Origin: Ostreococcus lucimarinus
Taxonomy: Eukaryota
NCBI GenBank assembly: GCA_000092065.1
Contig: CP000583.1
DNA length: 64,000 bases
Direction: 5' to 3' (one strand)
Both the position numbers and the translations under genes were made by a program. Of this stretch, positions 1 through 64,000 are shown piece after piece. The notes below the pieces were generated by a model. That model saw only the letters and a program-made list of their open reading frames with translations. It had not been told where the DNA came from and made no database searches. Every line of letters begins with the position of its first letter. Position 1 is the stretch's first letter.

Positions 1-424
1 GCGACCTTCGACGCGAGCGTCCGAGATTTGTTTCCTTTCGATCCCTCGCGAAGTCGCGCGCGAGAATCGAGAGGTCCGAGCGGCGCGCGCGGCGTCGCCG
101 AGTGTCGCGCGCGCGTCCTGCGGTTAGGGCGCCGCGCCGTCTCCACCGCGCCTCGCGCCCCGTGGACGCGCGCGGACCGCGGGAAATGGATCGCGCCGTC
201 GAGTCGCGATTCGTCGTTCGGGGGGGGGTCGGCGCGCGCGACGCGAAGATTCGGTGAGATCTCGATTTTTCGCGAAGGGGCGCGTCGTTTCGCCGTTGAT
301 GGCGTCTTGGAGGGATTAAACGCGTGAAATTTCTCGCATGTATACATAGGGCGCGGGGCACGCGACGCGAGGCGCCGTCGCGCCGTCGCGCCATCGCGCG
401 ACGCGGCGACCGCGCGACCGCGCG

Positions 425-2302
425 ATGGCGGTGGAGGACGCGGAGGACGTGGAGGACGTGGAGGATATCTTTCTCGACGTCGCGCGGCGCGCGGGACGGC
501 GCGGCGAGGACGCGCGGCGCGGCGAGGACGCGCGCGATGGCGCGGCGACGACGGCGGGCGCGGCGGCGACGGGGGGAGTGGGGACGGCCGAGCGAGGGCT
601 CGGACGGAGCGCGCGAGCGATGGAGGCGGTGGTGGACGCGCGCGCGCGACGGCGGGGGGGGGCGGGCGGTGACGGCGAAGGCGAAGGCGAAGGCGGAGGC
701 GAAGGCGGAGGCGGGCGCCGGCCGGGGACGGCGAAGATTTTCGTTCACACGTTTGGGTGCTCGCACAATCACTCGGATTCGGAGTTCATGGCGGGACAAT
801 TGCGGCGGTACGGGTACGAACTCGTGGACGCGCCGGAGAAGGCGGATGGGTGGTTGGTGAATACGTGCACGGTGAAGAATCCGAGCCAGAGCGCGATGAA
901 CACCGTCATCGAACGAGGCAAAGCGGCGAATAAAGCGATGGTCATCGCGGGATGCGTGCCGCAGGGCGATAAGGGTGCGAAGGAGTTACGAGATGTCAGC
1001 CTGTTGGGCGTGACGCAGATTGATCGCGTGGTGGAGGCGATGGAGCGAACGTTGGCGGGCGACACCGTGCGGATGCTGGAGAAGAAAGCCTTGCCCTCGC
1101 TCGATTTGCCAAAGGTGCGACGGAACGAGTTCGTGGAAATACTGCCGTTAAGCACGGGCTGTTTAGGTGCGTGTACGTATTGCAAGACGAAACACGCGCG
1201 CGGTGATCTCGGGTCGTACGAGATTTCTGCGTTGGTGAGTCGAGTCGAACAAGCGATGGCGGAGGGCGTCTCGGAAGTGTGGCTGTCTTCAGAAGACACT
1301 GGCGCGTATGGGATCGATTTGGGCACCGATGTCGCCGCATTATTTCGCGCCATCACTGCGGTTTTGCCCACGGATGGGTCGGTGATGCTTAGACTCGGCA
1401 TGACGAACCCACCGTACATCTTGGCGCACCTCGACGCCGTCGCCGAAGCGATGCGGCATCCATCAGTGTACGCCTGGATGCACATTCCGGTACAGAGTGG
1501 ATCCAACGCTGTCTTGGAGGGCATGAAGCGCGAGTACACGGTGGAAGAATTCAAACGCGTGTGCGATACGTTGCTCGCCGCCGTGCCAGGCATGGTCATC
1601 GCGACGGATATCATTTGCGGTTTCCCGGGGGAAACCGACGAGCAATGGCAAGAAACCATGAGCCTGATTGAAGAATATAAATTTCCAGAGGTTCACATTT
1701 CGCAGTTCTATCCTCGGCCTGGGACTCCCGCGGCGAAGATGAAGCGAGTGCCGACACAAATAGTCAAGGCACGTTCGCGCGAGCTCACAGCGCTCTTCGA
1801 GTCATACATGCCTCACGAGCACTTGGTTGGTAAAACCGAACGCGTTTGGGTGAGTGATATCGCGCGCGACGGCACATCGCTCGTCGCTCATACGAAAAAC
1901 TACACACAAATACTCTTACCTGGAGGCGAAGACCAAAGAGCGCGCTTGATGGGGCGGAGTGCCATGGTTGAAATTTACGAAGCGGCCCGTTGGTCTTGCA
2001 AGGCGAGAGTTTTAGAAGTCTTAGAAGTTGATCCTACCGTTGCCAGGGTAAAGCTTAACGTTATTTCGAGTGAAGAGGAGGCAAAAGCCATTCGTGAGAA
2101 GCTGACGAAAGGCAAACGCGTTCGCATGAAGAAGACTGAGGCGAACGGTTGCTCGACGTGCGGAAGCGACACTCCGTGCTCATCCGCCGAGACGACAGCA
2201 TTGTACGCGCGGTACTTTACGATTGAAGCCGCTTTAGTCGCCGGTGTGTGCGTTGGCGCAGTCGGTCTCGCGTATGCGACGTTATCTCGCTCTAGATACT
2301 AG
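425..2302 (+). CDS. CDKAL1: CDKAL1-like radical-SAM tRNA methylthiotransferase (MiaB/MtaB family) with low-complexity N-terminal extension and C-terminal TM helix
   Basis: UPF0004 N-domain [21 protein letters not shown], radical SAM CxxxCxxC ([18 protein letters not shown]), TRAM-like C-terminus and a terminal hydrophobic helix; ATG at 425 confirmed in sequence. Confidence 0.85.
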
Positions 2303-2332
2303 TTTGATATTGACAACCTACAGTTAGACGCG

Positions 2333-2959
2333 TCACGACGTCCGCCCGCGAGCAACTAGATAAATTTCCTTGCTCTCGCTTCGCGTCGCCTTCGGTTTGA
2401 ACCAATTTAGCTTGGCAAACCGTGGCTTACACGCTGCGACAAGTGCCTCTACGCTTCCGTCACCTTCTAAAATCTTCACTACCAAGTCGCCACGCAAACG
2501 CAACGCGCCTTCGCCGCCGCCGCGACTCATCGCGACATCTACCGCGCACTCTGCCAAATGCAACGACGCCGCCGCGTCTACGCTCGCAATGCCGCTCGTG
2601 TTCGCCATCATATCGCTAAGAATTAGATCGAACGAGTGCGCCCCGCCGAGTTCATTCAGAGTCGCTTCGTGCGCGTCCCGAACGAGCGTTCTCACGCGTG
2701 CCTCATCGATGTAGCGCATGCCCGATAATTCCACGTCTTGAAGGTCCACTCCTAACACTTCCGTGTGCTTCTCCCCGCGCGCGCAGCAGGCTTGGATCCA
2801 CGCCCCGGGCGCGCAGCCCAAATCGAGGATGCGGCTCTTCGAGCGCAGGAGACGAAACTTGTCGTCCAACTCGACGAGCTTGAGAGCGCTTCGCGCGACG
2901 TATCCGAGCTTACGGGCCGCGACGGCGATCGGGTCTATCGCACGCTTCGCCGCGGACAT
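2333..2959 (-). CDS. FtsJ/RlmE-type rRNA 2'-O-methyltransferase (MRM2-like)
   Basis: SALKLVELDDKFRLL..ILDLGCAPGAWIQ SAM-binding motif typical of FtsJ; first in-frame ATG (MSAAKRAID) at ~2959, ORF-track start 3019 is a non-ATG start. Confidence 0.8.
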   Translation of the reverse strand: MSAAKRAIDPIAVAARKLGYVARSALKLVELDDKFRLLRSKSRILDLGCAPGAWIQACCARGEKHTEVLGVDLQDVELSGMRYIDEARVRTLVRDAHEATLNELGGAHSFDLILSDMMANTSGIASVDAAASLHLAECAVDVAMSRGGGEGALRLRGDLVVKILEGDGSVEALVAACKPRFAKLNWFKPKATRSESKEIYLVARGRTS

Positions 2960-3011
2960 TTGTAGGGAGCATAGAATATGTAGGTGCGCTGACTTATGAC
3001 AAACAATAAGC

Positions 3012-3490
3012 TCAAGCACGCGACTTGTACGTGCCGTCTTCCGTGTTCACGATGATGGAGTCGCCGATGTTCACGAAGAGCGGCACGGTCACGACCGCAC
3101 CGGTTTCGATAGTCGCCGGCTTATCGCCACCACTCGCGGTGTTGCCCTTCAATCCCGGATCGGTCTGCACTACCTCGAACGTGTACGGGTTCGGCACCTC
3201 GCAGCCGATGACTTTGCTTTTCCACTGCACGATGCCGCAGTCCATGCCCTCCTTCACAAACTTACTCACCGCTAACGGCGGCACTCGAAGCTCTTCGAAA
3301 GTTTCCATGTTCATGAACATGTAGTCGTCGCCGTCCATGTACGTGTATTGCATAGTATCCTTGGTCACCTCGGCGAGCTCAAACTTTTCGCCAGAGCGAA
3401 ACGTCTTTTCGTTCGTGTTCCCGGTGAGTAAGTTCTTGAGCTTCGTGCGCACGAACGCCGACCCGCGACCGGGCTGTACGTGCATAAATT
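3012..3490 (-). CDS. efp: Elongation factor P (organellar EF-P), exon 3 of 3
   Basis: EFMHVQPGRGSAFVRTKLKNL..KDTMQYTYMDGDDYMFM..; KOW and OB domains of EF-P; exon begins after AG acceptor at ~3491-3492 (phase 1). Confidence 0.85.
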
Positions 3491-3632
3491 CTACTCAAGA
3501 CAATCGACGATCGATTTCCGTCAGTCGTGGCCTCGTCTTCGTGCATTTAAGCGATTTGCGCGAGCAGCCGTCGCTCTCGCGCCTGCGAGTGGATAAAGCG
3601 TACGCGTGCCGTTCGTCATCGCCCGCACGCAC

Positions 3633-3714
3633 CGGTGATTCTCCACGGGTTGGAGTCGATCTCGAGCGAGAGTCCAACCTTGAAATCCGCGGTCGAGCAC
3701 GTCAGCGCGTTCAC
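3633..3714 (-). CDS. efp: EF-P exon 2 (VNALTCSTADFKVGLSLEIDSNPWRIT)
   Basis: Reverse-strand translation gives the canonical EF-P N-terminus ADFKVGLSLEIDSNPWRI; donor GTGCGTGCGG at 3632, upstream in-frame stop forces an acceptor CAG at ~3715. Confidence 0.65.
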
Positions 3715-3828
3715 CTGCGGTCACAACGCGTCGTCAGTCGAGGACTCGTTCGCGGCGAGGCGAGGGCTGCTGTCGTCATCGTCATCCCGTCGAGTCGCGT
3801 CGCGAAGCGTCGTCTCGCGAAGGCGTAC

Positions 3829-3924
3829 CTTGACCGGACCGCGGACACTAGACGCACGCTTAGTGACGGTCGACGTGCGCGTGAATGCGCGGACGCTGGA
3901 GATGGATTGCGACGCGGAAAGCAT
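3829..3924 (-). CDS. efp: EF-P exon 1: 32-aa Ser/Arg/Thr-rich presumed organellar transit peptide (MLSASQSISSVRAFTRTSTVTKRASSVRGPVK)
   Basis: ATG at 3924..3922, phase-0 donor AAG|GTACGC at ~3828, branch ACTGACGACG 15 nt upstream of acceptor CAG; exon lengths 96/82/479 nt total 218 codons in frame. Confidence 0.55.
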
Positions 3925-3973
3925 CGTGTGTGCGTCTTAAAGTGCGGCGTCTGGGCGGGTTGGTTTTCTGTTG

Positions 3974-3978
3974 TTACA
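3974..3978 (-). promoter_or_regulatory. UGUAA-type poly(A) signal downstream of the NTE stop
   Basis: TGTAA on minus strand 18 nt after the stop; TGTAA also found just 3' of VAP (36262-36266, overlapping the stop), beta-amylase (~36387-36391), CCT-alpha (~27120), PDE (~31270) and DUF1295 (~20635). Confidence 0.45.
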
Positions 3979-3995
3979 CTGTCCTCGTGCGGACA

Positions 3996-6900
3996 TTAAT
4001 TTTGCGATTGCGTGCTCATGAACAGCGCTGGATCGATCGCTAAGGGAGCGTCTGATTGGCTGTGATCAGTGAACGTGCGAACAAGCTGGGAACCAGGACG
4101 CGGAGAGAGCGTAGACGCAGTCTCGGCGGGGTCGTTGCTCGGCAAGAGGGCGGCGCGAGGCGTGGCGCCGGATTTGCGAGTCGTGCGCTGCTTCATGGAG
4201 TCCGAAGCTCGCTCGGTGACAACGTTCACGCGCATATTCGGCGGTTTGGGCAAGCTCGTTGACTTTGACCCGCTCGTTCGCGGTGAGCGATGAGGTGAAA
4301 CGCGGTTTCTGTCGAAACTGTTGCGCGGAGAGACGTGAGGAGAGATGTTTGGCGACTCGGGATCGCTAACGGCGGCAAACGCCGATGCGGCCATTTGGAG
4401 TTCAGCGTGAGGTTTGTTGACGTCGACGTCTGAAATTCGCCGTTCCTCCTTCGCTTTGTGCTTCCAGTTCGTGATGGCGGTGTTCGTGTACGCTTGTGCC
4501 TTTCGCACCGCAGCGTCCATCTGAGACAACGTCAAGCCGTGAGCCATCCACGAAGACACGCCTGGAGGTCGGAGGTGCATGTTGATTCGATGGTCTCGCG
4601 CGACGAGCTCGAGGTGCTTCTTCGTCGTCGTCGCCGTCAATGCGTTCAGAACGTCCGCGTACGATGGGTGATCCAGTCGTTCTGAGGCACTCTTTGACTT
4701 GCGCGAGTCAAACGGGTTCAATCGATCCCACAGCAAGCCGAAACTGCTCATGCCTCCATCGTGCGGCGTGAGATCGCGGAAGCTAATGAAATCTTTGTCT
4801 TCTACGTCCACAACGATCACAGTCTCGACTCCCATCTCTTTTCGCATCACGTCTACGGGAACGCTGTTCAGGTAGCCCCCGTCAACGAGTAACTCACCAT
4901 TCTCGTCGCGAACCGGAGGCAAGAGCCCGAGAACCGTCATCGACGCTCGAATACACCGCCAAAGACGTCCAGAAGTGTGCACATTCAAACACTGTTTGTT
5001 TAAATTTGTGCTACAGCAGAAAAAGTTCAGCCACAGATCTTCGATGGAGGTATCAGCGCCCACGGAACTCTTGATGATGGTGTCCAAGCCCTTGCCGCTA
5101 AAGAGCGAAAGCAGCGGGAGTGTGAGATCGGTGAGCAAATGATGAGGAGAGTTCAGAACGTGCATGTTGTTGCGAAGCATTGGGAGTATGTGCGATGTTG
5201 ATAATGTCCTAGCATACATCCCTGCTGTGAGCGTGCCTTGACTGGTGCCACCGATACAATCGATTGGAATTCCATTCTCCTCGAGCGCACGTAACGCGCC
5301 CAAATGAGCCAAACCACCGCCGCCTCCGCCGGTCAAGATCACGCCAACGCTATGTCCGGACACATACCTCGCGAGGCGTGACATGTCATCCCTCGACGCT
5401 AGTCTCACGTGATGATGGCGTTTGATTGTAGTTCTGTTTTCCTGCCAAGTCTTTGTTTGCGACGGCGTGCTTCCAGGCTCGTGAATTAGTACCAGTTCTG
5501 GACGTGCGCTGTTTCGTGTGCGCCAAAGTAGTCGTTGCTCGTACAGAAGCGGCATCTTATTCTCATGATTGCCGTGTGCCACGACTAATACACAATCCGC
5601 TTGGCTCGCACAAACTTTACTCCAACTTGATGCACGCGGATCCGCTTGGAGGACGATGAAACGATGCACTTCCTCTTGTTCTGCCATCCATCCAGTGAGC
5701 TTTGAACGGTAAAACAGGTTGTCTAGGCGATGAGTCGTTTCGTCAGCGAAAATTTCATCGATAACTGAACTCGTTAGCAGCAGTGTGGATCCAAACATGG
5801 AAAGCGCACTTTGAAGAGCGCTTGCAAACTCGTTGATTTGTGTGCGTGGGCCCGCAGGTATGAGGCAGATCGTCACGAGCTCAGCGAGCGAACGGTCGCC
5901 AGTTCGAAGGTTATTCTGCAGTTTGCAAGCGACGAGTTCAAGAAGTCGACTCGATACCTCAGAGTGATGCGCGTTGATCAGTTTCAGCGCTCCGTGCGAC
6001 ATTCTGACGAGTTCTGTATCGCGTGAAGTGACTGCAGTTGAGGAATACTTCCCATGCGCGAGTAAAGGCGCTTCTCCGATGGTATCGCCTCGACCGCGTT
6101 CCCGAATTATTTCATCTCCACTACTCGTGTGACGTGGAAACCGTAAACGCACGCGTCCACTGATGATGACAAACATACTTGTGGCATCTTCATTGGTCAT
6201 AAAGACGTGATCTCCGCTTCTCAGCCACACTCGATTGAGACCGAAGCCGATGAAATTACGAATGAGAACGCCAAGAGACGAAGACGTTTGACGGAGCAAA
6301 GAGATGTATGCCTCAGTTTCAGCTGTACACAAATGCTCGAGAACTTCTCCTGTTATGACGAGCATTTCACAATCTTCATCCGCCTGTTGGGTTTCTCTGA
6401 AGAGTGAGCGTGTCATAAAGTGCGCCGAACCGATCAACTGTAACGCTCGCACCGGCTTCCCACGCAGCCCGTCGCCTTTCGGCCATGGAATGGCTTCCCG
6501 CGCAATCGATCCCTTCAGAAGGATGTAAAACGCATCCGTAGAATCTCCTTCGGCAAAAATAATCTCACCCTTTTTTATTTGTTTGCGTGCGCAATACTTC
6601 TCCACGGTCGGTAAGTGCTCCAAGAAATCTGAATTTGCGAGCGAGCATGCGTCGTCCGCCTCAGGTTGACCGCGAAGCGATTGCCGAGGCATGCCAAGAA
6701 AATCAATCAGCGAAAACTGCGCCACGCGCCACAATCGCGCGATCGCTTGTTGCAAATACAGCTGCAAAGTGTGCGGATGCTTTCGAACGAAGTCTAAGAA
6801 GATGCGCTGTGAGACTCGCACTACCTTTGCCCCGCCCTGCATGGTGATGCAACTCACGCTTCGTCTCGCGCTGTCGAGGATGTCTATATCTCCCACCGAC

Positions 6901-7348
6901 TCTCCCTCTTGTAAAATATTCGTCATCACAGGTGGCGCTCCATTCGTCGGTTGCAAATACACTCCCACCGATCCCTCGACGACGACGTATATCCCACTCG
7001 AACTATCGTCTCCTTGCCGAAAAAGCACTTCATTCGGCGCCAACACCTCCTCCTCCGACGCCTCAAACAGCTCTCTCGACAACTCCAACTCTAACACGCT
7101 AAAAAACTTCGTACTCGCGAAAAAATTAGGCGTGTTCTCATCGTTCACGTCTTCTCCACTCGCGCTCGCGAAAAACTGTCCCGACGTCCGCGACCCCTCC
7201 AGGTCGCCCTCGTCGCTCCAAAATTCATCCTCTCGACTCGTCGAGCTGCTCATCCCGCGCTGACTCTCGCGCGATCCGAACGACCCAACGCGCAGGACTT
7301 CCGCGCTGTCTCCACCGTCCACGCGCACGCCTCGTCGATTGCGTCCTC

Positions 7349-7385
<37 letters not shown>

Positions 7386-7484
7386 TTCCTCAGCCGCGTC
7401 ACCGCCGTCGTCGCGCGCGAACGCGACGTCCCACGCCTTTTTCACCGCGCACGCCGTCGCGACCGCGCTCGCGGCGTACCCCAT
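3996..7484 (-). CDS. NTE1: Neuropathy target esterase / PNPLA6-like lysophospholipase (cNMP-binding domains + patatin domain)
   Basis: Patatin motifs ILTGGGGGGLAHLGALRALEE and GTSQG, cNMP-binding domain signatures FAEGDSTDAFYILLKGS; probable start MGYAASAVATACAV at ~7484; the ORF-track N-terminal 210 aa (to 8120) are antisense of the PPIP5K gene and not coding. Confidence 0.85.
7345..7384 (-). repeat. (ACG)13 trinucleotide repeat encoding a poly-Thr tract in the NTE N-terminal region
   Basis: cgtcgtcgtcgtcgtcgtcgtcgtcgtcgtcgtcgtcgtc on plus strand; translates TTTTTTTTTTT in the minus-strand ORF. Confidence 0.85.
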
Positions 7485-7628
7485 CGCTCGCGCCGCGCGT
7501 CGTCCCCGCCCCGCGCCCGCGACGCCGCCATCCCGCGCCATGTCGTCGACGAATGCGGGGAATCGCGTCCTAACGACCGGGACGGCGGCCCGCCCGCCCG
7601 AAGCGTCATTCCCAGACGGACGCGCGCG
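7485..7628. promoter_or_regulatory. ~145-bp head-to-head intergenic spacer, putative bidirectional promoter (NTE / PPIP5K)
   Basis: Divergent start codons at ~7484 (minus) and 7629 (plus). Confidence 0.5.
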
Positions 7629-10600
7629 ATGTCCGAACACGCGGCGCCGACGCGCGACGCGCGGAAGCAAAGCTCGCGCTCGGGCGCGTCGAGCGCGTCC
7701 AAGCACCCGATCGTCACGCTGGGCGTGTGCGCGATGGATAAAAAGTCGCGCTCGAGCGCGATGCGAGAGATCCTGACGCGGATCGAATCGTTCGGGGAGT
7801 TTGAGATTGTGATATTCGGGGACGAGTGCGTGGTGAACGAACCGGTGGAAAATTGGCCCAAGGTGGACGCGCTGATCGCGTTCTACAGCAATGGGTTTCC
7901 GTTGCAAAAGGTGGAGCGGTACGTGGAGATGCACAAGCCCTTTGTGGTGAACGAGCCGAACGACCAGTGGACGCTGCTGGATCGGAGATTGGTGTATAAG
8001 CGGTTGCAGGAACACGATATTCCAGTGCCGAATCACGTGGTGGTGAATCGTAACGATTACATCAAGAAGGGGGCGCTCAGGAAGAAGCCGAAGGGGGATG
8101 AAGTGGCGTTGCCCGATCAACCGACGTTCGAGCCAAAGAATTTCTCACAGGACGAAGAGTACGTGGAAATCAACGGGAAAAGGATATATAAGCCCTTTGT
8201 GGAGAAGCCGGCGAACGCGGAGGATCATAACATTTTTATCTACTACCCACACAGCGTCGGTGGGGGGTACAAGCGCTTGTTTCGGAAGATTGGTAATCAA
8301 TCGAGTCAGTACTACCCTCCTCCTGAAACCACCGCGGCGGGCGAGTTGTCTTACGCCCCGGTTCGGGAGACGACATCTTTCATTTACGAAGATTTCATGT
8401 CAACGAACGGTACAGATGTAAAAGTGTATACTGTTGGTCCGAATTACGCCCACGCCGAAGCTAGAAAGAGTCCAGTCGTCGATGGAAGAGTGCAGAGAGA
8501 CGAGAGCGGCAAGGAGGTGCGTTACCCGGTATTGTTGACGCCAGAGGAGAAAGAAATCGCACGCCGTGTGTGTATAGCGTTTGGGCAGCGAGTTTGTGGA
8601 TTTGATTTACTTCGTGCGAAAGGTCGAAGCTACGTTTGTGACGTCAATGGATGGAGTTTTGTGAAAAACTCCAAAAAATACTATGACGACGCTTCGGTGT
8701 GCTTGCGAGCGATGATTTTGAAAGCCGTAGCGCCGAATCACTTTAGCACTCAGCCTGCTCAAAAAGCCGCGGCATCGGCTAGTGTTGAAGAGCCTGATAT
8801 CATTTTAGATGGTAATGATGCCGAATTGAAGGAAACCAGACTCGAGAAGGCGCCATCACCCAAGGAACCGCCTGAGGAGTTGCGCGCCGTACTCGGCGTC
8901 ATTCGGCACGGCGATCGCACGCCCAAGCAAAAGATGAAACTGAGAGTGAAAAATCGTGAACTTCTTGATCTCATGCTTCGATGCACGAACGGTCGAACTC
9001 GCAAGCAAGCTAAATTGAAGACGCCTCAGACATTGCAAGAACTCTTGAATATTTGCAGGGACATTTACAAAAGTTTGTCTAAGCAAACCTTGGCGCCGAA
9101 AGACGAGGAGGGACATGAAGAGGCGCAAGAAGAACTCGAAGCGTGGAAACAAGTAGTGTCGATTCTCGAAGAAGGAGGACACTTTAGTGGTATCAATCGT
9201 AAAGCGCAGCTCAAACCTCTTGAGTGGGAGACAATCGATGCTGGAACGCTAGACTCTCACACAGAAAAAGTCACCGAGGCTCTCCTCATCATCAAGTTCG
9301 GCGGTGTTTTGACTTATTTGGGTAAATATCAAGCCGAAACACTCGGTAAGGCATTTAGAGTACGAATGTATCCTCGTGGTAACTATTACGGCTCGGACGC
9401 TGATGGTTTACTGAGATTACATTCAACCTATCGCCACGATTTGAAGATTTACTCCTCCGATGAAGGTCGAGTGCAGATCACTGCTGCAGCTTTTGCGAAA
9501 GGTTTACTCGCCCTCGATACCCATCATGGACAGCTCACGCCGATTCTCGCTTCTCTCGTTACCAAAGATGCAAAGTTGTTGGATTTCGTGACTCATTACG
9601 TGGAAGAGGACATCTTACACTCAAAGCACAAGCTGTTCACGGCGATGACATACAAGCCAGATGCACAGCTGAATGACAAAAAGCCGACCGAAGAAGAAAT
9701 TGGGGGATTGTCGCAGACCTTGCGATTTGCTTCGCTGAATAAATTCAAGGTGGTGACACAAATGGTTATGGCTGCGCATCGCTTTCAAAGCGCTGGCGAA
9801 TCATCCCACCACGATACGACTCAAAAAGCTGTCACGCTTTCAACCAATCTCATGGGTGTACCGAAGCAGCCACTCAAGAAACTCGAAATGCTGTATGAAC
9901 TCACGAAATCAATTTCGGTGCAGCTTAGAACGATGCTTTCTAGCCACCAAGTGCGATATGATTCCGATTCCGGCACTAGAATCAACTGGGCCGACACGCA
10001 TTCCGCCGTCGCCCCACGTGGTTCACTTCCAAAAGGAGGTATTCAACAGCTTAAAACCATGATCGTTCCCGCTGGCGGTGAGTCCTTTTTGCTCATGTAT
10101 TCCAGATGGAAAAAGTTAGAGCAAGATCTTTACCATTCGCGTAAAGCTAGGTTTGACATCTCGAAAGTACCAGACGTCTACGACGCGGTAAAATACGATG
10201 CCATTCATAACGAACATTTGGCTTTAGAGGGACTCGAGGCGTTGTACGAAATCGCGAAAGAGCTAGCAGATTGCATTGTTCCGAATGAATACGGTACGAC
10301 GGCTTCGAGCAAGCTACGAATTGGGGGCACCGTTGCCAACAGCTTGATTGCAAAATTGCTAAGCGATTTGAACAACACTCGCGAGGAATCTTTCGCCGTC
10401 GAAAGCGGTGGAATGTCATCGAATGAAATGCGCCGTGTTTCTATCAGCGAAAAGATACCGGTTTTAAATGAAGAAGACGAGGCCGAAACGATCGACGAAG
10501 AGACTGAGCGAGAACGTGAGGAGCAGGAAGAAGAAGAGGAAGAGCTGAACACGACTCGATTGAATTTGCGATACGCCACGGCGCACGGTGTGCATAGCCC

Positions 10601-11363
10601 ATTCAGACACGTGCGCACGCGGCTTTATTTCACCTCTGAATCTCACTTGCATTCGCTCATCAATGTACTTCAGTACGCGCACCTGGACAAGCCTCGAGAA
10701 GATCGCGAGCGAGGTCGCTCTCCGTATCACACCGAACATAGCGAAAGCGACGTCGATGCAAAGGGTCCGACGAAACGCACTTCTACGAAGGGAAGCTCGC
10801 GCGCGAGCAGGGTACCGCCCGGTTTGCCGCTAGGGAGCCCGAAAAAGGAAGAGGATGCTACCAGCGCAAACTCAAGCGTGAGTGCTACGAATGAAACCGT
10901 CAGGCCTTCGCTCATCGACGATGCCTTGGGAGCGTTGTTTAAGCGCGAGAAGGAGCTCGATTATCTTACCCACATCGTGTTTAGAATGTTCGAACGTTTC
11001 CATGTTCCTCCGTCAGATCCTCGACGCTTTCGGATTGAAATTTTGTTCTCCAACGGCGTCAGTTTACACCCGTTTAAGACCAATGCCATCGAACTTTTCG
11101 ACAGCAGCGCTAGGAACGGTGTAGCAGATGAAGACGAGGAGATGATATCTGATGATTTGCTCAAAGAAATACAGATTCAAAACGATAAAATCATGCCTGG
11201 ACAGGATTATCTCACTCTTAGCACCATGGAAGAGTACTTGGTAAACTACAATCGACGCTGGAACAAGGGAGGGGATTCAGCCGATGGCACGCCCGGGAAA
11301 GGCGCGAGGAGCTCGAGTGTTGGCAGCGAGCGAATCAGGGCGGGAAAGAACCTCTTTACTTGA
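7629..11363 (+). CDS. VIP1: Inositol hexakisphosphate / diphosphoinositol-pentakisphosphate kinase (PPIP5K/VIP1): ATP-grasp kinase + histidine acid phosphatase domains
   Basis: N-terminal block IVTLGVCAMDKKSRSSAMREIL..NEPVENWPKVDALIAFYSNGFPL matches PPIP5K closely; RHGDRTPKQK histidine-phosphatase motif; ATG at 7629. Confidence 0.9.
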   Translation: MSEHAAPTRDARKQSSRSGASSASKHPIVTLGVCAMDKKSRSSAMREILTRIESFGEFEIVIFGDECVVNEPVENWPKVDALIAFYSNGFPLQKVERYVEMHKPFVVNEPNDQWTLLDRRLVYKRLQEHDIPVPNHVVVNRNDYIKKGALRKKPKGDEVALPDQPTFEPKNFSQDEEYVEINGKRIYKPFVEKPANAEDHNIFIYYPHSVGGGYKRLFRKIGNQSSQYYPPPETTAAGELSYAPVRETTSFIYEDFMSTNGTDVKVYTVGPNYAHAEARKSPVVDGRVQRDESGKEVRYPVLLTPEEKEIARRVCIAFGQRVCGFDLLRAKGRSYVCDVNGWSFVKNSKKYYDDASVCLRAMILKAVAPNHFSTQPAQKAAASASVEEPDIILDGNDAELKETRLEKAPSPKEPPEELRAVLGVIRHGDRTPKQKMKLRVKNRELLDLMLRCTNGRTRKQAKLKTPQTLQELLNICRDIYKSLSKQTLAPKDEEGHEEAQEELEAWKQVVSILEEGGHFSGINRKAQLKPLEWETIDAGTLDSHTEKVTEALLIIKFGGVLTYLGKYQAETLGKAFRVRMYPRGNYYGSDADGLLRLHSTYRHDLKIYSSDEGRVQITAAAFAKGLLALDTHHGQLTPILASLVTKDAKLLDFVTHYVEEDILHSKHKLFTAMTYKPDAQLNDKKPTEEEIGGLSQTLRFASLNKFKVVTQMVMAAHRFQSAGESSHHDTTQKAVTLSTNLMGVPKQPLKKLEMLYELTKSISVQLRTMLSSHQVRYDSDSGTRINWADTHSAVAPRGSLPKGGIQQLKTMIVPAGGESFLLMYSRWKKLEQDLYHSRKARFDISKVPDVYDAVKYDAIHNEHLALEGLEALYEIAKELADCIVPNEYGTTASSKLRIGGTVANSLIAKLLSDLNNTREESFAVESGGMSSNEMRRVSISEKIPVLNEEDEAETIDEETEREREEQEEEEEELNTTRLNLRYATAHGVHSPFRHVRTRLYFTSESHLHSLINVLQYAHLDKPREDRERGRSPYHTEHSESDVDAKGPTKRTSTKGSSRASRVPPGLPLGSPKKEEDATSANSSVSATNETVRPSLIDDALGALFKREKELDYLTHIVFRMFERFHVPPSDPRRFRIEILFSNGVSLHPFKTNAIELFDSSARNGVADEDEEMISDDLLKEIQIQNDKIMPGQDYLTLSTMEEYLVNYNRRWNKGGDSADGTPGKGARSSSVGSERIRAGKNLFT

Positions 11364-11509
11364 GCGTGCAGTAGCAACATAGCCAATATTGTTTAAAACG
11401 CTAAATAAATCAAATGTGGAGATAGGCAAAAGCAGGGGAAAGGCGATCAGCTTTAATTGGAACCTCGCTTCGCAGCGACGTTTCAAAACGAGTCGTCATA
11501 ATTTATAAT

Positions 11510-12997
11510 TTAATCACCGTTCTCCCACACGAGCATGGTGCGCTTGCCGACCATGACATCGACGAGTTGTCCAAGACGCGTGAACACGGACTCTTGCACG
11601 TAGGGGACACCATACTTCTCGCACACAGCCTTGACGCGCGGCTGCATGTTTTGGTACGCGCGCATGGACATGTCCGGGAACATGTGGTGCTCGATTTGGT
11701 AGTTCAACCAGCCGTGCATGAAATCGTTCGCATCGCCGCCAGTCTTGAAGTTCGCGGAGCCGATCACCGCGCGGAGGTAGAAATCATCCGAACGAGGCTT
11801 CGTTTCCGTCTCGAATCGGTAGATGTCGTCGCCGACGTGGTTGGTGGCGATGATGATGAACGAGTGAACGTTCGTCATAACGTCCGCGAGGACGGAAGTC
11901 ATGAACCAGGCGAGCGCAGCCTTCGGGCCGCCGATGGCGTAGCCAATCGCCGGCAGTGCGGCGAAAGACCAGAGCGCGTATGGAGCGAAGCACTTGATGG
12001 TTTCAGACACAGCAGCAAACTCGCCCTTGAACGCGCCTTGAGCGACCGTGAGAACGGTTGACGGAAGGCTGCCAGTCTTGAACGGGTTTGGCTTGGAGTT
12101 ACCAGCCTTGGCGGCTTCACGCTCCTTACGCGCGAGAAGTTCCTTCAACGTGTTCGGCGCGTAGTAAAACCACTTCCAGACGAGCGCGAGACCAGCGACT
12201 TGGAGATAACGCGACACCATCGGGGTGTTACCTTCGCGGAGCTCTTGCATGTTGCGCTCAACGAGATCCGGATCCGCATCTTCGCCGAGTTGATAATGGT
12301 GCAAGTGGTTGTGTTCTACGTCCCACGCCTCTGGGAGCATCCAATCCATCCAATCGGTGCATCGTCGCCACAAACCGCGCGCAAACTTTCTGCGGTGGAA
12401 TCGACCAGTGACTTCCCCGTTCGTGCTCTGCGCCGCGTTGTAACCACCGTGGCACGTGTGGTGACCGACCATAGTCCATCTCGCGCAAATCGCAGTCGAC
12501 ATCATGAACGCCGCGATCGGATTCATCCCGTTCAACCAAGCCGGCATGTTCAAACCCACCATCGGCATCGCCGTCAGCGCCGCCAACCCGCCAAAGTAGC
12601 ACAGGTTCGCCCACGTCAAAATCTTCTTCAAGTGCTTCACATCCTCCTCGAAGTGTTCCGGCGCCTTGAATTCCTTCTCTATCGCGCGCATTTCCGCCGC
12701 CCATCCCGCGAGATCGAGGTTCTCACGCCACTTCCCCGTCTCGTTGTACGTCATCGTCGTCATCGTCGCCAGAGAGTCAGAGCCGCTCGCCGCGCCGTCG
12801 ATCGCGATCGCCTTGTTCGCGCACGCATTCGCCCCGCGGTTCACGTCCCGCGTCGCGTTCGCGGAGATCGCACCAGCGCGCGCGATCGCGCGCGGCGTTT
12901 GCGCGACGCGTTGACGCGTCGTCGTCGCGCGCGCGCCGTTCGCGCGCGCCGCGGTCGGGCGCGCCGTCAACGTTCGCATCGCGAACGCGCTCATCGT
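11510..12997 (-). CDS. Membrane fatty-acid desaturase with front-end-type His boxes (HHTCH / HNHLHH / QIEHHMFP), no cytochrome b5 domain, Ala/Arg/Thr-rich presumed plastid transit peptide
   Basis: Three histidine boxes with QIEHH third box; N-terminus MSAFAMRTLTARPTAARANGARATTT transit-peptide-like; ORF-track start 13201 is GTG, first ATG ~12997. Confidence 0.7.
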   Translation of the reverse strand, partial: TMSAFAMRTLTARPTAARANGARATTTRQRVAQTPRAIARAGAISANATRDVNRGANACANKAIAIDGAASGSDSLATMTTMTYNETGKWRENLDLAGWAAEMRAIEKEFKAPEHFEEDVKHLKKILTWANLCYFGGLAALTAMPMVGLNMPAWLNGMNPIAAFMMSTAICARWTMVGHHTCHGGYNAAQSTNGEVTGRFHRRKFARGLWRRCTDWMDWMLPEAWDVEHNHLHHYQLGEDADPDLVERNMQELREGNTPMVSRYLQVAGLALVWKWFYYAPNTLKELLARKEREAAKAGNSKPNPFKTGSLPSTVLTVAQGAFKGEFAAVSETIKCFAPYALWSFAALPAIGYAIGGPKAALAWFMTSVLADVMTNVHSFIIIATNHVGDDIYRFETETKPRSDDFYLRAVIGSANFKTGGDANDFMHGWLNYQIEHHMFPDMSMRAYQNMQPRVKAVCEKYGVPYVQESVFTRLGQLVDVMVGKRTMLVWENGD

Positions 12998-13570
12998 CGT
13001 CTGTGCGGCGTTCGAGATCGAACGTGCGATCGCGGGCGTTGACGAAGGCGTCTTCGTCGTCGGCTTCGCGCGCGGGCGTCGGTCGGACGCGTCGCTGTGC
13101 CGCGCGAGCGTCGGCGGCGGGGCGCCAATCTTATCTCGGCGCGCGCGTGACGTCGTCGTCGTTCGATTTAATGGGTAGTCGGTGTGTTCGTATGCGTGCA
13201 CGCGGGCACTGTTTTTTTTCGGACATACGGGTCAGTCATTATCAGTTGTGTGCTGTTTATGTAAATACCCGGAATCGACGTCATTGGGTATAAGTCCGAA
13301 TGTCCGATTTTGCGGCTGAGGACGGAGTGATGGATGTAAATTTGAACCGATGGTGATGAAACTCCGCGAAATCACGCGTAATCAACGGTCGAAAATGGCT
13401 AGACGCCGCGCGCGCGGGCGCGCCGTGTCGGTCCGGCCGCAAAGATATGATTCAAAGTCTCGGTCGGTCGCGCGGCGGAGAGCGCGGGGAGGAAGTCTGG
13501 CTCGCGCGCGCGAAGGATCGCGCGCGAGAAAACTGTTTGCTTGTAAATAATCGTGGTGGTGATGATATTA

Positions 13571-14944
13571 TTATTCTTCAAACTCGGCGAAGAACGCGAT
13601 TGTGGATGTCAAGGCGTCGATGAAGGCGTCGACGTCGCTCGGGAGGTTGTAAAAGTAGAGGCTGGCGCGAGCGCTCCCGGGAACGTCGAGGTAACGGTGG
13701 AGGGGCTGAGTGCAGTGGTGACCGCTGCGACACGCGATTCCCGCTTGGTCTAGTAAGGTGCAAAGGTCGTTGGCGTGAATGCCGTCGACGTTGAAAGCGC
13801 AAAGCGAGGCTCGGCCGCGCGCGGGCGGAGGGCCGTATATCGTCACTCCAGGGACGGCGGAGAGCTTTTCGTACAGGTACGTCCCGATCTCGATCTCGTA
13901 GTCGTGGATTCTATCCATGCCTATTTTTGTGAGGTAGTCGCACGCCTCGCCCAAGGCAATGGCCTCAGCTATCGCGGGCGTCCCAGCCTCGAACCGTGAC
14001 GGAGGTTCGGCGTACGTGCTCTTTTCGAGGTACACGTCGGCGATCATCTCGCCGCCTCCCATCCACGGCGGCATGGTCTCTAAGACGTCCATACGACCCC
14101 ACAAAAATCCGATACCAGTCGGTCCGCACATTTTGTGCGAGCTACCCACGATCCAATCCGCACCGAGCGCTTGCACGTCCACCTTCATGTGCGGCAAGCT
14201 TTGGCACGCGTCGAGAAGCACCTTGGCGCCGACGCCTCGAGCGAGATCGATAATTTCCTTCACTGGTGCCACACCACCGGTGACATTACTCACGTGCGCC
14301 GTCGTGATGAGCCTCGTCTTTTCGTTCACCAAAGAGCGAAGCTGATCCATGTCCAGTTCCTGCGTATCCTTCGTCAATTCAACGAATTTCAACACGCACC
14401 CCGTCCGCTCAGCGAGCAGTTGCCACGGGACGATATTTGAGTGGTGCTCTAAAACGCTCAAAATTATCTCGTCACCGGCTTTGATGTGCTTGGTCCCCCA
14501 CGTGTTGGCCACCAGATTGATCGCCTCGCTCGCGTTTCTCGTGAAGACGATTTCCCTATCCGTCGTCGCGTTGACAAACGCCGCCACCTTTCTCCGCGAC
14601 AACTCGTACGCATCCGTGGCCTTGCTGCTCAGATAGTGCACCCCTCGATGGACATTGGAGTTATAATCCTTGTAGTAAAACATGTGCGCGTCGACGACTT
14701 GATTCGGCTTCTGGGACGTCGCCGCGTTGTCCAGATACACCAGCTGGGCGCCTGACTCTGTCTTTTGGTCGAGAATCGGAAAGTCTCCTCGTGTTTCCTC
14801 CCCCAGCGTCGACGTCGGCGCTTTCACCGCCGTCGCCGACGACGCAGCGCGTCGAACGCTCGCCGTCCGTTGCGTCGGCGAGACGCGGCGTCGCGGAGAC
14901 GACGTGGACGCGAACGCGGCGCGCGTGACGCCGGCCGCCGACAT
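13571..14944 (-). CDS. SUFS: Cysteine desulfurase SufS (plastid NFS2/CpNifS-type) with transit peptide
   Basis: [43 protein letters not shown] and C-terminal [11 protein letters not shown] motifs of group II SufS/CsdB. Confidence 0.9.
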
Positions 14945-15221
14945 GGGTGACGTCTTCGATTACGCGCTCGGTTCGCGCCTCGTGCGCGCGCTCGTGCCGA
15001 TGATGACTCGCGGGCGGGCGGGCGATCGGCGGTAACGCGTGCCGACCCGCGGTTTCGCGACGCACCGACGAGCGAACGCTGAGGTGTGCGGTGGGCGACG
15101 AAGAGAAGAACGTTTCTGAAGGGTGGCGACGCCGCACCCGAGTGGGTCTCGGATACAATGTTTTCGTCGAGAACGCGGGCTAAGACGCTCTGATGCGTCG
15201 TGAATCGTGAACCATGTGCGA

Positions 15222-18200
15222 TTATCGTGCGATGTCGGATTTTTCCATGTACTGGTACCCGGTGGGCAAGTCGCGATTGACCTTGTCCGCCTCGGGGGAC
15301 GTCAGGAGGGCGTCGCGAGGGAGCGCTCCGCCACGCAACGCACCGGTGTTTCGGGCTTGACCGCGCTGACCCGGTAGAAGATCGTCAAAGTTTTCTTCGG
15401 AATCGAACCCTGCGAGCGAAGAACCAGGGACACTACCAGGAAGCCTGTTGGCTTGTTGAAGATTGCTTCGAGTTTTCTTCGTCTTCGCCTTGGCGCTCGA
15501 CGGGAGTCCGCCAAAGGCGGCTCGCTTTTGTGTGTCTTTCGCGCGCATCGTCTCCCGGATCCGACGCATGGCTCCGTTCATTGGCGACACTCCGGTTGTA
15601 CCACCAGATAACGTGCGCTGCAAACCTCCAGATAGCTGTCTCTCTAACGGCGACTGATTGTACATTTCAACGAGCGCTGGAACAGGGTCTCCCACAAGGT
15701 TGACTGCGAGATCCTTTTCGCGTTCAGAACGCGAATGTTTCTCGCAAAAAGCAGTGAATCTTTTCTTGGAGTGGTCGACTGCGCGCATATGACACGCTGC
15801 TCGTCGGCAGCAGAGTGGATGAAAGACGGTTTGACAGTGCCCAAAGCAACAACGCATGAGCGTTCCATGCGAACGCGTACAGTATGTGCAAGACGCGTTG
15901 CGGCGCTCGCGAGGCACGTCCTCGATATTCACAGGTCTGATCACCGCTACGTGATTCATGATCCTATCGAACAAGTGCGCCTCGGGGACCCATTTCGCGC
16001 ACGCGACGTGACACCACTGGTTCCCGGTCAGCGTCTTCTTGAAGGCGCCCATTTTCACCGGGCAAAGCGTGCACTCCACTCCGCGGTAAAGAGCCAACTT
16101 GCCTTGTAACGTTATGCGCGACTTCTTTGAAGTCTTTGGAATTGCAGTGCCTGCTAACACGGCTGCATTGCACACAAAACACAACCACTTGGGATCCTTG
16201 ACATAAGCGTCACCCGTGATTCCGTAACAGTGCGGGTGCACGATAAGTTCACACTGCGAACACTTCATTGTTTCTTCCATCTTCTCCGCTTCTTCAGTCC
16301 CAGCACAGACACAGCAAGCTTTGTTATCGGACACGGCATGGAACGGATCCAGAAGAATCGATGACATCGGTGAACGAATCGGAGACGCTCCAAGAACAGG
16401 GGATCCGCTTCGAGGCGTGCCAGACAGGCTAAAAGACTTGAGGTGACTCGATGTGGTGGGGTCGAAGTTCGCGAGACCGAACATTTTTTTCACCCGACTT
16501 GGTGCCGCTTCTATTGCTTTCATCACCGCTTGGGTAGTCGGGGGCTTGTATGTTGGTATCAGGCTCTTCGGGTCGGGTGCCACTATTGCGGCTGAACCCA
16601 TCTCGCGTTTCGGTTTTGATTCGCGTCGCCCATCACCCACTGCTGCTTTGGCTCGCTCCAGTGCTGCCAGCTGGTCCGCTTCGCGCTTCTCTTTCTTCTG
16701 TTGACGTTTGACCTCTCTGATTCCCGACATGTACGTCGCGGCCTCATCGAGCTTTGCCTTGCGCTTTGCTTGTTCGTCGTTGTCCGACTCGATTCCGCTA
16801 GCTATTTTCTCTTGTGCCCTCTTGAGTTTCTGCCTGTTCGACTGTAGTTGCCAAAGAAGTTCATATTGAAGCGCAAGAATCTCTGCTTCTACTTCGTCTT
16901 TTGGAGCGCACGCCAAGAGCGTCGGGTTCGAACGCCAAGCGTCTTCAATTCGTTGCAACTCATCCTTTGCCGATGGACCGCCTTGTACACGGTTGGCGCG
17001 AGACGGCGCCCCAGGTAGTTGCAAATCTTTCGACTCGCCACTTTTCTTGAGACAATTCACGCTTCCTTCACTTGTACCGCATTTGCTCGACAACGTTTTC
17101 AATCTCACGCACACCGCGCATGGTTGAGATCCCCCCGAGCAACCTTGCTTGGGACCACTGGGAGTCTGTGAGGTAGACTCTTTGAGCCTGAACGCCTTGT
17201 CGAGCAAAATTTCCGTGTGAATGGCCATCGTCTCTTCTGTACAGCCTTGCTCAAAATGTTTCAGCTCTCCATCGATCCCAAATGCCGTTGTGCATTCGTA
17301 TCCGGTCTTTTCTCGCACATCCATATCCTTGTCACCGCCCAATTCTTCGTGCTCATCCCGAACGGGGTCGTTACCCACGACGGTCGTTCCCGCGCTGGAC
17401 GGTGAGTCGTCGATCCCTTGGCCGCCACTTAACGCTTGCTCGCTCGTAGTCGTCATATTTGTGAGGTTTGAAGGTACGTTAACGAGCCCGTAAGACGCTG
17501 CCATGTCTAGATTTTGCTCTGGGAAAATCATGTTTTTATCCAACTTTTTCTTCGCCTTGGTCGCCTCTTCTCGACGAGCATCTTGACGCGTATTCACGTG
17601 CGAAGCGCTCTCGTGACGAAGCCACATACGAAGGCACGACAACAGTTCGTCGGTGTCCGAGTTTTCACTCTTTATTTCGATCCCATTCTTGCTGCGTTTG
17701 CTATTGGTCTTGTTTTCGTACTTTCCAAGCCAGGCCTTCAACGCCGCGAGCGTTACTCTTGAAAATTTCGCAATCTCACGCATTTTTTCGCTCTCATCCC
17801 CCACTAAACTAACTAAAACTCTAATCGTCATCGCGACGTGTTCTGGTGGTAGATTCTGTACCAAATCGATCCCCTGTTCGTGTTCCTGCAACGGCGGTAT
17901 GACGAAGGGTTGCGTAGGTACGGCTGGAATAGTCCCGACAATGTGGTTCTTCTCCTCAAGTTTAATCGGCGAAGTCGGTGCCGATGTCGATGCGTGACTC
18001 TGATCTCCTTTTCTTCGGTACGTCAAACCGGGAATGGGAATTCCAATCTTGTCCTCTCCGACTTCATAATCCGGACCGACGCACGTAGTGTTCAGCGCGC
18101 TGTCAAACGTCCAAGGAGTGGCGGGCGCGATCCGAGCCAAGTCCGTCGCGTGAACCGGTCGAAAGAAATCTTCTGCATATCTCCACCAGGGCGCAACCTT

Positions 18201-18248
18201 CCGCGCCTCTTTTTCCTCCTCTACCCCGAGTCCGAACGTGCGTTTTCT
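15222..18248 (-). CDS. PZP-module protein (PHD finger - Zn knuckle - extended PHD; BRPF/JADE/AF10-like), main exon
   Basis: CCVCAGTEE..KCSQCELIVHPHCYG (PHD), CTLCP..GAFKKT..WCHVACAKW (Zn knuckle), ASCTYCTRSHGTLMRCCFGHCQTVFHPLCC (ePHD); ORF-track start is TTG so the true 5' end lies upstream. Confidence 0.7.
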   Translation of the reverse strand, partial: RKRTFGLGVEEEKEARKVAPWWRYAEDFFRPVHATDLARIAPATPWTFDSALNTTCVGPDYEVGEDKIGIPIPGLTYRRKGDQSHASTSAPTSPIKLEEKNHIVGTIPAVPTQPFVIPPLQEHEQGIDLVQNLPPEHVAMTIRVLVSLVGDESEKMREIAKFSRVTLAALKAWLGKYENKTNSKRSKNGIEIKSENSDTDELLSCLRMWLRHESASHVNTRQDARREEATKAKKKLDKNMIFPEQNLDMAASYGLVNVPSNLTNMTTTSEQALSGGQGIDDSPSSAGTTVVGNDPVRDEHEELGGDKDMDVREKTGYECTTAFGIDGELKHFEQGCTEETMAIHTEILLDKAFRLKESTSQTPSGPKQGCSGGSQPCAVCVRLKTLSSKCGTSEGSVNCLKKSGESKDLQLPGAPSRANRVQGGPSAKDELQRIEDAWRSNPTLLACAPKDEVEAEILALQYELLWQLQSNRQKLKRAQEKIASGIESDNDEQAKRKAKLDEAATYMSGIREVKRQQKKEKREADQLAALERAKAAVGDGRRESKPKREMGSAAIVAPDPKSLIPTYKPPTTQAVMKAIEAAPSRVKKMFGLANFDPTTSSHLKSFSLSGTPRSGSPVLGASPIRSPMSSILLDPFHAVSDNKACCVCAGTEEAEKMEETMKCSQCELIVHPHCYGITGDAYVKDPKWLCFVCNAAVLAGTAIPKTSKKSRITLQGKLALYRGVECTLCPVKMGAFKKTLTGNQWCHVACAKWVPEAHLFDRIMNHVAVIRPVNIEDVPRERRNASCTYCTRSHGTLMRCCFGHCQTVFHPLCCRRAACHMRAVDHSKKRFTAFCEKHSRSEREKDLAVNLVGDPVPALVEMYNQSPLERQLSGGLQRTLSGGTTGVSPMNGAMRRIRETMRAKDTQKRAAFGGLPSSAKAKTKKTRSNLQQANRLPGSVPGSSLAGFDSEENFDDLLPGQRGQARNTGALRGGALPRDALLTSPEADKVNRDLPTGYQYMEKSDIAR

Positions 18249-18364
18249 CTGCGTACGATGAAAGTCTCGTCAGTCGCCCGTTCTACGAGCCCAAATATTT
18301 CTCCTGATTCGCGCGATCATTTCTCAATCCTCTATCACCACGGCGCTAGTCGTAAGGAACATAC

Positions 18365-18577
18365 CGTCGAAGCCTTAGCCGCTGCCTTTTTCTCAATCTC
18401 ATCCAAGCTCACCGCCTCTGACACCGTGTACGGCGACCGCAGCCTCGGCGCACCGGGGCAACTCTTCGGCAGCAATGCGGCGACGTTCTTGAGATCTTTC
18501 TCCAGTCTGTCGATCGCATCCCTCACGGGTACACCATCCAAGGCTTTGAAGTCCCTCCCAGACGCGTTGGCGGGCAT
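18365..18577 (-). CDS. Probable 5' exon of the PZP-PHD gene (MPANASGRDFKALDGVPVRDAIDRLEKDLKNVAALLPK...)
   Basis: ATG at 18577, non-repetitive composition, phase-0 donor ACG|GTATGT at ~18364, branch GACTGACGAG, acceptor CAG at ~18249; joins in frame (108 nt, no stops) to the TTG-initiated main ORF. Confidence 0.45.
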
Positions 18578-18894
18578 GACTGCGACGTCACGTGTCGTTT
18601 TCTGTCCCGTCGCGCGTTCGTTCGACGATCCCCGTCGCCCCTTTTACGCCCTCGCGCGACGCCTCCTCGATATCGATCGCCGCGCGCGCGCGACGAACAA
18701 TCTCGATCACTTTCGCGTCGAACGTTCGCGAGCGGCGAGCGCGCGCGCGTCGCGATCGCCCGCGCGGCGCGACGTGTGGGATGAATGCGCGTCCCACGCG
18801 CGTCCCACACGTCCCTCGTCCAGCCTGCGCCGTCGGACCTCGATGCCGCGATCGATCGCGACCAAACTCGATCGACGCGTCTCTCGATGGACGA

Positions 18895-19090
18895 AAGTCG
18901 GTTCATTCGATCGATCGATCGATCGATCGATCGATCGATCTACACACGCGTCTCTCGATCGACGGAAGTGGGTTCAATCAATCGATCGATCGATCTACAC
19001 GTCTGTCGATCGACGTCGATCGATGTTTCGTCGACGCGAGTAGGTTCAATCGATCGATCGATCTACGCGTGCGTCGATCGACTTTCTAGA
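18895..19090. repeat. Three tandem ~65-bp units each containing a (GATC)4-8 tetranucleotide microsatellite
   Basis: ttcaatcgatcgatcgatcgatc...tacacg..gtcgatcgac repeated three times; lies in the divergent promoter region between the PZP-PHD gene and tRNA-IPT. Confidence 0.8.
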
Positions 19091-19278
19091 TGGTTCAGAC
19101 GGTTCACGCAAAAAACGCCGATCGATCGAACCCGATCGACGAGATTCGCATTTCGATCCCATGATCGATCGACTCGCTGAGCTTCGCGTGCGATCGATCG
19201 CGAAACCGCGCGACATCGCTCCCCTGGCGACCGGCTGCGCGGCACTTTCGCGCGCGCCGCGCGCGCGAGTCACCGCGA

Positions 19279-20601
19279 ATGCCGTCGCCACCGCGCGTGA
19301 TCGTGATCGTTGGTCCCACGGGGTCGGGAAAGTCCCGATTGGCCGTAGAACTTGCCCGCGCGCTCGGGGGAGACGTCATCAATGCGGACGCGTTGCAATT
19401 TCACGACTCGCTGCCAATCTGTACGGCGCGCGTTCGAGAAGATGAAATGGAAGGCGTGCGACATCATCTAGTTGGGTGCGTGAAATACGGTGAATACTTC
19501 GATGTGCGCGCGTTTCGAGCGCGCGCGGGATCGATCGTGCGCGAGTGCGTGGGTGAAGGGAGGTCGGTAATTGTGGTGGGCGGGAGCAACTACTACGCTC
19601 AAGCGCTCGTGTCCGACTCGCTGATGGATGTCAGAGATAGAGAAGAAGAAGAATGTATCAGTGATAAGAGTTTTATCGATGACATAGGACCGAATGGTGG
19701 ACGCCGAACGGCTGCCGAAGATGGAACGGTTGGCGTTGACGCGTCGACGGCGTACGCTCGGCTCGCCGAGGTTGATCCTGAGAGCGCTCAGAGACTTCAC
19801 CCGAACGATATCCGACGTGTTCGCCGGTATTTGGAAATCTTTGATACCACTGGTGAACGTCCGAGCGATGTATTCAAGCGAGAGCGCACTATGAAGAAGT
19901 TTGTGAGCCAATTTGACGTACTCGGTTGCCGGACCATCTTCATCGCGTTGAAATGTGACTCGAAAGTTCTTGACGAGATTCTTCGAGCGAGAGTCCTGTC
20001 CATGGTTGAAAACGGGTTGGTCGATGAACTGGAGCAGTTTGCGCGCTGTCATGGCGTTGAATCTCCGGACGGTGCTCGGGGAGACGTCCGTCAGGCGATC
20101 GGTTACGCGGAGTGGATGCCATACTTGCAAGCCAAAGTTAAAATGGACTCGACGCCTTGTGTCGACAGCGAACTCGCATCAATGCGTGATGAAGCCATCG
20201 AGGCGACTGTACGGCACACTTGTCGTCTATCACGACGTCAACAGTCACGTTTGACGACCTTTGCGAAGCAATACGGTTGGCCCGTGAGATTCGTCGATGT
20301 ATCGGATTCGTTGAGTAAGTTCTGTTCGGAGCGCGCCGCCTTCAAAGATAGCTGGTACGCGAATGTCGTTCATCGTGCCCTAGAACTGTGCGAACATGAA
20401 GACGTCGTCGAATTAGACTCAGGAAACAGCTCAAAACAGGTCGCTGTGCACACGTGCGAGGCGTGTGGGAAAACGTTGCGAGGCGAAATCGAGTGGCGAG
20501 CCCACCTGAATGGCAGGCGCCACCGAAAGGCTTCTGCCAATGCGAGGAAACGCCAGAGACTTGAGTTTGGGACAAAACATCCAAGGTTAGGTAGACAATA
20601 G
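19279..20601 (+). CDS. MOD5: tRNA dimethylallyl (isopentenyl) transferase, eukaryotic MOD5/TRIT1 type with C-terminal matrin-type zinc finger
   Basis: P-loop VIVIVGPTGSGKSRLAVELA..INADALQFH and C-terminal CEACGKTLRGEIEWRAHLNGRRHRK zinc finger. Confidence 0.9.
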   Translation: MPSPPRVIVIVGPTGSGKSRLAVELARALGGDVINADALQFHDSLPICTARVREDEMEGVRHHLVGCVKYGEYFDVRAFRARAGSIVRECVGEGRSVIVVGGSNYYAQALVSDSLMDVRDREEEECISDKSFIDDIGPNGGRRTAAEDGTVGVDASTAYARLAEVDPESAQRLHPNDIRRVRRYLEIFDTTGERPSDVFKRERTMKKFVSQFDVLGCRTIFIALKCDSKVLDEILRARVLSMVENGLVDELEQFARCHGVESPDGARGDVRQAIGYAEWMPYLQAKVKMDSTPCVDSELASMRDEAIEATVRHTCRLSRRQQSRLTTFAKQYGWPVRFVDVSDSLSKFCSERAAFKDSWYANVVHRALELCEHEDVVELDSGNSSKQVAVHTCEACGKTLRGEIEWRAHLNGRRHRKASANARKRQRLEFGTKHPRLGRQ

Positions 20602-20673
20602 CGTTATAGATCATTAGAAGGATAGGCAAAATTGTTTTACAAACGCGTGTTGAACCGTAAATCGATTGAGGTT

Positions 20674-21501
20674 TCACGTTCCTGGAAGCTTAGGCACGAG
20701 CACCGGAGTCTTCCTTTTGTACGACTGATACCCCTCGTCCTTGCCCCATCTCTCATCGGCCATTCGTTCCAAAATTGGAATACCGCTCATCTTTGTCAGC
20801 AAGTAGGTGACGAAGAGTGGCGACGCAAACGCTCCGGCCGCTCGACCCGGATTCGACGCCGCCAAACCGTTGCAAGCGATTCCCGCGACCCCGAACCACA
20901 TGCAAATCTCGCCGAAGTAGTTCGGATGACGAGACAGGGACCACAAACCGTGCTTGATGTACTTGCCTTTGTTCGACTTGTCCGACTTGAAGGCAAACTT
21001 TTGTACGTCGGCGACGACTTCGAAGACGAACCCAAAGGCCCAAAACGCCGCCAGCGTCCAATCCACCGCGTTCAGATCCACCAATTGACCCGGAGACCCG
21101 TTCAACAGATACACCGGTAACGACGTCACCCACACCCACACGCCTTGGAGGAACCAATACACCGCGAACACCCCGGGCTTGTCCTTCACGCCGTCGAATC
21201 GCGAGTCCCCGCCGTCCCTGTGCGCCCTCGCGCCCAAGAATATCCCCAATCTCGCCGTCCACGCCATCGCGAGCGCGCTCGCGAGCTTCTGCCGCGGCAT
21301 CATCGCCGACGTCCCCAGCGTCAGCGCCGCCGTCGTCGCGAACGCCGCGCTCCCCAGAATGTCGTAAAACTTCTCCGTCCGCAGCGTCGCCGCCGCCGCC
21401 CAACCGACGAGCTGGATCCCAAAGTCCACGAGCGCCGCGCCGAGCATGCTCGACTGCATCGCGCCGCCGCCCATCCACGACAGCGCGTCCGCGCGCGTCA
21501 T
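20674..21501 (-). CDS. DUF1295 / steroid 5-alpha-reductase-like polytopic membrane protein
   Basis: Multiple TM helices and C-terminal KHGLWSLSRHPNYFGE motif typical of the DUF1295/ICMT-like fold; start MTRADALSWMGG at ~21501. Confidence 0.6.
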   Translation of the reverse strand: MTRADALSWMGGGAMQSSMLGAALVDFGIQLVGWAAAATLRTEKFYDILGSAAFATTAALTLGTSAMMPRQKLASALAMAWTARLGIFLGARAHRDGGDSRFDGVKDKPGVFAVYWFLQGVWVWVTSLPVYLLNGSPGQLVDLNAVDWTLAAFWAFGFVFEVVADVQKFAFKSDKSNKGKYIKHGLWSLSRHPNYFGEICMWFGVAGIACNGLAASNPGRAAGAFASPLFVTYLLTKMSGIPILERMADERWGKDEGYQSYKRKTPVLVPKLPGT

Positions 21502-21750
21502 CGCACGCGAGGGCGCGCGCGCGCGCGCGCCGAGCGACGTTCCCGCGCGCGTCGAACGCGCGCCCTCGCCCTCGCGTCCCGCGCGCCCTCGCGCCGCGCG
21601 CGCGCCGCGCTCGGGCGCGCGCGCGCGTCGACGCGCGCGCCAGGCGACGTCGCGCCGCGCGCCGTCGCCGAACCGCGAGAGCGCGCTCGCTCGACCGCCG
21701 AAGGGCGACATGTGCGGCGGGGCGTCATCCGCATTCGTCGACGCGACGCC

Positions 21751-23445
21751 ATGTCGACGGCGACGCCGGCGCGCGCGGTCGCGCGCGCGCCGCCGCGATG
21801 GACCGGTAGGAGCGCGCGCGCGCGCGCGCGGGCGGTGACGCGCGCGGCGGAGGAGGACGACGCGCGAAGCGCGCGAGTGGTGGACTTGTTCGAAGCCGCG
21901 GCGACGCCCATGGGCGCGGCGGCGCGCGCGGAGGCGGCGATGGCGGCGGTGCGAGCGATGACGAGCGTGCGAGAGACGGCGACGTCGAAGACCGAGGCGG
22001 TGACGACGGGAGGAGGGGAAGGGGCGACGAGCGGGAGCGCGAGCGGGAGCGCGCCGAGGTCAACCGGGACGACGACCGGGGCGTCGGGCGCGGCTGACGG
22101 CGCGGTGATGAAGGGAGGGAGGTCCGCGAACGATTCAGGGTTGAAAAACACCGCGAAGAAGGCGTCGAAGCCGAAGGCGGAGACTTTCAACCCCGGGAGC
22201 GACTTTTGGACGTGGACGCCGCCGGAGGCGGCGGGTTCGGATAAAGTCGCCGCCGCCGCGGCGCCAAAGTTGCAGAGACAGACAGAGACTCGCGTGAGCG
22301 CGGCCGTGGCGGTCGCGGAGCGCGCGCCCGAGGCTTCGCTTCAGTTGAAGTTTCAAAGCGACGTCGAGACGCCGAGCGAGTTGAAGCTTGAATTCGAAAG
22401 CGACGTCGTTTTGGCGAAGGAACCGGCGCCGCTGAGCGACACGCCGACGGTGGAGCTAGAGGAAACTGCGACCGCCGTGCGCGAGCTCGGCGCAGATGGG
22501 GAAACCGAAGGTACACTTGAAAATGGTTCGAGGTGGTGGCGCGAGTCAGGCGAAGAGGAACTCGAAGGCGGGAAGCTGTGTCGATGGACGCTCGTCCGAG
22601 GCGCCTCCGCGGACGGTTCCGTCGAGTGGGAAGAAAAATGGTGGGAGACGAGCGATGCTTTCAACTATCGGGAACTCGGGGCGATCAAATCGGGGAGAGA
22701 CGCCAAGGGCAACGTGTGGCAAGAAAGCTGGCGTGAGCAAGTGACTCACGACACCACCACCGGTTTCTCAAACGCCTCGAAGCACATCATGAGAGAGGCG
22801 AACAAGTGGGGTGCGCAAGCCGACGGCGCCGAATGGCACGAAGTGTGGGACGAGAACTACTGGGGCGACGGTCAAGTGAAGCGTACATGTACAAAAAAAG
22901 GTGCGATCGCGAACGGCGCGACTCCAGACGACGGTCACGGTAATCGTTGGACGCACAAGTGGGGCGAGGAGTGGGACGGTCACGGTGGGTGCGTCAAGTG
23001 GACGGATTCCTTCGCCGACCGCGATCAGAGCGAGGACGGTGGAAGCGGACGTGCCTGGGGTGAAAAGTGGGAAGAACGATGGGGGGGATACGCTCACAAC
23101 GGGAGTGCGGGGAATCGCAACGGGAGCACATGGGACGATCGCGACGGGCACAAATTTGAGAAGACGTGGGGCGAGGAGCACTGGCACGACGGTCGCGTCC
23201 ACAAATGGGGCGCCACCACCGATGGTTCCGACGGTTGGGACACCTGGGAAGACAGTGCCGGTTGGTGGGAGCGCGCACCGAGCTTCGGATGGGACGAAGC
23301 CGTCTCGCACTCACCGCAACTCCTCAACGTCCCGCTTCGTCCGCGAGGCACCGGAGTCGAACCCGGAAAGAAAAAGTCCATCGGTCGAGCTCCCGGTCGA
23401 ACGATCAAGCCACCGCCGGGGTCGCGTCTTCACAATCCAGATTAG
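21751..23445 (+). CDS. Trp-rich repeat protein, candidate ESV1/LESV-like starch-granule-associated protein, with Ala/Arg-rich transit peptide
   Basis: C-terminal 250 aa consist of repeated acidic-Trp motifs (EEKWWE, HKWGEEWDG, RAWGEKWEERWGG, KTWGEEHWHDG, HKWGATTDG, DTWEDSAGWWE); N-terminus MSTATPARAVARAPP; ORF-track 5' part (21145-21750) is antisense to the DUF1295 gene. Confidence 0.45.
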   Translation: MSTATPARAVARAPPRWTGRSARARARAVTRAAEEDDARSARVVDLFEAAATPMGAAARAEAAMAAVRAMTSVRETATSKTEAVTTGGGEGATSGSASGSAPRSTGTTTGASGAADGAVMKGGRSANDSGLKNTAKKASKPKAETFNPGSDFWTWTPPEAAGSDKVAAAAAPKLQRQTETRVSAAVAVAERAPEASLQLKFQSDVETPSELKLEFESDVVLAKEPAPLSDTPTVELEETATAVRELGADGETEGTLENGSRWWRESGEEELEGGKLCRWTLVRGASADGSVEWEEKWWETSDAFNYRELGAIKSGRDAKGNVWQESWREQVTHDTTTGFSNASKHIMREANKWGAQADGAEWHEVWDENYWGDGQVKRTCTKKGAIANGATPDDGHGNRWTHKWGEEWDGHGGCVKWTDSFADRDQSEDGGSGRAWGEKWEERWGGYAHNGSAGNRNGSTWDDRDGHKFEKTWGEEHWHDGRVHKWGATTDGSDGWDTWEDSAGWWERAPSFGWDEAVSHSPQLLNVPLRPRGTGVEPGKKKSIGRAPGRTIKPPPGSRLHNPD

Positions 23446-23615
23446 TAAACGTATTATTTCGTTATTCCCGTGACGTCGATTACACGCAGCTTTCGATCGA
23501 GTACATGCTCGTGCGTGACTAGCCTCGCCGTAGGTCTCGTAGCAGGTTAACCAGAGACGCGACTCAGACCCATCCCACTCGTCGACGCCTCGCGCTCGCC
23601 GACGCGCTCCTCACG

Positions 23616-25649
23616 ATGCGCGTCGCGTCTGTCGCGTCGCGCGCCGTCGTCTCGCGCGCCTCGCCGCCGTCTCGCGCGTCCTCGCGCGCGCAATCGTCAC
23701 CGCCGTCGACGACCACGCCCGGCGGCGGCTCGCGGCGAATCGTCACCGCGCGCGCGAAGAAATCTTCGCGCGCGGGCGCGGGCGACGCCAAGTACGCGGT
23801 GAAAACGACGGAAGACGCGCTCAAGTACGACCCCACGAAGTCTCTCGCGGACGTCCTCGCGTCCAAGGACGACGCGGACGAAGCGAATGGGAATTCGAGC
23901 AACGACTGGGCGAGCTCGCTCGCGGCGTTTCGAGAAGAAAAGGCGACGAAGGATCGCACGCGAGCGGAGATGGGAGCGGAGATGGCGGACATGGAAAGGA
24001 AATCGAACGAAAGCGATGATTTGATGGACACGACGTGGGTGACGGAGGCTGGGACGGTCGCGAGACGAGAGTTTAGGGGATTGAACGCGGGAGAGGAGGA
24101 GGCGACGTTCGGAGACGACGAAGCCGAATTCGTGGCGTTTGGGACGAATGAGGACGACGGCGAGGAAGTTTGGGGACCCGGTGATGAAGGGTTTGAAGTG
24201 TACATGTACGATGACGATGATGACGAGGGGGAGGGTGAAGTCACTCAGGAACGGGGTCGGGGAATACCGCGGGAGATGCGGTGCTTTGACACGGCGAAAA
24301 TTTACGTAAAGGCTGGCGACGGCGGTGATGGTCAGGTTGCGTTCAGGCGAGAAAAGTTCGTGCCGCAAGGTGGACCATCGGGGGGTAACGGTGGGATCGG
24401 CGGCGCGGTGTATATTGTCGCCGATAAGAACATGAATTCTTTAGATGGATTTAGAAAAAAAGTGCACCATCGGGCCGAGGCGGGCAAACGGGGGCTCGGA
24501 TCGAAGTGTGCCGGCCGTAACGGTCGCGATTTGGAGATCTTGGTGCCACCCGGAACTATCATTCGCGACAGTCGGAGCAAAACAATCATCGCAGAGATCA
24601 CGAAGGCTGAACAGCGAGTGATGGTGCTCGCGGGCGGTCGAGGCGGTCGAGGGAACGCGTCCTTCAAGACGGCGAAGAATAAGGCTCCGATGATTGCGGA
24701 GTTGGGCGAAAAAGGACGTGAGTTCTGGGCTGAGATGGAACTCAAACTCGTCGCCGATGTGGGAATAATTGGCATACCCAACGCTGGGAAATCAACCTTA
24801 CTCGCGAGCGTGAGCGCGGCGAAACCAAAGATTGCCGACTACCCGTTTACGACCATCGTGCCAAATTTGGGCGTCGTAGAGCGCGACTACGAGCGCATGG
24901 TGTTTGCAGACATCCCGGGTTTGCTCGAAGGGGCGTCGGAAGGGATTGGTTTAGGTTTCGAGTTCCTTCGCCACACAAAGCGAACGCGCGTGCTCATTCA
25001 CGTCATCGACTGCGCGAGCGAGACGTGCTTTGAGGCGTACGACGCGATTCGCACCGAGCTCGAACTCTTCGACGAAGCCTTGCTCGAAAAGCCCGAAATC
25101 GTCGCTTTAAACAAAGTGGACGACATCGAAGCCACGGAGCGAGCGCTGCAAATGAAGGAAAAGTTTGACGCCGAGGGCATCTCTTCGCACTGCGTCTCCG
25201 CCGTCACGGGTGAGGGCGTGGAGGAGCTCCTCGCCGACGTCCAAGCCGCCCTTCGCGCCCTACCTCCGGTCGAAGATGCCTGGGCCGCTGATATCGCGGA
25301 AACGGGCGTGCGCGCCGCGGATGGAAAATCCATCGAAGATTTCACAATCGACGACACCCCGTACGCGTTCGTCGTCGCCGGCGAAGCCATCGAGCGTTTC
25401 ACGCAAATGACAAACTGGGACTATTTCGAGTCCTACAAGCGCTTCGGCCGCGTCCTCGAAATGGCTGGCATCGACGCCGCCCTCAACGCCGCGGGCGCGG
25501 GCGAGGGCGACCGTATCATCATCGGCGACTTCGAGTTCGAGTGGAGCAAGGACCGCCGCGACCGCACCCTGTACGAATCCTTCAGGCAACGCGTCGCCGA
25601 CGCCCCCGGCGGCCAGCGAGGCAGCCGCCACTGGCCCCACGCGTCGTGA
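23616..25649 (+). CDS. OBGC: Obg-family GTPase (plastid ObgC-type with long N-terminal extension)
   Basis: Obg fold glycine-rich motifs GDGGDGQVAFRREKFVPQGGPSGGNGGIGG, G-domain GIIGIPNAGKSTLL, C-terminal OCT/TGS-like domain. Confidence 0.9.
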   Translation: MRVASVASRAVVSRASPPSRASSRAQSSPPSTTTPGGGSRRIVTARAKKSSRAGAGDAKYAVKTTEDALKYDPTKSLADVLASKDDADEANGNSSNDWASSLAAFREEKATKDRTRAEMGAEMADMERKSNESDDLMDTTWVTEAGTVARREFRGLNAGEEEATFGDDEAEFVAFGTNEDDGEEVWGPGDEGFEVYMYDDDDDEGEGEVTQERGRGIPREMRCFDTAKIYVKAGDGGDGQVAFRREKFVPQGGPSGGNGGIGGAVYIVADKNMNSLDGFRKKVHHRAEAGKRGLGSKCAGRNGRDLEILVPPGTIIRDSRSKTIIAEITKAEQRVMVLAGGRGGRGNASFKTAKNKAPMIAELGEKGREFWAEMELKLVADVGIIGIPNAGKSTLLASVSAAKPKIADYPFTTIVPNLGVVERDYERMVFADIPGLLEGASEGIGLGFEFLRHTKRTRVLIHVIDCASETCFEAYDAIRTELELFDEALLEKPEIVALNKVDDIEATERALQMKEKFDAEGISSHCVSAVTGEGVEELLADVQAALRALPPVEDAWAADIAETGVRAADGKSIEDFTIDDTPYAFVVAGEAIERFTQMTNWDYFESYKRFGRVLEMAGIDAALNAAGAGEGDRIIIGDFEFEWSKDRRDRTLYESFRQRVADAPGGQRGSRHWPHAS

Positions 25650-25859
25650 AAACGTCAATCGCGCGCCCACCGTCGCCGTCGCGCGCCCGCGTCGTCGCCG
25701 CTGTAACCATCGAATCCAACGCGACGCCGCCTCCTCGCCGCGCCTCGCCACCGCCCCTCGGACGTCGACGCGCGCCCGAACGAAGCGCGCCTCTCCTCGC
25801 CCGCGCGGGACTCGAGCGCTCAACTGTACGCGCAAACAGTGTAAACAGCACCACCGCGA

Positions 25860-25950
25860 TCGCGACATCGCGCGCGCCAATCGAAACGCGCGATCTCGCG
25901 ATCTCGCGATCTCGCGATCTCGCGCGCCAATCAAAACGCGCGATCTCGAT
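25860..25950. repeat. Direct repeats: 28-bp unit cgcgcgccaatcgaaacgcgcgatctcg x2 flanking (cgatctcg)4
   Basis: Visible in sequence 25866-25945; intergenic Obg 3' / bZIP 5'. Confidence 0.75.
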
Positions 25951-26129
25951 CGTCGCGCGATGCGAGCCACTCGTCGTCGCGTCGTCGGCGCGTCGCGCCG
26001 CGACGTCGATCGGCACTCGCGCGCGCGCCGCGCGCGCCGCGCGCGCGCGCCCGGGAAGAAAACGAACGACGCGCGGTCGCGCGCGTCGGGACGTCGGGAC
26101 GTCGCGGTCGGGCGCGACGGTCGGGATAA

Positions 26130-26199
26130 CGCGCGCGACGGTTGGGATAACGCCGCGACGGTTGGGATAACGCCGCGACGGTTGGGATAACGCGCGCGA

Positions 26200-26243
<44 letters not shown>

Positions 26244-26250
26244 GGACGGC
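26130..26250. repeat. Tandem repeat block: ~19-bp unit gcgacggttgggataacgc x4 followed by (gacggc)9
   Basis: cgcgacggttgggataacgccgcgacggttgggataacgccgcgacggttgggataacgcgcgcgacgacggcgacggcgacggcgacggcgacggcgacggcg. Confidence 0.8.
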
Positions 26251-26312
26251 GAGGTGGGTGAGATCGAGGACGGGGATTCGCGCGACGCGCGCGCGATCGG
26301 GCGGGCGCGGCG

Positions 26313-26906
26313 ATGGCGGGACGGCGAGCGAGCGGTGGGGGGGGGGCGACGGCGAGCGACGGCGCGACGGGACGACGCGGGCGCGGGGCGAAGAAGAGCG
26401 AGAGCGGCGCGCGCGAGCGCGCGGAGAGAGAGAGGGCGCGGGAGGTCGAGACGGAGGAGGAGAACGCGCGATGGGACGTGCAAACGTATTTGGGTGGGTC
26501 GTCGCCGGCGCTCGCGCCGGCGACGTTATCGGGGTTACCGCCGTTTCCCATCGCGACTCAGATGCTGCAAAACATGACCCAAACGAACCCGTTTTGGGCA
26601 GCGCAAGCGATGCTCCATCGCGGGATCGCGATGGGGCAGAGCGCGGCGCTCCCGCAGGCGGGGGCGACGACGAACGGGGCGAGCGCGGCGACGGATGAGT
26701 TGACGCGGAAGAAATTGGCACGCAAGCAATCGAATCGCGATAGCGCGCGTAGAAGCCGGTTGCGCAAGCAGGCTGAAACGGTCGAGATAAACGTTAAAGT
26801 GAGCGAGCTCGAGCGAGAAGTCGTCGCGCTTCGTGAAGAAAATCAGCGTTTGAAAAAGCGCCTCGCCGAGAACGAAGGGCAACGTGAACGAAAAACGACA
26901 AAATGA
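26313..26906 (+). CDS. bZIP transcription factor
   Basis: Basic region RKKLARKQSNRDSARRSRLRKQAE followed by a leucine zipper VSELEREVVALREENQRLKKRLAEN; ATG at 26313. Confidence 0.75.
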   Translation: MAGRRASGGGGATASDGATGRRGRGAKKSESGARERAERERAREVETEEENARWDVQTYLGGSSPALAPATLSGLPPFPIATQMLQNMTQTNPFWAAQAMLHRGIAMGQSAALPQAGATTNGASAATDELTRKKLARKQSNRDSARRSRLRKQAETVEINVKVSELEREVVALREENQRLKKRLAENEGQRERKTTK

Positions 26907-27158
26907 CAACCGCCGCAAAACTTGCGCGCGTACGCTTCGAAACGAGATCCTGTGAAGGACCGGTGTATTCACGTAGTTCTAATCTCTTTTCATCCAAGCT
27001 TCCCCCACTCGATTCTTTGAATACATATATTATCATTATTCTTTCACGTCTGCAACCCCGCGGGGAGAAACGTTTGCGCCGCGCTGCGAGTGTTTCGTGG
27101 CTACCGTTCATCGCCGTCCCTGACCTCTCACTCTTACAATTAACTATTGGCCTAAAGC

Positions 27159-28649
27159 CTACTGACCCTCCTGTTCGGGTTCGAGTTGAATCAAGTCGTC
27201 GATGCGGAGAATCGTAATCGCAGCTTCAGTGGCAAACTGGATGCTCTTCACCTTGCTCAACGCCGGCTCGAGGACACCGCTGGCGATGTTGTCGCGAAGT
27301 TCGCCCTTGACGAGATCCAAGCCCATCCCGGCGAGCTCTTCGTTACCTTGACTCTGTGCTTGATGATGAATAGCTCGAAGCTTGGCCACGAGATCGGTGG
27401 AATCCTTCGCAGCGTTGACAGAGAGTACCTTTGGGATGACCAAGAGCGCGTTGGCAAACTCGGCGATGGCGAGCTGCTCCCGGCTACCCAGAGTAGTCGC
27501 CATATTCTCCAGATAAATGCTCAACGCAGCTTCGACGGCGCCACCACCAGCGACAACCTTGCCACTTTCCAACGTCCTCTTCACGATGCACAGTGCGTCG
27601 TGCACCGAGCGGTCGATCTCGTCGAGCATATAATCGTTTGCGCCTCGCAAGAGAATTGTACACGATTGGGTGCTCGCGCAGTCCTTGATGACGACCATAT
27701 CATCATCAGCCACGCGTTGCTCCACCACTTCGCCCGCAGTGCCAAGCATGGACTCGTCGAAAGTTTCTCCACCATCCATGTCGGACAGAGACAGCATCAC
27801 TTGCGCCCCCGTCGCCTTGGCGATGCGGCGCAAATCATCACGATTGACGCGACGACAGGCGATAGCCCCAGCCTCGACGAAGTACTTGAGCGCCATATCA
27901 TCGATGCCCTTAGAACAGAGCACGACATTGGCACCGGCGGCTAAGATCATCTTGATGCGATTGGCGGTGATTTCAAACTCTTGCTCGCGAATCTTTTCGA
28001 GTTCCTTCGGGTCGTTCACCAGCACTTGAATCCCCATCAACATCTTTGTCTTCTGCAAGTTGAAGTCGATGCACGCAATCTTTGCATTCTTGACTAACTT
28101 TGGCATCCCTTCCGCCGCACGACCGAGGTTAAGGGCGTATCCGTGCAACACCGATGACTCCTTCAAGCTCTTCCCGTGCGCCTTCAAAATGTTGATCGCC
28201 TTGATGGGATACCTGACGTCGCCCATGTCGTTGTACGTCTTGATGCTCGTGCACGCATCGACGACCAAATCCGCAAAGAAATCTTCTTCGGCACCGATGA
28301 TTTTCGAGCTCATGCTCGTCTTTGCGCACTGCAACAAGGCTTCCTTCCCGAGCGTCTCCACGTCTCTCGCCAACTTACCTTCGACGTACTTGACGCTTTC
28401 TCGCATCGCCAACCTGAACCCAGCGATGATGTTCGTCGGGTGAATCTTATTCCTCACCAACTCATTCGCCCGCTTCAAAAGCTCCGCGGCGAGAATCACC
28501 ACCGAAGTCGTTCCATCTCCCACTTCCTGATCCTGCAACTCGGCGAGCTCGACCAAGATCTTCGCCGCCGGGTGTTCAATCTCTAAAAGTTTCAAAATCG
28601 TCGCCCCATCGTTCGTGATCGTCACGTCACCGATATCATCCACGAGCAT
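27159..28649 (-). CDS. CCT1: T-complex protein 1 subunit alpha (CCT1/TCP-1 alpha), exon 3 of 3
   Basis: [72 protein letters not shown] is near-identical to animal and plant TCP-1 alpha; acceptor tAG|ATG at ~28650. Confidence 0.9.
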
Positions 28650-28767
28650 CTACGCGTCAAACCCTTTCATTCCGTCAGTCCTCGTCCCTCACCGCGCGCG
28701 CGCATCGTTTCGTCGATTCTCCGCGTCTCGTCCTCAAAGTCAACGCCTTCGCGTCTTCGTCACGCGC

Positions 28768-28832
28768 CTTGTCCAGTCCCACCGGCCCGAGCGACGTCTT
28801 CACGATGTTCGCCACCGCCATGACCGCCGTCG
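28768..28832 (-). CDS. CCT1: CCT-alpha exon 2 (A)[21 protein letters not shown]
   Basis: Matches TCP-1 alpha residues 22-43 ([22 protein letters not shown]); acceptor AACAG|CG with branch GACTGACGACG; downstream donor is non-canonical GC (AAG|GCGCGTG). Confidence 0.55.
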
Positions 28833-29021
28833 CTGTTCGCATCCCGCGTCGCGCGCGCGTCGTCGTCAGTCTCCGTCTCCGTCTCCGTCTCCGTCTCCCC
28901 GCTCGAAGTCGCGCGTCCCGTCGATCGTCGATCGTCGATCGTCGTCCTCGTCCCATCGCGTTCGAGATCGCGTCCCTCGTTCGCTCGCGCTTCGTCGCTC
29001 GTCGTCGTCCGCGCGCCGCAC

Positions 29022-29088
29022 CGTTCGTCTGTCGCACGTCCTGTCCGCTCTCGCGCTCGCCGAAGAAGACGTCGGATTGTCGTCGCAT
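29022..29088 (-). CDS. CCT1: CCT-alpha exon 1 ([22 protein letters not shown])
   Basis: Matches the TCP-1 alpha N-terminus SVFGDRSTGETIRSQN; ATG 29088, donor AACG|GTGCGGCG; the 189-bp intron carries (CGATCGA)3 and (GGAGAC)5 repeats. Confidence 0.5.
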
Positions 29089-29192
29089 GGCGCGCGGCGT
29101 CGCGCGTCGGCGAGTGGCGCGTCGGACGCGTTGACCGCGCGGCGCACTTCGCGTCGCGTCGCGTCGCGAGGCGACACAAGGCGTCGAGCGCG
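29089..29192. promoter_or_regulatory. ~105-bp head-to-head spacer, putative bidirectional promoter (CCT-alpha / TYW1)
   Basis: Divergent ATGs at 29088 (minus) and 29193 (plus). Confidence 0.5.
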
Positions 29193-31259
29193 ATGGCGCG
29201 CGTCGCGGCGTTCGCGATCGGCGTCGTCGCGGGCGCGAGCGCGTGCGTCGCGGGCGCCGCGCGCGCGGGATCGGCGCGCGGTGGCGGCGGCGACGGCGAC
29301 GCGCGCGCGGGCGGCGCGCGCGCGCGCGCGGCGGAGGCGAGCGCGCGGAGGCGCGCGGAGGACGAAGGCAAGACGCGCGCGGACGACGCGGACGACGGGG
29401 AGGACGGGGAGGACGGGGAGGACGAGACGCGGGTGGTGGTGTACGCCACGCGAACGGGGACGGCGAGGCGGTACGCGGCGACGATTCGACGACGGTTGAA
29501 CGATGAAGACGCGGCCGCGACGGGAGGAAAGCGAGGATACGCGCTCTTGGACGCGGCGAGCTTGGTGGATCCGGAAAAAGTGCTGGCGGGGGGGAAGAGG
29601 GTCGTCGCGATATTCGTGGTGAGCACGCACGACGGCGGCGAGGCGCCGGAATCGAGCGCGTGGTTCGCCCGTTGGGCGCGAGAGGCGGCGTACGATGAAC
29701 GCACGGGATGGATGTACTTGAAAAACGTGCGTTATGCGGTGTTCGGGTGCGGGAATAGGGAGTATGGGGATAACTTCAACCGAGCGGGGCGAGAGTTGGA
29801 CGCGCAGTTGGCGCGCATGGGGGGCGAACGCTTGGCGCGACGGTGCGACGGGGATGAAGCGAGCGGACGGATGGAGAAGCAGTTCGAGGAGTGGGGGGAA
29901 AAAGTTATCCGTCGGTTGTCAAATTCTACCGCATCGAGCGGGGACGATGCAGCGCACTCGCGCGTCGGTGTGGCGGAAGAACGGGACCAGTCTGAATACG
30001 CGAGCGAGGGCGAAGACGACGAGGGGGGGGCGAGCGCGGCAGGGAGCGAGGATGGTCAAGATATGGAGGACATCGCCGAAGGTGAGGGTGGAGAAAAGAA
30101 AGAAATGGTGACTGATGCTTTGCGTGGGGCGCTCACGAAGCAAGGTTACAAGATTCTTGGATCTCACTCGGGCGTGAAACTTTGTCGATGGACCAAGGCG
30201 ATGCTTCGCGGCAGAGGAGGTTGCTACAAACACACTTTCTACGGCATCGAAAGTCATCGATGCATGGAAACGACGCCGTCGCTTGCGTGTGCGAATAAGT
30301 GTACATTTTGTTGGCGGCATCACACGAATCCTGTCGGGAAAACGTGGCGTTGGCAGATGGACGATCCCTTGGAACTTGTCGAAGCCGCGGTTTCCGAGCA
30401 TTGCAAGATGGTGAAGCAAATGAAGGGGGTGCCAGGCGTTTTGCCCGAGAAGCTCGAAGAGGGTATGAATCCCAAACATTGTGCATTGTCTCTAGTCGGT
30501 GAACCAATCATGTACCCTGAGATTGGAAAGTTTGTAAGCGAGTTGCACTCGCGAAAAATCAGCACGTTTTTGGTGACGAATGCACAATTCCCTGAGGCAA
30601 TCACAAACTTGCCTCCAATAACGCAACTATACGTCTCTGTCGACGCCGCAACGCCAGAGACCTTGAAAGCAATCGATAGACCGCTATTTGCAGACTACTG
30701 GGATCGTTTCATTGGTTCTTTGACATCCTTAAAGGATAAACAACAGCGAACTGTCTACCGCTTGACACTCGTCTCGGGATGGAACATGGAAGAAGTTGCG
30801 GCGTACGCCAAGTTGATAGACCTCGGCCAACCCGATTTTATCGAGATCAAAGGCGTGACATACTGTGGAAGTAGTGATGCATCGTCACTCACGATGAAAA
30901 ACGTCCCTTATCACAAGGATGTGTGTGAATTTGGCGAGGCTATTGTCAATCTTCGTCGACGCGAAAACGGCGAGGAAGAATACGGCTTGGCGTGCGAGCA
31001 CGCGCATTCTTGCTGCATCTTGCTTGCTCGAACAGACAGGTACAAAATAGATGACGAGTGGTACACATGGATTGATTATGACAAATTTCAAACCCTCGTA
31101 GCGAGTGGAGAAAAGTTCAAAGCGCTCGACTATATCGAGCGGACGCCGAGCTGGGCGACGTATGGCGCGGAAGAAGCAGGATTTGACCCAGAGCAAACGC
31201 GCCATCGTAAAGTTCGTAATCACCCAGGGAAGTTAACGAGCGACGAACCGCCAGAATAG
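29193..31259 (+). CDS. TYW1: tRNA wybutosine-synthesizing protein 1 (TYW1): flavodoxin domain + radical-SAM domain
   Basis: Flavodoxin-like N-half ([19 protein letters not shown]), radical SAM core [27 protein letters not shown] and conserved C-terminal Wyosine_form domain. Confidence 0.9.
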
Positions 31260-31286
31260 ACTATAGACTAATGTGTTATTACACCT

Positions 31287-33131
31287 TTAACTCCCTGCGT
31301 GAGCCGCGGAGGCGACGTCGTTGCCGTACGCCGCGATGTTCTCTTCCAAAGTATCCAAGAGATGTCGCGAAGCCGCGGGCATGAACGCCTCGAGAACACA
31401 AAGTGAAGGCTTCACAACCAACTTGATAAAACCTAGCTGGTTGGATTGTGTGCTAGCCGGTCCCGCCAGACTTCTGTCCATGAAGGGTTCTACTCGCATC
31501 CCGAGTTTGCGTTGGCGATCTCCCTGCTTGTAGAACTCAGCCGTGACGGCTTGCGCCCAAGCCAACGCTAGCTCGTACGGGCGGGCGGGATTACTAATAT
31601 CTGCGCAATGTAGCGCGAATGCTAACGGTACCCAAATATTTTGCCACTGTTTAATCGGTTTGATACTATTCGTTTCCTCATCTTGTTCGTCCTCGATTTC
31701 CTTCAGCATTCGCTGCGTCAGCTCGCCATGGAACTCCATGTCGGTGTACATGATCATCTTTTGTAACCACTTCTTCAAGTCCGACTGCTCGGAATCTGTA
31801 AATTTCGCTAGCACCGCGTGCTTCTTGAGCAACGAAAAAGCTGTGAACAAGTGACCATTCTCGTTGACGCTCACATCGTTCCAACGCTCCGCCTCCGCGG
31901 ATTTACAGTTGACGAGAAATGTGTTGTTGACTCCAGGATGTCCCACATCGTGAGACATGGCGGCAACAAGCATTGCAAAAGTGTGTATAGGCTCAATCTG
32001 GGACTCTAAACTTGTCTCGATGAGATAAGCCGCGGCTTGAGTCACGTCGGTGGCGTGAACGCGATTGTGATAATCGTTGTCGCGATATTTCCTCTCAATG
32101 TCTGCAATAAAGTTTGAGACAGAATTGCGATCCAAAGGTAAAGCATGAAACAAATTGAAACGGTCAAACAAACCCATACTAAGCGTTTGAAGCGGACCTT
32201 TACGTCCGCGCTCGCACTCGCTGGCGAATTTGTAGATGTCGAACGACGTCCAACTCGTGTACATCGGATTCCTGCCTACATCGGCGAAAATTGTATTCAT
32301 GGACCCTCCCGGACTGTCCTCATCTCGCACGCCTTCACTGCTCGCCCGCGAAGGTAAAGAAGCGGCAGAATGATTTTGGCTCTGGATGTGATTTCTTGGT
32401 CCTCGCATCTCGATCGCCAACTGCGCCATGTTTTGCGCGAGCATGAGCGAGGAGTTGTCCGCCGTGAAAAACTGTTCGACGAAGCCTTTCGCGACTGGAT
32501 CGAGCAGATCCACCGCCGCCTGTTTGCTCGCCAAACTTCCATGAATCTGTAAAATCAACGCGTTCGCTAAACTCAGCGCGTTGGCGATCGCCTGTAACGT
32601 ATCTAATGGATCGCTATCTGAGCCGTGAGCGCGCTTGGAAGCTTCGAGGTCCACGAGACGGCGAACGGTGTGAAACATCGTGCGATACACCGAGTTCTCC
32701 GCAGCCGTCGACGTCCCCGGAACGAATTCACCGGTTTCCTCGTCCGCGATGATCTCATCGATCGCCGCATCCACCAACGCTTTCTTCGAGTTTGTCATCG
32801 TCGCGCCGGCGGCGGCTTGCCTGTACAGTTCGAGCGACCGTCTTCGAAGACTCTTTCGCCCCGGCGGTACCCGCGGGCTCGCGCTCGACGTCGCGAACTC
32901 CGTCAGCGTATCGCGAGACTCATAATCATCCAATTCGCTCGACTGCGACATCCGCTCGGTCCCCACCGCCCGAGTCGACCCGTTCTCGCTCAGCTCCCCG
33001 CTCCGCGCGCCCTTCGGCGACGTCGTCCCGTCCGCGCCGTCCCGAAGCGACCGTCTCCCCTCCGCGCTCGCGTTCTCCCTCCCCTCGTCCGAAGACGCTC
33101 GCGTCGACGTCTTCTTTCGAAAAAACCCCAT
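31287..33131 (-). CDS. 3',5'-cyclic nucleotide phosphodiesterase (class I catalytic domain)
   Basis: YHNRVHATDVTQAAAYL and HDVGHPGVNN metal-binding signatures of the PDEase_I domain. Confidence 0.8.
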   Translation of the reverse strand: MGFFRKKTSTRASSDEGRENASAEGRRSLRDGADGTTSPKGARSGELSENGSTRAVGTERMSQSSELDDYESRDTLTEFATSSASPRVPPGRKSLRRRSLELYRQAAAGATMTNSKKALVDAAIDEIIADEETGEFVPGTSTAAENSVYRTMFHTVRRLVDLEASKRAHGSDSDPLDTLQAIANALSLANALILQIHGSLASKQAAVDLLDPVAKGFVEQFFTADNSSLMLAQNMAQLAIEMRGPRNHIQSQNHSAASLPSRASSEGVRDEDSPGGSMNTIFADVGRNPMYTSWTSFDIYKFASECERGRKGPLQTLSMGLFDRFNLFHALPLDRNSVSNFIADIERKYRDNDYHNRVHATDVTQAAAYLIETSLESQIEPIHTFAMLVAAMSHDVGHPGVNNTFLVNCKSAEAERWNDVSVNENGHLFTAFSLLKKHAVLAKFTDSEQSDLKKWLQKMIMYTDMEFHGELTQRMLKEIEDEQDEETNSIKPIKQWQNIWVPLAFALHCADISNPARPYELALAWAQAVTAEFYKQGDRQRKLGMRVEPFMDRSLAGPASTQSNQLGFIKLVVKPSLCVLEAFMPAASRHLLDTLEENIAAYGNDVASAAHAGS

Positions 33132-33229
33132 CTCGCGCCGTCCGCCTCGTCCTCACCGCCGCGCGCGCGTCCTCGAGCGATCTCCGGCCCGCCTCGCGAT
33201 GAATCCTCGATGAATCCCCGCGTCGCGTC

Positions 33230-33570
33230 GTTCGACGCCCCGCGATCCCGCGATCCCGCGATCCCGCGATCCCGCGATTCGCGTCGCCTCGCGCGTCGTC
33301 GACCGCCGCGTCGTCGTCCCTCCGTCGACGCGCGCGATGAAGTCCCGCGTCGCCGTCGCCGTCGCCGTCGCCGTCGCGCGCGGGATAAACCCTAAGCGAC
33401 GCTTCACGACGCTTCACTCATGGGCTTTATCATCGCTCGAATGCGACGAAAACCATACGAGATCCGATCGGGCGATCGCGCGCGCCGATCGACGCACACC
33501 CGCGTGTGCGAATCCCGCGCGCGCCGATCGACGCACACCCGCGTGTGCGAATCCCGCGCGCGCGATCGCC
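33230..33570. repeat. Promoter-region repeat cluster: (cgcgatcc)5, (gtcgcc)5 and a tandem duplicated 40-bp unit containing the inverted repeat cgcaca-N6-tgtgcg
   Basis: gatcccgcgatcccgcgatcccgcgatcccgcgattcg at ~33235; cgatcgacgcacacccgcgtgtgcgaatcccgcgcgcgc present twice in tandem at ~33487-33565. Confidence 0.8.
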
Positions 33571-33845
33571 CGATCGGATCTCCCGCGCGAATCGGATCGC
33601 GTCGCGACGCGCGATCGATCTCATGGGCTCGAACATCGCGCGAACGCGAGGAAACCGACCGCGCGGGGATTTATATCATTTATATCGCGCCTCGCCCGCG
33701 CGCGCGCGCGTCCGACGTCGCGCGACAGGTCGCGACGCGCGACACGCGGATCGGATCGCGCGCGCGCCCGACGGTCGTCCGACGACGCGCGAACGAGGAC
33801 GACGCGCGACGCGCGAGACCGCGATCGAACGAGGACGCGCGAAGG

Positions 33846-34991
33846 ATGCGCGCGGCGACGACGACGACGCCGATGTCGCGGGCGATGCGGGCAACCGGTG
33901 TGGATAAACCTCGCGCGGTGCGGGCGTCCGCGGTGCGGGCGCGAGCGACGCGGGGAGGCGCGACGCGCGCGCGGGCGGCGGCGCAAGGGATCGAACAGGA
34001 GGTGAAGATCGACGCGGCGCCGACGACGCTGCTGAGAGAGGGATCGGGCGAGGAGGGGGACGCGACGCAGATGCGGGCGAGGTTTGAGAAGATGATTCGC
34101 GCGGCGCAAAATGAGATTTGCGACGCGATCACGGCGTTGGATGGGAAGCCGTTTCACGAGGACGCGTGGACGCGACCGGGTGGTGGTGGTGGGATCTCGC
34201 GCGTGTTGCAAGATGGGAACGTGTTCGAAAAGGCTGGCGTGAACGTGTCGGTGGTGTACGGACAGATGCCGCCCGAGGCGTATCGGGCGGCGACGGGGGA
34301 GGAAGGCGCGTCTAAGGAGATGATTCCGTTCTTCGCGGCGGGTATTTCGAGTGTTATGCACCCGCATAATCCGATGGCGCCGACCGTTCACTTCAACTAC
34401 CGTTATTTCGAGACGGATGCCCCCAAGGGCTCCGCGGGCGCGCCGCGCGCGTGGTGGTTTGGCGGCGGCACGGATTTGACGCCGTCGTACATTTTCGACG
34501 AAGACGTCACGCACTTCCACCAAACTTTGAAGGATATCTGCGATAAGCACGATGGCGAGTTTTACCCGAAGTTCAAGCAATGGGCGGATGATTATTTCAT
34601 GATCAAGCACCGCGGCGAACGTCGCGGCGTCGGCGGCGTCTTCTTTGACGACATGAACGACCGCAGCAAGGATGAACTCCTCGCGTTCGCGACGGACATG
34701 GCGGGCGGTGTCGTCCCGGCGTACGTCCCGCTCGTCGCCAAGCACAAGGACGATGAGTTCACGCCCGAACAACGCGCCTGGCAACAAATGCGCCGCGGTC
34801 GCTACGTCGAGTTCAACCTCGTGTACGACCGCGGGACGACGTTCGGTTTGAAAACCGGCGGTCGCATCGAATCCATCCTCATGTCTCTCCCGCGCTACTG
34901 CGAGTGGCAATACGACCACGCGCCCGAAGCCGGTTCTCGCGAGGCCGACGCGCTCGACGCTTTCAAGAACCCGAGAACGTGGTGCGCGTAA
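33846..34991 (+). CDS. CPOX: Oxygen-dependent coproporphyrinogen III oxidase (HemF/CPOX) with transit peptide
   Basis: [50 protein letters not shown] signature blocks; first plausible ATG ([14 protein letters not shown]) at 33846; TATA-like tttatatcatttatatcg ~160 bp upstream. Confidence 0.9.
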
Positions 34992-35393
34992 GCGCGCCTC
35001 GTCCCTCGAGCGCGTGCTCTCTTAGTTTCGCCTCGTTCCGTCGTCGCGTCGACGCGCGTCGACGCGCCGCCTGCCGAGGCCCCTTTACGCACCATTCAAT
35101 CATTCAAACGACGAAGATTCGAGTTTTAAAATCGAAATCAGAATTCACTCCCGTCGTCCCCGCGTCTCGCGCCCTCTCTCGCCGTCTCGCCCTCGTCCTC
35201 GCGCTCGCCCGCGGGCCACCGGTGGCTCGAGCCTCCGCCTCGCGCCGCGTCGCGTTCCGCACTCCTCCGCGCGCGCGACGTCCGCGCGCTCGACGCCGTC
35301 GCCGAAGAACGTCGACGCGAACGCGCGCGACTTCGTTCGCGCTTTCATCGACACGCACCGAGCTTCGACGCGCGGCGTCGAGCGTCGATCGCG

Positions 35394-35445
35394 ATGGGCG
35401 GAGACTCGTTGGTCGTCACCCCCACGGGAGAGCTTCCGTTTCAGT
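35394..35445 (+). CDS. VAP: VAP (VAMP-associated protein, MSP domain) exon 1: MGGDSLVVTPTGELPFQ
   Basis: ATG at 35394; donor T|GTGCGTGCG at ~35446; joins phase 1 to exon 2 giving ELPFQFELRKQ, matching plant VAP27 DLQFPFELKKQ. Confidence 0.65.
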
Positions 35446-35703
35446 GTGCGTGCGAACGACGCGCGAGCGCGCGGACGACGCGACGAGACGACGCGCGCGA
35501 CGCGCGCGCGAGAGACGGGATCGCGCGGCGACGCGCGACGCGAACGAGACGGTCGAAGGCGTTCGATCGCGAAGAGATCTTTGAATTTCAAAGTGGATTA
35601 TCGGAGACGCGGACGCGCGAGGCGCGCGTGTGATCGACGCGGTGACGAGGGAAGACGGGAGACTGACGATGAATCGATGAATGCGATGTTTCGCGAAACG
35701 CAG

Positions 35704-36266
35704 TCGAACTTAGAAAGCAGTGCGCGGCTGAACTGGTGTTGAAGAACCCCACGGGGGCGAAGCAGGCGTTCAAGGTGAAGACGACTTCGCCGAAGAAGTA
35801 TTGCGTCAAGCCAAACACTGGAATCGTCGAGCCCGGGGCCGAGATTAAGGTGACGGTGATGATGCAGGCGCATCGAGAGATGCCGGCGGACTTCAACGCG
35901 TGCAAGGATAAGTTTCTGATCCAATCGACGCCTAGCGGAGACTCTTCGGATATGACTGAGTTGTTCTCGCGACCGCCTACGAGTATCTCCGAGACTCGAC
36001 TTCGCGTGAAGTACGTCATGAGTGGTAAGACCGCGGCGATGGCCGAAGAGGTTACTCTTGCGCCGCCGCCGGCGAACGAGAGCGCGGAGCAGGAGCGGGC
36101 GCGCTTGCAGCGCGATGTGGCTCTCTTGCAGTCGCGAAACAAGGCGCTGGCGAACGACATGAATCTGATGATGAAGAAGGGCGGTAAGAGCATCGTTAAG
36201 GGTTTTACTTTGCTTCACATCTTACTCACGGCCATCTTGGCTTTCGTGCTCGGTCGTTATTTGTAA
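35704..36266 (+). CDS. VAP: VAP exon 2: MSP domain, coiled coil and C-terminal TM tail anchor
   Basis: (F)ELRKQCAAELVLKNPTGAKQAFKVKTTSPKKYCVKPNTGIV is the VAP/MSP signature; branch GACTGACGATG 40 nt upstream of acceptor CAG; C-terminal hydrophobic LLHILLTAILAFVLG; TGTAA overlaps the stop codon. Confidence 0.8.
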
Positions 36267-36387
36267 TCTCGAAATGTAGAAACGCCACTCAGAGTTGTGA
36301 CAATGAAAAAAGGTTTGCATTTATATTGAAACAAGCGCGCTTCTATGAATCAAAAGATAGAAGAAAAGATACACAAGACTGAAAAGA

Positions 36388-38103
36388 TTACAACCCGAGC
36401 TGCACGCGCGACTCGGATGATATTTCGTCGACATCTTCGGTTGACGCCTCTTCATCAGAGGTGTTGCCGATCGAGGTGTCGAGTAAACCGGTTTCGTCGC
36501 GCATGCGCTGAACGAAAATTCTGAACGACTCGAAAGCGAACGGACTGAAAAGCTCGGCGTTGAATCTCAAAAACGTGAAACAGGCCATCGGAGGAAGCAT
36601 TGTGCCCTCTCGCCACATTTCCTCGTCGTTGCCCTCTCCAGCGCAATTTTTGATGATTTTATCATACGCTGCCTGATCGAATCGACAGAGCGCGTTTTCG
36701 CCCGCGAAAGGGACATCGAATCGCGCACACGCTGAGCGAATCTGGCGCAATAAACCCTCGGGTCCGCAATAGCAGTACCACGGATGATCGCTGTCGTGCA
36801 TCTCGACACACGTAAAGTTCAAGCGAGCGCCGTGCTTCTTGCAAACTCTCACGATCGGGGCGTAGCCATCGCGTTCGGAAACAAATTCCCCGGCACGAGT
36901 GTTGAAATATCCAGCGGTAAGCTCTGCGGCGTGTGAACGAACGTTATACCACCAATGCACTCCTGCACATTTAATGGCGAGCGTCACTCCGCGTTTATCA
37001 AAGACTCGCTTCGTCATCTCGAGCATCCGATCGCCGTGGTTAACGAGTTCGCTCGAGTACCAAGACAAGAAGAACGATCCATATTCAGAGTCCCAACTAC
37101 CTCCGTCGTAACGAAAGAAACCGGTCTCAAAGGGTAGGTTGTTGTATCCGCCGGTGTCGTGCGGGCCCGATCCGCCCCACTCAATGTGTCCAGCCTCCGA
37201 CGCCGCGCGAGAGAGAGACAGAAGAGAGCGTTGATCGTAACATTGAAATTCACCAATACCGGGAAATCGCCATTGCGATGCTTTTTGCGCAAATCTGTTC
37301 TCTGGATACGCAGGATACCGCAACTCGCCGCATGGTCCGCAGCCGACGGCGATTTCAGTCAGCGTCGTTCCGAGCTCAGCCTTGAAGGTGTTTCTAAAAC
37401 TAATCATGAAGTCCTTGTACGTATTCATCGGTGTTCGTCCGGCCAACGTCGCGGCGTTGTCGGCCCAAAGCGAAATACACTCCGGATTCCGATAGCCGTA
37501 CTGATCGGTGAAGAACAAGTCTGGGTCCTTCTTCCCCGCTTCGAGCACCCAGTCGGGCAAAGGAATTTCCACGACGTCTCCAACGTTCGCCCCGCACGCG
37601 TGAAACGACATCACCGCCTGTACTTTCAAACCAGCGTCTTTTATCATGTCGATAACTTCTCTATACGCCGCCCAGTCGTACTTTCGCGGACCGTCGCGTT
37701 CGACGATGCCCCACCACACGTCGATCATCACGCCCTCGACTCCAATTTCGCTCAGCGCGCGCAACCCACGCTCGAGCGCCTCGGGATCGTTCACCTCACC
37801 ATCATTCGTCACCACGTTTAAAGGAAGCATCACGTACACCGGCACCGGCTTTCGCACGTACTTTGGCTCGAACGAATCCGCCGCCGCGCGTCCCACCTCC
37901 GCCGCGTCCCTCCCGTCGAACGCGCGCGTCCGCGTCATCGTCTCCCGTCGCCCCACCCCAGATCGTCGCTCGACCCACGCGCGTCGTCCGACTCCGCGCT
38001 CGCGTCGCGCGAGTCCTCCTCGCCGTTCGCGCCGCGCGTCCGCGCGCGTCGCGTTCGAAGACGTCCCCGCCGCGCCCACCATTTCCGCCCCCATCGCCCG
38101 CAT
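36388..38103 (-). CDS. BAM: Beta-amylase (glycoside hydrolase family 14) with N-terminal transit-like extension
   Basis: PVYVMLPLNVV..EIGVEGVMIDVWWGIVE and downstream GH14 blocks; TGTAA 3 nt after stop on the minus strand. Confidence 0.85.
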   Translation of the reverse strand: MRAMGAEMVGAAGTSSNATRADARRERRGGLARRERGVGRRAWVERRSGVGRRETMTRTRAFDGRDAAEVGRAAADSFEPKYVRKPVPVYVMLPLNVVTNDGEVNDPEALERGLRALSEIGVEGVMIDVWWGIVERDGPRKYDWAAYREVIDMIKDAGLKVQAVMSFHACGANVGDVVEIPLPDWVLEAGKKDPDLFFTDQYGYRNPECISLWADNAATLAGRTPMNTYKDFMISFRNTFKAELGTTLTEIAVGCGPCGELRYPAYPENRFAQKASQWRFPGIGEFQCYDQRSLLSLSRAASEAGHIEWGGSGPHDTGGYNNLPFETGFFRYDGGSWDSEYGSFFLSWYSSELVNHGDRMLEMTKRVFDKRGVTLAIKCAGVHWWYNVRSHAAELTAGYFNTRAGEFVSERDGYAPIVRVCKKHGARLNFTCVEMHDSDHPWYCYCGPEGLLRQIRSACARFDVPFAGENALCRFDQAAYDKIIKNCAGEGNDEEMWREGTMLPPMACFTFLRFNAELFSPFAFESFRIFVQRMRDETGLLDTSIGNTSDEEASTEDVDEISSESRVQLGL

Positions 38104-38919
38104 CCCTCCGTCGCTCGCGCTTCCGACGTCCCCGATTCACCGTCGCGTCCTCGCGCGCCGTTCGGTCGCGCGCGCGTCGCGCTTGCCCTCGCCTATCGCG
38201 CGAGCACCGCGTCGATCCCACGAATTCGCGCGTCCGACGACGATTGAATGCGCGGGAAACCTCGTCGTCGTCGCGTCGCGTCGCGCGCGTCCGCGCCCGC
38301 GCGTCGCGGACCCGTCGTCGCGGCGACCGCGATCGTCGCGCGCCTATCGCGCGAGCCGCGAGGCGTCCGCGATCGGCGCGCGCGTCTCTGGCGCGCGCGC
38401 GCGTCGACCGCGGTCGGCACCCGTCGCGATCGTCGGACTGTTTGCCCATAGGAAGGGACGTCCCGACGACGACGCCGTCGTCGGCGCGCGCGCGGCGCGA
38501 CTCGCCGACGCGCGCGCGCCGATCGCCGCATGGAGCCGGCGACGCTGACGGTCCTCGCGATCTGCGCGCTCGCGGGCGCGAAACTGTCCGTCGGGGGGTA
38601 CCTCGCGTGGACGCATCGCGGCGCGTGTCGACGCGAGCGCGGCGGACGCGCGGGCGCGGACGCGCGCGAGGAGGACGCGCGCGAGGACGCGAAGGCGGCG
38701 TGATTCGACGCGCGGGGATCGATCGGGGGCGCGGTCGGTCGGAACGCGCGCGCGCGCGCGCGCGCGGTGTGTTCGCGCTGGGAGTTTCGAGGGACGGTTG
38801 AATTAATCTCGTCGTCGTCGGCGCCGCGAGAAGAGACGCGCGCGCGCGGCGCGAGCGACGGGAGACGATGGGATGGACGGGAAGTTTGAGCGATTTTGCT
38901 ACTAAACGCTCGCTAGAGG

Positions 38920-40770
38920 TCATCGGACGCCGACGGAGACGATGTCCCACACGAGACGCCGACGGAAATATTCCATGTGTTTCTGGGAAAACGCGAGTTC
39001 GGCGCCGGCGGAGAGGTAGTCAGCGTATTTGATCATGAAGACGCCGCAATCGCATCCGTTCTTTTGCAGGGGGATGTCTTTGGGGTAGGCTTCGATCCAC
39101 TCGTCCGGGTCCCAGTCCTCGTTGAGTTTATTCTTTGCCTCGTCGATGAGCCAACGCTTGAGATTCTTCACCGCGACGCCGCTCTCGCCGAGGAGAGAGT
39201 CGTAGTAACTGATGCGCTTCTTGCGCGTATCGATCTCAGCGAGCACCCAGTGTACGGATTGATGAATCGGTACGAAGATTTTTTCGCAGCGCAACACGTC
39301 GTACTTGAGCTTCTTCGGCAACGTCCATCTTCGGACGTTCGAGTAGTCGTACATGTTGCTATCCTGGTACAACTTGTTGATGAAAAAGGTGCTGAAAAAG
39401 TGCACCTTTGGCTGCGTCTCTCCTTTGGGCATACTATTTATGGCGCGTTGAGACAGCAAACCGATGGCAAAATTTGCAACCTCGTCGTTCAACCACGTGC
39501 CCGTCTTCAGAGTGGCAATGTCTTTTCCAGTGGCGTCGAGTGCACCCTGACCGACGAACGAACCGCTCGCTAAGATCTGCGTCGACGGCGCTCGCAACGC
39601 ATCTTGAACAGCTTCGAGCTGAGCCGCGGTGAGCGGCTTGAGGAACTTTTTAGCGGCCTTTTCGCGCTCTCGTCGCCTCTTGTGTTCCTCAGCCTCGACG
39701 CTCAGGCGCGAGAGTTGTTCCTCTAACCCGCTCGAAGTGGACGCAGAGAGCACTTGGTTCAACTTCTCTCGCCTGATTCTCAACGTTTCTTGCATATCAC
39801 GAATTGTTGCCGCATGCTTTGCCGAGAGCGATTCCGTCGGCGCGGTCGCCGCGTCGCGGCGGCTGGCGCGGTCCTTCTCTAAAGCCGCTCTTTGCGAACG
39901 TCCGGCGAGCGTTCCGTTCTCATGAGACGCGATCAACGCCTTGTAGTCTGACAAACCTTTCGGATCGTCCCACTTGCGCGTGTTGACGTACTTTTTGAAC
40001 GCATCTCCGAAAATATTGACCTTTTCGAACCGCTTAAACGTCGCGGCGCCGCCAAATCCTCGCTCGACGTCGCGCCCGTTCGAATCTTCCAAAACGCGCG
40101 CGTCTCTCATCCCACTCTGCGTTGTCCCCATGATGACGTCCCCGTACCCTCTATATACTACAGCACCACCGATCTCACTTCGCACCGACGTCCCACCCGG
40201 TTTGCCAAACGCGCTCGCCGTCCTTCTCCACGCCGCGTCCCGTCTGGCCTCTCGCGCAAACGTTGACCCCGTCCCTCCGCCCTCCAGCGATCGATCGCGC
40301 CCACTCCCCCCCACAACGTCGTCAAACAATCCAAAACGTCTCGGCGGCGTCGAATACGGATGCGCACGCGCGTATGCCACGCGTTCGCTCCAAGGACTCG
40401 TTCGCTGCAGCGCCCCGCCCGGGACGAGCACCGGCGTCGCGTGATCGATCTCTCCCGACCTCGCCGCGGCGCGTCCGTGATCTCGCTCGAGCGCCTCTAG
40501 CGTAGAAATCGTCCTCTCGCCCGTCTGTCGATCGCGCGCGAGCCCGTCGCGGGCGTACGTCGTCGTCAGGGGATCTTTAAACACCGCGCTGCGCGGGTTC
40601 AAGTGGTGCTCGTGACGCGCGAGAATGTCGTCGCGCACGCTACCTCGAGCGCTCGCCGGCGCGTTCTCGTCGAACGGTCGATGCGATCGTGACATTCGCA
40701 CGCGTCGTGCGCGAGCACGGGACGCGGGACGCGCGCAGTGAGCGTCGCGGGACTCGAAGTGTGGGATCAT
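38920..40770 (-). CDS. ULP1: Ulp1-family SUMO-specific cysteine protease (peptidase C48)
   Basis: C-terminal catalytic domain with WLNDEVANFAIGLL, HQSVHWVLAEID (His), and QKNGCDCGVF (Gln/Cys) catalytic motifs; ATG at 40770. Confidence 0.8.
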   Translation of the reverse strand: MIPHFESRDAHCARPASRARARRVRMSRSHRPFDENAPASARGSVRDDILARHEHHLNPRSAVFKDPLTTTYARDGLARDRQTGERTISTLEALERDHGRAAARSGEIDHATPVLVPGGALQRTSPWSERVAYARAHPYSTPPRRFGLFDDVVGGSGRDRSLEGGGTGSTFAREARRDAAWRRTASAFGKPGGTSVRSEIGGAVVYRGYGDVIMGTTQSGMRDARVLEDSNGRDVERGFGGAATFKRFEKVNIFGDAFKKYVNTRKWDDPKGLSDYKALIASHENGTLAGRSQRAALEKDRASRRDAATAPTESLSAKHAATIRDMQETLRIRREKLNQVLSASTSSGLEEQLSRLSVEAEEHKRRREREKAAKKFLKPLTAAQLEAVQDALRAPSTQILASGSFVGQGALDATGKDIATLKTGTWLNDEVANFAIGLLSQRAINSMPKGETQPKVHFFSTFFINKLYQDSNMYDYSNVRRWTLPKKLKYDVLRCEKIFVPIHQSVHWVLAEIDTRKKRISYYDSLLGESGVAVKNLKRWLIDEAKNKLNEDWDPDEWIEAYPKDIPLQKNGCDCGVFMIKYADYLSAGAELAFSQKHMEYFRRRLVWDIVSVGVR

Positions 40771-40898
40771 CGTCCTGTCTTGTATGGGCGTCCGCTCGGC
40801 GACGGGGCGCGACGCGAGCGAGGACGTGGATGTGACGTGGATTGTGCAATATTCTGATTCGTGTTATTATGAGAAATGCTTCAGTTGCAGCGCTCAAA

Positions 40899-43800
40899 TC
40901 ACAGCTTGAGCCTATCGCGAATGAGTTCAGCGATGGAGTCCTCTCCGGGACCGATATCCTTGAAGGCGTCGAGAACTTCAACGATGACGTCTTGGCGGCG
41001 CTTCCACTTCGGGCTTCCCTTGTTCACACCCGTGGTGCTGAAGGTGCGCAAGACATCCACAGCGGCGGATGGCGTGAGCCCAGTCAAGAGAGTCGCGGCG
41101 AGTTTCACATCAGGTTCGGGTTTGTCTTCCGGCTTCTCCACGCCCGGGCGCGCGCCGAACCCGAGGCTCGCACGGCGAACAATGCTCACTTGTTCTTCAA
41201 TCTCCAATCCAGCATAAATAACCTTCGCAGTCTTGACGTTGCGGTTTGCAACGACGCGGAGGATTTCGACCCCGTTGTACACAACGCTTCGCAGGTAGTA
41301 CGGAAGGACGAATTCAGCGACACCAACCATGCGACCGGGCTCGGACATGTTAACCAAACCGATGGCGGCTTCGGCGTCTCCAAGGTTCTCCACCATAATG
41401 TCAATCAACGTCGCAGCACGGGTCAAATCGAGACCCATGAGCGCTTCAGCGCCTCGGGTATCTTTTGCGCGCCACAAAGCAGCTAGGGCTGTCGCCGCAG
41501 CTTCCACGTTGGCTGCTCCTTGAAGGATCAACGTTGCGGCGATCGGATCTTCGTCTTCAGAGAGCTCGAGGACAACCTCTTCGATTTCCTCCTTGGATGC
41601 GCTCTTTTCAAGTCGCTTTTGCAAACGAGATGCACGCTCATCGGTGACTTCGTTGTCCGGCTTTGACGCGGCTTCAGCTTGTTCGGCCGCGCGCTCCGCG
41701 GCGGCTGCAGCGTCCGCCTTTGCCTTTGCCTCAGCGGCTACGGCTTCCGCCTTTGCCTTGGCCTGTGCATCCGCCTTGGTCTTGGCCTGTGCATCCGCCT
41801 TTGCCTTGGCCTCTGCATCCGCCTTTGCCTTGGCCTCTGCATCCGCCTTTGCCTTGGCCTCTGCATCCGCCTTTGCCTTGGCCTCTGCCTCTGCCTTGGC
41901 GTCCGCCTTGGCTTTGGCCTCTGCCTCTGCCTTGGCTTTGGCCTCTGCCTCTGCCTTGGCCTTGGCGTCCGCCTTGGCTTTGGCCTCGGCATCCGCCTTT
42001 GCCTTGGCTTCAGCATCCGCCTTTGCCTTAGCCGCCTTCGCCTCTTCTTCAGCCTTACGCTTCGCTAATTCGGCTTCCTTTCGCTTCGCTTCCTCAGCAG
42101 CCTTCTGAGCTTTCGCAGCCTCCTCCTGCGCCTTGGCTTCCGCCTTGCGACGTTCTTCCGCCTCCTTCTCAGCGCGACGCTTCGCCTCGGCAGCCTCCTT
42201 CTCAGCTTGCTTTCTCTTCTCTTCTTGTTCCTTCTCGAGACGCTTCTTCTCCTCCTCAGCTCGTTTGGCAGCCGCCTTAGCGTCCTCGTCAGCTTTTTTC
42301 TTGGCGCGCGCAGCTTCCTCCTCAGCTTGCTTGGCCTTTGCCGCAGCTTCCTTCTCAGCTTGTTCTTTGGCGCGGCGCTGCTCTTCAGCTTGACGCTTCA
42401 AGTCTTCTGCTTGCTTTTTGGAGTCCTTCTTCGCTGCTTCAGCCGCCTTGCGACGGCTTTCCTCTTCGTCGAGGGCCAATTGCTTGCGTCTTTCCGAAGC
42501 AGCCACGCGCTCGGCCTCCGCCGCTGCAGTTGCAATTCGTAACTCCTCCGCGCGTTCAGCAGCTGCGACGGCTTCAAGACGACGGGATTCTTCGAAGCTG
42601 ATCGTCGAAGATTCTTTGAACAAAACGCCCTCAGTTTCGGTCTGGTTGAAAAATCTACGAGTGTCCTCGTCTTGTCTAGCGGCCCACTCTGAATCTCTCC
42701 TGCTCAAAGTTTCTGCGTTCCATGCAAGACGTCGAGCATCAATTTCAGCGATGATGGCGGCGAGCTCGGCTTCGAGCTGCTTGATACGCATCTCAGCCAC
42801 CTTTCTACGGGCGTCTTCCTCTTCACGTAGAGCTCGCTCGGCACGAACAGCTGCGTCAGCTTCCGCGCAGACAGCAGCGTGACGTCCATCTTCATTGTGA
42901 GTTCTAGTCTGCTCCTCCGTCACGGTGCGTTCAATGGACATCTGGGACTGAGCACGGCGCGCCTTAAACTCTTCGTAGTTGGCCGCTGCAGTCTTTTCGA
43001 GAGCTTGCAATTCGGGAATGAGGATTTGAAGTTGCGACTCCATCTGCGTAATAGTAGCGTTGAGATTCTGCATCATGTTGTCGATAGCAATAGGCGAAGC
43101 AGCGGCAAGTCGCCGCGCATCTTCCTTACGTTGTCTCTCCTCCATCATCTTCCTGAACTCGGCGCGACGAGCTTCCTCGGCGTTGAACAAAGCCTTGATC
43201 TTCGCCGCAAAGTCGTCAATCTCTTTCTGCTTGCGCTCGCACTGCGCGTCAAAATCAGCTCTTCGTTGTTTCTCAGCGGCCTCCTTTTGCGCGATGGCGT
43301 CGGCAGCTTGCTTACGGCGCATCTCCTCTTGAGTCTGTAAGAACTCCTCCTTGGCTTCAAGTTCCGCTCGGAACTTGTCGAGAATGTCCGGCAGTTCATC
43401 ACGGAATCGGTCGCGTCTAGCGTCCTCTTTCGCGATAATATCGTCGTCGATGGCCTTTTGATCGGCAATCTTCTTGTCCATCGCCTTGCGTCGGGCTTCT
43501 TCTTCGGCACGGCGCATGGCTTCGTCGCGCACAAGCTTCTTGAGCTCTTCACGCATTTGCAGCAGCTTGGCGTCTTCTCTCAGGCGCTCGGCCGCATCTT
43601 CCGCGCGAAGACGTTCATCTTCGGCTATAGCTTCTTCACGAGACTTTCTGAACTCCGTGACTCTTTGCGCTTCAGCCTCAAGTGCAGCCTTGGCGGCGGC
43701 ATCAGCTTCGCGTCGACGACGTTCCAAGTCGCGAATGAAATCGTCAATTTCTTGACGCTTTCTGGACACCTCATTCGCATGATCTTCACGTCTGCGTTCT

Positions 43801-46800
43801 TCCTGAGCGCGGAGATCTTCTTCAGCTCTTTGTTTTGCTTGGAGTTCAGCCTTGAAAGCTTCACGACGAGCAAGCTCGGAGGCCCACGCAGCGTCTTCGT
43901 CGGAGCGCATCTTTGTAATGCGTTCTTCCTCGGCGTTGCGACGAGCGTCTTCCTCGGCCATCTTCTTTCTCTCGGCTTCCGCAGCAGCACGAATAACATC
44001 TTCCGCTTCTTTAGCTCTAGCATCTTCTCTGGCGCGACGAGCTTGTTCTTCTGCGTCGCGACGCGCTTGTTCGCGATCCCAATCGGCACGGCGTTGATCT
44101 TCACGAGCTCGAGTGCGTGCCTCGTCTTCTTCGCGACGACGAAGCTCGTCAGCTGCGCGGGCTCGGCGATTCTCCTCCGCAACGATAGCACGCTCGAGCG
44201 CTTCTTTTCGCGTGCGACTCTCGCCTTCTTGCGCGCGACGTTTATTCTCGGCCTCCATACGTAACCGTTGCTCTTGTTGCTCCATGTCCCGCAACTTTTG
44301 CTCTGCGGCGACGCGACGGCGATTTTCAGCTTCCACTCTTTCGGCTTCCTTGCGCACAGCCTCGGCAGCAGCAGCATCGGCTTCACGTCGACGGCGCTCT
44401 TCCTCTTCACGCTTTCTACGCTCTGCTTCAGCAGCAGCCAAAAGGTCTTGCTTGGCTTGTTTACGTCTCGCTTCTTCCGCTTCACGTTGAAGCTGTTCCT
44501 TCGTCTTGAATTCATCCTTGTTGATGATGAAATCGATGCGACGAGAATCTTCAGAAGTGCGTCGCAGACCTTCTTGGGAATTGAAAATCAAATTCGCCTT
44601 GTCTTGTTCTTGCTGACGACGTGTTTCTTCTTCCTTCTTAGCCGCTTCTTCTCGAGCAAGTTCTTCTTCATGACGCTTATTTTCGGCACGACGTTGATCC
44701 TCTTCGGCACGAAGTCGGTTTTCAGCTTCTCGCGCAGCTCGAGCGGCATCGTCGTAAGCACGTCGACGCGCATCTTCGGCTTCTCTTTTGCGGCGTTCAG
44801 CATCCTCAGCGGCCTCAGCTTGCGCCTCGACACGAGCGCGCCGTTGATCTTCATCAGCAATTTTGCGCTTTTCAGCCTCTTCGAGGATCTTGATTTCTTC
44901 AAGTCGAGATTTGTGGTTGGCCTCAGCAGTGGCGATGCGTCGCACCTCTTCAGCGTTGATTCGAGCGATCTCTTGAGCATACTTTTGCCGTCGGTTTTCT
45001 TCCGTATCCTTAAGACGAATACCAAGCTGCTTGAACTCTTCAAGGGCTCGACGCTTAGCGGCGAGATCATCGTCCTCTGCCTTTCGCCGATCGCCTTCTG
45101 CCTTTGCAGCGGCTCGCATCGCAGCTTGCGCGTTCGCGGCGCGAATTTCTTCAGCCTTAAGCGCAGCTTCGATGTCTTGCTTTCTGCGATCAGCGTCATT
45201 TTCGGCAGCGATGCGTCGATCTTTTGTATCGCGTTCGAACTTGACAATCGCTTCCCGGAGAGCGTTGATGGCAGCTTCGGCTTCGCGGCGGCGCTTGTCC
45301 TCGTCGTCGCGACGCTTTGCCTCGTCATCCTCCATTTGTAGAAGCTTACGCGCAGCATCATCACGACGACGTTCCTCCGCAGCTTGACGATCGGCTTCTT
45401 CGCGTTCAAGACGCGCACGTTCATCATCAACTGCGCGTCTGATGTCTTCACGAGCCTGCTCTCGCCGGGTATCCTCCGTTTCCTGGAGACGCCTCTCTTC
45501 TTCAAGCTCACGCGCGTGTTCGTCATCCCACGCTCGTCGTCGAGCTTCTTCAGCGGAACGATCGGCGGCGAGAGCATCTCGCATACGTTGAATTCGAGCC
45601 TCAGCTTCCGCACGACGCCGATTTTCTTCATCTTGCAAACGAGCCTCCTTCTCCAAAAGAGATCGCGTCTCGGTGTCGAATCTTGCTCGAAGATCGGCCT
45701 CGAGTCCCTTCGCCTTCTCAAAGTTATTCTTCGCCAAGTTGATATCTTGTTCACCTTGCGCGCGGCGTAGTTGAATAGAGTTGCGAAGGGCATCGATTTC
45801 CTTTCGGCGGCGTTCGATTTCTTCGCGCAATTTCGCGACTGAAACGGGTGCGCCATCATCGCCACCCATGAGGTCCTCGAGGTCACCCTTTTGTGTCTCA
45901 GTGATGACCTTAGTCGTGATGATCTCTTCCGAGTAAATGGCTTCACATTCGTCGTACAGCCTATCGATCCTCTCCTTCTCGAGTCGACGACGTCTGTTCT
46001 CTTTACGCCGCTCGTTGTTTTCATCCTCGACAGCCTTTCGAAGAGCCTCCTCGGCTTCCTTGCGGCGTCTATCTTCCTCCTTGCGAAGTTTACGCTCGCG
46101 AGCATCGATTTCGTCGTGGTATTCCTCGTCCGGCAATTCTTCACGCCTACGGGCGAGACGCGTGTTCACCTTCTCTCGCGTCGTGATTATCGTCTTCTTC
46201 GTTCGTCCATCAAAGCTGTACGCTACCGATGTTGTGACGGTGCCTGCGGCGTCTCCGATGGATGCCGCGACTTCACCGAGCCTCACCGGCTTCATCTCAA
46301 GCAAGTGAATGAAGAGATAGACGATGAAAGCAATCGCAGCACCGATAATACTTGCGTACTCCATGTTCACTACGTACGTGTAGAACGCGCCAGAACCCGA
46401 GAAGGCACCGGCTTCGATCAAATAGGAAACACCAGAAATGAGTGAAAGCAAGTTGGGCGCCGCCGCGACGGCAATGGCAATCATGGCGCGTGGATTCACG
46501 CCCTTAAAGAACCAATATGGACCCTTAGTATCGCGCGTCTGCATTGCTCGTCGCGATAATTTGCCAGCACGCATAAGCCAGAAGTCACACAAAATCACAC
46601 CGAGCACGGGAGAGACTAACAACGAACCAACGCCAATGATCCACGAGGCAGCGGCGACGACTTGTTGCCACATCAACTGAGCCGGCGCAAAGAGGCCGAC
46701 AGCGCAGGTGATGATGAGCGCTGCTTGCTTGGACGAGATCGTACCACCAAGATAGTTCTTGGTCTTTGCCCACGGAAGCGAGAATTCTTGCATATACTCC

Positions 46801-48035
46801 TGCGGACCAACGACGTTTGCGGCACTGTTCGTCACGAGCGAGGCGATGGCAATGGACGCAAATAAAATCGGCTTCGGCGCTTGCGCCATGGCCGCGGCGA
46901 CGATAGCAAACAAACCGGACAGCAAGGGAAGCCAGAAAAACTGACCAATAGGTGCAGTTCTAGAGCCCTTGATGTGCGCTGTGTAATCTGGATACACGCT
47001 CGCGAGCGTCACCCAAACGCCCACCATAAGCCAAGCGTGCTTCCAGAACTCGTTCGGCAAGGCGCCCGGCATACCCGCGGAAATCAACGAACCGATCGCG
47101 GTCTGAGGAATACCTTGACGCAAAGTCCAAGCGATGAAACCTGCCACGAGCGCTAAGACGGTCTGACCAGACGCGAGAAGTCTCGATGAAGGGACGGTGC
47201 GCAAGGAAATTGCGAGCTGCACCACCCAAAACATCGCGTACGACATCGCTCGCACGACTACATCGCTTTCGATACTCGCGGCGATAAACGTCGTTTTGAA
47301 CAATCCGAACACCGCTTCGCCCCCGACCAAAGTTTGCACGGCGTAGAGCAAGAATCCAAGCGTCGCGCGACAGGCGTCGGTGAACTCCGCCCCCCAAATC
47401 CCGAAACTCGAACGCGCCAGGATCGGCATATTCAGTTCGTACTTCGCCGCGGGGTATCCGATTGCAGAGATAAATGGCATCGCCATCAAAGTACCGAGCG
47501 CTGTCGCCAAACCGAGTTCATACCAGAGCAACGGCGCGAGCGTGTGCAAGTTCCACCGAACGAAACCGTACGGCACCGAATACATCACCGCGCACGTCGC
47601 CAGCGCCGCCCACAGCGAGAGTTCCTTGCCCTTCTCGATCGCATTCTCCTCCGTCGTCGGCGGGATGATCAAATCCTCGTCCCCAGGCGCGACGATGAAC
47701 CCTTCGTCATCCTTATCGTCGTCGCCGGTTTGATCGGCGTACCCCAATCCGACGGCGTTCGCGCGCGTCGACGCCTCCCTCATCCCCACGCCTCGCCTTC
47801 GCGTCCCACCCGCGCACGCGGCCTCCCACGCCAATCCACATCGTTTCTTTCCTCCACCGACCACGCGCGCGACGACCGTCGCGCCCCGCGCGCGCGCCCC
47901 GCCCCCCGCCGTTGCCGCATGCGATTGCCCAACGATTGATTTCGCAAATGTCCCGATCGACCCCGCCCGTCGCCCGCTCTCGCGCGCGCCGCTCCGCCGC
48001 TCCGCCGCCGCGCTCGCGGCGGCGCGCAGCGCCAT
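40899..48035 (-). CDS. Giant (~2,380 aa) protein: N-terminal 12-TM permease domain (NCS1/purine-cytosine-permease-like), ~1,500-aa E/R/K/A-rich charged helical (SAH-like) region, KAKADAEA octapeptide array, ~280-aa C-terminal globular domain
   Basis: Single uninterrupted 7.2-kb ORF with coding-like codon periodicity throughout; TM core from ~LWAALATCAVMYSV to ~IVYLFIHLL; ORF-track start 48101 is GTG, first ATG (MALRAAAS) ~48035. Confidence 0.55.
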   Translation of the reverse strand: MALRAAASAAAERRSGARESGRRAGSIGTFAKSIVGQSHAATAGGGARARGATVVARVVGGGKKRCGLAWEAACAGGTRRRGVGMREASTRANAVGLGYADQTGDDDKDDEGFIVAPGDEDLIIPPTTEENAIEKGKELSLWAALATCAVMYSVPYGFVRWNLHTLAPLLWYELGLATALGTLMAMPFISAIGYPAAKYELNMPILARSSFGIWGAEFTDACRATLGFLLYAVQTLVGGEAVFGLFKTTFIAASIESDVVVRAMSYAMFWVVQLAISLRTVPSSRLLASGQTVLALVAGFIAWTLRQGIPQTAIGSLISAGMPGALPNEFWKHAWLMVGVWVTLASVYPDYTAHIKGSRTAPIGQFFWLPLLSGLFAIVAAAMAQAPKPILFASIAIASLVTNSAANVVGPQEYMQEFSLPWAKTKNYLGGTISSKQAALIITCAVGLFAPAQLMWQQVVAAASWIIGVGSLLVSPVLGVILCDFWLMRAGKLSRRAMQTRDTKGPYWFFKGVNPRAMIAIAVAAAPNLLSLISGVSYLIEAGAFSGSGAFYTYVVNMEYASIIGAAIAFIVYLFIHLLEMKPVRLGEVAASIGDAAGTVTTSVAYSFDGRTKKTIITTREKVNTRLARRREELPDEEYHDEIDARERKLRKEEDRRRKEAEEALRKAVEDENNERRKENRRRRLEKERIDRLYDECEAIYSEEIITTKVITETQKGDLEDLMGGDDGAPVSVAKLREEIERRRKEIDALRNSIQLRRAQGEQDINLAKNNFEKAKGLEADLRARFDTETRSLLEKEARLQDEENRRRAEAEARIQRMRDALAADRSAEEARRRAWDDEHARELEEERRLQETEDTRREQAREDIRRAVDDERARLEREEADRQAAEERRRDDAARKLLQMEDDEAKRRDDEDKRRREAEAAINALREAIVKFERDTKDRRIAAENDADRRKQDIEAALKAEEIRAANAQAAMRAAAKAEGDRRKAEDDDLAAKRRALEEFKQLGIRLKDTEENRRQKYAQEIARINAEEVRRIATAEANHKSRLEEIKILEEAEKRKIADEDQRRARVEAQAEAAEDAERRKREAEDARRRAYDDAARAAREAENRLRAEEDQRRAENKRHEEELAREEAAKKEEETRRQQEQDKANLIFNSQEGLRRTSEDSRRIDFIINKDEFKTKEQLQREAEEARRKQAKQDLLAAAEAERRKREEEERRRREADAAAAEAVRKEAERVEAENRRRVAAEQKLRDMEQQEQRLRMEAENKRRAQEGESRTRKEALERAIVAEENRRARAADELRRREEDEARTRAREDQRRADWDREQARRDAEEQARRAREDARAKEAEDVIRAAAEAERKKMAEEDARRNAEEERITKMRSDEDAAWASELARREAFKAELQAKQRAEEDLRAQEERRREDHANEVSRKRQEIDDFIRDLERRRREADAAAKAALEAEAQRVTEFRKSREEAIAEDERLRAEDAAERLREDAKLLQMREELKKLVRDEAMRRAEEEARRKAMDKKIADQKAIDDDIIAKEDARRDRFRDELPDILDKFRAELEAKEEFLQTQEEMRRKQAADAIAQKEAAEKQRRADFDAQCERKQKEIDDFAAKIKALFNAEEARRAEFRKMMEERQRKEDARRLAAASPIAIDNMMQNLNATITQMESQLQILIPELQALEKTAAANYEEFKARRAQSQMSIERTVTEEQTRTHNEDGRHAAVCAEADAAVRAERALREEEDARRKVAEMRIKQLEAELAAIIAEIDARRLAWNAETLSRRDSEWAARQDEDTRRFFNQTETEGVLFKESSTISFEESRRLEAVAAAERAEELRIATAAAEAERVAASERRKQLALDEEESRRKAAEAAKKDSKKQAEDLKRQAEEQRRAKEQAEKEAAAKAKQAEEEAARAKKKADEDAKAAAKRAEEEKKRLEKEQEEKRKQAEKEAAEAKRRAEKEAEERRKAEAKAQEEAAKAQKAAEEAKRKEAELAKRKAEEEAKAAKAKADAEAKAKADAEAKAKADAKAKAEAEAKAKAEAEAKAKADAKAEAEAKAKADAEAKAKADAEAKAKADAEAKAKADAQAKTKADAQAKAKAEAVAAEAKAKADAAAAAERAAEQAEAASKPDNEVTDERASRLQKRLEKSASKEEIEEVVLELSEDEDPIAATLILQGAANVEAAATALAALWRAKDTRGAEALMGLDLTRAATLIDIMVENLGDAEAAIGLVNMSEPGRMVGVAEFVLPYYLRSVVYNGVEILRVVANRNVKTAKVIYAGLEIEEQVSIVRRASLGFGARPGVEKPEDKPEPDVKLAATLLTGLTPSAAVDVLRTFSTTGVNKGSPKWKRRQDVIVEVLDAFKDIGPGEDSIAELIRDRLKL
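41700..42010 (-). repeat. 24-bp coding tandem repeat array (~12 units) encoding (KAKADAEA)n inside the giant ORF
   Basis: plus-strand gccttggcctctgcatccgcctttgccttg units; minus-strand translation AKAKADAEAKAKADAEAKAKAD... Confidence 0.85.
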
Positions 48036-48309
48036 TCGCGCTCGCGCTCGCGACGACTCGCGCGTCCGCGCCACGCACGTCCGCGCGCGCGGCGTTCTCA
48101 CGCGCGCGAAGAGCGAGCGAATTTAAGGGATCGTCGACGAAGATACGACGTCGCGGCGGTTCGCGCGCGTCCGTCGATCGATCGCGCGCGTCGGTCGATC
48201 GATCGCGCGAGGCTCGCGCGATCGATCGACGTCGCGCGCGCGCGACCGACCGAGGGATCGGCGGTCGGTCGACCGCGCGCGCGCGGCGCGAGAGCGCGGC
48301 GCGCGGGTT

Positions 48310-48313
<4 letters not shown>

Positions 48314-48343
<30 letters not shown>

Positions 48344-48745
48344 CGCGCGATGGCGCCGACGCGCGCGCGACCGGGTCGCGCGGCGAAGAGGGACGAGACG
48401 CGCGGAGGGGCGGTGACGCGCGCGGCGAAGGCGAGCGGTGGGCCGTACGAGGCGCGGAACGAGTTCGTGATCCCGGGCGGGGATGGCGGCGTCGTCGCGC
48501 GATTCGAGGAGGAGATGCGCGCGCGGGAGAAGATGGCGAAGGAGTGCGGGGCGACGGAGGCGAAATTGGTGAAGCTTAAGGCGAATGAGTACGCGTTTGA
48601 GCAGAAATGGGCGTCTAAGGAGGCGTACGAGGCGTACATGAACACCCCGGGGCGACGACGAAGCCACCTGACGGTGGGAGTGTATCAACGCTTGCCGAAG
48701 GATAAATGGAGCGTGCCGGAAAACTTTACGCCGGTGACGCGGTAA
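48314..48745 (+). CDS. Small ABM/Dabb-like (antibiotic-biosynthesis-monooxygenase fold) protein with poly-Thr N-terminus
   Basis: MTTTMTTTTT..; C-terminal block FEQKWASKEAYEAYMNTP resembles the ABM-domain signature; ATG at ~48314; encoded partly by (gacgac)n repeats. Confidence 0.45.
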
Positions 48746-48877
48746 GGCAGTGTGCGCGAGAGACGAGAGATATATTTGACGCCGCGCAACTTGTAAAACG
48801 AACGATTCAGTCAGGAAACATTTGCTTCATCACAACGCGCGGCGACGGGGACCGAAACGAAATTTCGTCGCTCGCTA

Positions 48878-50131
48878 CTAAGCCCCAATCTTTCCCTTGT
48901 AAAGATCGAGGAAAACATCCGCACCCCACACGGGTGATCCATTCGCACCCGTATCGAGTTTTGCGAGGTCCGAACCCATCGTCATCGCGGCATCTAAAGA
49001 ATCGGGATCGCCGGCTTGGTCGGGCGACAGCAAGAGCGCCGTCAAGCCGACGATGATGAAAATCGGCGCCGCGATGGCGCTCGCCAGCACGGCGTAAATC
49101 ACCGATACGTATTCTTGCTTGGACAACACCGAGGTGGTGTCTCCCATCTGTCGCTGAAAGCTTTGCCATTCGAGCTCGATGAGAACGTCCAGGAACCAAG
49201 ACGTTTCATTTTTCCCCGGCGGCGAGAGAGTGTTGTAAAACATGTTCACCGCCGTTTCTTCCGCTAGTTGCTCCCACTCCGCTTCCTCTTCTTCGGGCGT
49301 CTCGGGGAAGAAGTCGTCTCCAGATTGACTTCCAGGCTCGGGATCGGTGCGAAAATCAATCCTGTCCAAGCGACTGGCGATGAGGCCGTCCCTGTTCACC
49401 TTGTATGTCGTTCTCCCAAAGAGTCGGAAATTCAAGTCGGTTCTGGGTTCCTTCCCGTCCGCCACCGTCGCCGTCGCCGGGTATCCCGGTGCAACCTTCT
49501 CCCCGTACTCACCTTCCACGATCCTGCGAACTGCGCCTTCGTGCATGGAACCGAGCAAGAGATTACTAAACTTCTTGCCAAATCGCGCGCCCTCCCACAC
49601 CGCCGTCCACTGAATGAGCAACACCCCCGGCTCGATCGAGCTCGCTCTTCGCGTGACAAACTTGAACCCCTTCAACGCCGACTTCGTCGCATCGCTAAAG
49701 TGTTCCATGAGCTCTCGATACTCGTCCAATCCGCGCACGGCGTGCACGTCGTTGTCGTACTCGACGTTCGCCGCGAACGCCTCCCGCCCGAGCTCGCGCA
49801 GAAACGGATCTCTCTCGAACCCCTCGCGCAATCTTTGCGTCACCGCGATCTGCCGTTCCAACGACGATCCTTCTTTCGACGATCGCGCGGACGTCGACGC
49901 GCGATCACCTCCCCGGTCGCGCTCGCTCGCGGCGTTTCCCTCGCGATCGTCCCGCTCGCCCGCCGTCCCGCTCGCCGAGCTCTCGCGGCGAACCCTCCGC
50001 CTTCGCGCGTCGTCGCCTCGCATCGCGCGCGCGACGCGCGCGTTCGCGAGCGTTCGCGTCGCCCGCGTCGCGCGCGCGCGTCGCGCGACGCGCGCGGTCG
50101 TCGCCGCGGGCGCCGCGTTCGTCGCGCGCAT
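48878..50131 (-). CDS. Hypothetical protein: organelle-type presequence, NTF2/SnoaL-like region and a C-terminal TM helix
   Basis: Non-repetitive coding composition for ~350 aa (..FKFVTRRASSIEPGVLLIQWTAVWEGARFG..), hydrophobic segment VIYAVLASAIAAPIFIIVGLTALLL; start uncertain (ATG ~50131 or ~50242). Confidence 0.45.
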   Translation of the reverse strand: MRATNAAPAATTARVARRARATRATRTLANARVARAMRGDDARRRRVRRESSASGTAGERDDREGNAASERDRGGDRASTSARSSKEGSSLERQIAVTQRLREGFERDPFLRELGREAFAANVEYDNDVHAVRGLDEYRELMEHFSDATKSALKGFKFVTRRASSIEPGVLLIQWTAVWEGARFGKKFSNLLLGSMHEGAVRRIVEGEYGEKVAPGYPATATVADGKEPRTDLNFRLFGRTTYKVNRDGLIASRLDRIDFRTDPEPGSQSGDDFFPETPEEEEAEWEQLAEETAVNMFYNTLSPPGKNETSWFLDVLIELEWQSFQRQMGDTTSVLSKQEYVSVIYAVLASAIAAPIFIIVGLTALLLSPDQAGDPDSLDAAMTMGSDLAKLDTGANGSPVWGADVFLDLYKGKIGA

Positions 50132-50422
50132 GTCGTTATGCCGACCGCGACGGCGTCGGGGCGCGCCTCCGCGCGAACGGCGCGCAAACAGTCGGGCGCG
50201 CGCGCGCGGATTTATGATTTCCACGCGCGCGCGGCGCGTCATCGACGTTTGAATCGCCGAATGCGAAAGAAATGAAAATCGGCGAGAAAATCGATGCGCG
50301 CCGAATGTCCGAACGTACAATTAGGGCTTTCCGACGAGGGCTTTGCGATCGCGCGCGGCGCGCGATCCGTCTCTCCGCGACGCCGTCGACGCCTCGCGCG
50401 CGCACACACGAACGCGAACACG

Positions 50423-51295
50423 ATGGCTCCTCAAATGTCCCAAAAAGAGGCCGACATCGCGATGATGCTCGCCGCCGGGTGCCACCTCGGGACGAAGAAC
50501 GTGGACTTCCAAATGGAGCGCTACGTGTGGAAGCGACGGGCCGACGGGATCCACATCATCAACCTCGGACGGACGTGGGATAAGCTCATGCTCGCCGCGC
50601 GCATCATCGTTGCGTGCGAAAACCCGCAGGATGTGATCTGCCAAGCGGCGCGCCCGTACGGTCAACGCGCGGTGTTGAAGTTTGCGCAATACACCGGTGC
50701 GAAAGCCATCGCGGGTCGTCACACGCCGGGGACGTACACGAACCAAAAGGACGCGATTTTCGCGGAACCGCGCGTGTTGATCGTCACCGATCCGCGCACG
50801 GATGCGCAGCCTATTTCTGAGACCGCGTACGTCAACTTGCCGACGATTGCGTTCTGCGACACGGATTCTCCGTTGAAGAACGTCGACGTCGCCATTCCGG
50901 CGAACAACAAGGCGAAGCACTCGATCGGTTGCTTGTACTACTTGCTCGCGCGCATGGTTTTGCAAATGCGAGGCACGGTCTCCGCGGCGAACCCGTGGGA
51001 CGTGATGGTGGATTTGTTCTTCTACCGCGATCCGGAGGAGCTCGAGGCCAAGGAAGAGGAAGCCGCCGCCGCGGCGGCGGCTCCGGCGGAATCCGCGGGT
51101 TACAACGCCGTTGCGGACGCCGCGTACGGCGCCGAGTCTTGGGACGAGCAAAAGCCGGCCGAGGCGTTCCCGACGGGTGGTTTCGCTCCGGCTGCGGGTA
51201 ACTGGTCCGAGGCGCCCGCGCCCACGGGCTGGGATGCTCAGCAAGGTGGTGACTTTGGCTCTGGCTTTGGCGCGATGCCGCCGCAAGGCTACTAA
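50423..51295 (+). CDS. RPSA: 40S ribosomal protein SA (uS2; laminin-receptor homolog)
   Basis: [55 protein letters not shown] near-identical to eukaryotic RPSA; acidic C-terminal tail. Confidence 0.9.
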
Positions 51296-51538
51296 GTCTT
51301 CGTTTGAATGCGAAAGTCATTCTTTCGGTGAAGCGCGCCGTCGTCTCGACGGCGACGCGCGGCACACGAGCTCGTTTGGTTGGTGATACACGCGGCATCT
51401 AATTTCTAGGCGGCGGAATAGCCAGCGCGAGCTAACATAACACGTTTTTGTAGTACGAACGTAGTTTTCTTCACAACGACGTCCCTCGCCGACGCGCCGA
51501 CTCTAATCGATCGCTAACCGATCTCTACCCACACAAAC

Positions 51539-51964
51539 CTACCCTCGCTCGTTCACCGACCGCGCGATATCCGCGATCGCCACGTCGAACAACTCACACC
51601 GCACCGGCATCTCCACCTCGTAAAACGGATTCTTCAGCGCGTAGTCGCAGTACGCCCGGTGCGTCCTTCGCAGCGTCCCGCTCGCGTCCGCGCTCCCTTT
51701 CGTCATCGTCACGAATATCTTCATCCCCGTCTCCGCTTGAAAGCAATACAAATCAAACGTATCGCACTCCAGGCTCTCTATCCCCGCGCACCCCGTCACC
51801 GGCGCCACCTTCCTCGAGATCGCGTGCAGCGAGTGCCACACGCTCGCCAGGCGCAGGCACGCGTTCGCGTCCAGCGTCGGCGCGTCCTCGCGCAGCGCGC
51901 GGTGATAGATCAGTCCCCCGGACTTGTTCACGAGCCACACCGCGAGGAGCTTCCCGGTCGCCAT
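51539..51964 (-). CDS. BET5: TRAPP complex subunit 1 (Bet5/TRAPPC1, sybindin-like)
   Basis: 141 aa from MATGKLLAVWLVNKSGGLIY; alignable blocks LYCFQAETGMKIFVTMT and KNPFYEVEMPVRCELFD to TRAPPC1. Confidence 0.7.
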   Translation of the reverse strand: MATGKLLAVWLVNKSGGLIYHRALREDAPTLDANACLRLASVWHSLHAISRKVAPVTGCAGIESLECDTFDLYCFQAETGMKIFVTMTKGSADASGTLRRTHRAYCDYALKNPFYEVEMPVRCELFDVAIADIARSVNERG

Positions 51965-52158
51965 CGGTCCGCGCGCCGTCGTCGAGCGCGTCGCGCGCGC
52001 GTCGCGCGCTGGGGCGACCGCGGCGACCGACCGCGAATCCGCGCGGATCCGCGGCGCGCGAAAAACCCGCGTGTGCGCCGCCGTCGACGGCGACGGTTGC
52101 CACACGCGCGCGCGACGAGGCGCGACGACGCGCGAGCGACGACGCGCGGGCGAACGCG

Positions 52159-53439
52159 ATGACGGGCGCGATCGATGCGATGACGCGAGCGACGGCGCGC
52201 GCGGTGACGCCGACGACGGGAAGCGCGACGCGAAGGATGCGATCGGGACGCGCGATGCGCTTTTTGAATCGACCGCGCGACGACGCGGGCGCGAACGAGA
52301 CGCGAGGAGGGCGCGCGGTGGCGCGCGCGGGCGCGAGACCGGGCGCGGGGAATCGGTTGTATAACTTTTCGGCGGGACCGGCGACGCTGCCGTTGGACGT
52401 GCTCGAGGAGATTCAACGGGACTTGGTCGATTATAAGGGCAGCGGGATGAGCGTGCTGGAGATGTCGCATCGAGGGAAGGATTACATGGCGATCGCGGAG
52501 AAGGCGGAGAAGGATCTGCGAGAGTTGGTTGGAATTCCTGATAACTATAAGGTGCTGTTTTTGCAAGGCGGGGCGTCGACGATGATGGCGTCTAACTGCC
52601 ATAACTTGGCGGCGGCGACGGACAGCGCGGATTTCGTCGTCACCGGGGCGTGGAGCGTCAAGGCGCAAAAAGAAGGGGCGAAGATGCTCGCGAAGGCGAA
52701 TGTGATCGCGTCGTCTAAGGATCAGTCGTTCACGACGATTCCGGACGTTAAGGACTGGAAATTCACCGAAGGATCCAAGTTTGTCCACATCTGCTCCAAC
52801 GAAACCATCGGCGGCGTCGAGTTCAAGGAAGTCCCGGACGTGGGCAACCGCGTGCTCGTCGCGGACATGTCTTCCAACTACTTGTCCAAGCCGATTGAAG
52901 TTGAAAAGTACGGTATCATTTACGGTGGCGTGCAAAAGAACATCGGTCCGGCGGGCATGGGTATCGCCATCGTTCGCGAAGATTTGATGGGCAACACTCG
53001 CGCGGATACCCCGTCCATGTTCGATTACAAGCTCATGGCTGACAACGACTCCATGTACAACACCCCGCCGTGCTTTACGTGGTACGTCTCTGGTCTCGTC
53101 TTCGCCAAGCTTCTCAAGGATGGTGGTCTCAAGGCGATGGAGCAGCGCAACATCGAAAAGGCGAATGTTTTGTACGGCGCCATCGACGGGAGCGGCGGCT
53201 ACTACGTCTCCCCGGTTGACACCAAGTACCGTTCCTTGATGAACGTCCCTTTCACCTTGGCAGGAGGTGAAGAATTGGAAAAGAAGTTCCTCGCCGAAGC
53301 CAAGGCTGAGGGCTTCGAGGCGCTCAAGGGTCACCGCTCCGTTGGAGGCGCGCGCGCGTCCATTTACAACGCCATGCCCAAGGAAGGCGTCGAAGCGCTC
53401 GTGTCCTTCATGAAGGATTTCCAAGCTCGCAACGCGTGA
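52159..53439 (+). CDS. PSAT: Phosphoserine aminotransferase (SerC/PSAT) with transit peptide
   Basis: NFSAGPATLPLDVLEEIQRDLVDYKGSGMSVLEMSHRGKDY.. and PLP-lysine region; ATG at 52159. Confidence 0.9.
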   Translation: MTGAIDAMTRATARAVTPTTGSATRRMRSGRAMRFLNRPRDDAGANETRGGRAVARAGARPGAGNRLYNFSAGPATLPLDVLEEIQRDLVDYKGSGMSVLEMSHRGKDYMAIAEKAEKDLRELVGIPDNYKVLFLQGGASTMMASNCHNLAAATDSADFVVTGAWSVKAQKEGAKMLAKANVIASSKDQSFTTIPDVKDWKFTEGSKFVHICSNETIGGVEFKEVPDVGNRVLVADMSSNYLSKPIEVEKYGIIYGGVQKNIGPAGMGIAIVREDLMGNTRADTPSMFDYKLMADNDSMYNTPPCFTWYVSGLVFAKLLKDGGLKAMEQRNIEKANVLYGAIDGSGGYYVSPVDTKYRSLMNVPFTLAGGEELEKKFLAEAKAEGFEALKGHRSVGGARASIYNAMPKEGVEALVSFMKDFQARNA

Positions 53440-53471
53440 TTTACGAAGGATGAAATTTTGCTACAGATTAT

Positions 53472-54650
53472 CTAATACAACGCATCTACTTTAGTGCCAC
53501 GCACCCACCACGGTTCGAACGCTCGAATGATCGTGCCGCTCGGGCCGAGCGCGCAGTCGCGCTTGATGTGCATCTCTGAGGCTTGCAAACCGAGATATTC
53601 GCTCGGTTTCTGCACCCTCACCTCGCCATCGTCGCCCGGAGCGCGGTACAGCGTCTCACCTACCAAAGGAGCACTCAAAGCCGCGAATTGCGCGCGAATT
53701 TGATGCGTTCGTCCGGTTAAGAGTTCCACCTTTGTCTCCCATCGCGCCGGGGCGATGTTTTCGCTCTTCAACACTCGCAAAATACAGCGCTTCGGCCCAC
53801 TCACGCCTCCCCGCTCGCCACCACCGCGTTCTGCCGATCGTTCTATTTCACCATCGATGTCGTCGGTGTCGACCTTCGTCATGATCATCTTTCGCGGACC
53901 CTCGGTCGCCGGCTCGGCGTCGTGGATGTGAACGCCGCGAGGCACGGCGTTCTCCGTCAGCACGCGATACACCTTGGTGACGCTCCTGTCCGCCAACATA
54001 TCACCGAACTCCTTCGCAAAGGCACTCGTCGTACCGAGCACTAAAACCCCTTCCGTGCCGACGTCCAAGCGATGAATCGGCTTTAATGTTCCCTCCTTCA
54101 GACCCGCGGCGCGTTCGAGCATCGCCAGACACGATTCCTTGACGTTATCGACCGTCGGCACCACGCTCACGCCCGCCGGTTTATGCGCACAAACGTACCC
54201 CTCACCCACTTTCAACACGCACGCCTTCCAATCGACCGCGAACGCCGCCGGAAACCGCTTCGGTTGCACGTGAACGCGAAGATAGTTGCCCGCCCGCAGC
54301 GGCGCATCCGCGTCGCGAGGCGACAACCGCCTCGCGCGCGCCGTTCTCGGCACCCCTCTCAGTTCCCTCGGCGGCTGCGCCGTCGCGAACCACACCGCAC
54401 CGATGTCCAACAACTCTTCGGCGTACGTCTCGTCCACGCCCTCGTCCCCGAGCGTCTTCGCGAGGTATTTCGTCACCGTCAGCGCCGTCCCGGTCCCGCC
54501 GTCGTCGTCCACGACCAGGTGCGCCACTTTCGCCGGCAGAGGCTCGGCGAGAGGAAACAACCGCAGCGCGCACGCGCGCGCCGACATCGTCGCCCTCGAC
54601 GCGCGTCGCAAAGCCACCGTCGCGCGTCGCAAGGCCAGCGCGATGCGCAT
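53472..54650 (-). CDS. RluA-family RNA pseudouridine synthase
   Basis: Catalytic HRLDVGTEGVLVLGTTSAFAKEF (HRLD motif) and ENAVPRGVHIHD blocks; probable ATG (MRIALALRRA) at ~54650; the ORF-track N-terminal ~230 aa up to 55349 are antisense of RsmE and not coding. Confidence 0.75.
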   Translation of the reverse strand: MRIALALRRATVALRRASRATMSARACALRLFPLAEPLPAKVAHLVVDDDGGTGTALTVTKYLAKTLGDEGVDETYAEELLDIGAVWFATAQPPRELRGVPRTARARRLSPRDADAPLRAGNYLRVHVQPKRFPAAFAVDWKACVLKVGEGYVCAHKPAGVSVVPTVDNVKESCLAMLERAAGLKEGTLKPIHRLDVGTEGVLVLGTTSAFAKEFGDMLADRSVTKVYRVLTENAVPRGVHIHDAEPATEGPRKMIMTKVDTDDIDGEIERSAERGGGERGGVSGPKRCILRVLKSENIAPARWETKVELLTGRTHQIRAQFAALSAPLVGETLYRAPGDDGEVRVQKPSEYLGLQASEMHIKRDCALGPSGTIIRAFEPWWVRGTKVDALY

Positions 54651-54746
54651 GGGACAAAAAGTGCTTTTCCGCAAATGTTCGCGCGCGCGAATGACGCGCT
54701 GACGCGAGCGCCGCCGGCGCGAAAGCGCGTCGAACGATGCGTGACG

Positions 54747-55580
54747 ATGCGTAATCGCATTCTCTTCGAGCGCGCCGAGATCGACGCCCGAACGCGGACG
54801 GTGACGCTGCGCGCGGACGACGCGCGCGCGACGCACGCGCGAGAGGTGCTGCGAAGCGACGTCGGCGACCACGTGCGCGCGGGAACGATCGACGTCGGCG
54901 CGTGCGAGGCGACGATCGCGACGATGGATGATGATGAAATCGTGCTGAAGCTCGGAGACGACGCGCGCGGACGCGGGAGGCCGGAGATCGACTTGTTGCT
55001 CGCGACGCCGCGGCCTAAAGTTTTGAGGCGGCTGTGGGCGCCGCTCGCGTCGCTGGGCCTCGGTCGTGTCGTGCTGGCGAACGCGCAAAAGGTGGAGCGA
55101 TATTACTTTGATAGTAAAGCGTTGGACGCAGAGACGATTCGTGGGGAGATATTGCGCGGTTTGGAGCAGGCGGGGGATTTTTTGGTGCCGCAAGTGGGCG
55201 TGGCGATGCGGTTGCCGCCGGTCGTGGACCGGTTGAAGGGCGCTTTGGGGAATTCGAGCGTCACGAATGGGTTCGAGTGGTTGTTGGATGGACCACGTGA
55301 GCTCGGTTGGGATGAGTTCGACGCGGCCGATGTGCGCTTGCTGGCGCATCCAGGGGATTCTGGGACGAGCGTGGCGGAAGCGTTGGAGGGCGTCGACGCG
55401 CGGCGCTCGCGCGTGCTCATCGCCGTCGGACCCGAGGGCGGATGGACGGATTATGAGCTCGATTTATTCGAGGGCGCCGGGTTCAAGCGCGTTGGCCTAG
55501 GAACGAGAACATTTACCACGGACGTGGCGTGTATCTCGCTCGTGAGCGCGGTTCGAGAGCGGTTGCAGTCGTGGTCGTGA
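54747..55580 (+). CDS. rsmE: 16S rRNA (uracil-N3)-methyltransferase RsmE family (SPOUT fold)
   Basis: MRNRILFE.. PUA-like N-terminus and C-terminal LIAVGPEGGWTDYELDLFEGAGFKRVGLGTRTFTTDVACISLVS SPOUT motif. Confidence 0.8.
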   Translation: MRNRILFERAEIDARTRTVTLRADDARATHAREVLRSDVGDHVRAGTIDVGACEATIATMDDDEIVLKLGDDARGRGRPEIDLLLATPRPKVLRRLWAPLASLGLGRVVLANAQKVERYYFDSKALDAETIRGEILRGLEQAGDFLVPQVGVAMRLPPVVDRLKGALGNSSVTNGFEWLLDGPRELGWDEFDAADVRLLAHPGDSGTSVAEALEGVDARRSRVLIAVGPEGGWTDYELDLFEGAGFKRVGLGTRTFTTDVACISLVSAVRERLQSWS

Positions 55581-55624
55581 AATGACTAGAATTGACGACT
55601 ACAAATTAGATAGCGCACTTAGGC

Positions 55625-56380
55625 TTAGGACATCGAAAAGACGATGTACAGCGTGTAAAGCATCATGCAAGGATACGTCACGATCATGCGTTTGCCCTCC
55701 GACTGCGGCATCGCCTGTATCAACCCCACGCTCGCCTTTCTCGAGCTCCACGTCACGCAGAGCACCGCGAGCGCCTTGCTCAACATCCCAGTTTTCGAAG
55801 GTAAAAACAGCACGATCCCACTGTACCCCACCACGGGCAGCAGCGCGTAGCCTAAAATACTCCCGCACCGGTTCAACCCGATCCCTTCCCCTCCGCCGAT
55901 GATTTGGTTCAACAACCAGTACATCCCGAGCGACGCGAGCGTGCTCCAACCCAAAATGTACCCAAAGTGCAACTTCCCCGCCAGTAAGTTACACGCGCCC
56001 ATGACGAGACAAAACAACAGCGGTCCCGCGAGATCTTCATCCGTGCTATCCTCGACCCTGAACGGATGCATCACACCCATCGTCCGACGATAAATCTGCT
56101 TCGGATCCACGCCGAGTTCCTCGAGCAACGGCACCTCGTCCTCGACGTGCGCGTACGACCCTCCCACGTCGCCGTCGCGCGCCCCGAACCCGAACCCACC
56201 GCCCTGGTGTCCCGAGCCGTGTCCACCACCCCCCCCGTACCCGTGCGAGCCCGAACTCGTCGCTCGCGGCGCGTACGCGTCGTAGTTCGGGTACGCCTGC
56301 GCGCGATTAAAATCCATAAACTGCATGTTCGCGTTCGCGCCCTGCGCGCCCTGCGGCATCGGTCGCGGTATGTCCGCCAT
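55625..56380 (-). CDS. YIP1: Yip1-domain (YIPF/YIF1-type) Golgi membrane protein
   Basis: Gly-rich N-terminus then EEPLLEELGVD..GPLLFCLVMGACNLLAGKLHFGYILGWS.. multi-TM Yip1 domain; start MADIPRPMPQ ~56380. Confidence 0.75.
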   Translation of the reverse strand: MADIPRPMPQGAQGANANMQFMDFNRAQAYPNYDAYAPRATSSGSHGYGGGGGHGSGHQGGGFGFGARDGDVGGSYAHVEDEVPLLEELGVDPKQIYRRTMGVMHPFRVEDSTDEDLAGPLLFCLVMGACNLLAGKLHFGYILGWSTLASLGMYWLLNQIIGGGEGIGLNRCGSILGYALLPVVGYSGIVLFLPSKTGMLSKALAVLCVTWSSRKASVGLIQAMPQSEGKRMIVTYPCMMLYTLYIVFSMS

Positions 56381-56587
56381 ATCTCGCCGTTCCGTCGCGC
56401 GCGCGTCCGCGTCGCCCGAGACGCGCGTCGCGGTCGCCCGTCGCGCGTCGCGGTGCGTCGCCAACGGGACGCGGCGCGCGCGTCTCGGGCGACGCGAGTC
56501 TCACACACGGACCACGACGCCCGCGACCGCGCGCGGTCTCCTCGCGACCCGCGCGCGCGTTCTCTTCGCGACGCGCGCGACGCGAAC

Positions 56588-56590
56588 ATG
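56588..56590 (+). CDS. RPL39: 60S ribosomal protein L39 (eL39) exon 1: ATG only
   Basis: Only ATG immediately followed by the consensus donor GTGCGTG within 400 bp upstream of exon 2; needed to give the conserved MPSNKTF N-terminus. Confidence 0.45.
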
Positions 56591-56962
56591 GTGCGTGACC
56601 TCGAGCGAGCGACGAAAGACGACGCGAGCGCGAACGACGCGCGCGCCGGTGGCGCGCGACGGCCGGGACGCGCGTCGGGCGGACGCGCGCGGACGGAACG
56701 ACCGCGGACGAGACGCGGCGATCGCGACGACGCGCGCGCGCGTTCGAGGGCGGTCGCGCGCGATGCGATCGTCGCGCGCGCGGTCGGCGCGCGCGGATGA
56801 AGGGTGGATATCGTGAATTCGACGCCGGCGCGGCGCGCGGCGGCGACGGCGGCGGTGGGAGGGCGACGGGCGGGCGATGGGGGGGCGCGGCGCAAGCCCT
56901 AGAGTCGACGACGGCGCGAACGCGACGCGCGGAGGACTGACCGAGACGTTTTATCGACGCAG

Positions 56963-57066
56963 CCGTCCAACAAGACTTTCAAGGTGAAGAAGATTTTGGG
57001 GAAGAAGCAAAAGCAAAACCGCCCGCTTCCCCAATGGATCCGCATGCGCACGGGTAACACCATTCG
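56963..57066 (+). CDS. RPL39: RPL39 exon 2: [34 protein letters not shown](R)
   Basis: Matches eL39 (Arabidopsis [51 protein letters not shown]); acceptor GACGCAG| with branch GGACTGACCGAG; donor CG|GTACGTACG. Confidence 0.85.
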
Positions 57067-57194
57067 GTACGTACGCGTTTAGGTTTTTTCGCGCGACGAG
57101 CGCCGACGAGTCGCGCGAACGACGCGATCGATGACGCGATTTTGACGACGACGACGCGCGAGTACTGACGATGATGATGTGTTCGTACGCGCAG

Positions 57195-57243
57195 CTACAA
57201 CGCGAAGCGTCGACACTGGAGACGCACCAAGCTCAACTTGTAA
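57195..57243 (+). CDS. RPL39: RPL39 exon 3: (R)[15 protein letters not shown]
   Basis: Acceptor CGCGCAG|C, branch AGTACTGACGATG; total CDS 3+104+49 nt = 51 aa + stop. Confidence 0.85.
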
Positions 57244-57591
57244 GCGAGCGCGGTGGGATTTGTGTAGACGAACGAGCAGAGTCGTGTTCGACGTCGGCGC
57301 TCTCGAGCGGAATAGCGTTCTGTAGTGGAACTCGCGCGAGGGCACGAACGGAGATGAGACGAACATCGCACGTAACTTAGCGATTTAAGAAGCAGAATTA
57401 GTTCTTCCTCATCGCGTCGCGCGACGCCGACGCGTCCGCCCGCCCGCGCCGTCGTCTCGTCCCCCGAACGCGCCCTCGCGCGCGCGACGACGTCACGACG
57501 CGCGCGCGACCGCACTCCCATCACTCGCAGTATTATTTCGTATTATTTCAATCTTCATCCATCGCGATCCCGCTTCGCGCGCGATCTCGTC

Positions 57592-57924
57592 TCAACCGTC
57601 GGCGCCTTCGCTCGCGCATCCGTCCCCCTCCCGCGTCGACGTCGCGTCCCCCTCGCGCGCGCCTCGCTCGTCCGGTTCCCTCGCGCTGTCCTCCGTCGTC
57701 CCCTCCCCCATCGCGCGCCCCTCGCTCCTCGTCGCCGCCGTCCCGCCCGCGTCCCGCCGCCGCGCCTCCTCCGCGCTCTTCCGCATCGCCCAATCCGCGC
57801 TGTCGAAGTGTTTCACGTCCGTCGCGATCAACCGCGGTTTCGGTCGCAGATCGTCGCCGTACTTCGCCCTGAACGCGCGCTCCGCCTCCGTCGCCGCCGT
57901 CGCCGCCGTCGCCTCCCGCGCCAT
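57592..57924 (-). CDS. ENSA: Endosulfine/ARPP-19-like (ENSA family) small phosphoprotein
   Basis: MAREATAATAATEAERAFRAKYGDDLRPKPRLIATDVKHFDSADWAMRKS carries the ENSA-family FDSGDY-type Greatwall-site motif (here FDSADW) with upstream AKY and basic stretch; lies in the 3' part of a long antisense artefact ORF. Confidence 0.5.
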   Translation of the reverse strand: MAREATAATAATEAERAFRAKYGDDLRPKPRLIATDVKHFDSADWAMRKSAEEARRRDAGGTAATRSEGRAMGEGTTEDSAREPDERGAREGDATSTREGDGCASEGADG

Positions 57925-58506
57925 GTCGCGCGTCGCGCGATGCGCGCGATCGCGCGACGCGCGCGCGGCGCCATCCGACGTGGCGGGGCGCGCGCGACGG
58001 ATTCGCGCCGCGCGACTGTTTGCGCATACGACAGAGGGTTCGTCTCGAGTCGCGAACGGTCGACGCACGCGCTCGCGCCGGCGCGCGCGAAACGACGAAT
58101 CGTGACTCGTGACTCGATAAACGACGAATCGTGACTCACGACTCGATGGCCGGCGTCCATACGTACCCCCCGACTCTTGAGTCACGATCGGTCGTTTCAC
58201 AACCCTCGACACGAGGCTCGAATCCGCCGGCGTCGACGTCCGCGCGCGACGCGCGACCGACCGCGCGCGCGACGCGAGATCGCGGCGCGTTCGCGCGACG
58301 AGCGACGCGCTCGAGCGCGTCGACGTCGGCGTCGCGCGCCGAGCGAAAGCGCCGCGCGCGCGCGCGAACGCGGCGACGCGACGGACGCGAATCATCGATC
58401 GCGGGCGTCGATCGCGCGATTCGTCGCGGCGATCGATCGACCGATCGCGGGCGCGGACGCGCGCGAAGACGCGCGGGAGGGCGCACGCGCGGGCGCGGGA
58501 CGCGGG

Positions 58507-60432
58507 ATGCGCGCGGCGGTGACGCGGGCGACGCCGGGGGGGCGCGCGGGCGAGGCGAGCGGGCGGGGGGGAGGGAGGGCGCGCGCGGGGACGCGCGGGA
58601 CGCGGGCGACGCGGGGACGCGCGCGATTCGTGGCGACGCGCACGAGCGGTAGCGTGGGGGACGCGGAAGCGCAGGAGGGAGATGAGCCGGACGTGAACGA
58701 TATGTTCGCGGCGGCGGCGAATGAAATGCAGGCGTCGGAACGATTGGAGCGGGACATTCCGGAGTCGATGACGGTGAGGAAGTCGGCGCCGAGGACGATG
58801 GCGTCGTTCGACGGCGCGGACGAGGATGATGAGGGGAACACTGTGTTGGAAACCGTTCTCGATGTCGCGCGCGATCCGGAGAAGGTCATCAAGGGCGTTG
58901 CCGCGGCGGTGACGTTGGGGACGGCGTACACGGTGGCGAGCGAGCCGGCCTTGGCCGCGGGAGGGGCGGCGGCGGCGCTCCTCGTCATCAAGGTTCTCGA
59001 AGCGTTGGCGAAGGAGGGAGATCAAACTCCGGCTGAATTCCAAGCGTCGCTTAAGAAGGATATCAAACCGTTGATGGAAAAGTTGCCGAAAGATTTCGAC
59101 GCGGAGGCGCTCACGAAGAAGGCGTCGGAGACCGGGGCGAAACTCTTTGAAAGGGCGCAGTCGGTGACTGATTCTTTCGATGAGGTGTTTGGTGGGTTGA
59201 ACTTTGGTGGCGACGCAGACGATGAAGCCGAAGCCGCGGCTTCCAAGTTGCTTGAAATCCGTAGGGCGGACGAGAAGGCTGCGTTGGAAGCGCAAGCCGC
59301 CGAAGACGCCGCGGCGTCGTTCGCCGAAACCGAGGCCAAGGCCAAGGCTGACGCTGCCGCCGCCGCCGCCGCCGCCGCCGCTGAAGCCAAGGCGAAGGCT
59401 GACGCCGAAGCCGCGAAGATTGCCGCCGAAGCCAAGGCGAAGGCTGACGCCGAAGCCAAGGCGAAGGCTGACGCCGAAGCCGCGAAGATTGCCGCCGAAG
59501 CCAAGGCGAAGGCTGATGCCGAAGCCAAGGCGAAGGCTGATGCCGAAGCCAAGGCGAAGGCTGACGCCGAAGCCGCGAAGATTGCCGCCGAAGCCAAGGC
59601 GAAGGCTGACGCCGAAGCCAAGGCGAAGGCTGACGCCGAAGCCAAGGCGAAGGCTGACGCCGAAGCCGCGAAGATTGCCGCCGAAGCCAAGGCGAAGGCT
59701 GATGCCGAAGCCAAGGCGAAGGCTGACGCCGAAGCCAAGGCGAAGGCTGACGCCGAAGCCGCGAAGATTGCCGCCGAAGCCAAGGCGAAGGCTGACGCCG
59801 AAGCCGCGAAGATTGCTGCTGCCAAGGCGAAGGCTGACGCCGAAGCCAAGGCGAAGGCTGATGCCGAAGCTGCGAAGGTTGCCGCTGCCAAGGCAAAGGC
59901 TGATGCCGACGCCGAAGTTAAGGCGAAACGCGCGGCTGAAGCTGAAGCCAAGAAGCGCTCGCAAGAGGAAGCCGAACAGAAGGTTGCGCAACAAGTGATG
60001 GCGGCACAGAAGGTGGCGAAGAAACAAGAAGAGTGGGAGAACTCTTTGCTAAAATTGCAGTACAGCGAGCAGATCATTGAAGATATTCGCGTCGCGGACG
60101 CAAACGCGGTTGAACGCGCGCATGCGCGTCGCCTCGGATTGGATTTCACCCCAGAAGTGGCAAAACAAATGCCAGGAACCGAGTACTCTTGGGGCTCGCA
60201 GACGAACGTCAAACCTGGTGAAGTGATCAGCGCTTTGAACTCCGCCGATGAAGGTTTTGCGTCGTCGAAGAACCGCGCTCGTTCGGCGCTCGGATTGCCG
60301 CAGAAAGACGACCAGCCGGTGGCGGAGAAGCAAGAGCCGTGGTGGGCGACTTTCATAAGAGTTTTCGTGAACATGTTGATCGCTGCCGCCATCGCTGCGT
60401 TCACGTACTTGGTCGTTCGTAGCATGCTGTAA
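58507..60432 (+). CDS. Tail-anchored protein with transit-like N-terminus, helical N-domain, ~190-aa (AEAKAKAD / AEAAKIAA)n array and C-terminal TM helix
   Basis: Non-repetitive N-domain (MFAAAANEMQASERLERD...KLFERAQSVTDSF), 24-bp coding tandem repeats 59340-59900, C-terminus EPWWATFIRVFVNMLIAAAIAAFTYLVVRSML*. Confidence 0.6.
   Translation: MRAAVTRATPGGRAGEASGRGGGRARAGTRGTRATRGRARFVATRTSGSVGDAEAQEGDEPDVNDMFAAAANEMQASERLERDIPESMTVRKSAPRTMASFDGADEDDEGNTVLETVLDVARDPEKVIKGVAAAVTLGTAYTVASEPALAAGGAAAALLVIKVLEALAKEGDQTPAEFQASLKKDIKPLMEKLPKDFDAEALTKKASETGAKLFERAQSVTDSFDEVFGGLNFGGDADDEAEAAASKLLEIRRADEKAALEAQAAEDAAASFAETEAKAKADAAAAAAAAAAEAKAKADAEAAKIAAEAKAKADAEAKAKADAEAAKIAAEAKAKADAEAKAKADAEAKAKADAEAAKIAAEAKAKADAEAKAKADAEAKAKADAEAAKIAAEAKAKADAEAKAKADAEAKAKADAEAAKIAAEAKAKADAEAAKIAAAKAKADAEAKAKADAEAAKVAAAKAKADADAEVKAKRAAEAEAKKRSQEEAEQKVAQQVMAAQKVAKKQEEWENSLLKLQYSEQIIEDIRVADANAVERAHARRLGLDFTPEVAKQMPGTEYSWGSQTNVKPGEVISALNSADEGFASSKNRARSALGLPQKDDQPVAEKQEPWWATFIRVFVNMLIAAAIAAFTYLVVRSML
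59340..59900 (+). repeat. 24-bp coding tandem repeat array (gccgaagccaaggcgaaggctgac; higher-order 72/96-bp units) encoding AEAKAKADAEAKAKADAEAAKIA...
   Basis: Near-perfect DNA repeats visible 59341-59900. Confidence 0.9.
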
Positions 60433-60491
60433 ATTTCGCGCATAAGGACACATTTAATGAGCAAACTTGATCTTATCATTACACTTCTCGT

Positions 60492-63467
60492 TTAGGACGC
60501 TTTCAGTAGAACCTCGAGGATGGAGTCGGGCGCGATTCTTGCCACGTCGTCGTCGTCCGCAATCAAGGTGTCCGGTACCTTGAAAATCTGAAGCACTTGC
60601 ACGGGCTTAACTCTGAATTTGAGCGCAATCTCTTCTCGTAGTTCAAGGTACGTCTGTCGACCGAAAGGAATCTCGCGATAGTAACGCTCATTTGGAACCT
60701 TCACCTTGAGAGACACCGCTTGGTCGATAGGAAGTCCGATGGCTTGCTTGTCGACCTTGGCACGCATTCGGCGCGTATTATCAATGATTGTCGCCGCGTC
60801 TTCTGGCGTTAGCACCGCCGCTTCTTGCAATTCGGTGAAAAATCTAATCTTCAACGTCTCTGGACGAAGCTTTGCCGGTACTGATGCTCGTCTGGTTATC
60901 GTGAGATGCACATCGAGCAGAAATCCATGCTTGACGTCGTACACGAGTTCAATGATGGGGAGGTATCCTTCCCAACGCGTGATATCTTCCTCTTGCCACC
61001 TGACGCGCTGAATTGTGGTATCACCATTCGCGACACCATCTTCGCCAATGATAGCTTTGAACGCCAAATACTCGTCGAGAGCGTCGAGATTCATTGGTTT
61101 GTTCACCTTGATGCGATATGAAATTGCTCCCGCAGACTTGTCATCGATCGCCCTCGTTAAATAATACACGCCAAACGCAACCCCGACCCACGTACACATG
61201 CTAAGAATGAACCAGACCAGTGGTTTGTTCATAAACGGATCAACAATGTACGATCGAGCCCACTCTGTGTGCACGACGCTCCATTCGCCAGTGAGTCTGT
61301 CGAGCAACTCAAACGCAAGCATACCCGCGAAAATGAACTGCATGGTGTATAAGCTTGTCCCTTGTTTGCTGTTCGACTTGATTTGCACCAGCATCTCTCC
61401 ACTACTACCGCGAATGTCTTCGTGCACGCGCAACGCCTGCGACTCGGCTACTGTGTCCACCATGATTCGTAACCCATCGATTTCTTTGCGCGCCGCCTCG
61501 AGGATTTTCCGCATATCCGCCACACGAACCGTGAGATCAGCGAGCATAACTTTCAGGCCAAGGATTTCATAAAGTCTTCTTCCGCTTTCAGTATCTGGAA
61601 TGGTGTGAATACTCTCGTCTTGTTCGATTGATTCCTTCAAGTACACCAGGATTTCCTCGAGCAAAATGATGTCGCGCGAAGTCTCAGCGAGAGTGTGACG
61701 AATATTCGCAACACTGTTCGGATCTTCCTCGTGATTTTTAATCATCTGCCGGACGAGCTTGAGAATGTCATCCGTCATAAATATTCTGTTGAATACGTTG
61801 TGCACGAAGACATCTCTGGACATGATGGACAGGTACATCAACATCACTGGTTCCTGCGCCTTGGCGTTTGGGCCCGTGAGTAAGATGCCGTGAGAACCGG
61901 TGATGACGACATCACGGTCGCTCAAATCGTACGCTTCGTGCGTATCACCTAATACTTGTCTTAACTCGTTTTCGAACGCGTCCTTATCCATGTACATGTC
62001 CGCAGCCTGTTGCGGGGCAATGCGCTCGGCGATGATGATGTTAATTTTGTCTCGTCGTTCGGCGTTACCGAGGAAAACAGTTTGGAGCAAATCACGCTGA
62101 TGATCGCTCAATAGCGAATCTAAAATCGTACTTGAGTCCATATGCACGTCCACGAGTAAGCGCGCCAAGTTATCGAGCGAGATATTGTCCAAAATTCGAT
62201 CCATGACTGATTCAATCATCAAACCGTGCACAATGGTGCCGTCTTTGCGCAAGTGAATGCCAAAGTGCTCGACTTGCACGATACCATCGTCCTCAGGGAA
62301 GTGTACTTGAGCCTCAATGTTGGTGAACGTCGTCATATCATGGTCCAAAATGCTTACATTTGTCAAACCAGCTGGGATCTCACACGTTGCGTTGGTCGAG
62401 TCCGTATCCACCGTGGGGGTGAAGAATCCGCCCTGACATCTGTCGTTTGATCCCAGCTTCATGTTCAACTTGACGATTTGATTCACTCCGAACGGAATCC
62501 ATTCACCAACTAAGATTGTCACGTTGGATACCGTCATGACCTCGTCCAAATCATCGCGAATCGTGCTGTCTTTAGCCGCGCTCTCCGACGCTCGGTGCGA
62601 ATTTGACGACGTCACGGGACCACCTACACGCCGTAAAGCCAACGGAAGATACGGTGATACGACGTACGACACGTCTTCTACATCAGTTATTGTCGATTCG
62701 AACGAAATCGTTTCATTTCTCAAGTAAAAGGTCTCATCTTCCCACACCACTTGCAAAAGTTTCCCGTCGGCGACGCACAGCTCGTCCACCAACTGTCGAT
62801 CCTCTTCGCTCATGCGCTTACTCACGAGCGCCAACCCAGCGGCGGTGATCTGAAACGCCAAAACGCTCTGATGTTCCGCACTGCTCAGCCTCAACCCACG
62901 AATGAGCTCTCCCTCGATCAAATCGTCCAAATCGTCCACCCCCTCCTGCGACACGTTCAAGTACAAGCGCGTATTCTTCACCACCGTCGACTCCGGCGCG
63001 TAATCGTACTCGAACACCTTCTGCACGATCCCCTCATAAATCAACACCAACAGCGGCAACTTCCGCACCCACACCTCCTTCTCGTACGCCGACTGCGCGC
63101 GGTGCGAATACTTCGACACCAAGTACAACAGCTTCAGGTGGCTCACCGTCCAGTAATCGTCGTGAAACTCTCGACGCACTCTCGGCGTCAACCGCGCCGT
63201 CTCCGCCCTCGCGTCGACCAACGGTTTATCCTCGTACCCACTCCCCATCGTTTCCCACCCCCCCCCGCCGCGCCCGTCCTCGCCGTCGTCCTCGCGCGCG
63301 CCCTCGCGCGCGCCGTTCCCCCGCGGCTCGCGTCCCATCGTCGTCGTCGTCGTCCCCCCCCGCGCGTCGTCGCGCGTCCGCTCGCGCCGCACCGCGCCGT
63401 CGCGCACCGCCCGCTGCGCCTCGCGCGCGCCCGCGTCCGCGAGTCGCGCGATCGCGCGCGCGTCCAT
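60492..63467 (-). CDS. Large conserved hypothetical protein (~990 aa) with two C-proximal TM helices in a CorA/MRS2-like topology (no GMN motif) and a ~250-aa tail ending in a ubiquitin-like/PB1-like segment
   Basis: Long non-repetitive ORF; coiled-coil then TM1 SLYTMQFIFAGMLAF and TM2 PLVWFILSMCTWVGVAFGVYYL; C-terminal LKVKVPNERYYREIPFGRQTYLELREEIALKFRV..VLQIFKVPDTLIADDDDV. Confidence 0.5.
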   Translation of the reverse strand: MDARAIARLADAGAREAQRAVRDGAVRRERTRDDARGGTTTTTMGREPRGNGAREGAREDDGEDGRGGGGWETMGSGYEDKPLVDARAETARLTPRVRREFHDDYWTVSHLKLLYLVSKYSHRAQSAYEKEVWVRKLPLLVLIYEGIVQKVFEYDYAPESTVVKNTRLYLNVSQEGVDDLDDLIEGELIRGLRLSSAEHQSVLAFQITAAGLALVSKRMSEEDRQLVDELCVADGKLLQVVWEDETFYLRNETISFESTITDVEDVSYVVSPYLPLALRRVGGPVTSSNSHRASESAAKDSTIRDDLDEVMTVSNVTILVGEWIPFGVNQIVKLNMKLGSNDRCQGGFFTPTVDTDSTNATCEIPAGLTNVSILDHDMTTFTNIEAQVHFPEDDGIVQVEHFGIHLRKDGTIVHGLMIESVMDRILDNISLDNLARLLVDVHMDSSTILDSLLSDHQRDLLQTVFLGNAERRDKINIIIAERIAPQQAADMYMDKDAFENELRQVLGDTHEAYDLSDRDVVITGSHGILLTGPNAKAQEPVMLMYLSIMSRDVFVHNVFNRIFMTDDILKLVRQMIKNHEEDPNSVANIRHTLAETSRDIILLEEILVYLKESIEQDESIHTIPDTESGRRLYEILGLKVMLADLTVRVADMRKILEAARKEIDGLRIMVDTVAESQALRVHEDIRGSSGEMLVQIKSNSKQGTSLYTMQFIFAGMLAFELLDRLTGEWSVVHTEWARSYIVDPFMNKPLVWFILSMCTWVGVAFGVYYLTRAIDDKSAGAISYRIKVNKPMNLDALDEYLAFKAIIGEDGVANGDTTIQRVRWQEEDITRWEGYLPIIELVYDVKHGFLLDVHLTITRRASVPAKLRPETLKIRFFTELQEAAVLTPEDAATIIDNTRRMRAKVDKQAIGLPIDQAVSLKVKVPNERYYREIPFGRQTYLELREEIALKFRVKPVQVLQIFKVPDTLIADDDDVARIAPDSILEVLLKAS

Positions 63468-63734
63468 CGTCGCGCGCGCGTCGCTTAGTGCGACGCGCGC
63501 GCGACGCGAACGGGCGCCGCGGGCGCGCACGGTGCGCGATGCGGGACGGGATTTCGTGACGCGTTTTTACCCCGATCGATCGATCGGACGTTGGACGCGC
63601 ACATAGCACTAACGGCGCGTACACTACGCGCGACGCGAACGAATAGGGGCGCGACGCGGGACGGGATTTTGTGATTTGACGGCGCGGATTCGATTCGATT
63701 CGATTCGACGCGACGGGCGTCGGACGGCGACGCG

Positions 63735-64000
63735 ATGCCGGCGGTGGACGACCCGAAGTGGCGCGACGACGAGCGCAAGGGCGCGCCGGTCGTCACGCTG
63801 CACACGACGCACGGGGACGTGACGGTGGAGCTGTACTATAAACACGCGCCGCGGACGTGCGAAAACTTTTTCGAGCTCGCGAAGCGCGGGTACTACGACG
63901 GGACGATCTTCCATCGCGTGATCGCGGAGTTCGTGATCCAGGGGGGGGATCCGACGGGGACGGGGCGGGGGGGGGAGAGCGCGTTCGGCGGGACGTTCGA
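63735..64000 (+). CDS. PPIL1: Cyclophilin-type peptidyl-prolyl isomerase, PPIL1-like (5' partial, runs off window)
   Basis: MPAVDDPKWRDDERKGAPVVTLHTTHGDVTVELYYKHAPRTCENFFELAKRGYYDGTIFHRVIAEFVIQGGDPTGTGRGGES matches PPIL1 closely; not in ORF track because no stop codon in window. Confidence 0.8.
   Translation, partial: MPAVDDPKWRDDERKGAPVVTLHTTHGDVTVELYYKHAPRTCENFFELAKRGYYDGTIFHRVIAEFVIQGGDPTGTGRGGESAFGGTF

What the first reader, a model, noticed from the sequence alone, without database searches (positions are those of the whole stretch)
56588..57243. Unannotated three-exon RPL39 gene with an ATG-only first exon
No ORF is reported here. Translation of 56963-57066 and 57195-57243 gives [50 protein letters not shown], an unmistakable eL39. 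Exon 2 is bounded by an acceptor CAG preceded by GGACTGACCGAG and a donor GTACGTACG. Exon 3 is preceded by TACTGACGATG...CGCGCAG. The initiator Met must come from a separate exon. The only ATG directly followed by the locus-wide donor consensus (ATG|GTGCGTGACC) lies 372 bp upstream at 56588, giving a 3-nt first coding exon. The gene sits ~200 bp from the divergently transcribed Yip1 gene.
Basis: seen in the sequence. Interest (0 to 1): 0.55.

Follow-up and report, generated by a model that had tools for sequence, protein, structure and literature searches.

The report
Ordinary, already-annotated RPL39 ribosomal protein gene

Summary
Joining ATG (56588-56590), 56963-57066 and 57195-57243 gives a 51-residue protein. 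It matches Pfam Ribosomal_L39 (E 6.8e-22) and aligns end to end with solved eL39 chains.

The window is Ostreococcus lucimarinus CCE9901 or something indistinguishable from it. The identical protein is already in GenBank/RefSeq (ABO94982.1, XP_001416689.1), so the gene is not unannotated in public records.

The ATG at 56588 is the only ATG followed by GT between the Yip1 start and exon 2. Its donor, GTGCGTG, is the published O. lucimarinus consensus. Annotated orthologues in O. tauri, Micromonas pusilla and Bathycoccus prasinos all start at ATG|GT and resume at CAG|CCG about 370-425 nt later, in the same Yip1–RPL39–Endosulfine neighbourhood. Spliced, transcript-like contigs from sister Ostreococcus lineages read ...ATG|CCGTCCAAC.

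Dictyostelium and the fungus Gonapodya share both intron positions. Introns right after the start codon are a documented peculiarity of ribosomal protein genes.

No transcript from this strain itself could be retrieved. Verdict: real, correctly modelled, already known, low interest.

One side observation may deserve a genome-wide test: a plant telo-box-like motif lies in intron 1 or the promoter of RPL39 in all four Mamiellales.

The parts
56561..56587 (+). Inferred 5' UTR part of exon 1. It starts at a pyrimidine motif, TCTCTTCGCGACGC. The transcription start is not mapped.
   Evidence: A CTCTTY motif 22-27 nt upstream of the ATG is conserved in O. tauri (GTCTCTTTGCGACGC) and in the spliced contig L003. 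M. pusilla has GTCTCTTTGCG about 45 nt upstream. The spliced contig L006 carries 18 nt of UTR before the ATG. This is inference, not a mapped start.
56588..56590 (+). Start codon, which is the entire coding part of exon 1.
   Evidence: It is the only one of four ATGs in 56381-56962 that is followed by GT. It is homologous to the annotated first base of the O. tauri, M. pusilla and B. prasinos genes.
56591..56962 (+). Intron 1: 372 nt, phase 0, between codons 1 and 2. Donor GTGCGTG, acceptor CAG.
   Evidence: The donor matches the O. lucimarinus non-chromosome-2 consensus GTGCGTG 7/7 (PMC2483917). The orthologous introns are 383, 388 and 425 nt. The junction is spliced in L003, L005 and L006.
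56894..56902 (+). Telo-box-like motif AAGCCCTAG inside intron 1 (side observation).
   Evidence: It lies exactly 69 nt before exon 2 both here and in O. tauri. It is also present in L004 and, reversed, in M. pusilla. Bathycoccus has copies in the promoter instead. The pattern occurs only 3 times in the 64-kb window.
56935..56941 (+). Branch-point motif GACTGAC of intron 1. The branch A is at 56940, 22 nt before the last intron base.
   Evidence: It matches ACTGAC, found in 87% of confirmed non-chr2 introns, and 7/8 of the extended GACTGACG. GGACTGACCG is conserved in O. tauri and L004.
56963..57066 (+). Exon 2: codons 2-35 plus the first two bases of Arg36.
   Evidence: It is 94% identical to O. 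tauri, against 69% for intron 1 under the same aligner.
57067..57194 (+). Intron 2: 128 nt, phase 2, inside codon Arg36. Donor GTACGTA, branch TACTGACG at 57163-57170, acceptor CAG.
   Evidence: O. tauri has the same position and the same 128-nt length. M. pusilla, Dictyostelium and Gonapodya share the position. Bathycoccus lacks this intron.
57195..57243 (+). Exon 3 coding part: the last base of Arg36, codons 37-51, and the TAA stop at 57241-57243.
   Evidence: It is 96% identical to O. tauri.
57377..57408 (+). Conserved 3' UTR block, TTAGCGATTTAAGAAGCAGAATTAGTTCTTCC. The 3' end of the gene is inferred, not mapped.
   Evidence: A related block, TTAGCGGATTTCATAAG...TAGTTCTTT, is present in O. 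tauri, L003/L004 and L005/L006.
55625..56380 (-). Neighbouring, divergently transcribed Yip1-domain gene (251 aa).
   Evidence: Pfam Yip1 hit at 30 bits. It is 100% identical over 173 aa to the partial O. lucimarinus model XP_001416976.1. The same neighbour is present in O. tauri and M. pusilla.

Best explanation
This is the single nuclear gene for cytosolic large-subunit ribosomal protein eL39 (RPL39) of Ostreococcus lucimarinus.

Transcription starts a few tens of bases upstream of 56588 (inferred). Exon 1 carries a short 5' UTR and ends exactly with the AUG.

A canonical U2-type intron of 372 nt (GTGCGTG ... GACTGAC ... CAG) is removed, joining the AUG to CCG (Pro2). A second canonical intron of 128 nt, inside codon Arg36, is then removed. 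The result is a 156-nt ORF for a 51-residue, highly basic protein.

Shown here: the coding capacity, the splice signals, identity to the public protein, conservation of the architecture in four Mamiellales genomes, and spliced contigs from sister lineages.

Inferred: the transcription start, the poly(A) site, and any expression-enhancing role of the 5'-proximal intron.
For: - Pfam Ribosomal_L39 E 6.8e-22. Alignments over residues 1-51 to solved eL39 show that exactly one residue, Met1, is missing from exons 2 and 3.
- The frame upstream of exon 2 runs into TAG at 56900 with no ATG. Only one of the four upstream ATGs is followed by GT, and that donor is GTGCGTG.
- The exact protein is ABO94982.1 / XP_001416689.1. 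The Yip1 neighbour is 100% identical to a CCE9901 model on the same 982,987-bp record.
- O. tauri, M. pusilla and B. prasinos gene calls span 667, 692 and 581 bp for 51 aa. Each begins ATG|GT and resumes at CAG|CCG.
- Yip1 and Endosulfine flank RPL39 in O. tauri and M. pusilla, and Endosulfine lies downstream in B. prasinos too.
- Spliced contigs L003, L005 and L006 read ATG directly followed by CCGTCCAAC. L004, from the L003 lineage, still carries the 3' part of intron 1.
- Exons are 94-96% identical to O. tauri, with 8 substitutions and 1 amino-acid change. Introns are 69-75% identical, against about 60% for shuffled controls.
- Dictyostelium and Gonapodya share both intron positions.
- Twenty over-extended ORF calls from other organisms, fungi and plants among those that are named, show Q (a read-through CAG acceptor) just before residue 2.
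Against: No cDNA, EST or RNA-seq read from this strain was retrieved. The 56590^56963 junction therefore rests on splice signals, orthology and transcripts of relatives.

The two metagenome scans for the spliced junction found nothing. That collection evidently lacks such transcripts, since the known spliced JGI contigs L005 and L006 were not found either.

The GenBank CDS coordinates of the O. lucimarinus model could not be read.

The 5' and 3' ends of the transcript are unmapped.

I did not verify the library type (RNA or DNA) of L003, L005 and L006. 'Transcript-like' is inferred from the absence of introns that sister contigs or genomes carry.
Confidence: 0.95

Rival explanations
1. The gene is RPL39, but the Met codon comes from a different first exon: another ATG, possibly with a non-canonical donor or lying further upstream.
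For: There is no direct transcript from this strain. With one mismatch allowed, ATGGTGCGTG-like strings are no rarer than chance in the window (4 found, 3.4 expected).
Against: The other three ATGs in the interval (56763, 56797, 56877) are followed by CG, AA and GG. The exact 10-mer occurs once in the 64 kb on both strands, and that occurrence is here. The homologous ATG|GTGCGT is the annotated start in O. tauri and M. pusilla, and ATG|GTACGT is the start in Bathycoccus. The 5' UTRs of spliced contigs from relatives resemble the sequence just upstream of 56588. Further upstream lies the Yip1 coding region on the other strand.
Confidence: 0.03
2. The gene has two exons. Exon 2 extends upstream and translation starts at a non-AUG codon.
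For: Automatic ORF callers make such upstream extensions in many genomes.
Against: The in-frame TAG at 56900 leaves only 20 codons, none of them ATG. A strong branch point and a CAG acceptor sit immediately before Pro2. Full-length eL39 proteins are 51 aa and start M-(P/S/A/G) at this position. Spliced contigs show AUG-CCG.
Confidence: 0.01
3. This is a non-functional copy (pseudogene) of RPL39.
For: None specific.
Against: The ORF, both splice sites and both branch points are intact. The position is syntenic in four genomes. There are 7 synonymous substitutions against 1 replacement relative to O. tauri, while the introns have diverged to near-random similarity. The gene retains introns, so it is not a processed copy. 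Ten assemblies carry an identical gene.
Confidence: 0.01

Closest known systems
O. lucimarinus CCE9901 'Cytosolic 80S ribosomal protein L39' (ABO94982.1 / XP_001416689.1 / UniProt A4RUK8)
   Same: The 51-aa sequence is identical. The neighbouring Yip1 model lies on the same 982,987-bp record and is 100% identical over its 173 aa. This is the same gene.
   Different: Nothing detectable. The record's CDS coordinates could not be read here. That the public model uses the very same ATG therefore follows only from the absence of any alternative.
O. tauri RPL39 (CEF97178.1 / XP_022838527.1; CAID01000003.2, gene span 545639-546305)
   Same: Both start at ATG|GTGCGTG and resume at CAG|CCGTCC. Intron 2 is at the same site and is 128 nt in both. 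The GGACTGACCG branch point is shared, as are the Yip1 and Endosulfine neighbours.
   Different: One residue differs (V9I). Intron 1 is 383 nt rather than 372. The intron sequences are largely diverged.
Micromonas pusilla CCMP1545 MICPUCDRAFT_37283 and Bathycoccus prasinos RPL39
   Same: Both have an intron directly after the start codon (ATG|GTGCGTC and ATG|GTACGTC), with intron 1 of 388 and 425 nt. RPL39 is followed by Endosulfine in both, and the upstream divergent gene hits Pfam Yip1 in M. pusilla.
   Different: Bathycoccus has no intron 2. The proteins are 90% identical or more, but not identical. The upstream divergent gene in Bathycoccus has no Pfam hit on record.
'Start codon introns' of ribosomal protein genes (Nielsen & Wernersson 2006, PMC1626468; Yoshihama et al. 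2002 as quoted there)
   Same: This is a phase-0 intron between codons 1 and 2 in a short, lysine-rich, conserved ribosomal protein. In 20 of 73 human RP genes the ATG is exactly at the 3' end of exon 1.
   Different: [quoted passage not shown] This case simply extends the same pattern.
eL39 genes of Dictyostelium discoideum and Gonapodya prolifera
   Same: Both intron positions are shared: after the ATG in phase 0, and inside the Arg36 codon in phase 2.
   Different: Gonapodya has a third intron near codon 48. Schizosaccharomyces cryophilus has lost all introns.

Membership tests
eL39 / Ribosomal_L39 (PF00832) | Sequence scores above the curated Pfam gathering threshold | tested here: met
   77.3 bits against a cut-off of 21.6, E 6.8e-22, profile positions 1-42 of 42.
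eL39 / Ribosomal_L39 (PF00832) | Full-length collinearity with eL39 chains seen in solved 80S ribosomes (about 51 aa) | tested here: met
   Residues 1-51 align with residues 1-51 of many eL39 chains, E 1e-24 to 1e-20.
eL39 / Ribosomal_L39 (PF00832) | The protein is incorporated in the 60S subunit | not testable with these tools
   This needs proteomics or a ribosome structure from Ostreococcus.
Canonical (non-chromosome-2) Ostreococcus spliceosomal introns | 5' splice site GTGCGTG | tested here: met
   Intron 1 matches GTGCGTG 7/7. Intron 2 is GTACGTA, 5/7, with GT..GT retained. The consensus is from PMC2483917.
Canonical (non-chromosome-2) Ostreococcus spliceosomal introns | Branch-point ACTGAC (extended GACTGACG) upstream of an AG acceptor | tested here: met
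   Intron 1 has GACTGACC at 56935-56942. Intron 2 has TACTGACG at 57163-57170. Both introns end in CAG (consensus).
Canonical (non-chromosome-2) Ostreococcus spliceosomal introns | The introns are actually excised from the transcript | tested here: inconclusive
   Spliced forms were found only for sister lineages (L003, L005, L006). No transcript from this strain was found.
Start-codon-intron genes (Nielsen & Wernersson 2006) | Phase-0 intron exactly between codon 1 (ATG) and codon 2 | tested here: met
   ATG|GTGCGTG ... CAG|CCG here. The annotated orthologues have the same junction, as do the spliced contigs.
Orthologue of Mamiellales RPL39 | Conserved gene neighbourhood and shared intron positions | tested here: met
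   Yip1 (divergent) – RPL39 – Endosulfine (convergent) in the window, O. tauri and M. pusilla; Endosulfine downstream in B. prasinos as well. Intron positions are shared.

The most novel reading that the evidence does not exclude
The start-codon intron of RPL39 may be retained in these intron-poor picoalgae because it carries a plant-type telo-box (AAACCCTAA-like) regulatory element. Together with a TOP-like CTCTTY start motif, this element would coordinate ribosomal-protein gene expression.

The motif lies exactly 69 nt before exon 2 in both O. lucimarinus and O. tauri. It is present in a third Ostreococcus lineage, lies reversed in the Micromonas intron, and has moved to the promoter in Bathycoccus. 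In the about 20 kb of relatives' loci examined it occurs nowhere except at RPL39; the 64-kb window has two further copies, both in divergent promoters.

If it holds for RP genes generally, telo-box control of RP genes would predate land plants. A published statement says it is land-plant specific and absent from Chlamydomonas RP genes (PMC3212954).
Probability: 0.2. Interest if true: 0.35.

Novelty: already known. Interest (0 to 1): 0.07.

Why it matters
It matters little as a discovery. The gene, its product and its exon structure are already in public annotation for this species and its relatives, and introns directly after the start codon are a documented hallmark of ribosomal protein genes.

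The practical lesson is methodological. ORF lists and prokaryote-style gene callers cannot see a gene whose start codon is separated from the rest by an intron. Many public eL39 models and metagenome ORF calls are visibly over-extended through the acceptor for that reason.

Tried and rejected
I reached the same information through the homology search and the cluster look-up.
- Two exact-match scans of metagenome contigs for the spliced junction, ATG+CCGTCCAAC..., returned nothing. This is uninformative, because the JGI spliced contigs L005 and L006 that contain the pattern were not found either.
- An Rfam scan of 56300-57600 at E<=1 found no RNA family. There is therefore no support for an intron-hosted snoRNA. 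The GATGA/CTGA strings in intron 2 are too close together to form a C/D box RNA.
GTGCGTG occurs 18 times on both strands, against about 12 expected from base composition by my own arithmetic. ATGGTGCGTG with up to one mismatch occurs 4 times against 3.4 expected. The consensus comes from the literature instead.
- A second ATGGTGCGT at 35095 on the minus strand lies in the spacer downstream of the plus-strand ORF 33420-34991, and I saw no exon after it. I treated it as chance.
- The upstream motif TCTCTTYGCGA is not enriched in the window: 6 found, 7 expected.
- The look-up of the partial O. lucimarinus Yip1 model, meant to reach the GenBank record and its CDS coordinates, found nothing.
- Ten near-identical environmental contigs showed no variant inside the gene. 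No population-level constraint could be inferred; the contigs only confirm the sequence.

Full report
**1. The observation**

- 56963-57066 translates to [34 protein letters not shown] and leaves two bases, CG.
- C57195 completes that codon as CGC (Arg36). [15 protein letters not shown] follows, and TAA at 57241-57243 is the stop.
- Translated on its own in frame 1, 57195-57243 gives nonsense, because the codon is split.
- ATG + exon 2 + exon 3 gives a clean ORF of 51 codons.

The product scores 77.3 bits on Pfam Ribosomal_L39 against a cut-off of 21.6 (E 6.8e-22). It aligns over residues 1-51 with 51-residue eL39 chains from solved ribosomes. Exons 2 and 3 therefore lack exactly one residue, the initiator Met.

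Ten independent Logan assemblies carry the identical 656-nt gene, so the sequence is not an assembly artefact.

**2. Where the Met comes from**

The reading frame upstream of exon 2 runs into TAG at 56900 without any ATG. The interval from the Yip1 start codon (56380, minus strand) to exon 2 contains four ATGs. Only the one at 56588 is followed by GT.

Its donor, GTGCGTG, is exactly the atypical 5' splice-site consensus reported for O. lucimarinus introns outside chromosome 2. The branch-point motifs also fit: GACTGAC at 56935-56941 and TACTGACG at 57163-57170. They match the ACTGAC/GACTGACG consensus found in 87% and 66.5% of EST-confirmed introns (Irimia & Roy 2008, PMC2483917). Canonical Micromonas introns use AG|GTGCGT and NCTGAC (PMC3879977).

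The exact 10-mer ATGGTGCGTG occurs once in the whole window on both strands, at this spot.

**3. Source and annotation status**

The exact 51-aa protein is ABO94982.1 / XP_001416689.1 / A4RUK8, 'Cytosolic 80S ribosomal protein L39' of Ostreococcus lucimarinus CCE9901. The neighbouring Yip1 ORF is 100% identical over 173 aa to a partial CCE9901 model on the same 982,987-bp record. The window is therefore O. lucimarinus CCE9901 or indistinguishable from it.

The gene is already annotated. Its product begins with Met-Pro-Ser, and no in-frame ATG is available in front of exon 2. The public model must therefore also use a separate ATG exon.

**4. Orthologues**

| Genome | Gene span for 51 aa | Start | Intron 1 | Intron 2 |
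|---|---|---|---|---|
| Window | 656 bp | ATG\|GTGCGTG | 372 nt | inside Arg36, 128 nt |
| O. tauri | 667 bp | ATG\|GTGCGTG | 383 nt | inside Arg36, 128 nt |
| M. pusilla CCMP1545 | 692 bp | ATG\|GTGCGTC | 388 nt | inside Arg36 |
| B. prasinos | 581 bp | ATG\|GTACGTC | 425 nt | absent |

All resume at CAG|CCG (intron 2 lengths).

Endosulfine lies downstream of RPL39 in all of them. The divergent upstream gene hits Pfam Yip1 in the window, O. tauri and M. pusilla; in Bathycoccus it has no Pfam hit on record.

Between the window and O. tauri the exons are 94-96% identical, with 8 substitutions and one amino-acid change (V9I). Under the same aligner the introns reach only 69-75%, against about 60% for shuffled controls. 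That contrast is the signature of coding constraint limited to the proposed exons.

**5. Transcript-like evidence from relatives**

Contigs L005 and L006 (JGI) encode the identical protein from a different Ostreococcus lineage. They read ...GAACGAAATG|CCGTCCAAC..., with no introns and 11-18 nt of 5' UTR.

L003 (Logan ERR1712159) reads ...ACGACATCATG|CCGTCC, with both introns absent. L004, from the same lineage, still carries the 3' part of intron 1 (GGGACTGACCGAGACGTTTTCACCACCGCAG|CCG).

I did not verify whether these libraries are RNA. That they are spliced transcripts is inferred from the contrast with the genomic forms.

No transcript of the window's own strain was found. Those scans were uninformative, because they also missed L005 and L006.

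**6. How ordinary the architecture is**

Dictyostelium discoideum (ATG|GTATGA...TAG|CCA) and the fungus Gonapodya prolifera (ATG|GTCAGT...CAG|CCT) have the start-codon intron. Both also have the phase-2 intron inside Arg36. Schizosaccharomyces cryophilus has no introns.

Among 126 homologues, 20 over-extended ORF calls carry Q (a read-through CAG acceptor) immediately before residue 2; the named ones are fungi and plants, the others unnamed environmental contigs.

[quoted passage not shown] They found ribosomal proteins strongly over-represented among such genes. They quote Yoshihama et al. (2002): in 20 of 73 human RP genes the ATG is exactly at the 3' end of exon 1.

The finding is thus a textbook example of a known pattern, not an oddity.

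**7. Mechanism**

Shown: coding capacity, canonical splice signals, conservation, and spliced products in relatives.

Inferred: transcription starts near the conserved pyrimidine motif TCTCTTC (56561-56567), 22-27 nt upstream of the ATG in the window, O. tauri and L003 and about 45 nt upstream in M. pusilla. Exon 1 would then be roughly 25-30 nt, of which only the last 3 nt are coding.

That 5'-proximal introns are kept in RP genes of intron-poor genomes because they help expression is established general knowledge. It was not tested here.

**8. Verdict**

'Unannotated' holds only for a mechanical ORF list. Novelty: already known. Interest: low.

**9. Side observations**

A telo-box-like motif (AAGCCCTAG, 56894-56902) lies exactly 69 nt before exon 2 here and in O. 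tauri (AGACCCTAA). It is present in L004, reversed in the M. pusilla intron, and present in three promoter copies in Bathycoccus. The pattern occurs only three times in the 64-kb window, all in 5' gene regions, and nowhere else in the fetched O. tauri and Micromonas loci.

Wang et al. (2011, PMC3212954) state that telo-box control of RP genes is land-plant specific and absent from Chlamydomonas RP genes. A genome-wide test in Mamiellales would therefore be cheap and mildly interesting.

Other conserved blocks:
- TTAGGTTTTTTCGC at the 5' end of intron 2.
- A 3' UTR block, TTAGCGGATTTCATAAG...TAGTTCTTT.
- A tandem GTATTATTTC repeat at 57531-57550.

Noticed in passing
window 56894-56902; L002:4318-4326; L004:143-151; L007:2810-2818; L008:2386-2423: A plant telo-box-like motif (RR[ACG]CCCTAR) is associated with RPL39 in all four Mamiellales. 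It lies exactly 69 nt before exon 2 in O. lucimarinus and O. tauri. It is reversed in the Micromonas intron and present as three promoter copies in Bathycoccus. The pattern occurs only 3 times in the 64-kb window (also at 33387 and at 50329 on the minus strand, both in divergent promoters). A published paper says telo-box control of RP genes is land-plant specific (PMC3212954).
   Followed up: partly
window 56561-56574: The pyrimidine motif TCTCTTCGCGACGC lies 27 nt upstream of the ATG. It is conserved as GTCTCTTTGCGACGC in O. tauri, GTCTCTTTGCG in M. pusilla and CCTCTTTCAGACGC in L003. It may be a TOP-like transcription start. It is not enriched elsewhere in the window.
   Followed up: partly
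window 57079-57092 (intron 2): TTAGGTTTTTTCGC, just after the intron 2 donor, is conserved between O. lucimarinus and O. tauri. Intron 2 is exactly 128 nt in both and 75% identical, more than intron 1. A related clade (L004) and Bathycoccus lack this intron.
   Followed up: partly
window 57377-57408 and 57531-57550: There are conserved blocks between the convergent RPL39 and Endosulfine genes. TTAGCG(G)ATTT...TAGTTCTT is shared by several Ostreococcus lineages. A tandem GTATTATTTC x2 is also seen as CGTATTATT repeats in L004 and L005. They may be 3'-end or termination signals.
   Followed up: no
window 55625-56380 (-): The public O. lucimarinus Yip1 model (XP_001416976.1) is a 173-aa partial. 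The window holds an intact 251-aa ORF, and exactly this sequence is called on 17-19 Logan/ENA contigs. The public model appears truncated at both ends.
   Followed up: partly
window 35086-35095 (-): This is the second ATG|GTGCGT string in the window (ATGGTGCGTA). It lies in the spacer downstream of the plus-strand ORF 33420-34991, which looks by eye like coproporphyrinogen oxidase (not tested). No following exon was recognised, so it is probably chance.
   Followed up: partly
L004:1-375 versus L003:935-1195: In an uncultured Ostreococcus lineage (eL39 with KKAKQ...TDNK), one contig retains intron 1 but has no intron 2, and another lacks both. Either intron 2 has been lost in that lineage, as in Bathycoccus, or L004 is a partly spliced transcript.
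   Followed up: no
homologues P0006-P0126: Many public eL39 models and metagenome ORF calls (65-90 aa) are over-extended upstream through the intron 1 acceptor: Q precedes residue 2 in 20 of them. This is a systematic annotation error caused by the ATG-only coding exon.
   Followed up: partly

Follow-up and report, generated by a model that had tools for sequence, protein, structure and literature searches.

The minus strand of the window, by which we mean the whole 64,000-nucleotide stretch of Ostreococcus lucimarinus DNA analyzed here, contains between positions 57592 and 57924 an intact single-exon gene for an endosulfine (ENSA/ARPP-19/Igo), in a picoalga of the Mamiellophyceae. In other eukaryotes, endosulfines are small inhibitors of the phosphatase PP2A-B55. 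We refer to this gene as ENSA. Read on the minus strand, its start codon is the ATG at 57924-57922 and its stop codon the TGA at 57594-57592, and the 110-aa translation begins MAREATAATAATEAERAFRAKYGDDLRPKPRLIATDVKHFDSADWAMRKS... The gene forms the final 110 codons of a much longer minus-strand open reading frame (57592..60027), which starts with TTG and would encode 811 aa. A previous sequence-only reading of this DNA had described the long frame, with GFGVSLRLGFG repeats in its translation, and had singled out a peptide starting at the ATG at 57924. Both were recovered, and the quoted peptide agrees with ours letter for letter; its 111 codons include the stop. The features of the locus are collected in Table 1.

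Table 1. Features of the ENSA locus, in window coordinates.
Feature	Coordinates	Strand	Evidence
RPL39, tail-to-tail with ENSA	exons 56963-57066, 57195-57243	+	splice sites, Pfam Ribosomal_L39
AT-rich tandem GAAATAATAC x2, 43 nt downstream of the ENSA stop	57530..57549	-	conserved in L001, L010 and L005
ENSA/ARPP-19 (endosulfine) homologue, complete single-exon CDS, 110 aa	57592..57924	-	translation, PF04667, homologues, GC3
Disordered, weakly constrained tail, residues 51-110, coding	57595..57774	-	GC3, dN/dS, AF2
Clade-specific tail motif T77-E-D-S80-A	57682..57696	-	alignments A1, A2
Endosulfine core, residues 14-50 (AERAFRAKYGDDLRPKPRLIATDVKHFDSADWAMRKS)	57775..57885	-	25 invariant columns, dN/dS, hhalign
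Hallmark motif F40-D-S42-A-D-W45	57790..57807	-	invariance, unique in window
S42 codon, predicted Greatwall/MAST-type phospho-acceptor, ARPP19 S62 equivalent	57799-57801	-	alignment
Non-genic upstream stretch of the 811-aa ORF	57925..60027	-	flat GC, antisense, relatives' open lengths
Repeat-protein gene, 641 aa, head-to-head with ENSA	58507..60432	+	ORF 58177..60432, BLASTP to O. tauri

On its 3' side ENSA faces RPL39, and the two stop codons are 348 bp apart. The spliced RPL39 peptide matches Pfam Ribosomal_L39 with E=6.4e-22 and is interrupted by a 128-nt GT..AG intron (57067-57194). The first coding exon appears to lie further upstream and to comprise the ATG or a few bases only. That ENSA converges on RPL39 had been proposed from the sequence and holds, as RPL39 is encoded on the plus strand and the same arrangement is found in Ostreococcus tauri. 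The AT-rich tandem GAAATAATAC probably marks a 3'-end/poly(A) region common to the two convergent genes. In more distant relatives, different AT-rich patches occur 80-130 nt past the ENSA stop. The intergenic region in which the tandem is set is otherwise very GC-rich. Short Logan contigs from this region (L011-L014) were considered as transcript evidence and rejected: they are collinear with the genome, keep the RPL39 intron and share identical ends. These ends look like breaks in the assembly graph, and the contigs are thus uninformative on transcription.

On its 5' side ENSA lies head-to-head with a gene for a protein that combines an AEAKAKADAE(AAKIAAE) repeat array with a C-terminal hydrophobic anchor segment (WWATFIRVFVNMLIAAAIAAFTYLVV). 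The 641-aa product has no Pfam match. Comparison with the annotated O. tauri neighbor (451 aa) by BLASTP gave E-values of 1e-15 for the N-terminal and 3e-31 for the C-terminal non-repeat blocks. This plus-strand repeat gene is genuine and separate from ENSA. Its called length ranges from 389 to 689 aa among relatives, a spread that suggests variation in repeat number. A minus-strand ORF of 1012 aa (60492-63530) adjoins the repeat gene in all relatives; its orthologues carry PF27231 (MJ1567), PF27230 (MJ1566_N) and a weak ANKRD40_UBL match.

The intergenic region between ENSA and the repeat gene contains a 29-nt tandem duplicate (58090-58118/58119-58147) and an inverted third copy at 58179-58197. 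The core of this repeat, GAGTCACGAT(T/C)(C/G)GTCGTTT, has four matches in the window, the fourth at 201-219, where 0.01 would be expected by chance. Copy number is one to three in close relatives (L001-L004, L010) and zero in more distant ones. The repeat may be a bidirectional-promoter element.

The order of genes around ENSA (MJ1567-like, repeat protein on the opposite strand, ENSA, RPL39 on the opposite strand, Yip1, RNA methyltransferase, pseudouridine synthase) is the same in all the relatives fetched and in the O. tauri reference genome. The O. tauri orthologue (XP_022838528.1; UniProt A0A090M4X3) is a 91-aa, single-exon 'unnamed product'. It shares its invariant core and its gene neighborhood with the window protein; overall identity is 55%, and both its N-terminus and its tail are shorter.

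Upstream of the ENSA start, the 811-aa frame crosses the divergent intergenic region of 582 bp (57925-58506) and continues from 58507 to 60027 antisense to the repeat gene. The GFGVSLRLGFG-type repeat that makes up most of its translation arises from reading the AEAKAKADAE array in reverse complement. Read in the frame of the minus ORF, the intergenic stretch is flat in GC (GC1 0.72, GC2 0.72, GC3 0.76), and values over 58507-59400 are 0.78, 0.54 and 0.69, respectively. Beyond 58507 GC is highest at codon position 1, which pairs with position 3 in the plus-strand frame. The possibility that the endosulfine is the C-terminus of a larger protein, either the whole 811-aa ORF or an extended form such as the 174-aa model P0001, draws on the 708 upstream codons that are open in the window and the 639 open in L010, and on automated models that were extended upstream in some cases (P0001, P0010, P0013). 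More distant relatives, however, have only 8-142 open codons at this position, and contigs encoding the identical ENSA protein have merely 61-71, with no in-frame ATG among them, which makes the 708-codon opening incidental. The extensions disagree in frame and sequence among relatives, 57925-58506 is without GC codon periodicity, and what remains of the ORF runs antisense to a gene that is also conserved in O. tauri. We therefore assign the larger protein a negligible probability. The 811-aa ORF is an accident of GC-rich DNA in which ENSA, an intergenic region and the antisense of the repeat gene are fused. The description of the long frame as an antisense artefact is thus borne out by codon-position GC, by the O. 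tauri-conserved gene on the plus strand and by the short upstream frames of relatives.

ENSA itself behaves as a coding frame. GC by codon position over 57595-57924 is 0.70, 0.65 and 0.91 for GC1, GC2 and GC3, and the GC3 of 0.91 is confined to this frame. The ATG at 57924 is the first in-frame ATG past the intergenic region, and orthologues start within a few residues of it. Across the public-assembly collection, 43 blocks include contigs on which a gene for the identical 110-aa protein has been called. A look-up among protein clusters did not list the exact sequence, which we attribute to a difference between the two indexes.

Scoring the peptide against the Pfam Endosulfine HMM, which had been suggested as a check on the gene call, produced a match to PF04667 over residues 10-56 with E=1.2e-6 and 28.9 bits, marginally (0.9 bit) short of the gathering cut-off of 29.8 bits. 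Correction for the 531 frames in the window that are open over 60 aa or more raises the E-value to approximately 6e-4, which is still beyond chance. All relatives are PF04667-positive: precomputed matches were found for 23 of 23 in a search of 5.8 billion proteins. The PF04667 match, the conserved core and the orthologues with the same gene order together uphold the original call of a small gene of the ENSA/ARPP-19 family.

Conservation is concentrated in the core of the protein. Across the 23 relatives 25 columns are invariant, namely F18, K21-D24, P28, P30-A34, D36-R48 and S50. Where pairwise dN/dS was computable, its value for residues 14-50 was 0.02-0.39, with synonymous sites near saturation; the core is under strong purifying selection. 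The wider alignment A2, which includes land-plant-type sequences, has F40, D41, S42, A43 and D44 invariant in 34 of 34 members, and W45 is nearly invariant (at least 90%). Conservation of the FDSADW block in Mamiellophyceae had been named beforehand as a test of the call, and the block is indeed invariant in the orthologues, O. tauri included. A six-frame search of the window for the pattern FDS[AG]D[WYF] gave a single match, on the minus strand at 57807.

These data also bear on whether there is a gene here at all. Open frames are plentiful in the window (531 reach 60 aa and 20 reach 500 aa), ENSA is overlapped by a second open frame of 159 aa, and the Pfam score lies under the gathering cut-off, all of which would fit a chance frame in GC-rich DNA that happens to hold FDSADW. 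The overlapping minus frame (57548..58027) has no Pfam match and its GC peaks at codon position 2, not 3; it was rejected as a candidate gene. A chance origin for ENSA is effectively refuted by the block that is invariant in 23 relatives, the synteny that reaches O. tauri and the low dN/dS of the core, and it is further opposed by a GC3 of 0.91 found in the ENSA frame alone. We consider it wholly improbable.

The C-terminal tail differs from the core in constraint. Its dN/dS is about 0.4-1.6 (residues 51-110), AF2 gives it a pLDDT of about 50, and secondary structure is absent beyond residue 58. In L010 (4001-4336) insertions of +1 and +2, approximately 13 codons apart, rewrite the tail segment EPDERGAREGDATSTRE before the frame is restored. 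Such compensating insertions indicate that the sequence of the tail is little constrained apart from its openness. The tail contains a motif that appears as (T/P)(E/S)DSA in most relatives, at a distance from the core that varies (Micromonas-like relatives, O. tauri). The earlier suggestion that the tail might be partly intronic or UTR did not hold. Tail GC3 is 0.92 compared to 0.77 and 0.72 for GC1 and GC2, every orthologue keeps the frame open over a comparable span (86-111 aa), the L010 insertions return to frame, the (T/P)(E/S)DSA motif persists, and the O. tauri gene is a single exon; codon periodicity and the conserved reading frame rule out an intron or UTR, and the tail is coding.

When 1.84 billion cluster representatives were searched with a profile, 70 proteins scored E<=1e-3, and a sample of the matches includes land-plant-type sequences of the form KDHERAYFDSADWALGKQG...LRPKLQP. 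In alignment A2 the consensus of the land-plant-type sequences is QE..L.AKYGGL.PK..LI.KD.K.FDSADWAL.KQ, and 34 of 34 members match PF04667, the best at 3.2e-22. Alignment of the A2 profile (34 sequences) to human ARPP19 with hhalign gave a probability of 94.9% and E=4.3e-8. Residues 10-60 of the window protein are in register with ARPP19 residues 24-76, and S42 falls on the Greatwall site S62. The ARPP19 reference sequence was confirmed against PDB 8TTB chain D. BLASTP of the window peptide against human ARPP19 produced no significant alignment, and PDB searches with phmmer (peptide) and hmmsearch (clade profile A1) did not recover ARPP19/ENSA chains from a library that held 8TTB_D. The relationship, as the BLASTP result indicates, is visible to profile methods only.

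Several features that characterize the family are present in the window protein. The family hallmark is FDS(G/A)D (bioRxiv 10.1101/2023.07.05.547804, citing Labandera 2015), and it occurs as F40-D-S42-A-D44-W45 with the central serine in place. Upstream, the (A/K)-K-Y-(P/G) element and the K-P basic stretch are in register with ARPP19 residues 32-44 by hhalign, and K21, Y22, G23 and K29 vary little or not at all in the 23 relatives and in A2. The KxFDSxDW context, AKY and basic stretch picked out by eye in the sequence-only reading correspond to K38-H-F-D-S42-A-D-W45, A20-K-Y22 and R27/K29/R31. Size and disorder are likewise those of a family of mostly disordered proteins of about 80-140 aa with transient helices on either side of the motif: 110 aa, with AF2 helices at residues 3-22 and 42-58, the rest unstructured, and a mean pLDDT of 67. 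The C-terminal tail contains no PKA site of the form R-K-x-S-L. This site is reported to be restricted to animals (bioRxiv 10.1101/2023.07.05.547804) and is therefore not family-defining.

The conserved residues can be interpreted against the cryo-EM structure of thiophosphorylated ARPP19 bound to PP2A:B55 (PMC10765524). In this complex B55 is bound by ARPP19 residues 25-61, with Y59/F60/D61 splayed where B55 meets PP2Ac, and tpS62 is positioned over the catalytic metals. D61 and D64 form salt bridges to PP2Ac arginines, with D64 pairing with R89, and helix alpha4 (62-75) runs along PP2Ac. Y36A was the only single alanine variant among ARPP19 residues 32-41 to lower binding of B55 and PP2Ac (PMC10765524). 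In the hhalign register, Y36 maps to Y22 of the window protein, the Y59/F60/D61 kink to H39/F40/D41, tpS62 to S42 and D64 to D44, and all of these window residues are invariant in the clade. Among the helices, alpha4 corresponds to the AF2 helix 42-58 and ARPP19 alpha2 to the AF2 helix 3-22.

The window protein and human ARPP19/ENSA (8TTB chain D) are thus alike in being disordered proteins of approximately 110 aa with an AK(Y) element (Y22/Y36) and a K-x-F-D-S-x-D-aromatic motif, in which the phospho-serine (S42/S62) is followed by a conserved aspartate (D44/D64) and a helix runs from the phospho-serine. They differ in that the human motif is FDSGDY whereas that of the window protein is FDSADW, and in having Y59 where the alga has H39. 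The linker containing alpha3, the helix of the B55 platform, is 7 residues shorter in the window protein, and hhalign leaves P-R-L-I-A-T-D-V-K at this position. Owing to this shortening the F-L-R-x-R-L-x-K motif is not recognizable, R-L-I being all that is left of it; the motif was defined on human ARPP19 alone and lies outside the family definition (PMC10765524). The ARPP19 crossover (86-98), third B55 site (105-112) and PKA site are without counterpart in the window tail.

Since the ARPP19 contact residues are invariant in the clade, the window protein most likely inhibits PP2A-B55 in a phospho-S42-dependent manner while serving as its slow substrate. Homology suggests an intrinsically disordered protein in which residues 3-22 and 42-58 form helical segments, and whose S42, within K-H-F-D-S-A-D-W, would be the target of an AGC kinase from the Greatwall/MAST/Rim15 lineage. 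The phosphoprotein would then bind PP2A-B55, with the N-terminal AKY region and the basic/hydrophobic PKPRLI on B55, and pS42 would occupy the catalytic site of PP2A and block the phosphatase until its own slow removal. CDK substrates may thereby stay phosphorylated at division or at growth/quiescence transitions. Taken as a whole, a genuine endosulfine gene acting as a phospho-S42 PP2A-B55 inhibitor is the best explanation, and one that we consider highly probable, its mechanistic part being drawn from homology.

In the green lineage, the kinase acting on S42 would most likely be a MAST-like IRE-type enzyme. According to reviews, MAST-like IRE kinases occur in plants but a separate MASTL does not (PMC12024977, PMC11829769), and hence we infer the kinase and use 'Greatwall' loosely. 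In C. elegans the MAST kinase KIN-4 fills the Greatwall role on ENSA-1 (PMC11961639).

The same biochemistry could serve another role, coupling nutrients, light or TOR to quiescence or to entry into division in the manner of yeast Rim15-Igo1/2, rather than a mitotic-entry switch. The yeast endosulfine module ties TOR and nutrients to G0 and gametogenesis (PMC4072559 and PMC5618240), Arabidopsis MAST-like IREH1 and PP2A-B55 take part in a growth-versus-stress trade-off (PMC11670097), and the absence of a dedicated MASTL from plants (PMC12024977) points in the same direction. The sequence does not discriminate between the two roles, however, and the invariant FDSADW core fits a mitotic function equally well. 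We regard a quiescence-type role as a real possibility, though not the one we would expect.

Loss of activity towards PP2A-B55 in a true endosulfine homologue would be consistent with the missing alpha3 platform motif and C-terminal B55 site, given the 7-residue deletion relative to ARPP19 alpha3 and a tail unlike ARPP19 residues 86-112 (PMC10765524). Yet invariant residues make up both the kink and the contacts to the PP2Ac active site, and the same short linker is found throughout the wider FDSADW group, including the land-plant-type sequences. Moreover, according to reviews that cite Labandera 2015, plants conserve ENSA/ARPP-19, which apparently helps to keep PP2A-B55 inactive (PMC10418862). 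Such a loss is, in our judgment, very unlikely, and PP2A-B55 inhibition through phospho-S42 remains our preferred function. A more speculative extension of it is that the Mamiellophyceae possess a stripped-down endosulfine, which would use two of the three ARPP19 contact regions (short alpha3, no crossover or third site), be tuned by a second, clade-specific phosphosite in TEDSA and respond to a MAST-like kinase, not Greatwall, within one of the simplest eukaryotic cell cycles. We put this idea forward with considerable doubt.

Members of the endosulfine family were already known from plants and from most eukaryotes, and both the O. tauri orthologue and the exact window protein are public, although unnamed. 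Our literature searches found no paper joining endosulfine, ENSA or ARPP19 with Ostreococcus, and among the papers listed none joined endosulfine or Greatwall with Ostreococcus or Micromonas. The analysis gives a name to a probable small cell-cycle regulator carried in public annotation as an 'unnamed product' or 'hypothetical protein', and adds a Mamiellophyceae member to the family while leaving current understanding of it unchanged. It also provides an example of a short real gene hidden in a long spurious ORF of a GC-rich algal genome. In transformable Ostreococcus, S42 is the residue to mutate for probing a Greatwall/MAST-ENSA-PP2A-B55 switch in a minimal green cell.

Among known systems, the window protein resembles the ENSA proteins of plants and the green lineage (Labandera et al. 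2015, BBRC 458:739, through papers citing it), which share the FDSADW variant and, in A2, the AKYG...PK...LI...D.K.FDSADWA consensus, and have no animal PKA site. It differs from most other FDSADW sequences in what follows the core. Most of these carry an L-x-P-K-L-x-P block, and some R-R-x-S-x-L; the window clade lacks both and in A2 has the (T/P)(E/S)DSA motif instead. Many FDSADW endosulfines from outside the Mamiellales end in L-x-P-K-L-x-P followed by R-R-x-S-x-L(G), for example PARRSSQLGDGQ; the A2 members with this ending are metagenomic (P0061, P0072, P0079, P0083, P0089, P0091, P0095, P0099, P0102, P0106 and P0113). In form, the R-R-x-S-x-L(G) ending is close to R-K-x-S-L, the PKA site that according to a recent preprint is confined to animals. 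Yeast Igo1/Igo2, which are substrates of Rim15, and C. elegans ENSA-1, which is acted on by KIN-4/MAST, are family members that work on the same principle, with kinases other than canonical Greatwall driving the switch. These opisthokont proteins have an FDSGDY-type motif, and their roles in quiescence and embryonic asynchrony are experimentally established, whereas the Mamiellophyceae member is known from sequence.

Follow-up and report, generated by a model that had tools for sequence, protein, structure and literature searches.

The plastid envelope DNA-binding protein (PEND) and trypanosome TAC p166 are built from a presequence, a functional N-domain, a repeat or spacer, and a C-terminal transmembrane (TM) helix that anchors them in an inner organelle membrane. 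The combination of a transit peptide with a tail anchor inside chloroplasts has experimental precedent in SECE1 and SECE2, which have an N-terminal transit peptide, one moderately hydrophobic TM helix within 30 residues of the C-terminus, a short tail, and an N-terminal part exposed to the stroma (PMC6857650). Two further systems concern long linkers: (i) domain II of TolA and TonB, which is alpha-helical or Pro-rich depending on the clade, the helical form needing more residues for equal reach (PMC12204202), and whose repeat tract differs in copy number between strains in Escherichia coli tolA (PMC3477136); and (ii) single alpha-helix (SAH) domains, which serve as semi-rigid spacers or constant-force springs (PMC4183817, PMC5812594). 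Here we describe a gene of the marine picoalga Ostreococcus lucimarinus whose product can be compared with each of these. The gene is genuine, single-exon, fast-evolving and uncharacterised, and it encodes a protein with a C-terminal hydrophobic anchor and a recently expanded, polymorphic repeat array.

The gene lies in a 64,000-nucleotide stretch of contig CP000583.1 (the window). An open frame on the + strand spans 58177-60432; translated from its first ATG (58507), it yields a product of 641 aa plus a stop (58507-60432). The protein starts with MRAAVTRATPGGRAGEASG, in agreement with the earlier note on this DNA. We take the coding sequence (CDS) to be complete and single-exon on the basis of the ORF list, the translation, and collinearity with four full-length orthologues (P0010, P0011, P0014, and P0024), in each of which the N- and C-modules share one ORF. 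A further member, P0013, carries both modules too and is truncated by the 5' end of its contig. The syntenic neighbour is a 1012-aa gene, present in L001, L002, L005, L007, L009, and L010. Between the window and strain L012, 12 of 18 substitutions in the C-terminal part fall at third codon positions.

We considered whether the gene could be mis-called, in the sense that the array does not code, or codes in a different frame or on the other strand, and that the true CDS is confined to a C-terminal part of about 190-200 aa. Metagenome gene callers did report C-terminal fragments of 170-201 aa (P0001-P0006), and long ORFs on the minus strand, including an 811-aa shadow ORF, overlap the gene. However, the fragments stem from frameshifted long-read contigs, scaffold gaps in repeats, and contig ends; at least four lineages have a full-length single ORF, the curated O. 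tauri model included; the N-module is conserved; and the array varies in frame. This reading is effectively refuted already, and we give it almost no weight. The earlier note had itself asked whether the true CDS begins downstream of the array. It does not, since in the orthologues a single ORF, in syntenic position, contains both modules.

Relatives of the protein are few. An exhaustive HMM search of 1.84 billion representatives with the C-module returned seven clusters, and the sole cluster traced to a named genome is that of O. tauri. The O. tauri protein (CEF97180.1 / XP_003078246.2 / A0A090LYU2, annotated as an "unnamed product") matches the window protein in module order and in synteny (chromosome 3), and we regard it as a true orthologue, although local identity is 25-32% and its linker is a 67-aa, Thr/Glu-rich, non-repetitive segment. 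Its published gene models differ in their start (341, 451, and 567 aa). Across the family, local identity is 25-36%, versus 82% for the neighbouring gene, which indicates fast evolution. As far as sequence searches reach, the gene appears restricted to Ostreococcus-type Mamiellales, a group of marine picoalgae.

Searches for more distant relatives were negative. Pfam gave no significant match to the window protein or to any of the 10 aligned members. A phmmer search of the PDB returned low-complexity matches only (eL29, Mediator, and similar). When the PDB was searched with profiles of the C- and N-module alignments, there were no matches or none of significance. Foldseek comparison of AF2 models of the N- and C-parts with the PDB gave best E values of 0.85 and 2.6, a fold-level negative that the low-confidence models make weak. 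Queries of a word index, made with each of the two modules and with a profile of the N-module, recovered no protein from beyond the family, and an exact-sequence look-up of the window protein had no match in the collection searched. In the searchable literature we found no paper citing the O. tauri accessions, and a search combining Ostreococcus with tail-anchored proteins returned nothing relevant. We rejected one paralogue candidate in the window (21751-23445), which has "DLFEAA" in common with the protein and is otherwise an unrelated Trp-rich repeat protein. The earlier note could assign no family and proposed a lineage-specific protein, and both statements agree with these results. Overall, this is an orphan picoalgal membrane protein; we consider it mildly interesting and nothing extraordinary.

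The most conspicuous part of the protein is an in-frame minisatellite at aa 292-475 (59380-59931, + strand), consisting of 14 AEAKAKAD units, 7 AEAAK[IV]A units, 2 AAKAKAD units, and a degenerate end. Tandem Repeats Finder describes it as a 24-nt unit repeated 21.4 times at 59379-59870 and as a 93-nt super-unit repeated 5.0 times (93% matches, score 751). At 184 aa, the array is close to the 190 aa first described, and it sits within a longer Pro/Gly-free stretch of 308 residues (aa 236-543; 59212-60135, + strand). Because its units are near-identical even at synonymous sites, the expansion must be very recent. The linker that contains it, measured from SFDEVF to WEN, is 281, 318, 264, or 150 aa long in four assemblies of the window lineage, all in frame, and the number and order of units vary between close strains. 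In other lineages the linker is 67-115 aa long, without the array, and is Pro/Glu/Val/Lys-rich in P0010 and P0024 and Thr/Glu/Ala or mixed in O. tauri and P0013; the last two, at 67-72 aa, are not particularly Pro-rich. In the L005 lineage, this linker contains a different 24-nt minisatellite that is unrelated to the array. We asked whether the EVKPEPVA repeat of this sister lineage is a frame-shifted or inverted derivative of AEAKAKAD and rejected the idea: in the best cyclic alignment the two units agree at 13 of 24 nt, a score that 23% of shuffles reach. Elsewhere in the window, another gene carries a second AEAKAKAD array that encodes the same peptide with different codons.

By these sequence comparisons, the array is not a conserved element but a minisatellite of very recent origin, and it may be functionally neutral. 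In that case it would be a neutral or slightly deleterious slippage expansion in a disordered linker, with all activity in the two conserved modules, a reading compatible with either of the topologies discussed below. The near-identity of units at synonymous sites, the differences among close strains, and the lack of the array in all other lineages are what this reading predicts, and the second array in the window, together with the unrelated minisatellite of the sister lineage, points to a genomic tendency toward such repeats. On the other hand, every length variant observed is in frame, the unit has a perfect i/i+4 salt-bridge register (see below), and the different codons of the second array suggest selection on the peptide and not on the DNA. 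We therefore consider an array without a function of its own possible but rather unlikely. A defined "ruler" length is also unlikely, because linker length is not conserved (67-318 aa).

We compared the array with SAH domains of the ER/K type, such as those of myosins, drebrin, and the CAF-1 KER region. Among charged residue pairs at i/i+4 in the array, 62 are of opposite sign and one is of the same sign, and the stretch from aa 236 to 543 is free of helix breakers, so the charge pattern is that of an SAH. There are two differences: (i) Ala makes up 53% of the array and charged residues about 41%, a composition nearer that of designed, Ala-based E/K helices than that of natural ER/K helices, typical examples of which are more charged; and (ii) it arose from a very young minisatellite and is not a conserved domain. 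AF2 models, which cover the two ends of this stretch, show aa 237-297 and 439-515 as helical, as one continuing helix; pLDDT is 83-97 at the N-terminal end of the stretch, exceeding 90 on entering the array, and 58-75 at the C-terminal end. Since charged residues face opposite charges at i+4, we favor a semi-rigid rod, resembling TolA domain II or an SAH, which would be about 40 nm long at 0.15 nm per residue if the modelled helix runs unbroken and monomeric through the repeats. An 8-residue period would make no heptad seam; an Ala-based coiled coil or oligomer is a possible alternative state of the array.

Conservation is highest in the C-terminal region, where 52 columns are invariant among five lineage representatives; the earlier note had described this region as conserved-looking and 130 aa long. 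Its first motif, the most conserved block of the family, spans aa 510-562 (WENSLLKLQYSEQIIEDIRVADANAVERAHARRLGLDFTP...MPGTEYSW; 60034-60192, + strand), where the long helix of the AF2 model ends and another one begins, covering aa 518-543. The second motif, at aa 571-599 (GEVISALNSADEGFASSKNRARSALGLPQ; 60217-60303, + strand), contains G, N, R, and R residues that are invariant across 9-10 sequences. AF2 shows no globular domain in the C-part (pLDDT 63.6).

A hydrophobic segment, WWATFIRVFVNMLIAAAIAAFTYLVV, follows at aa 612-637 (60340-60417, + strand), with a Kyte-Doolittle peak of 2.34 and an AF2 pLDDT above 90. It is succeeded by the four-residue tail RSML and the stop (60418-60432, + strand), the Arg right after the helix (R638) being invariant in alignment A2. 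The best 19-mer of the segment has a summed Hessa value of -0.5 kcal/mol; the helix is moderately hydrophobic, with embedded Arg and Asn, and the short tail has one basic residue. Hydropathy, AF2, and the presence of the segment in all orthologues thus agree with a C-terminal TM helix that ends four residues before the stop, as first noted, and in the window protein and all orthologues alike this helix lies in the last 30 or so residues. The C-terminal anchor stands, but the label "classic" tail-anchor topology needs qualifying: classic tail-anchored proteins are of the cytosolic GET type, whereas one that also has a presequence would belong to a rarer, organelle-internal class. SECE1 and SECE2 are examples of that class. 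They resemble the window protein in its putative transit peptide, the position and moderate hydrophobicity of the TM helix, and the short tail (PMC6857650), and their stroma-exposed N-terminal part would be a further likeness if the window protein is oriented in the same way. However, there is no sequence relationship and no SecE signature, and the window protein is about 10 times larger, with a low-complexity stalk.

Between the N-terminal extension and the linker lies a conserved N-module (aa 65-235; 58699-59211, + strand) that starts with DMFAAAANEM and has 19 invariant columns in alignment A5. The earlier note described a non-repetitive helical domain here. AF2 models the module as all-helical without a globular fold, but at low confidence only (mean pLDDT 60.6, from alignments of 6-9 sequences for the N- and C-parts), and it had no PDB profile or Foldseek match. 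The module ends in the invariant motif DSFDEVFGG (aa 222-230; 59170-59196, + strand), which precedes a Gly-rich hinge and immediately after which pLDDT falls below 50. Alignment A5 shows no variation at S, F, D, E, V, F, or G. When fragment P0015, which has Ile in place of Val, is included (alignment A3), SFDE, F, and G still do not vary. DSFDEV(F) fits the xLIR pattern of an ATG8-interacting core, [W/F/Y]xx[L/I/V] in an acidic context, and is similar to the FUNDC1 motif DSYEVL, a likeness that would matter only if the N-module is cytosolic.

The N-module also contains an Ala/Gly/Val-rich, marginally hydrophobic helix pair with SEP between the helices (aa 127-168; 58885-59010, + strand), conserved in all orthologues. 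Its Kyte-Doolittle peaks are 1.33 and 1.91, and because its summed Hessa values (+5.4 and +3.7 kcal/mol) are positive, the helices are not predicted to be autonomous TM helices. The helix pair, the DSFDEVFxG motif, and the extent of the helix-compatible stretch beyond the array were overlooked in the earlier note.

Because of this helix pair, anchoring by the tail alone is in doubt. The protein could be a doubly anchored tether, in which a hairpin of the N-module helices and the C-terminal TM helix insert in different membranes or the same one (thylakoid and envelope, or inner and outer membrane, for example) and the linker bridges or spaces them, as a eukaryotic functional analogue of TolA/TonB. 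All orthologues have the two conserved hydrophobic helices, each 16-19 residues long, patterned with small residues (Gly/Ala), and joined by a polar turn, and the alternation of helical and Pro-rich linkers by lineage parallels TolA/TonB domain II. By our arithmetic, the reach would also be of similar order: about 42 nm for 281 helical residues, and about 29-36 nm for 93-115 residues of PPII type. Yet the helix pair has summed Hessa values of +2 to +5 kcal/mol and no TM prediction, AF2 gives no confident hairpin, the linkers of O. tauri and P0013 are short and not especially Pro-rich, and 30-40 nm far exceeds envelope and thylakoid gaps. We consider a double anchor quite unlikely.

The comparison with TolA and TonB can be drawn apart from the double anchor. 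Like TolA, the window protein is membrane-anchored and has a long central Ala/Lys/Glu/Asp-rich segment, predicted to be alpha-helical, that derives from an intragenic tandem repeat with strain-variable copies; as with TonB domain II, some orthologues have Pro-rich linkers. The central domain thus fits the long helical or Pro-rich pattern of these proteins, but the resemblance would be one of mechanism and not of membership. There is no detectable homology, and the window protein is anchored C-terminally whereas TolA is anchored N-terminally. The SHLS motor-binding motif of TolA/TonB is absent, the only strong TM helix being C-terminal and without S-H-L-S, and the TolA/TonB C-terminal domain was not found by Pfam in any member, by PDB profile search, or in the AF2 model. 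Moreover, the window gene is nuclear and eukaryotic, with no known motor partner.

The N-terminal extension (aa 1-49; 58507-58653, + strand) is R/G/A/T-rich, with 12 Arg and one acidic residue, and is followed by an acidic patch at aa 50-64 (VGDAEAQEGDEPDVN; 58654-58698, + strand); orthologues are acidic at this position too (DGEDGDVSSE, EGGAEEEMTPE). The 62-66 residues before the DMF motif contain 12-16 Arg/Lys and 10-12 Ser/Thr, and nearly all of their acidic residues are in the patch beside the mature part. Four lineages have such basic, acid-poor extensions, 45-66 aa long. The extension therefore has the composition of a targeting peptide (basic, hydroxylated, and acid-poor), kept among orthologues without conservation of sequence. 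It also resembles the N-extensions of four probably organellar enzymes whose genes the window contains as well: a desaturase, a NifS-like aminotransferase, Obg, and a beta-amylase. The transit-peptide-like look ascribed to this N-terminus is borne out by both features, and the most likely role of the extension is that of an organelle targeting peptide that is cleaved off.

The alternative is translation from Met66 (ATG 58702), within DMFAAAANEM, with the extension being a GC-rich 5' leader. The product would then be a cytosol-facing tail-anchored protein of the ER or an organelle outer membrane, and with the N-module and DSFDEV(F) in the cytosol it could be a receptor or tether. In favor of such a presequence-less reading, every orthologue has a Met at, or at most 5 residues from, the start of the conserved region. 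The open frame by itself says little here, as GC-rich DNA yields chance open frames: the 641-codon ORF stays open for 110 codons upstream of its own ATG, and the opposite-strand ORF runs to 811 aa. The rate of change between the window and L012 is also neutral-like in the extension (17% differences, versus 10.6% in upstream non-coding DNA, with no codon-position bias). The moderate TM helix with its embedded Arg/Asn and short tail with one basic residue fits as well, tail anchors of organelle outer membranes being similar, as does the invariance of DSFDEVF.

Several observations nevertheless argue for the upstream start. In the sister pair L010 and L005, differences amount to 45% upstream of the ATG, 15% in the extension, and 12% in the mature part, so the conservation boundary falls at the upstream ATG and not at the DMF Met. 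The acidic patch before DMF is conserved in character, O. tauri has DVF where the window protein has DMF, so that Met66 is not universal, and the longer indels in the extension relative to L012 (9, 45, and 3 nt) are multiples of three; the likeness to other presumptive targeting peptides in the window points the same way. Frameshifts in L012 and L002 might be taken as a sign that the extension is non-coding. We rejected this and judged them to be long-read indel errors, because these contigs also interrupt the CDS where its conservation is clear, and because L009, assembled from short reads, matches the window. We regard the cytosol-facing reading as rather unlikely.

Based on these results, we tentatively favor an organelle-imported, tail-anchored protein whose length-tolerant linker stalk holds the N-module off the membrane, as a leading explanation that falls somewhat short of an even chance; import into an organelle is itself probable. 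The Arg/Ala/Thr/Gly-rich extension would act as a cleavable targeting peptide, the bulk of the imported protein would face the organelle interior, and the C-terminal TM helix would anchor it. The variable linker would be a stalk that tolerates changes in length while keeping the N-module at a distance from the membrane, and in the window genome recent in-frame growth of the 24-nt minisatellite would have made that stalk an unbroken helix of about 280 residues. PEND and TAC p166 share this order of parts, with the difference that the N-module here is acidic and hydrophobic and not basic and DNA-binding, and no homology is to be expected.

Taken as a whole, the observations of the earlier note held up, in that the ORF, the array, the conserved C-region, and the C-terminal helix were all recovered. 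Its interpretation as a lineage-specific, membrane-tethered spacer held up in part: the lineage restriction, the TM anchor, and a CDS running through the array stand, while the notion of a classic topology needs qualifying and that of a fixed spacer is weakened by linkers of 67-318 aa and the very young array.

A more far-reaching version of the favored reading, which we consider very unlikely, is a picoalgal organelle-internal analogue of TolA/TonB. Its tail would sit in one membrane, with the N-module hairpin or a DSFDEVF-bound partner on a second structure (a membrane, the nucleoid, or the starch or division apparatus), and the linker would have been re-invented time and again to tune a reach of tens of nm: the window protein would use a helical AEAKAKAD rod, sister lineages PPII-type rods of Pro, Glu, Val, and Lys. 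Repeat polymorphism would then amount to population variation in reach.

If the array is neutral, the gene is just an orphan hypothetical protein with a low-complexity expansion, of a kind common in the GC-rich genomes of Mamiellales. The gene is also a clean example of how minisatellites can arise independently in one and the same linker of orthologues. Should the protein indeed form a stalk, the smallest known free-living eukaryote would possess a naturally length-polymorphic molecular spacer. Its whole cells can be imaged by cryo-electron tomography and O. tauri is genetically tractable; the effect of linker length and chemistry (alpha-helix versus Pro-rich) on organelle-membrane distances would then be directly testable.

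The plus-strand frame is open from 58177 to 60432, and the ORF listing and translation place its first ATG at 58507, giving a 641-aa product that starts MRAAVTRATPGG and ends VVRSML. The only strong C-terminal hydrophobic segment (aa 612-637; Kyte-Doolittle peak 2.34; summed Hessa scale -0.5 kcal/mol for the best 19-mer) is a TM helix followed by 4 residues to the C-terminus. A weaker Ala/Gly/Val-rich helix pair, absent from the earlier note, occupies aa 127-168, with Kyte-Doolittle peaks of 1.3 and 1.9 and Hessa sums of +5.4 and +3.7; that this pair makes the protein a doubly anchored tether is quite improbable. There is no Pro or Gly at any position in aa 236-543. Translation, Tandem Repeats Finder, hydropathy and Pro/Gly positions bore out, in every particular, the earlier note's description of the ORF, the array and the C-terminal helix, and its interpretation as a lineage-specific, membrane-tethered spacer with an organelle-like presequence was largely reasonable. 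On the opposite strand, two shadow ORFs (811 aa, 57592-60027, minus; 485 aa, 59022-60479, minus) are artefacts of the GC-rich repeat sequence.

We searched for relatives using the C-terminal 135 aa as query. A word-index search returned 6 proteins and an exhaustive HMM search 7 clusters at 50% identity among 1.84 billion representatives; judged by sequence, the family appears to be very small. Complete single ORFs with the module order of the window occur in four clusters: P0010 (448 aa), P0011 (510 aa), P0012/P0024 (484 and 497 aa) and P0014 (451 aa). In P0013 (385 aa) the modules follow that order too, in an ORF truncated by the 5' contig end. These orthologues carry both modules in one ORF, which disposes of the concern that the true CDS might start downstream of the array; the gene is real and its CDS passes through the array. 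In Ostreococcus tauri the protein is P0014 (CEF97180.1 / XP_003078246.2 / A0A090LYU2), encoded on chromosome 3 and annotated solely as "unnamed product"; a literature search for these accessions found no citing paper.

Alignments define two conserved blocks. The N-module (aa 65-235) comprises DMFEAAAKEM, SETVxKK, DPExVxKA, the hydrophobic helix pair, DLKP and ERAxxVxDSFDEVFxG. The C-block (aa 510-641) opens with WxNxLLxLQYSEQIIEDIRVxDANAVExxxARRLGxxFTPxxxxKMPxTEY and a variable Ser/Thr tract, and continues with GEVIxALNxxDxGYSSxxNRxRSALG, the TM helix and an invariant Arg. Pfam gave no significant match for any family member, sequence and profile searches of the PDB turned up nothing beyond low-complexity or non-significant matches, and an N-module profile found no match outside the family. 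AF2 models were helical, non-globular and of low confidence, and with these low-confidence models Foldseek returned nothing below E=0.8 in the PDB. These searches assigned the protein to no known family. Given the poor models and the fast evolution of the family, a remote relationship may still exist.

Every contig of sufficient length shows synteny at the locus, in the order endosulfine-like gene, target gene, convergent ~1000-aa protein, cyclophilin, SNAP and proteasomal AAA ATPase. The endosulfine-like gene (57.6-57.9 kb, minus strand; containing …AKYGDDLRPKPRLIATDVKHFDSADWAM…) lies in divergent orientation to the target gene, and the ~600 nt between them presumably hold both promoters. The convergent neighbour (60492-63530, minus strand; 1012 aa) is 82% identical among the window, contig L001 and O. 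tauri, whereas the target protein shows only 25-36% local identity. This places the window in an Ostreococcus-level relative of O. tauri and means that the target gene is evolving unusually fast. A Pfam scan of the window's 1012-aa neighbour found no match; precomputed Pfam entries for its orthologues are PF27231 (MJ1567), PF27230 (MJ1566_N) and PF27687 (ANKRD40_UBL, weak), archaeal-named domains on a picoalgal protein. Short C-terminal "proteins" in metagenome catalogues arise from scaffold gaps within the repeat, contig ends and frameshifted long-read contigs. On contig L005, automated gene calling of the metagenome put the ORF across the N-module on the wrong strand (496-1548, minus). Wrong-strand calling and shadow ORFs help explain the under-representation of the family in protein catalogues.

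The linker between N-module and C-block is hypervariable in both length and chemistry: 281 aa in the window and 150 aa in P0011 (both A/K/E/D), 93 aa in P0010 (V/E/K/P), 115 aa in P0024 (P/V/K/E), 72 aa in P0013 (mixed, V/E/A/P) and 67 aa in O. tauri (T/E/A). In the window, Tandem Repeats Finder reported a 24-nt unit repeated 21.4 times (59379-59870, plus strand), organised into a 93-nt super-unit (5.0 copies, 93% matches, score 751). When tokenised, the encoded array (aa 292-475; 59380-59931) consists of 14 AEAKAKAD, 7 AEAAK[IV]A and 2 AAKAKAD units, near-identical even at synonymous positions. The SFDEVF-to-WEN distance in four assemblies of this lineage is 843, 954, 792 and 450 nt, all multiples of three; the 450-nt value, obtained from short reads, may reflect a collapsed assembly. 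In strain L012, which has AEAAKAA and AEAKAKAE variants, units differ in order and composition. Overall, the array is both young and polymorphic. Its expansion might be functionally neutral, a reading we regard as possible but doubtful.

A second AEAKAKAD array 17 kb away (41746-42033, minus strand) encodes the same peptide with synonymous codons (GCA GAG GCC AAG GCA AAG GCG GAT) different from those of 59380-59931. It lies in a 2400-aa ORF (40899-48101, minus) that has a transporter-like, multi-pass membrane domain at its N-terminus and ~1400 aa of SAH-like sequence rich in E/R/K/A, and that ends, after the array, in a non-repetitive C-terminal domain. This is presumably the neighbouring array mentioned previously. 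The L005 linker (about 1500-1900) has its own 24-nt minisatellite coding EVKPEPV[A/E]; we rejected a DNA-level relationship to the window's unit (best cyclic match 13/24 nt, reached by 23% of shuffles). The sister contig L010 carries the linker repeat VEKKEEVVVKPVEEVKPEPVK (3001-4347). The L005 and L010 repeats are independent, and they interrupt short-read scaffolds with runs of N.

In 62 of 63 pairs of charged residues spaced four apart in the array, the charges are opposite because of the unit register (E2-K6, K4-D8, K6-E2', D8-K4'). AF2 predicts helix at both array entry (pLDDT 83-97) and exit (pLDDT 58-75), and the models suggest one helix continuing onward through WENSLLKLQY. At 0.15 nm per residue, ~280 residues would span ~42 nm. 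With 53% Ala and about 41% charged residues, the array resembles typical ER/K single alpha-helices less than it does TolA domain II and designed Ala-based E/K helices.

In four lineages, the 62-66 residues ahead of the DMF motif include 12-16 basic residues; acidic residues are scarce among the first ~50, and a short acidic patch follows. Comparison between lineages revealed no sequence conservation in this extension. Within the L010/L005 sister pair, alignment fails upstream of the ATG (45% differences, many indels), and conservation begins at the ATG, the extension differing by 15% and the mature part by 12%. Between the window and L012, the extension (17% differences) is as divergent as upstream DNA (10.6%), with longer indels of 9, 45 and 3 nt. 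Indels of 1 nt in L012 are best explained as long-read errors, because that contig also breaks conserved CDS and short-read contig L009 matches the window. The DNA coding the putative targeting peptide (58446-58645) is a CG-rich tandem repeat with periods of 9-27 nt (Tandem Repeats Finder); together with the in-frame 9-nt and 45-nt indels, this indicates that the presequence evolves by slippage. Similar R/A/S/T-rich extensions occur on four window-encoded, probably organellar enzymes: a fatty-acid desaturase, a NifS-like aminotransferase, Obg and a beta-amylase. A 564-aa ORF (21751-23445, plus strand) also has a presequence-like N-terminus; its C-terminal half is full of Trp-rich repeats (WGEKWEERW, WGEEW, WxExW), and it matched no Pfam family. 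Two observations count against a targeting peptide: (i) in every orthologue a Met stands where the conserved region begins, or no more than a few residues from that point; and (ii) O. tauri gene models are inconsistent in start site. Translation from Met66 (ATG 58702) would yield a cytosol-facing tail-anchored protein with the invariant DSFDEV(F) exposed, a sequence that we take to have the form of an ATG8-interacting motif; we consider this unlikely. On balance, the extension is probably a translated targeting peptide.

The most economical reading combines organelle import, a tail anchor and a stalk. The protein would be imported, its C-terminal helix would anchor it with the bulk on the stromal or matrix side, and the conserved N-module would be carried at the end of a length-tolerant stalk. 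Chloroplast SECE1 and SECE2 provide experimental precedent for a tail anchor with the bulk on the stromal side (PMC6857650). TolA/TonB domain II is the best functional analogy for the proposed stalk: helical and Pro-rich forms substitute for each other among clades, and the same reach costs helical forms more residues (PMC12204202). The E. coli tolA repeat tract varies from strain to strain, with phenotypic effects (PMC3477136). In contrast to TolA/TonB, the target has its anchor at the wrong end and lacks both the SHLS motif and the TolA/TonB C-terminal domain, which excludes family membership. A TolA-like tunable stalk would be a long shot worth testing. The target protein is a fresh variant of a familiar architecture, not a novel kind of system.
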